Source of the DNA: a candidate division WOR-3 bacterium
GTDB taxonomy: Bacteria; Hydrothermota; UBA3072; B12-G15
Direction of reading: 5' to 3'
Length of the DNA stretch: 14,707 bases
Assembly (NCBI GenBank): GCA_965649055.1
Contig: CBFGJG010000046.1
Span: 1-14,707 of the forward strand
Shown: positions 1 through 14,707 of the stretch, one piece after another
Position numbering within the stretch: position 1 is the stretch's first letter
Layout of the letters: every line of letters starts with the position of its first letter
Position numbers and translations under genes: made by a program
Notes under the pieces: generated by a model
What the model saw: only the letters and a program-made list of their open reading frames with translations
The model's database searches: none
What the model was told of the DNA's origin: nothing

Positions 1-36
1 TTTGTATGTCAAGGAGATAAATTAACAAAAAAAGAC

Positions 37-65
37 TTGACATTACCACATTTTTAATTTATATT
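37..65 (+). promoter_or_regulatory. sigma70-type promoter of the pilTCSR operon
   Basis: TTGACA at 37-42, 17-nt spacer, TATATT at 60-65, with an A-tract (UP-like element) just upstream. Inferred from consensus match only. Confidence 0.75.
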
Positions 66-86
66 TAAATTATAAAATCATAAAAA

Positions 87-92
87 GGGAGG
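87..92 (+). promoter_or_regulatory. Shine-Dalgarno site of pilT
   Basis: GGGAGG immediately upstream of the ATG at 96. Confidence 0.7.
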
Positions 93-95
93 AGT

Positions 96-1175
96 ATGGC
101 TGTAAATAATATAAAGGATCTGCTTGAAGAAATGGTGAGAAGAAATGCAAGTGATTTGCATTTAACAGTTGCAGCTCCACCTGTCTTCAGAATTGACGGA
201 CAACTTGTTCCAGGGAATTATGAACCTTTCACACCCGAAGATGTAAAAAAACTTGTTTATAGTATATTAAATGATGAGCAAAAGAAAAAATTTGAGACCG
301 AGAAGGAACTTGACTTGAGTTTTGGTATTCCAGGACTTTCAAGATTCAGAGGAAATGTTTTCTATCAAAGAGGACAGGTTGCAATGGCTATAAGAACTAT
401 TCCATTTAAAATTAGGACTTTCAGAGAACTTGGTCTTCCCCCGGTTGTTGCAGACCTTACTACTAAACAGAAAGGATTAATACTTGTAACTGGGCCAACA
501 GGTTGTGGAAAATCAACAACACTTGCAGCAATGATTGATAAAATAAGCAATGAAAGAAAATGTCATATTGTTACTATCGAAGACCCTATTGAGTATCTGT
601 TCAAACACAAACTTTCTATAGTTAACCAGAGACAGGTTGGTTCAGATACATATTCGTTCCAAAAAGCATTGAAATACGTCTTAAGGCAAGACCCTGATGT
701 AGTTATGGTTGGTGAGATGAGAGACCTTGAAACAACCGAAGCAGCATTAACGATTGCAGAAACAGGACATTTAACACTTGCGACACTCCATACAAACTCA
801 GCAGCTGAATCAATATCAAGGATAATAGATATATTTCCTACAAATAGACAATCACAGGTCAGGGCACAGCTTGCCTTTGTTATTCTTGCTGTTATTACAC
901 AATCACTGATTCCTAAACTTACAGGTGGAAGGGCGTTATGTCTTGAAATACTTATAGGAACACCTGCAATAAAAGCATTGATAAGGGATAATAAATTACA
1001 TCAAATTTATTCAAGTATGCAAGCAGGGCAGAAATATGGAATGATAACAATGAATCAGTCTTTATACCAGTTATATAGTTCAAGACAGATTTCACTGGAA
1101 GATGCAATTTCTTATTCGAGAAATCCAGAAGAACTTGAAAAGATGATTGAACAAAAATCTATGATAGTAAAATAA
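96..1175 (+). CDS. pilT: Type IV pilus retraction (twitching motility) ATPase PilT
   Basis: ASDLHL N-terminal motif, Walker A GPTGCGKST, Asp box TIEDPIE, Walker B LRQDPDVVMVGEMRD, His box AETGHLTLATLHT, and the AIRNLIRE-like helix AIKALIRD. Confidence 0.95.
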   Translation: MAVNNIKDLLEEMVRRNASDLHLTVAAPPVFRIDGQLVPGNYEPFTPEDVKKLVYSILNDEQKKKFETEKELDLSFGIPGLSRFRGNVFYQRGQVAMAIRTIPFKIRTFRELGLPPVVADLTTKQKGLILVTGPTGCGKSTTLAAMIDKISNERKCHIVTIEDPIEYLFKHKLSIVNQRQVGSDTYSFQKALKYVLRQDPDVVMVGEMRDLETTEAALTIAETGHLTLATLHTNSAAESISRIIDIFPTNRQSQVRAQLAFVILAVITQSLIPKLTGGRALCLEILIGTPAIKALIRDNKLHQIYSSMQAGQKYGMITMNQSLYQLYSSRQISLEDAISYSRNPEELEKMIEQKSMIVK

Positions 1176-1188
1176 AAAAGGGGGATAA

Positions 1189-2397
1189 ATGCCTATTTAT
1201 GTTTGGAAAGGTAAAACTGCATCAGGAATAATCCAGACAGGTGAAATAGTTGCAGCAAACCCTCAAGAAGTTCACAATATATTAAGGGAAAGAAAAATTG
1301 TCCCGACCTCTGTAAAACCAAAGCCCAAAGAATTAACTTTACCTTTTGGAAAAGGGGTTGGATTAAGAGACTTATCAATCTTCACAAGACAATTTGCAAC
1401 TATGATCAATGCAGGTTTACCTCTTATAAAATGTCTTGAAATTCAGGAGCAACAGGTTACAAAAGCTACATTTAAGAACGTTTTAAGGCAGGTTATTACA
1501 GATGTTGAAGGTGGTTCAACACTTGCAGATTCCTTAAAAAAACATAAGGCTATATTCAGTGATCTTTATGTGAATATGGTCGCAGCCGGTGAGAGTGGTG
1601 GTGCACTTGATGTGATTCTCAATAGGCTTGCCACATATCTTGAAAAGAATGCTGAGATTATAAGAAAGATAAAAGGGGCTATGATTTATCCTGCAATGAT
1701 ATCTGTTGTTATGGTTGTTGCAGTCGTTCTTATGTTAACAGTGGTTATTCCTGTATTTGCTGCTATGTATACTGGTCTGGGTTCCAAACTCCCTCTTCCA
1801 ACGCAGATTGTTATAAATATGAGTAACTTTTTGAAGAAATATATTATCTATATGATCATTGCCGCAATTGCAGCAGCTATTGTTTTCAGAATATATTACA
1901 GGACTGAGAATGGACATTTTGTTATTGATGGTTTTATGTTAAAAGTTCCCATATTTGGAGACCTTATAAAAAAACAGTCTCTCACAAGATTCTCAAGAAC
2001 CCTTGCGACACTTCTTTCAAGTGGTGTAAACATTCTTGAAGCACTTGAAATAACAGCCAAGACTTCAGGTAATAAGGTAATAGAAAAGGCAATTTTACGT
2101 TCAAGGGCATCTATTGCACAAGGTGAATCAGTTGCAACTCCATTATCTAAAGAAAAAGGTCTATTCCCACCTATGGTTGTTCAGATGATAACTATTGGTG
2201 AGCAAACTGGCGGTCTTGATGAAATGTTGAATAAGGTTGCTGATTTCTATGATGCTGAAGTAGACCAGGCAGTTGGGAACCTGATGGCAGCAATGGAGCC
2301 AATAATAATGATAGTTTTGGGTGTTGTTGTAGGTGGTATGTTAATGGCAATGTATCTTCCTATATTTAAACTCGCCACTGAATTTATAGGCGGTTAA
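1189..2397 (+). CDS. pilC: Type IV pilus inner-membrane platform protein PilC (GspF family)
   Basis: FTRQFATMINAGLPL, AAGESGGALD, KIKGAMIYP, GEQTGGLDEML, EPIIM and MYLPIF motifs; two T2SSF repeats with TM helices; follows pilT. Confidence 0.95.
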   Translation: MPIYVWKGKTASGIIQTGEIVAANPQEVHNILRERKIVPTSVKPKPKELTLPFGKGVGLRDLSIFTRQFATMINAGLPLIKCLEIQEQQVTKATFKNVLRQVITDVEGGSTLADSLKKHKAIFSDLYVNMVAAGESGGALDVILNRLATYLEKNAEIIRKIKGAMIYPAMISVVMVVAVVLMLTVVIPVFAAMYTGLGSKLPLPTQIVINMSNFLKKYIIYMIIAAIAAAIVFRIYYRTENGHFVIDGFMLKVPIFGDLIKKQSLTRFSRTLATLLSSGVNILEALEITAKTSGNKVIEKAILRSRASIAQGESVATPLSKEKGLFPPMVVQMITIGEQTGGLDEMLNKVADFYDAEVDQAVGNLMAAMEPIIMIVLGVVVGGMLMAMYLPIFKLATEFIGG

Positions 2398-3887
2398 TGA
2401 GAAAAAAAGTTCTTTTTTACATAATTTCAAGAAATTTTTTCTATTATTTTTTTCTATTTTTTATTTATTTTATTCTGAAGGGTGATAGGATTTCATTCAT
2501 CCCGATATTCATTTTTATCGGATTTAACCTTTTGGATTCTATCTTAAATATTATTTACCTTAGGGAAATCAGCATATTTCTTTTAATTAGAGAAAGTTTA
2601 ATTTTCAGTTTTTTCTGCATTATAACAGGTGGACCAGAATCTCCATTTCTTCCTTTTTATTTTATTTTGATATTGATAACATCTTTTAATCTTTCGCTTG
2701 GGAAAACATATCTTATGACAACAATAATAAGTATCTTATTATGTATTGTAATTTTTGGAAAGGACTTAATATATCCCGAAATGTTATCATTTGTTAATAT
2801 AGTTCAAAAACCAAGGCTTGATTTAATAATTGAAACTTCAATTTATATTTTTCTTTTCTTCCTTGTATCTTCAATATCTGTATTTCTGAGCGAAAGATTA
2901 AGGAAGGAAATTAAAAGAATAAAGATAAAGACAGAAGATATTCTAAACTCTATAAAAATAGGTATAATTACAACTGATTTAGACAACAATATTTTATCAT
3001 TAAACAGATGGGCAAGAGATATTTTTTCTTTAAAAGAAGGAATGAATCTTTTAGATACAAATAACTCTAATATCTTAAAAAAATCCATTTTGAATGTAAT
3101 GGAAACCGGAAAAGAAGTCGAATTTGAATTAAATAGTAAAACATATTCATTAACATATTATCAAATTGAAGAAGGTAAGGGAAAAGTTTTTATAATAACT
3201 GATATTACTGAAAAAAAAGAACTCACAAAAAAAATTATATTATACGACAGAATGGCAACCATAGGAAAATTTGCTGCTGATATTGCTCATGAACTTAGAA
3301 ATCCTTTTATGTCTATCAGGAATGCAATATCTCTATTACAGAATGATAATAATCTCAATAAAAAAGAAAAGGAAAAATTATGGAACTACATTATTCTTGA
3401 AAGTGATAGAATAGAAGACTTGATAAAAGACTTTTTGACTTATTCGAAAGATATAAAACTTGAAATAAAAGAAGTTAAATTAAAAGATTTACTTAAAGAA
3501 GTTATAAATTCTATAAGATTTCATCCATCTTTTAGAAAAGATGTGAAAATTATCCTAAAATGTGAAGATATCAAGATAAATGTAGATCCGGAAAGATTTA
3601 AAAGTGTTATTTCAAACCTTATTGATAATTCTTTCAAGGCAATCAAAGGAAAAGGAATAATAACAATTAGAGCTTTTGAGGATAAAAAAACAATAATAGA
3701 AGTTGAAGATAATGGTGAAGGTATACCTGAAAATCTAAAAAATAACATATTCCAGCCTTTTTTTACAACAAGGAAAGAAGGTGCAGGATTTGGTTTAGCA
3801 ATTGTTAAAAAGATTGTCGAATTACACAATGGGAATGTAAGTTTCAAATCAAAGAAAGGTAAGACTGTATTCAGAATAGAGTTATGA
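2397..3887 (+). CDS. pilS: Membrane sensor histidine kinase, PilS-like
   Basis: Multi-TM N-terminus with TGGPESPF, PAS-like segment, H-box AHELRNP, N-box NLIDNS, G1 EDNGEGI, F box FQPFFTT, G2 GAGFGL. TAATG coupling to pilC; position between pilC and a sigma54 regulator. Confidence 0.85.
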   Translation: MRKKVLFYIISRNFFYYFFLFFIYFILKGDRISFIPIFIFIGFNLLDSILNIIYLREISIFLLIRESLIFSFFCIITGGPESPFLPFYFILILITSFNLSLGKTYLMTTIISILLCIVIFGKDLIYPEMLSFVNIVQKPRLDLIIETSIYIFLFFLVSSISVFLSERLRKEIKRIKIKTEDILNSIKIGIITTDLDNNILSLNRWARDIFSLKEGMNLLDTNNSNILKKSILNVMETGKEVEFELNSKTYSLTYYQIEEGKGKVFIITDITEKKELTKKIILYDRMATIGKFAADIAHELRNPFMSIRNAISLLQNDNNLNKKEKEKLWNYIILESDRIEDLIKDFLTYSKDIKLEIKEVKLKDLLKEVINSIRFHPSFRKDVKIILKCEDIKINVDPERFKSVISNLIDNSFKAIKGKGIITIRAFEDKKTIIEVEDNGEGIPENLKNNIFQPFFTTRKEGAGFGLAIVKKIVELHNGNVSFKSKKGKTVFRIEL

Positions 3888-5221
3888 TAAAACCTACTGT
3901 ATTGATTATTGATGATGAAAGAAGTTTAGTAGATATTTTAAAAATCGGGATGGAAAATGAAGGATATAAGGTTTTTGCAGCATACGACCCTGATACCGGA
4001 TTAAAAATATTCAAAGATGAAAAAACTGATGTGGTTATATCAGATATTAAAATGCAAAAGATGACAGGATTACAACTATTAAAGGAAATAAAAAAGATAG
4101 AACCAAATGTTATATTTATTTTAATAACTGCATATTCATCATTTGAAAGTGCTATAGAAGCATTACGGGGTGGAGCATCGGATTATCTCGTAAAGCCATT
4201 TGACCTTGAAGAACTAATATTCAGGATTGAGAATGCAATTAAAAAGAGGGAACTCCAGATAGAAGTCAGTTCTTTAAAGACAGAAAAACTTAAAGAACTG
4301 AATATTGTCGGTAAAAGCGAAGCAATAGAAAATGTCAAAGAAATAATAAAAAAAGTTGCATCACTGAATACGAACGTTCTAATAACCGGAGAAAGTGGTT
4401 CTGGAAAAGAACTTGTAGCACAACTTATACACTATCAGTCTTCAAGACCTGGAAGATTCATTCCGATAAATTGTGCGTCAATTCCTGAAAACCTCCTCGA
4501 AAGTGAACTGTTTGGATACAAGAGAGGTGCATTTACAGGGGCTGTTTCTGACAAAGATGGTGTATTCAAACTTGCTGATAAAGGAACTGTATTTCTTGAC
4601 GAAATAACTGAGTTACCATTATTACTTCAACCTAAACTTCTAAGGGTAATAGAAACTTTTGAGTATATCCCTCTTGGGGGAACTAAGACTGAAAAAGTAG
4701 ATGTCAGGATTATTGCTGCAACAAACAGAGAAATTGAAGAAGAAGTTAAAAAGGGTAATTTCAGAGAAGACCTTTATTACAGATTAAATGTAATTCCGAT
4801 TCGTATACCGCCATTAAGAGACCGGATTGAAGATATTCCAGTTCTAATTGAATATTTTATGAATAAAATATCTACAAGGTTTAATATTAAACCTAAAAAG
4901 TTTGATAAAAATGCTTTAAAATTGTTGCTTGATTATAATTGGCCGGGGAATGTCAGAGAACTTGAAAACCTGATAGAGAGAATCCTCGTTCTTGAAAAAG
5001 AAGAAACCATAAACACTGAGATAATAAAAAAATACCTCACAAAGATTGAGCAGGATAATAAAAAAGAAACGAGCAATCTGTCCGAAATAGAGAAAAATAC
5101 TATTTTAAAAACACTTGAAGAGTGTAAAGGAAATATTACTAAAGCATCAAAAAAACTCGGTGTTCATCCTTCAACACTTTATAGAAAACTTAAAAAACTA
5201 AATATTAATAAATATCTTTAA
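3884..5221 (+). CDS. pilR: sigma54-dependent NtrC-family response regulator, PilR-like
   Basis: Receiver domain (IIDDE, SDIKM, YLVKPF), AAA+ domain (GESGSGKE, ESELFG, GAFTGA, FLDEI, WPGNVREL), Fis-type HTH. ATGA overlap with pilS. Confidence 0.88.
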   Translation: MIKPTVLIIDDERSLVDILKIGMENEGYKVFAAYDPDTGLKIFKDEKTDVVISDIKMQKMTGLQLLKEIKKIEPNVIFILITAYSSFESAIEALRGGASDYLVKPFDLEELIFRIENAIKKRELQIEVSSLKTEKLKELNIVGKSEAIENVKEIIKKVASLNTNVLITGESGSGKELVAQLIHYQSSRPGRFIPINCASIPENLLESELFGYKRGAFTGAVSDKDGVFKLADKGTVFLDEITELPLLLQPKLLRVIETFEYIPLGGTKTEKVDVRIIAATNREIEEEVKKGNFREDLYYRLNVIPIRIPPLRDRIEDIPVLIEYFMNKISTRFNIKPKKFDKNALKLLLDYNWPGNVRELENLIERILVLEKEETINTEIIKKYLTKIEQDNKKETSNLSEIEKNTILKTLEECKGNITKASKKLGVHPSTLYRKLKKLNINKYL

Positions 5222-6770
5222 TAATATGGGGTGTTAGGAATATCAAAACCTCTCTATCCCTTGTTTCTTTATATGTCCTTCTAAACATGAAACCTATTAA
5301 CGGCAGGTTTTTTAGAATAGGTATACCTTCAATCCTTTCTGTCTCAGTTTGCTGTATAAACCCACCTATAACGAGTGTTTCACCGTCCTTAATCACTGCT
5401 CTTGTCGAAGCATTAGTCATCGTGATTAATTTTTCCGTTATTACATCACTTAATTCAATTTCTATATTCATTGTAATATCCTCAAGTGAATTTATCTGTG
5501 GAATGCATATAAGCCTTATACCTGCAGTAAACCATGTTACAACCGGGTTACCCCTCTGGTCAATAACTGTTGCGGAGAATTTTTTACCTCCAAAGACCTC
5601 AGCCTGCTGATTATTTGCAGTTGTAACCCTTGGATTTGCGATTGTATGAATTTTATTATTTGTTTCAAGTGCCTTCAGAGTTCCTATTAACTTTGCAAAA
5701 TCCCTTATTGTTCCAAGTGTCAGGTATATGCCACCTATTGGACCTCCTGCCTGTGAACTTGAAACCTCTCCACCAATATTCCATTGAGGTTGTGTCATAT
5801 AATTTGTTCCAAGTGATAACGCAAGGTCATTAATAACTGATTTGTCGGCGTCAATAATCCTTGCTTCTATTGATACCTGTGGTGTCTTTGTATCAAGAAT
5901 CCTGACAAGACTTTCAACTTCTCTCATTTTGGATTCAACATCCTTCACAATCACCGAGTTTGTCCTTTTGTCCACATCAATTGAACCTCTTTTTGTAAGT
6001 AATCCTTTAATAATCTTTGCAACATCCTCGCAAAATGCAAATTCCAATTTTATAACCTTTTGAACAAGTGGGGATGCCATTTCCTGTGATTCTCTTTCTG
6101 CCTCAAAGTCTTTTCCGCTACCAACCCTTATCACATTCCCTTCAATAACATACGCAAAACCCTTTGTCTGTAGAATAAGCCTCAAAGCATCTTCCCAATA
6201 AACATTATCAAGCTTAACAGTAACTAATCCTTTTACAGCATCTCCAATTATTATATTCATACCTGCATATTCTGCAATTGCCCTTAATGCTGTTTCAAGA
6301 CTTGCATTTTCATAATTCAAAGAAAGTTTTGTTTTTACCGGTGTGTACTGCCTTTCCTCTTTTATCTCGGGGACAACATCTTTCGATTTTGAGAGTGTAA
6401 CAGGTGCAAATGCCTCTGTATTTGTACTTATCTCAATTGTAATATTTTTGTCTGATTGTGAAACAAGATAATTGAACGCATTAGCAGCATTAATGGTAAT
6501 CCTTAACATATTCGCGGAAGGAACAGTTGAAAACTCAATGCTATTTATCTTTCCTTTAGAAACATTCCAGACATTCTGGTCAAAATCTGTGGTTGTATTG
6601 AGCAAATCTATAACAATTGAATTGTCAACTGTGAAATCTGTATAACTTGTTTTTTCATCAAGTGTAAAATTGACAATTGTGGTCTGGTTGCTACCTGAAA
6701 TAGTAACCTCTGTTAATTTTGCTCCAAACAAACAGATAACAAGTAAAACAATAAGAATTGTTTTTCTCAT
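5205..6770 (-). CDS. pilQ: Type IV pilus secretin PilQ
   Basis: Signal peptide, AMIN-like N-terminal region, N0/STN segment (VTVKLDNVYWEDAL), N3 segment (VDKRTNSVIVKD), secretin domain (PQVSIEARI, DGETLVIGG, GIPILKNLPLIGFMF, LIFLTPHI); last gene of pilMNOPQ. Confidence 0.93.
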   Translation of the reverse strand: MRKTILIVLLVICLFGAKLTEVTISGSNQTTIVNFTLDEKTSYTDFTVDNSIVIDLLNTTTDFDQNVWNVSKGKINSIEFSTVPSANMLRITINAANAFNYLVSQSDKNITIEISTNTEAFAPVTLSKSKDVVPEIKEERQYTPVKTKLSLNYENASLETALRAIAEYAGMNIIIGDAVKGLVTVKLDNVYWEDALRLILQTKGFAYVIEGNVIRVGSGKDFEAERESQEMASPLVQKVIKLEFAFCEDVAKIIKGLLTKRGSIDVDKRTNSVIVKDVESKMREVESLVRILDTKTPQVSIEARIIDADKSVINDLALSLGTNYMTQPQWNIGGEVSSSQAGGPIGGIYLTLGTIRDFAKLIGTLKALETNNKIHTIANPRVTTANNQQAEVFGGKKFSATVIDQRGNPVVTWFTAGIRLICIPQINSLEDITMNIEIELSDVITEKLITMTNASTRAVIKDGETLVIGGFIQQTETERIEGIPILKNLPLIGFMFRRTYKETRDREVLIFLTPHIIKDIY

Positions 6771-7330
6771 TTATCCCCCTCTTTTGATTTTAAATAAAGA
6801 ACGATTTTTTGAACCTGTTCAAATTGTTGTAATCTAAAAGTTATTGAGTTTTTATCTATCTTCTCCACATAACCATTAATAACCTTATCACCTTCTCTTA
6901 AAACATAACCTGAACCACCAATTTCTTTAACCAGTGCAATATAACCATTAGCTCCCCAGATAGTTCCAACAAGTTCGGCATCCTCCACCTGTAAACCTTT
7001 CTCTGAAGTTCCTTTTGTAACCAGTGGATTAAATGGGTCTGATTTTCCTCTGTCGCTATACACAAAGATCTCCCATTTTAAGGCTTCATTAACATCCCTT
7101 ATTGTATCAATCTTTGAAAAATCCAAGGTGTCTATATTAGTTGGTACCGGATTAACCTGAGAAAGAATCATCTTTTCAGGAAGTGATGGGTTATCAAATC
7201 TTGGAGAAAAAAATGAAATAGTTTTATCAACAAGTCTATCAAAGAAGTTAGAATTAGAAGAACAACTTAAAAGTAATAATAAAAGTAAAACAAAGATACT
7301 ATTTATGAGGCTTTTTCTTATCTTTTTCAT
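6767..7330 (-). CDS. pilP: Type IV pilus assembly lipoprotein PilP (start revised to ATG at 7330, 187 aa)
   Basis: AGGAGGT SD at 7338-7344 before the ATG at 7330; basic N-terminus, poly-Leu h-region and lipobox LLSC (Cys23); SDPF motif (RDPF-like) and C-terminal beta domain LVGTIW...GYVLREGDKV; lies between pilO and pilQ. Confidence 0.8.
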   Translation of the reverse strand: MKKIRKSLINSIFVLLLLLLLSCSSNSNFFDRLVDKTISFFSPRFDNPSLPEKMILSQVNPVPTNIDTLDFSKIDTIRDVNEALKWEIFVYSDRGKSDPFNPLVTKGTSEKGLQVEDAELVGTIWGANGYIALVKEIGGSGYVLREGDKVINGYVEKIDKNSITFRLQQFEQVQKIVLYLKSKEGDK

Positions 7331-7868
7331 CTTTAACACCTCCTGTTGAACCCACATAAGCGGATAGATTCATCGAAGCAGTGAGTTTTTCTTTTTCTGT
7401 TTTTATTGAAATACTGTTAACATTAACTATTCTGGGCATATTATTTAAAGCTGCAAGAAACCTTGCTATATCATGATAACCACCCGAGACGCTCATTTCT
7501 ATTGACAGTTCTCCGTATCCGCCTTTTTCAACAATATTTGGAGAAGGTTTAAACAATAATATTTTAACACCTGACATACCTGCATATCTTGAAATCTCAT
7601 TTAACAGGTTTGTCATAGTTATTGTTTGTGGTAGCATTTCATTTGCCTTTTCCCATCTTTTCTTGATAATCATATATTCAAGAAGGGCTTTATCTTTTTT
7701 CTCGGCAACAGCCCTTGCCTTGTTTAAGTCTTCTGAAACCTTCTGATATTCACCCCTTATTTTCAAATACTCCGCTTTCTTTTTATTAATAATAAGAAAA
7801 TATCCAAGGGCAAAAATCACAATTGCAAGCAAAATGATAATATAAGAATATCTTATTTTTCCTATCAT
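7299..7868 (-). CDS. pilO: Type IV pilus assembly protein PilO
   Basis: N-terminal TM helix, coiled coil, MLP...LLNEIS, and GGYHDIARFLAALNNMPRIVNV PilO signature. Confidence 0.9.
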   Translation of the reverse strand: MIGKIRYSYIIILLAIVIFALGYFLIINKKKAEYLKIRGEYQKVSEDLNKARAVAEKKDKALLEYMIIKKRWEKANEMLPQTITMTNLLNEISRYAGMSGVKILLFKPSPNIVEKGGYGELSIEMSVSGGYHDIARFLAALNNMPRIVNVNSISIKTEKEKLTASMNLSAYVGSTGGVKDEKDKKKPHK

Positions 7869-8452
7869 TATCCACCTCCTGCTGGATGGACGTTTCCACG
7901 TATTGAAAATTGCATTAAATTATGCTCCTCTATATTCACATATTTAGTTTCTATTAAAGTAATGTTTGATATGTAATTTGAATTTTCAAGATTTTGCATA
8001 AATTGTGTAACTATTAGATTTGAAAAAGTAATTCCTGAAATATTTATTGTTCCAGCAACAATATTAATGTCAGTTAACCACATATAATCAGGAATATTTT
8101 TATTAATCTCATCAATAACATGTATCATTAAAGATCTATTCAAATTAAGATTTTTAACAAGTTCTATAAGGATATTGAGTTGTTTTTGTTTGCTCTCAAG
8201 AGAATTTACCAGTTCCACTTCAGGCTGTAATTTAGTCAATTCCTGTTTTGCAACCTGAATATCATTTTTTACCTTCTTTATCTTTTTTATATAATTAAAA
8301 TTTATAAAAAATACAAGGAATATAGAAATTAAGAGAAGTATAAGACTCGCATATAAATCCCATCCTTTAAGAGTAATCTTTGGAAGTCCTACTGCTCTTT
8401 TAGCTCTTACCTTTTTTCTTTCTTCCTTTGGAATAAGATTTACCTTTATCAT
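7868..8452 (-). CDS. pilN: Type IV pilus assembly protein PilN
   Basis: N-terminal IKVNLIP (INLLP-type PilM-binding motif), TM helix, coiled coil, IPDYMWLT and FMQNLENS motifs. Confidence 0.9.
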   Translation of the reverse strand: MIKVNLIPKEERKKVRAKRAVGLPKITLKGWDLYASLILLLISIFLVFFINFNYIKKIKKVKNDIQVAKQELTKLQPEVELVNSLESKQKQLNILIELVKNLNLNRSLMIHVIDEINKNIPDYMWLTDINIVAGTINISGITFSNLIVTQFMQNLENSNYISNITLIETKYVNIEEHNLMQFSIRGNVHPAGGG

Positions 8453-9483
8453 CCTTCACCTCTCAATGTAAGGCCTAATGGTAATGCTATTATGGGTCCC
8501 AATTTTCTTAAATCTTCTTCATAGGCGTTGGGGGCAATTTCAAATTTCTTAAGTGGGTCTATTATTTCCACATTGATTCCAAATCTCTGGTAAAGAAAAT
8601 CATTAAGATTTGATATAAGAGCCCCACCTCCACTCAATATAATCTTGTCAAGTTTATCAAATCCTTCAGGAAGATATGGGAGAACCCTTTCAATTGCTAC
8701 TGCAATATCATCAAGGAATGACTGAAACGCATTCTTAAATGCAAACTGGTCAACATCTTCGGTTGATTTTCCTATTATCATATTTAAAGCCCTTTCCCTG
8801 TTAACCCCTAATTCCCTTTGAATTGCCTGAATTAATGTGTTTACAGCAGTGGTAACTTCCCTTGTGAAATGGTTTATTGCTCCCTGAACGTAACTTATAC
8901 TTGTGAATTGAGCACCAATATGAATATGTCCAATCAGTGATTTAGAATCCGTCCCATAATTGTATTCGTAAATATTTTGAATAGCAAAGATAGGAATTTC
9001 AAATACTATCGGATTCAGACCTGCATCTCTTAAAAGCATAAGTCTTGAATCAACAGAATCTTTTTTAGCACCAACTAAAAGAACCTCCATCATATTTTCA
9101 CCAACATCAGGATTCAATATCTGAAAGTCAAGGATGACATCCTCGATTCCATATGGTATGTATTGTTCAGCCTCCCATTTTACCTGTTCAGCTGCTTCTG
9201 ATTCTTTCATTTTTGCCATCTTAATTTTTTTTACAATTACATCCCTCGAAGGAATAGATGCTATTATTTCGTTTTCTGAAATACCGGCTTTATCAAACAG
9301 TCTTTTGATAGTGTCAACAACTATTTCCTTATCCATAACTTCACCATCAACTATCACATGAGGTTCAATATGTTCCATTACAAATTTAGCCACTTTTGGC
9401 TTTTTGGGAAAACCTTCCACTGCTATAATTTTAATTAAAGAACTACCAATATCTACACCAACTGTTAATCTTTTTCTCGGCAT
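8449..9483 (-). CDS. pilM: Type IV pilus assembly protein PilM (actin/FtsA-like)
   Basis: VGVDIGSSLIK, WEAEQYIPY, LDFQIL, VLLVGAKK, IILSGGGA, and C-terminal GLTLR. Confidence 0.93.
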   Translation of the reverse strand: MPRKRLTVGVDIGSSLIKIIAVEGFPKKPKVAKFVMEHIEPHVIVDGEVMDKEIVVDTIKRLFDKAGISENEIIASIPSRDVIVKKIKMAKMKESEAAEQVKWEAEQYIPYGIEDVILDFQILNPDVGENMMEVLLVGAKKDSVDSRLMLLRDAGLNPIVFEIPIFAIQNIYEYNYGTDSKSLIGHIHIGAQFTSISYVQGAINHFTREVTTAVNTLIQAIQRELGVNRERALNMIIGKSTEDVDQFAFKNAFQSFLDDIAVAIERVLPYLPEGFDKLDKIILSGGGALISNLNDFLYQRFGINVEIIDPLKKFEIAPNAYEEDLRKLGPIIALPLGLTLRGEG

Positions 9484-9504
9484 TTCTCACCCCACATTTT
9501 TTTT

Positions 9505-9533
9505 AATATAAATAAAAATCAATGATTTGTCAA
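9505..9533 (-). promoter_or_regulatory. sigma70-type promoter of the pilMNOPQ operon
   Basis: Minus-strand TTGACA (9533-9528), 17-nt spacer, TATATT (9510-9505); A-tracts upstream; SD GGGGTG at 9493-9488. Confidence 0.75.
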
Positions 9534-9566
9534 CTATTTTTTTATTTTTTTGTTTAATATTTATCA

Positions 9567-9974
9567 TCATTTTATTATCAAAAATGGAATATCCAGTTTA
9601 ATTTTTATTATCTCTTCTAACTCACTTTCATTTGGCTCACAAAATATTACAATATCAGGTTCTAATGAGTTTAATATAATACCCATTTCTTCAGAACCAT
9701 TAAAAATTTTTGTTTTTAAATTTATATTCAAATCTTTTGACTTGAAAAATTCTTCAATTTCGTATAACTCTTCGTATCTTTTTTGTATCTGTTCTTCTTC
9801 AACATTTTTCCTTTTTCTTCCTGTCTCGCTACAAATCTGTTCTATTATTTTTGAGTCGATAAGAGAAATAAAGAAATTTTTTGCTGAATTATTCCTGGCA
9901 AATTCAAAAATGATATCAAGGGTTTTCTGGGAAATTTTCTTTTCGAGTATAACAGAAACAATTTTTTTAAACAT
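9567..9974 (-). CDS. Degenerate universal stress protein (USP)-like protein
   Basis: 135 aa; MFKKIVSV start, beta strand FISLID, PDIVIF and terminal IPFLIIK match the USP pattern. The ATP-binding G-2x-G-9x-G(S/T) motif is absent. Starts 1 nt after the permease stop. Confidence 0.55.
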   Translation of the reverse strand: MFKKIVSVILEKKISQKTLDIIFEFARNNSAKNFFISLIDSKIIEQICSETGRKRKNVEEEQIQKRYEELYEIEEFFKSKDLNINLKTKIFNGSEEMGIILNSLEPDIVIFCEPNESELEEIIKIKLDIPFLIIK

Positions 9975-9975
9975 A

Positions 9976-11922
9976 CTAACCTGCCTTTTTAATCTGTAAT
10001 ATTAATAATAAGATGGAAAAGATAATCGTTATAAAAACTACAGGTAATCCATATTTCAGCCATTTAACAAATCCTATTGTTCTACCTTCTGATTTCTCAT
10101 AAACAGAAATTGCAACCATATTAGCACTCGAACCTATCATTGTAAGGTTCCCACCAAAACAACCGCCAAAAAGTAAACCCCACCAGAGAATAGAAGAGTG
10201 TGGCAAACCCATAGCCTGCATAGTTTTTACAATAGGAACCAGAGCAGCAATTATTGGAAGGTTATCAACAAAACCAGAAGCAATTGAAGTAAAAATTGTA
10301 ATAATTATCAGGGAAACAATTGTTATAGAAACATCTTTTGAAAAAATCGGTATATATATTTTTTGTGAAATGTTGAACAAAGAAAAAGCCATCTTTGTTG
10401 TAACTCCAGTATATTCAAGACATGCTGCTTTTGCGAAAAGAAACATAAAAAATATAATAGTCCACCAATCAACTCCTTCTTTGAAAAGAATTTTTCCGTA
10501 TGATTTTTCATAGAAAATAATAAAACCAGCAAAGGTCAAAGGTATTGCAACGAGAATTGTGTTTGGTAAAAGATTAAAAATATTATCAAATCTTTTTGAA
10601 AATCCAATCAATAGTATAACGACGAAAAAGATTATTATACCTAATTTTAATTTTTTCCTATCATTTACATTTTCATAAGGATTAATATTGAAATCAGGAA
10701 TCAGAATTTTTGAAGGTATTTTTTTTCTGAATACAATAAGCAGAAAAAAACTTACAAGAAACGTAAGAAATAAAGCAATAGGCGTTGCCCATCTCAAGAA
10801 ATCTTCTATAGTAAGTTTTGCTCCAAAAGCTATATAAATACCGATTGGGTTTCCAACCAATGTTAATGCAGAACCAATATTTGTAGCAAATACTATACTA
10901 ATAATAAAAGGAAAAGAAGGAAGACCAAGTTCTGAACAGAGTGACAAGGCAAGTGTTGATATTACAAGAATACCTGTAACTTCACCAGTTAATCCCCCAA
11001 GGATAACAGAAATAAAAACAAGTATTAAAAAAATTATTCTTGGTTTTGCACCAATTCTTTTTATTATATTTGCAATAAAAAAATTAAAGATTCCTATTTC
11101 TTCGAGCCAAGATATAATAATCATCATAGAGATTATAAAAAGAATAGTAGGAATATTCATAAATTCAACTGCAGAAATAAGGTCCATAGTTCCCGATATT
11201 AGCAAAATACCTAAAGCAATAGTTGAAATAGCAACACGATATTGCCAGAATAATAAAGTCCCTATTACAGTTGAAAAAAATACTACTGAAGCAACTATCT
11301 GTTTATTTATCCATTCTCTTTCGTTAAATTTTAAAATATTAAGTGAATTTGTAATTTCATTTTCAGGTATGTTCAATTTTGGTATAAGAATGCTAAACAA
11401 AATAAATGTAAAGATTATACTAAAAATAAACCAGATTGTTTTCTTGTTTTTTTCAAAGAAACTTTCCTTTTCCCTTCTTAAGAAAACTGACACTACTGAT
11501 GAAGAATCATTACATTTAAGAATTTTTTCAATAATATCTTTATCATGAAAAAAAGTCGCAACTTGAGAGAGAATCAAAAGGTATTCTTTCTTAAGTGATT
11601 CCGGTGCAAGTATTAGTATTATAATTTTAACAGGTTTGCCATCAATTGAATCGTAATCTATCCCATTTTTTTGAATAAGCAAAAAAACATAAATTTTATC
11701 GATTTCATTAAGTCTTATATGTGGAATTGCCAAATAATTACCAATACCAGTTGAACCTTTTTTTTCTCTTTCGAAAAGTTCGTTTAAAAATTTTTCTTTA
11801 TCTTTGATTATTCCTCTTTTTATAAGAACTTCAGCAAAAAAATTAAAAACTTCTTTTTTAGAGTTTATATTCTGATTTATAAATATATTACTTTTTTCTA
11901 TGTATTCTTCAAGATTTTTCAA
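9976..11922 (-). CDS. Fusion of an N-terminal PTS EIIA (Ntr/Fru/Mtl-type) domain and an ArsB/NhaD/CitM-type IT-superfamily permease
   Basis: Residues about 1-150 carry REKKGSTGIGNYLAIPH (His68) and YDSIDGKPVKII. The remainder is polytopic membrane protein with ATNIGSALTLVGNP, VDWWTIIFFMFLF, SGFVDNLP and GGNLTMIGSSAN. TTG start overlaps the small-subunit gene by 14 bp. Confidence 0.85.
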   Translation of the reverse strand: MKNLEEYIEKSNIFINQNINSKKEVFNFFAEVLIKRGIIKDKEKFLNELFEREKKGSTGIGNYLAIPHIRLNEIDKIYVFLLIQKNGIDYDSIDGKPVKIIILILAPESLKKEYLLILSQVATFFHDKDIIEKILKCNDSSSVVSVFLRREKESFFEKNKKTIWFIFSIIFTFILFSILIPKLNIPENEITNSLNILKFNEREWINKQIVASVVFFSTVIGTLLFWQYRVAISTIALGILLISGTMDLISAVEFMNIPTILFIISMMIIISWLEEIGIFNFFIANIIKRIGAKPRIIFLILVFISVILGGLTGEVTGILVISTLALSLCSELGLPSFPFIISIVFATNIGSALTLVGNPIGIYIAFGAKLTIEDFLRWATPIALFLTFLVSFFLLIVFRKKIPSKILIPDFNINPYENVNDRKKLKLGIIIFFVVILLIGFSKRFDNIFNLLPNTILVAIPLTFAGFIIFYEKSYGKILFKEGVDWWTIIFFMFLFAKAACLEYTGVTTKMAFSLFNISQKIYIPIFSKDVSITIVSLIIITIFTSIASGFVDNLPIIAALVPIVKTMQAMGLPHSSILWWGLLFGGCFGGNLTMIGSSANMVAISVYEKSEGRTIGFVKWLKYGLPVVFITIIFSILLLILQIKKAG

Positions 11923-12400
11923 GTAGTCTCTTCCTTGTATAAGCTATCAAACCTCCTGCATCGATGATACTCTGTCTTGTTTTTGGCAGTGGCTGAATTT
12001 CAAATTTCTTATTCTTTGTTTTATTAAAAACAAAACCATTTTGAATCTCAATATCATCACCCTCTTCAGCATCTATCTCTGGACAGATAATAATATTCAG
12101 ACCCAGATTTATTGCATTTTGTAGAAAAATTCTTGCAAAACTTTTTGCTATAACGACAAGTTCATGGCCTTTCAGGGTTGACGCGGCCTGTTCCCTTGAA
12201 GAACCACATCCAAAATTTTCACCCGCAACGATAATACTTCCTGGTGGTATTTCTTTATTGTTTAACTTTTTATTAAATTCTTTATTATCTGCAAAAGCAT
12301 ATTGAGGAGTCTCCGAAGGAAGCACGGTAGCCATATATCTTCCTGGGTAAATTATATCAGTAGAAATATCGTTCCCAAGTTTTAGAACAACCTTTGACAT
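11909..12400 (-). CDS. leuD: LeuD/HacB/DmdB-family hydro-lyase small (swivel) subunit; substrate uncertain, symbol is family-level
   Basis: [58 protein letters not shown]. Confidence 0.85.
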
Positions 12401-12409
12401 TTCTCCTCC

Positions 12410-13699
12410 TTATTTTATTTTTCTTGGGTCTGTTATTTCACCATTAATTGCACTTGCTGCTGCAACCGCCGGTGAACATAAATAAACTTCAGAGTTTGGA
12501 TTTCCCATTCTACCTTTAAAATTTCTGTTTGTGGTAGATAATGCAACTTCACCATCACCAAGAGCGCCTTGATGAACTCCAAGACAACAACCACAACCAG
12601 GATTCATTATCACGGCACCTGCATCAACAAGTATTCCGATGTATCCTTTCTTTAATGCATTTTTGTAAATCCTCCAGGAAGCTGGGAAAACAAGCATCCT
12701 AACACTTTTTGAAATTTTTTTCCCTTTCAATATATTTGCTGCTATTTCAATATCATCTAATCTTCCATTTGTGCAGGAACCAATAACAATCTGGTCTATC
12801 TTCTTACCCTCAACTTCATTAACCGGTTTAACATTATCTACAGAGTGTGGACAGGCAATCTGCGGAACAAGTTTTGAAGCATCAATTTCAACTATCGAAT
12901 CATAGATTGCATCATTATCTGGAATTATCCTTGTAATATTCTCTTTAACACCTGCTTCTTCTTTTAGATATCGTGCAGTTTCTTCATCAGCAGGAACAAT
13001 ACCTGATGTTGCTCCTGCTTCAACAGACATATTACAAAGAACAAGCCTTCCAGAAACATTCATATTTTTAATTGTATCACCATGGAATTCGAGAACCTTA
13101 AAATTAGCACCTTCAGCAGATATTTTCCCTATTAGATTTAGAATAATATCTTTTGGAAGAACATATTTGGGCAATTTACCAGAAACCACTACTTTTATTG
13201 TTGGTGGAACTTCTATGTTTAATGCAACTCCAAGTGCCCAGACGCTTGCCATCTCAGTAGCACCAATGCCAAAAGCAAATGCACCAAGTGCACCATGAGA
13301 AGTAGTATGACTATCAGTTCCGACTACAACATATCCTGGTCTCACATATCCAAATTCAGGCAAAATCTGATGACATATTCCACCTTCTATTGAATTTATA
13401 TCGTGAAAATTCTTTATTCCCTGTAATCTTGCAAATTCCCTGATCTTTTTCTGATTAGTTGCTGTCTTTGAACTTTCAGCTGGAACTCTGTGGTCGAAAA
13501 TTATAACAATCTTATTTGGGTCAAAAACTTTTGGTTCAAGATTTGTTCCCTTATAAATTTCAAGGAATTGATTTATTACAAGTGCTGCATTTTCATGAGA
13601 CATAGCTACATCTACTTTTGGTTCAACTACATCACCAACATTTACTTCGCTAAGATTAGAAGCCCTTGCAAGAATTTTTTCTACAACTGTTTTTCCCAT
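12410..13699 (-). CDS. leuC: LeuC/HacA/DmdA-family [4Fe-4S] hydro-lyase large subunit; substrate uncertain, symbol is family-level
   Basis: IFDHRVP, GICHQ, GTDSHT, NMSVEAGA, GSCTNGR, PGCGCCLG, STTNRNFKGRMG, YLCSPAVAAASA; 429 aa short (archaeal/HacA-like) type. Confidence 0.88.
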   Translation of the reverse strand: MGKTVVEKILARASNLSEVNVGDVVEPKVDVAMSHENAALVINQFLEIYKGTNLEPKVFDPNKIVIIFDHRVPAESSKTATNQKKIREFARLQGIKNFHDINSIEGGICHQILPEFGYVRPGYVVVGTDSHTTSHGALGAFAFGIGATEMASVWALGVALNIEVPPTIKVVVSGKLPKYVLPKDIILNLIGKISAEGANFKVLEFHGDTIKNMNVSGRLVLCNMSVEAGATSGIVPADEETARYLKEEAGVKENITRIIPDNDAIYDSIVEIDASKLVPQIACPHSVDNVKPVNEVEGKKIDQIVIGSCTNGRLDDIEIAANILKGKKISKSVRMLVFPASWRIYKNALKKGYIGILVDAGAVIMNPGCGCCLGVHQGALGDGEVALSTTNRNFKGRMGNPNSEVYLCSPAVAAASAINGEITDPRKIK

Positions 13700-13702
13700 T
13701 TT

Positions 13703-14617
13703 CTACTCCTTGTATTTTGTCTTTATCCTTTCTTTTGGAAGGTATTTTTCTTCTAACTTTCTATATTCAGAAAGACCAACAAAATCAGTAAACTCTTTAA
13801 AAGGTGTAATCCATTTTGTTTCACCTGCAAGTATGCCGGTAGGAGAATTCTTTAATGCTTTAAAGAATTCCATAAGTGCTTTATGCATTACCATTATCGA
13901 AGCAACAGGAATAGAAACCCTCCCAACTCCCATTTTTGCAAGTTCAGGTATTGGTATAAGTTCTGTCTTAACACCACTTACCGCATCCATTAAATTTACT
14001 GATATAGGACCTTTTACTTCTTTAACTGCTTTCTCTATATCTGCTTTAGTTTTTATTCCATCTATAAAAGCAAGGTCTGCACCATTTTCAAGATAGATAT
14101 TACATCTTCTTATTGCTTCATCAATACCATATATTGCATAACAATCCGTTCTTGCATTTATAACAAAATCTTTATCCATCCTGTCCCTTACATCTGCACA
14201 TGCTTTTATTTTTCCAGCCATCTCTTCTGCTGGAATGACTTCTTTTCCAGCCATATGTCCGCACCTTTTAGGGAAAACCTGATCTTCTATATTCATTCCT
14301 GCAACACCCATAGTAATCAATCTTTCTGTGATATATGCAGCGTTAATCGCATTACCACCACCGGTATCAATATCTGCCATAACTGGAATGTTTACAGCTT
14401 GAACAATATTCCATGTTAAATCAAGAATATCTTTCATCTGCACAAGACCAACATCAGGTTTTCCAAGAAGTGAACCTGCAAGACCAAATCCTGAAACCTG
14501 AATTGCTTCAAAACCGCAAGCTTCAATAATTTTAGCACTTAATGCATCATGGCATCCTGGAACAACAATCGCCCTTCTTTCCATTATTGCTTTCTTTAAA
14601 ATAGTAGTTTTTTTCAT
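13703..14617 (-). CDS. Isocitrate lyase/PEP mutase superfamily C-C lyase (methylisocitrate lyase / 2,3-dimethylmalate lyase-like)
   Basis: PGCHDALSA, SGFG, PDVG, ADIDTGGG, IEDQVFPKRCGH, INARTD, GADLAF; SD AAGGAGGA at 14628-14621. Confidence 0.88.
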   Translation of the reverse strand: MKKTTILKKAIMERRAIVVPGCHDALSAKIIEACGFEAIQVSGFGLAGSLLGKPDVGLVQMKDILDLTWNIVQAVNIPVMADIDTGGGNAINAAYITERLITMGVAGMNIEDQVFPKRCGHMAGKEVIPAEEMAGKIKACADVRDRMDKDFVINARTDCYAIYGIDEAIRRCNIYLENGADLAFIDGIKTKADIEKAVKEVKGPISVNLMDAVSGVKTELIPIPELAKMGVGRVSIPVASIMVMHKALMEFFKALKNSPTGILAGETKWITPFKEFTDFVGLSEYRKLEEKYLPKERIKTKYKE

Positions 14618-14626
14618 CTTTCCTCC

Positions 14627-14707
14627 TTAAAGTTTCTCTGCTATGGCTTTTGCCATTTCAATTGTTGTGTTATTCCCACCCATATCATATGTTCTAACTT
14701 TTCCTTC
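14627..14707 (-). CDS. Isocitrate/isopropylmalate (beta-decarboxylating) dehydrogenase family, C-terminal fragment
   Basis: Manual translation EGKVRTYDMGGNNTTIEMAKAIAEKL* matches the T-x-D-L/M-G-G-x-x-x-T-x-E C-terminus of IDH/IPMDH/tartrate dehydrogenase enzymes. Its TAA stop overlaps the SD of the lyase. Truncated by the window edge. Confidence 0.8.
   Translation of the reverse strand, partial: EGKVRTYDMGGNNTTIEMAKAIAEKL

Follow-up and report, generated by a model that had tools for sequence, protein, structure and literature searches.

The right end of this window (the whole of contig C46 of a candidate division WOR-3 bacterium, 14,707 nucleotides) holds six tightly spaced minus-strand genes, which an earlier note had read as an operon for organic acid use. 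They raise the question of which genes belong together and what reactions the encoded enzymes may catalyse. The features were as follows:

14627..14707, minus strand: last 26 codons and stop of an Iso_dh-family, NADP-type beta-decarboxylating dehydrogenase (5'-open ORF)
13703..14617, minus strand: lyase of the ICL/PEP-mutase superfamily, 304 aa, with KRCGH motif (PF13714 match)
12410..13699, minus strand: LeuC/HacA hydro-lyase large subunit, archaeal-type, 429 aa (Aconitase match)
11909..12400, minus strand: LeuD/DmdB-type small subunit, 163 aa (TIGR02087 match)
9976..11922, minus strand: PTS EIIA-2 and CitMHS-type permease fusion, 648 aa, TTG start (PTS_EIIA_2 and CitMHS matches)
9567..9974, minus strand: divergent USP-like protein, 135 aa, paired with the permease (Usp look-alike)
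9505..9533, minus strand: sigma-70-like site, 11/12, the best of the region (consensus match only)

The ORF listing agreed with the co-oriented, near-touching or overlapping arrangement described earlier, with spacings of 9, 3, 9, -14 (an overlap of the permease gene with the end of leuD) and 1 nt. Every start was preceded by a Shine-Dalgarno-like stretch: AAGGAGG at the lyase and leuD genes, AAGGAG at leuC, AAGGAAGAG at the permease gene and the weak AAGGCAGG at the small 135-aa gene. The dehydrogenase gene is the first of the set and is cut by the contig end, its remainder not being assembled. The sigma-70-like site at 9505..9533 lies in the 83-nt gap ahead of pilM and probably marks where the transcription unit ends on its downstream side, the total number of such sites in the region being not above that of shuffled sequences. 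After this gap, which follows the small gene, pilMNOPQ comes next on the same strand.

Comparison with other genomes showed that the conserved unit comprises four genes only, those of the Iso_dh, the KRCGH lyase and the LeuC- and LeuD-type subunits. Eighty loci, which came from about 15 phyla, were compared. A lyase-LeuC pair, counted when a LeuC of at least 60% identity was encoded on the same strand no more than 2.5 kb downstream of the lyase, was kept in 53 of them, and 39 of these 53 also had the dehydrogenase just upstream. The set thus returns with little change in many phyla of uncultured bacteria. The lyases of these loci were 74-85% identical to that of the window, lyase homologues displayed 74-90% identity across phyla, and lyase conservation was extreme, with 78% identity even where the partners dropped to 38-50%. 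Where the lyase was found alone or apart from the Iso_dh gene, a module-type Iso_dh (61-74% identity) was encoded elsewhere in the genome in 5/5 cases. No description of the cluster was found in the literature searched, in agreement with its proposed novelty.

Within the window's own phylum, matches at E <= 1e-60 were found in 15 of 201 sampled genomes, the window's own (G000) included. These relatives had 51-56% identity and none exceeded 56%, while MAGs of Caldisericota and Aminicenantes reached 84-85%; in the tree, the window was placed as sister to a Caldisericota row with a support of 96. The four-gene enzyme module is therefore widespread, and the window's copy of it was acquired horizontally. 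The window's own phylum also holds the cluster in a deeper form (lyase 52-56%, LeuC 54-59% identity).

The flanks of the module varied between loci, and a single consistent theme among neighbouring genes was not found in those inspected. Peptidase genes (S15, S46, M3, M16, S8) recurred nearby, a glutamate symporter followed LeuD in 9 loci, and one Opitutaceae operon carried genes for P6C dehydrogenase and a class-III aminotransferase ahead of the module. Of 21 hosts, only 4 had a P6C dehydrogenase at about the equivalog level, so that the breakdown of lysine cannot supply the substrate in general.

The permease and the small protein, which the earlier note had counted as parts of the system, were found in none of the 80 loci. 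A full-length relative of the permease, a fusion of PTS_EIIA_2 (132 bits) and CitMHS (141 bits) domains, was detected only in genome G028. There, a 137-aa ORF with weak similarity to the 135-aa protein (E 0.009) occupied the same position beside the permeases, and the pair lay alone among DnaB, RadA and CoaBC genes, which are housekeeping genes. These two genes are a separate two-gene unit, a local addition outside the module, fused here onto the operon end and probably co-transcribed with it. As for the USP label, it was upheld by a language-model look-alike search that placed the 135-aa protein among Usp clusters (0.95, 174 shared features), but not by Pfam Usp (E <= 0.01) or NCBIfam, neither of which gave a match. 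The suggested phospho-control of the permease is plausible, since the histidine motif AIPH is retained in its EIIA domain and a gene for PTS enzyme I is present in the genome.

Under the model of the earlier note, an unsaturated or 2-substituted di- or tricarboxylate would be imported, and the LeuCD-type enzyme would turn it into a 3-substituted malate by hydration or isomerisation. This product would go either to the lyase for cleavage or to oxidative decarboxylation, a branch comparable to ICL versus IDH. The translational coupling of a CitMHS-type permease to leuD, a junction kept in a related strain, would fit this proposal. However, no transporter was consistently linked to the core in related loci, which leaves the import of a di- or tricarboxylate without comparative support. 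Regarding the enzymes, known ICL-family lyases and Iso_dh enzymes do act on 3-substituted malates, and the DmdAB-plus-Dml system of Eubacterium barkeri nicotinate fermentation offers a precedent in which a LeuCD-type hydratase is paired with a KRCGH lyase. Unlike the window, that system is not known to have an Iso_dh partner; 2,3-dimethylmalate cannot undergo oxidation at C2.

The lyase itself bears on this branch. It matched PEP_mutase/ICL (PF13714) with 184 bits and belongs to one fold family with E. coli PrpB (1mum, 3eoo), of which it conserves the metal ligands (D58, D85, D87, E115), the motif K121-H125 as well as R158 and N210. However, at PrpB positions T212, R241 and R270 the lyase has M/F, M/F and F (Met, Met and Phe in the window); PrpB L234 is replaced by Ser and three residues are inserted after N210. 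The letters at these positions were checked here, and the roles of T212, R241, R270, F186, L234 and P236 are taken to be those assigned to PrpB. Judged by these residues, the lyase is devoid of those that bind succinate in methylisocitrate lyase and has bulky hydrophobic ones instead, which makes the ICL-versus-IDH branch point unlikely: Met and Phe would close the leaving-group pocket. The window's own genome also lacks a malate synthase for glyoxylate uptake. Altogether, the branched use of an imported acid appears improbable.

The best PDB match of the lyase (183 bits, versus 139 bits for the fungal Dml structure 3fa3) was 1zlp, the carnation petal death protein, whose substrate range we take to be that of a 2-alkylmalate lyase/oxaloacetate acetylhydrolase. 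The two proteins have closely similar catalytic motifs (KKCGH there, KRCGH in the window), and in each the oxyanion-loop Ser-Gly is followed by an aromatic residue. Where PrpB has R270, both carry Phe, that of the petal death protein being placed there through the aligned window residue, and neither is basic where PrpB has R241. They differ in that identity is only about 40%, and in that the window lyase has the three-residue insert after the conserved Asn and the core-clade Asp at PrpB E188, is bacterial, and is encoded in a set arrangement beside hydro-lyase and dehydrogenase genes. Hydrophobic leaving-group positions like those of the petal death protein fit cleavage of a 2-substituted malate with acetate leaving, and the lyase is proposed as a candidate 2-substituted-malate lyase releasing acetate. 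With such a cleavage, the three enzymes would act one after another and not as the arms of a branch.

Ordinary central metabolism was also considered, in which an aconitase, an isocitrate dehydrogenase and an isocitrate or methylisocitrate lyase would serve a glyoxylate or methylcitrate shunt. It follows automatic annotation, the lyase being named 'methylisocitrate lyase' in source databases, and no other aconitase-family or Iso_dh gene was found in the window's own genome. The module's Iso_dh also has an insert, the NADP motif, R112 and S113 in common with E. coli Icd. However, the lyase scored far under the equivalog cut-offs for PrpB (220.8 versus 354.4 bits) and ICL (56.5 versus 275.9), and its hydrophobic residues at the three PrpB positions speak against it. 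The window has no prpC or prpD partner, and its genome no gene of the citrate/methylcitrate synthase family. Many of 20 host genomes encoded an aconitase of about 900 aa and/or a separate LeuC-type gene besides that of the module, and more than one Iso_dh match was found in 19 of the 20; a separate canonical aconitase and IDH are exemplified by a cluster on contig C13 of G032. The module is not the aconitase/IDH pair of the TCA cycle, and a shunt of this kind is highly improbable.

Likewise, the module does not serve leucine, isoleucine or aminoadipate-lysine biosynthesis. In agreement with the earlier note, which had set it apart from leucine and lysine operons, no LeuA or homocitrate-synthase gene was encoded upstream in annotated loci, and the window's own genome has neither an HMGL-like nor an IlvD gene. 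Both IlvD and LysX were absent from 5/5 further hosts tested, and LysA, which marks the DAP route, was above cut-off in 16 of 21 hosts. Of the checks by which the earlier note would have refuted its own reading, neither the recurrence of the cluster nor the search for an upstream synthase spoke against the enzyme core.

The hydro-lyase and the dehydrogenase gave clues to the side chain of the substrate. The large subunit (Aconitase, 341 bits; NF001614, 566 against a cut-off of 385) remained below cut-off for the equivalogs LEU2 and HacA_Meth, and the small subunit matched Aconitase_C with 55 bits and TIGR02087, the NCBIfam 'LeuD/DmdB' subfamily, with 131.8 (cut-off 108.95). Their structural relatives are the likewise heterodimeric, archaeal-type isopropylmalate/citramalate isomerase (4kp1/3vba; 421 and 115 bits) and homoaconitase (4kp2/2pkp; 396 and 104 bits) of Methanocaldococcus jannaschii, with GSSRE kept. 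The substrate-recognition loop of the small subunit differs, being YMATV in the window (conserved in 50 of 54 orthologues), YLVYT in the isomerase and YLRTT in the homoaconitase. The core-clade loop has no basic residue, which points to an alkyl side chain, and in 2 of 3 deeper LeuD relatives Lys occupies the homoaconitase Arg position, which points to a carboxylated one.

The 26-aa dehydrogenase tail gave weak matches to homoisocitrate/isocitrate dehydrogenase models (AksF2/NAD-IDH) and shared 58-88% identity with the C-terminal ends of the full-length Iso_dh proteins that other loci encode at this place. These full-length orthologues carry the motif APKYAGQ, in agreement with the NADP-dependent Icd of E. 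coli (APDIAG in LeuB). Icd-like R112 and S113, together with a further, invariant Arg of that helix, point to a carboxylated side chain, and Ile-Val at the Leu-Leu of E. coli LeuB to an alkyl one. For Icd S113, N115, K344 and Y345, the letters were checked here and the assigned roles are presumed. The side-chain clues from LeuD and Iso_dh thus conflict.

From homology, residue comparison and pathway logic, we infer the order, direction and substrates of a reaction series. The lyase would interconvert a 2-oxoacid(n) plus acetate with a (2R)-2-substituted malate, the LeuC/LeuD-type hydro-lyase would isomerise this to a 3-substituted malate, and Iso_dh would convert the latter to 2-oxoacid(n+1), CO2 and NADPH, all reversibly. 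This layout is that of citrate synthase/aconitase/IDH, and the isomerase and dehydrogenase families are clustered as in LeuA/LeuCD/LeuB, homocitrate synthase/HacAB/HICDH and AksA/AksDE/AksF. The module differs from these elongation triads by the absence of an HMGL-like Claisen synthase from the cluster and, in G000, from the whole genome, the acyl-CoA-dependent synthase presumably being replaced by the ICL/PEP-mutase-superfamily lyase, which would need no CoA, by its NADP-type dehydrogenase motif, and by hosts without the downstream amino-acid pathways. Two kinds of side chain lead the candidates. With carboxyethyl, 2-oxoadipate would be interconverted with 2-oxoglutarate and acetate by way of homoisocitrate and homocitrate; with methyl or another small alkyl group, 2-oxobutyrate would be interconverted with pyruvate and acetate by way of 3-methylmalate and citramalate.

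The same triad logic would allow the series to run forward. In anoxic habitats rich in acetate it would then lengthen chains without CoA and with a saving of ATP, making 2-oxoadipate from 2-oxoglutarate and acetate, 2-oxobutyrate from pyruvate and acetate or, in hosts without citrate synthase, 2-oxoglutarate from oxaloacetate and acetate. The best NCBIfam matches, to homoaconitase and homoisocitrate-dehydrogenase models, agree with this. So do genomes G000 and G034, which lack citrate synthase and, save for a sub-threshold match in G034, any aconitase-family gene besides those of the module; the only Iso_dh of G034 is the module's, that of G000 being assembled as the 26-codon tail only. However, the downstream routes are missing, citrate synthase was found in 18 of 20 hosts and many encode an aconitase and an IDH besides the module. 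The NADP-type motif also sets the dehydrogenase apart from the NAD-type LeuB used in biosynthesis, and condensation with free acetate is estimated to be unfavourable at cellular concentrations. A biosynthetic role is thus rather unlikely.

We see about an even chance that the module carries out the CoA-independent reversible series 2-oxoacid + acetate <-> longer 2-oxoacid + CO2, run probably cleavage-wise in peptide fermenters. The hosts are auxotrophic for amino acids and probably ferment peptides, and they would run the series largely in reverse: a 2-oxoacid derived from the breakdown of amino acids would be reductively carboxylated, a step estimated to be thermodynamically tight, then isomerised and finally cleaved to a shorter 2-oxoacid and acetate, with consumption of NADPH and CO2. 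In these organisms, the module probably connects 2-oxoacids with acetate by a route not described before.

The six minus-strand genes between positions 14707 and 9567 were separated by 9, 3, 9, -14 and 1 nt, and a Shine-Dalgarno-like sequence preceded every start in the set. Gene order, gaps and Shine-Dalgarno sequences were thus as the earlier note had described them, namely six packed and co-oriented genes. After an 83-nt gap, the minus strand continued with pilM, pilN, pilO, a weak pilP-like gene and a secretin (pilQ-like), and the region's top promoter-like site was located inside this gap, before pilM. The window spans an entire contig of 14,707 bp, whose remainder (96-9483) was a type IV pilus region.

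Features of the window, with the source of each assignment
14707..14627, minus strand: Iso_dh-type dehydrogenase, last 26 codons (ORF listing and family models)
14617..13703, minus strand: ICL/PEP-mutase-family protein (the lyase), 304 aa, with KRCGH (ORF listing and Pfam/NCBIfam)
13699..12410, minus strand: LeuC-type subunit, 429 aa (ORF listing and Pfam/NCBIfam)
12400..11909, minus strand: LeuD-type subunit, 163 aa (ORF listing and Pfam/NCBIfam)
11922..9976, minus strand: PTS EIIA-2 / CitMHS-type permease fusion, 648 aa (ORF listing and Pfam/NCBIfam)
9974..9567, minus strand: 135-aa ORF (ORF listing)
6767-9483, minus strand: weak PilP-like gene, pilO, pilN and pilM (Pfam search)
5205-6770, minus strand: secretin (Pfam search)
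3884-5221, plus strand: sigma-54 response regulator (Pfam search)
2397-3887, plus strand: histidine kinase (Pfam search)
1189-2397, plus strand: PilC-type platform protein (Pfam search)
96-1175, plus strand: PilT/PilB-type ATPase (Pfam search)

The genome to which the window belongs (G000) comprised 2.08 Mb, was 93.8% complete and had a GC content of about 31%; 79% of the window's sampled words were present in one hot-spring metagenome run. GC content was 35-37% over the enzyme genes (12001-14500), versus 26-31% in the permease region (9501-12000) and mostly 30-33% among the genome's contigs. This contrast is compatible with foreign enzyme genes, protein conservation being an alternative cause. 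A contig from a related strain (run X2, 527 bases) overlapped positions 14487-14707 and reached 306 bases further; the missing part of the dehydrogenase could be recovered from public reads by this means. An Rfam search of the window and seven other loci yielded no riboswitch or leader RNA match at gathering score.

Of 8000 candidates scored in the homologue search, 6893 were relatives of the lyase. The best of these, with 74-90% identity, came from metagenome-assembled genomes (MAGs) of many phyla, labelled Aminicenantes/Saccharicenans, Caldisericota, Sumerlaeota, Verrucomicrobiota, Planctomycetota, Chloroflexota, Ignavibacteriota, Bacteroidota, Actinomycetota, Acidobacteriota and Armatimonadota, among others. 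In 53 of the 80 loci compared, a LeuC gene of at least 60% identity was found on the same strand, no more than 2.5 kb downstream of the lyase. LeuD was also present in 51 of these 53, and Iso_dh (at least 60% identity) lay directly upstream as well in 39, the 14 loci devoid of adjacent Iso_dh being mostly of the Saccharicenans type. Among the other loci, seven had as their sole LeuC within 6 kb downstream of the lyase a more distant one (<60% identity), one displayed an arrangement outside all classes, 16 had no LeuC despite a sufficient contig and three contigs were too short to judge. Where the lyase was alone or apart from Iso_dh, a module-type Iso_dh (61-74% identity) was found elsewhere in the genome (five of five genomes), in one case adjoining a LeuC gene. 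Flanks varied by locus, with dnaA, nrdD, transporters, peptidases, malic enzyme and OFOR among the neighbours. Recurring linkage within variable flanks thus delimited a conserved unit, Iso_dh - lyase - LeuC - LeuD (hereafter the module), and the MAGs carrying this cluster bore the labels of about 15 phyla. In annotated loci, the module was never flanked by a gene for a LeuA-, CimA-, homocitrate- or citrate-type synthase.

Neighbouring genes were also considered as a guide to the substrate and rejected as such: MFS transporters, OFOR, malic enzyme and GABA transaminase, and likewise a B12-radical-SAM gene, DapB and HisG, were lineage-specific and had no common theme. ORFs in high-GC loci were taken from a GC3-weighted caller, and some neighbour boundaries there are approximate. 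Several variants of the module were observed. In three Planctomycetota loci (L051, L057 and L086), the lyase was 76-78% identical to that of the window, with LeuC at 42-44%, LeuD at 38-41% and Iso_dh at 47-51%; judging from these identity levels, constraint acts much more strongly on the lyase than on the proteins encoded beside it. In five Ignavibacteriota/Bacteroidota loci (L042, L050, L053, L064 and L083), the module was interrupted by two additional conserved ORFs devoid of family assignment, the first (about 344 aa) between Iso_dh and lyase and the second (143 aa) between lyase and LeuC; a UPF0047 (YjbQ-like) gene came after LeuD. Finally, LeuC/LeuD of an Aminicenantes genome were directly followed by a 66-codon fragment (G049:C1:2278087-2278284) that shared 64% identity with the N-terminal end of the module Iso_dh; the full-length Iso_dh of this genome was 600 kb from these genes. 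This fragment looks like the remnant of a formerly adjacent Iso_dh.

The two remaining genes of the set were not part of this conserved unit, as neither the permease nor the small ORF, nor PilM, was found near the lyase in any of the 80 loci. The permease fusion matched CitMHS (141.3 bits, gathering 31.9) and PTS EIIA-2 (132.4 bits, gathering 27) in Pfam. The earlier note had placed it under phospho-control, which appears plausible because the AIPH histidine motif is kept in the translated EIIA domain and PTS enzyme I is encoded in the genome. A full-length EIIA-CitMHS fusion occurred in only one of 30 relatives (G028, 41% identity), where two tandem fusion genes with a 137-aa ORF between them (L107, C5, 7475-11770) were surrounded by dnaB, radA, coaBC and recJ; the 137-aa ORF showed faint similarity to the window's small protein (E 0.009). 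Permease and small protein look like an independent unit. In the window itself, co-transcription of the permease with the enzyme genes is likely, because its start overlaps leuD by 14 nt and this junction is kept in a strain of about 90-95% identity from another study. As for the 135-aa ORF, the proposed USP label is a weaker assignment: a language-model search gave a look-alike score of 0.95 to Usp, but there was no Pfam hit (Usp, PF00582, included) at E<=0.01 and no NCBIfam hit.

Of 201 genomes sampled from the window's phylum, 15 (G000 included) had lyase matches with E <= 1e-60, all with at most 56% identity to the window's lyase; the genes around these relatives were arranged in the same way, LeuC being 54-59% and Iso_dh 67% identical. 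The window's lyase was, on the other hand, 84-85% identical to Caldisericota and Aminicenantes copies, and paired with a Caldisericota row (support 96) in a tree built with a quick method. Such distant relatives in its own phylum and close ones outside it indicate that the window's copy was most likely acquired from outside the phylum. As for the cluster, it is older and broader than the highly conserved core clade to which this copy belongs. In the same tree, phylum labels mostly clustered and 23 label changes were counted, against a minimum of 13, which points to a mixture of vertical descent and transfer.

The lyase matched PF13714 (ICL / PEP-mutase superfamily) with 184.1 bits against a gathering score of 31.5. 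A K(K/R)CGH loop with Cys as general acid/base is the mark of the C-C lyases of this superfamily (ICL, MICL, Dml, OAH, PDP), and KRCGH together with the Mg ligands placed the protein in this branch; the columns of PrpB D58, D85, D87, E115 and K121-H125 were invariant in both lyase alignments (A1 and A3). The lyase scored below the cut-offs of the equivalogs for PrpB (TIGR02317, 220.8 vs 354.4 bits; NF008455, 190.4 vs 353), isocitrate lyase (TIGR01346, 56.5 vs 275.9 bits) and PEP mutase / carboxyPEP mutase (TIGR02320, 104.7 vs 319.55; TIGR02319, 177.9 vs 420.05). Its top PDB match was the petal death protein (1zlp, 183 bits), followed by methylisocitrate lyases; 2-alkylmalate lyases resembling the petal death protein have no curated family model. 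Compared with E. coli PrpB, the metal ligands, K121-H125, R158 and N210 were kept, whereas T212, R241 and R270, which we take to bind the far carboxyl group of the succinate that leaves, gave way to Met/Phe, Met/Phe and Phe in the core and deeper clades alike; the window's lyase has Met, Met and Phe, and the deeper relatives (the 52-56% identical lyases of the window's phylum) have Phe at all three. A Phe of the petal death protein aligns with the window residue that A1 places at R270. L234, presumably forming with F186 and P236 the pocket for the C2 methyl group, was replaced by Ser in both the core and the deeper clades, and three residues were inserted after N210. Bulky hydrophobic residues at the three former sites would suit a small leaving group, i.e. 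acetate, and the enlarged, more polar second pocket would suit a C2 substituent larger than methyl.

The hydro-lyase was of the archaeal heterodimeric type according to subfamily models. The LeuC-type subunit exceeded the cut-offs of NF001614 (566.5 vs 385) and TIGR01343 (537.6 vs 385.7) and scored below those of the leucine equivalog TIGR02083 (463.0 vs 610.65) and the methanogen homoaconitase equivalog NF040615 (499.1 vs 550). Likewise, the LeuD-type subunit matched the LeuD/DmdB subfamily TIGR02087 (131.8 vs 108.95) and neither equivalog TIGR02084 (138.1 vs 245.85) nor NF040625 (133.4 vs 230). The nearest relative was the isopropylmalate/citramalate isomerase of M. jannaschii, homoaconitase being slightly less near. 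Specificity is set by a five-residue recognition loop of the small subunit (PMC7308503). This loop read [Y/F]MATV in 50 of 54 LeuD orthologues, unlike the solved structures of the isomerase (YLVYT) and homoaconitase (YLRTT); it read YMKVT, YMKIT or YMSIT in the deeper relatives and YTYSC in the three Planctomycetota loci.

Since the window holds only 26 residues of Iso_dh, full-length orthologues from other loci were tested instead. They matched PF00180 with 290-311 bits and reached no equivalog (AksF2, 340.7 vs 540; IDH, 287 vs 510; LeuB, 201.9 vs 353.2). As in E. coli Icd, they retained R112 and S113, together with an insert resembling that of Icd and the motif APKYAGQ, which corresponds to APDIAG in E. 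coli LeuB; K344 and Y345 of Icd, located in this motif, mark, we assume, the use of NADP. The dehydrogenase thus looks NADP(H)-linked. Ile-Val was found at the positions of Asn-Val in Icd and Leu-Leu in LeuB, and an additional Arg was invariant two residues ahead of the catalytic Arg.

Three standard roles were weighed for these genes. In G000, neither a second aconitase-family gene nor another Iso_dh was found, and genes for an HMGL-like synthase, citrate synthase, IlvD and malate synthase were missing as well; no LysA match exceeded the cut-off. Leucine/isoleucine biosynthesis was rejected, as HMGL-like and IlvD genes were both missing from G000, HMGL-like genes also from 8 of the 20 other hosts and IlvD from all five tested. 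The aminoadipate-lysine pathway was rejected too: HMGL-like genes were lacking as just described, LysX did not rise above cut-off in any of five genomes and LysA did so in 16 of 21 hosts. A general role as aconitase/IDH pair of the TCA cycle was also discarded: many of the 20 other hosts possessed a long (about 900-aa) aconitase and/or a second LeuC-type gene, 18 had citrate synthase and 19 more than one Iso_dh match. Taken together, these separate host genes and missing partners show that the module is an extra function, and neither branched-chain nor aminoadipate-lysine biosynthesis nor a housekeeping aconitase/IDH pair. Citrate is an unlikely substrate, since most hosts have aconitase and IDH genes apart from those of the module.

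The most likely mode of action is a reaction series in which the lyase would interconvert a 2-oxoacid plus acetate and a 2-substituted malate, the hydro-lyase would interconvert 2- and 3-substituted malates, and the dehydrogenase would interconvert the 3-substituted malate and a longer 2-oxoacid plus CO2 and NAD(P)H. This series is favoured because no other linear path both employs all three activities and starts and ends with common metabolites. Its chemistry is that of the classical elongation triads, except that a thioester-free lyase would replace the Claisen synthase.

We think that the physiological direction is chain shortening, because the hosts are devoid of biosynthetic routes using the longer products, because cleavage is favoured at cellular concentrations according to our own thermodynamic estimate, because the dehydrogenase looks NADP(H)-linked, and because peptidase genes recur near the module in several loci. 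In this direction, 2-oxoacids from amino-acid breakdown would be the input, and NADPH and CO2 would be consumed: 2-oxoacid, CO2 and NADPH would give a 3-substituted malate, then a 2-substituted malate, and finally a shorter 2-oxoacid and acetate. For example, 2-oxoadipate could be converted into 2-oxoglutarate with neither oxygen nor glutaryl-CoA. Tentatively, and with less than even confidence, the module may be viewed as a CoA-independent retro-elongation pathway, spread by gene transfer through at least 12 mostly uncultured phyla and acting, where amino acids are fermented anaerobically, as a sink for redox equivalents and CO2. In such a pathway, the part played elsewhere by synthases of the LeuA, CimA or homocitrate-synthase type would fall to a non-homologous lyase of the ICL superfamily.

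Evidence on the side chain of the substrate was split. Several features suggest a carboxylated chain (homocitrate type). The dehydrogenase has the additional Arg and the residues shared with Icd, certain deeper LeuD relatives have Lys in the recognition loop, and the lyase pocket has Ser. Family scores were highest with models for homoaconitase and homoisocitrate dehydrogenase. In addition, a glutamate symporter immediately follows LeuD in nine Saccharicenans-type loci, and P6C dehydrogenase and class-III aminotransferase precede the module in one Opitutaceae operon. A methyl or small alkyl chain (citramalate type) is suggested by the core-clade LeuD loop without basic residue, the Ile-Val of the dehydrogenase, and citramalate isomerase and 2-alkylmalate lyase being the nearest characterised relatives. 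The nine symporters (L008, L010-L015, L020 and L021) were of the sodium/glutamate gltS type and 85-100% identical among loci; Iso_dh was not adjacent there but present elsewhere in the genome. In the Opitutaceae MAG (L043:4902-7825), an equivalog-level L-piperidine-6-carboxylate (P6C; aminoadipate-semialdehyde) dehydrogenase (756 bits vs 730) and a PRK05769-type class-III aminotransferase lay directly upstream in the same orientation, spaced by -4 and 23 nt, in the order P6C dehydrogenase - class-III aminotransferase - Iso_dh - lyase - LeuC - LeuD. The case for lysine breakdown as a general source of substrate was weakened, a P6C dehydrogenase at about equivalog level (at least 707 bits) being present in only 4 of 21 hosts and adjacent to the module in only one of the 80 loci.

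A literature search over the main text of papers found no description of this cluster. The three enzyme families are textbook ones; their fixed combination corresponded to no described pathway that we found, and this combination and the proposed CoA-free series appear new with respect to the literature searched. Automatic annotation labels the genes 'methylisocitrate lyase', 'isopropylmalate dehydratase' and 'isocitrate dehydrogenase', so that the metabolism reconstructed for Aminicenantes, Ignavibacteriota, Anaerolineae, Verrucomicrobiota and other groups probably includes methylcitrate, leucine or TCA steps which these genes do not carry out. If the serial reading is true, a thioester-free and readily reversible triad for 2-oxoacid homologation would exist in nature, which would be relevant to energy-limited anaerobic metabolism and to engineered routes of chain elongation or shortening.
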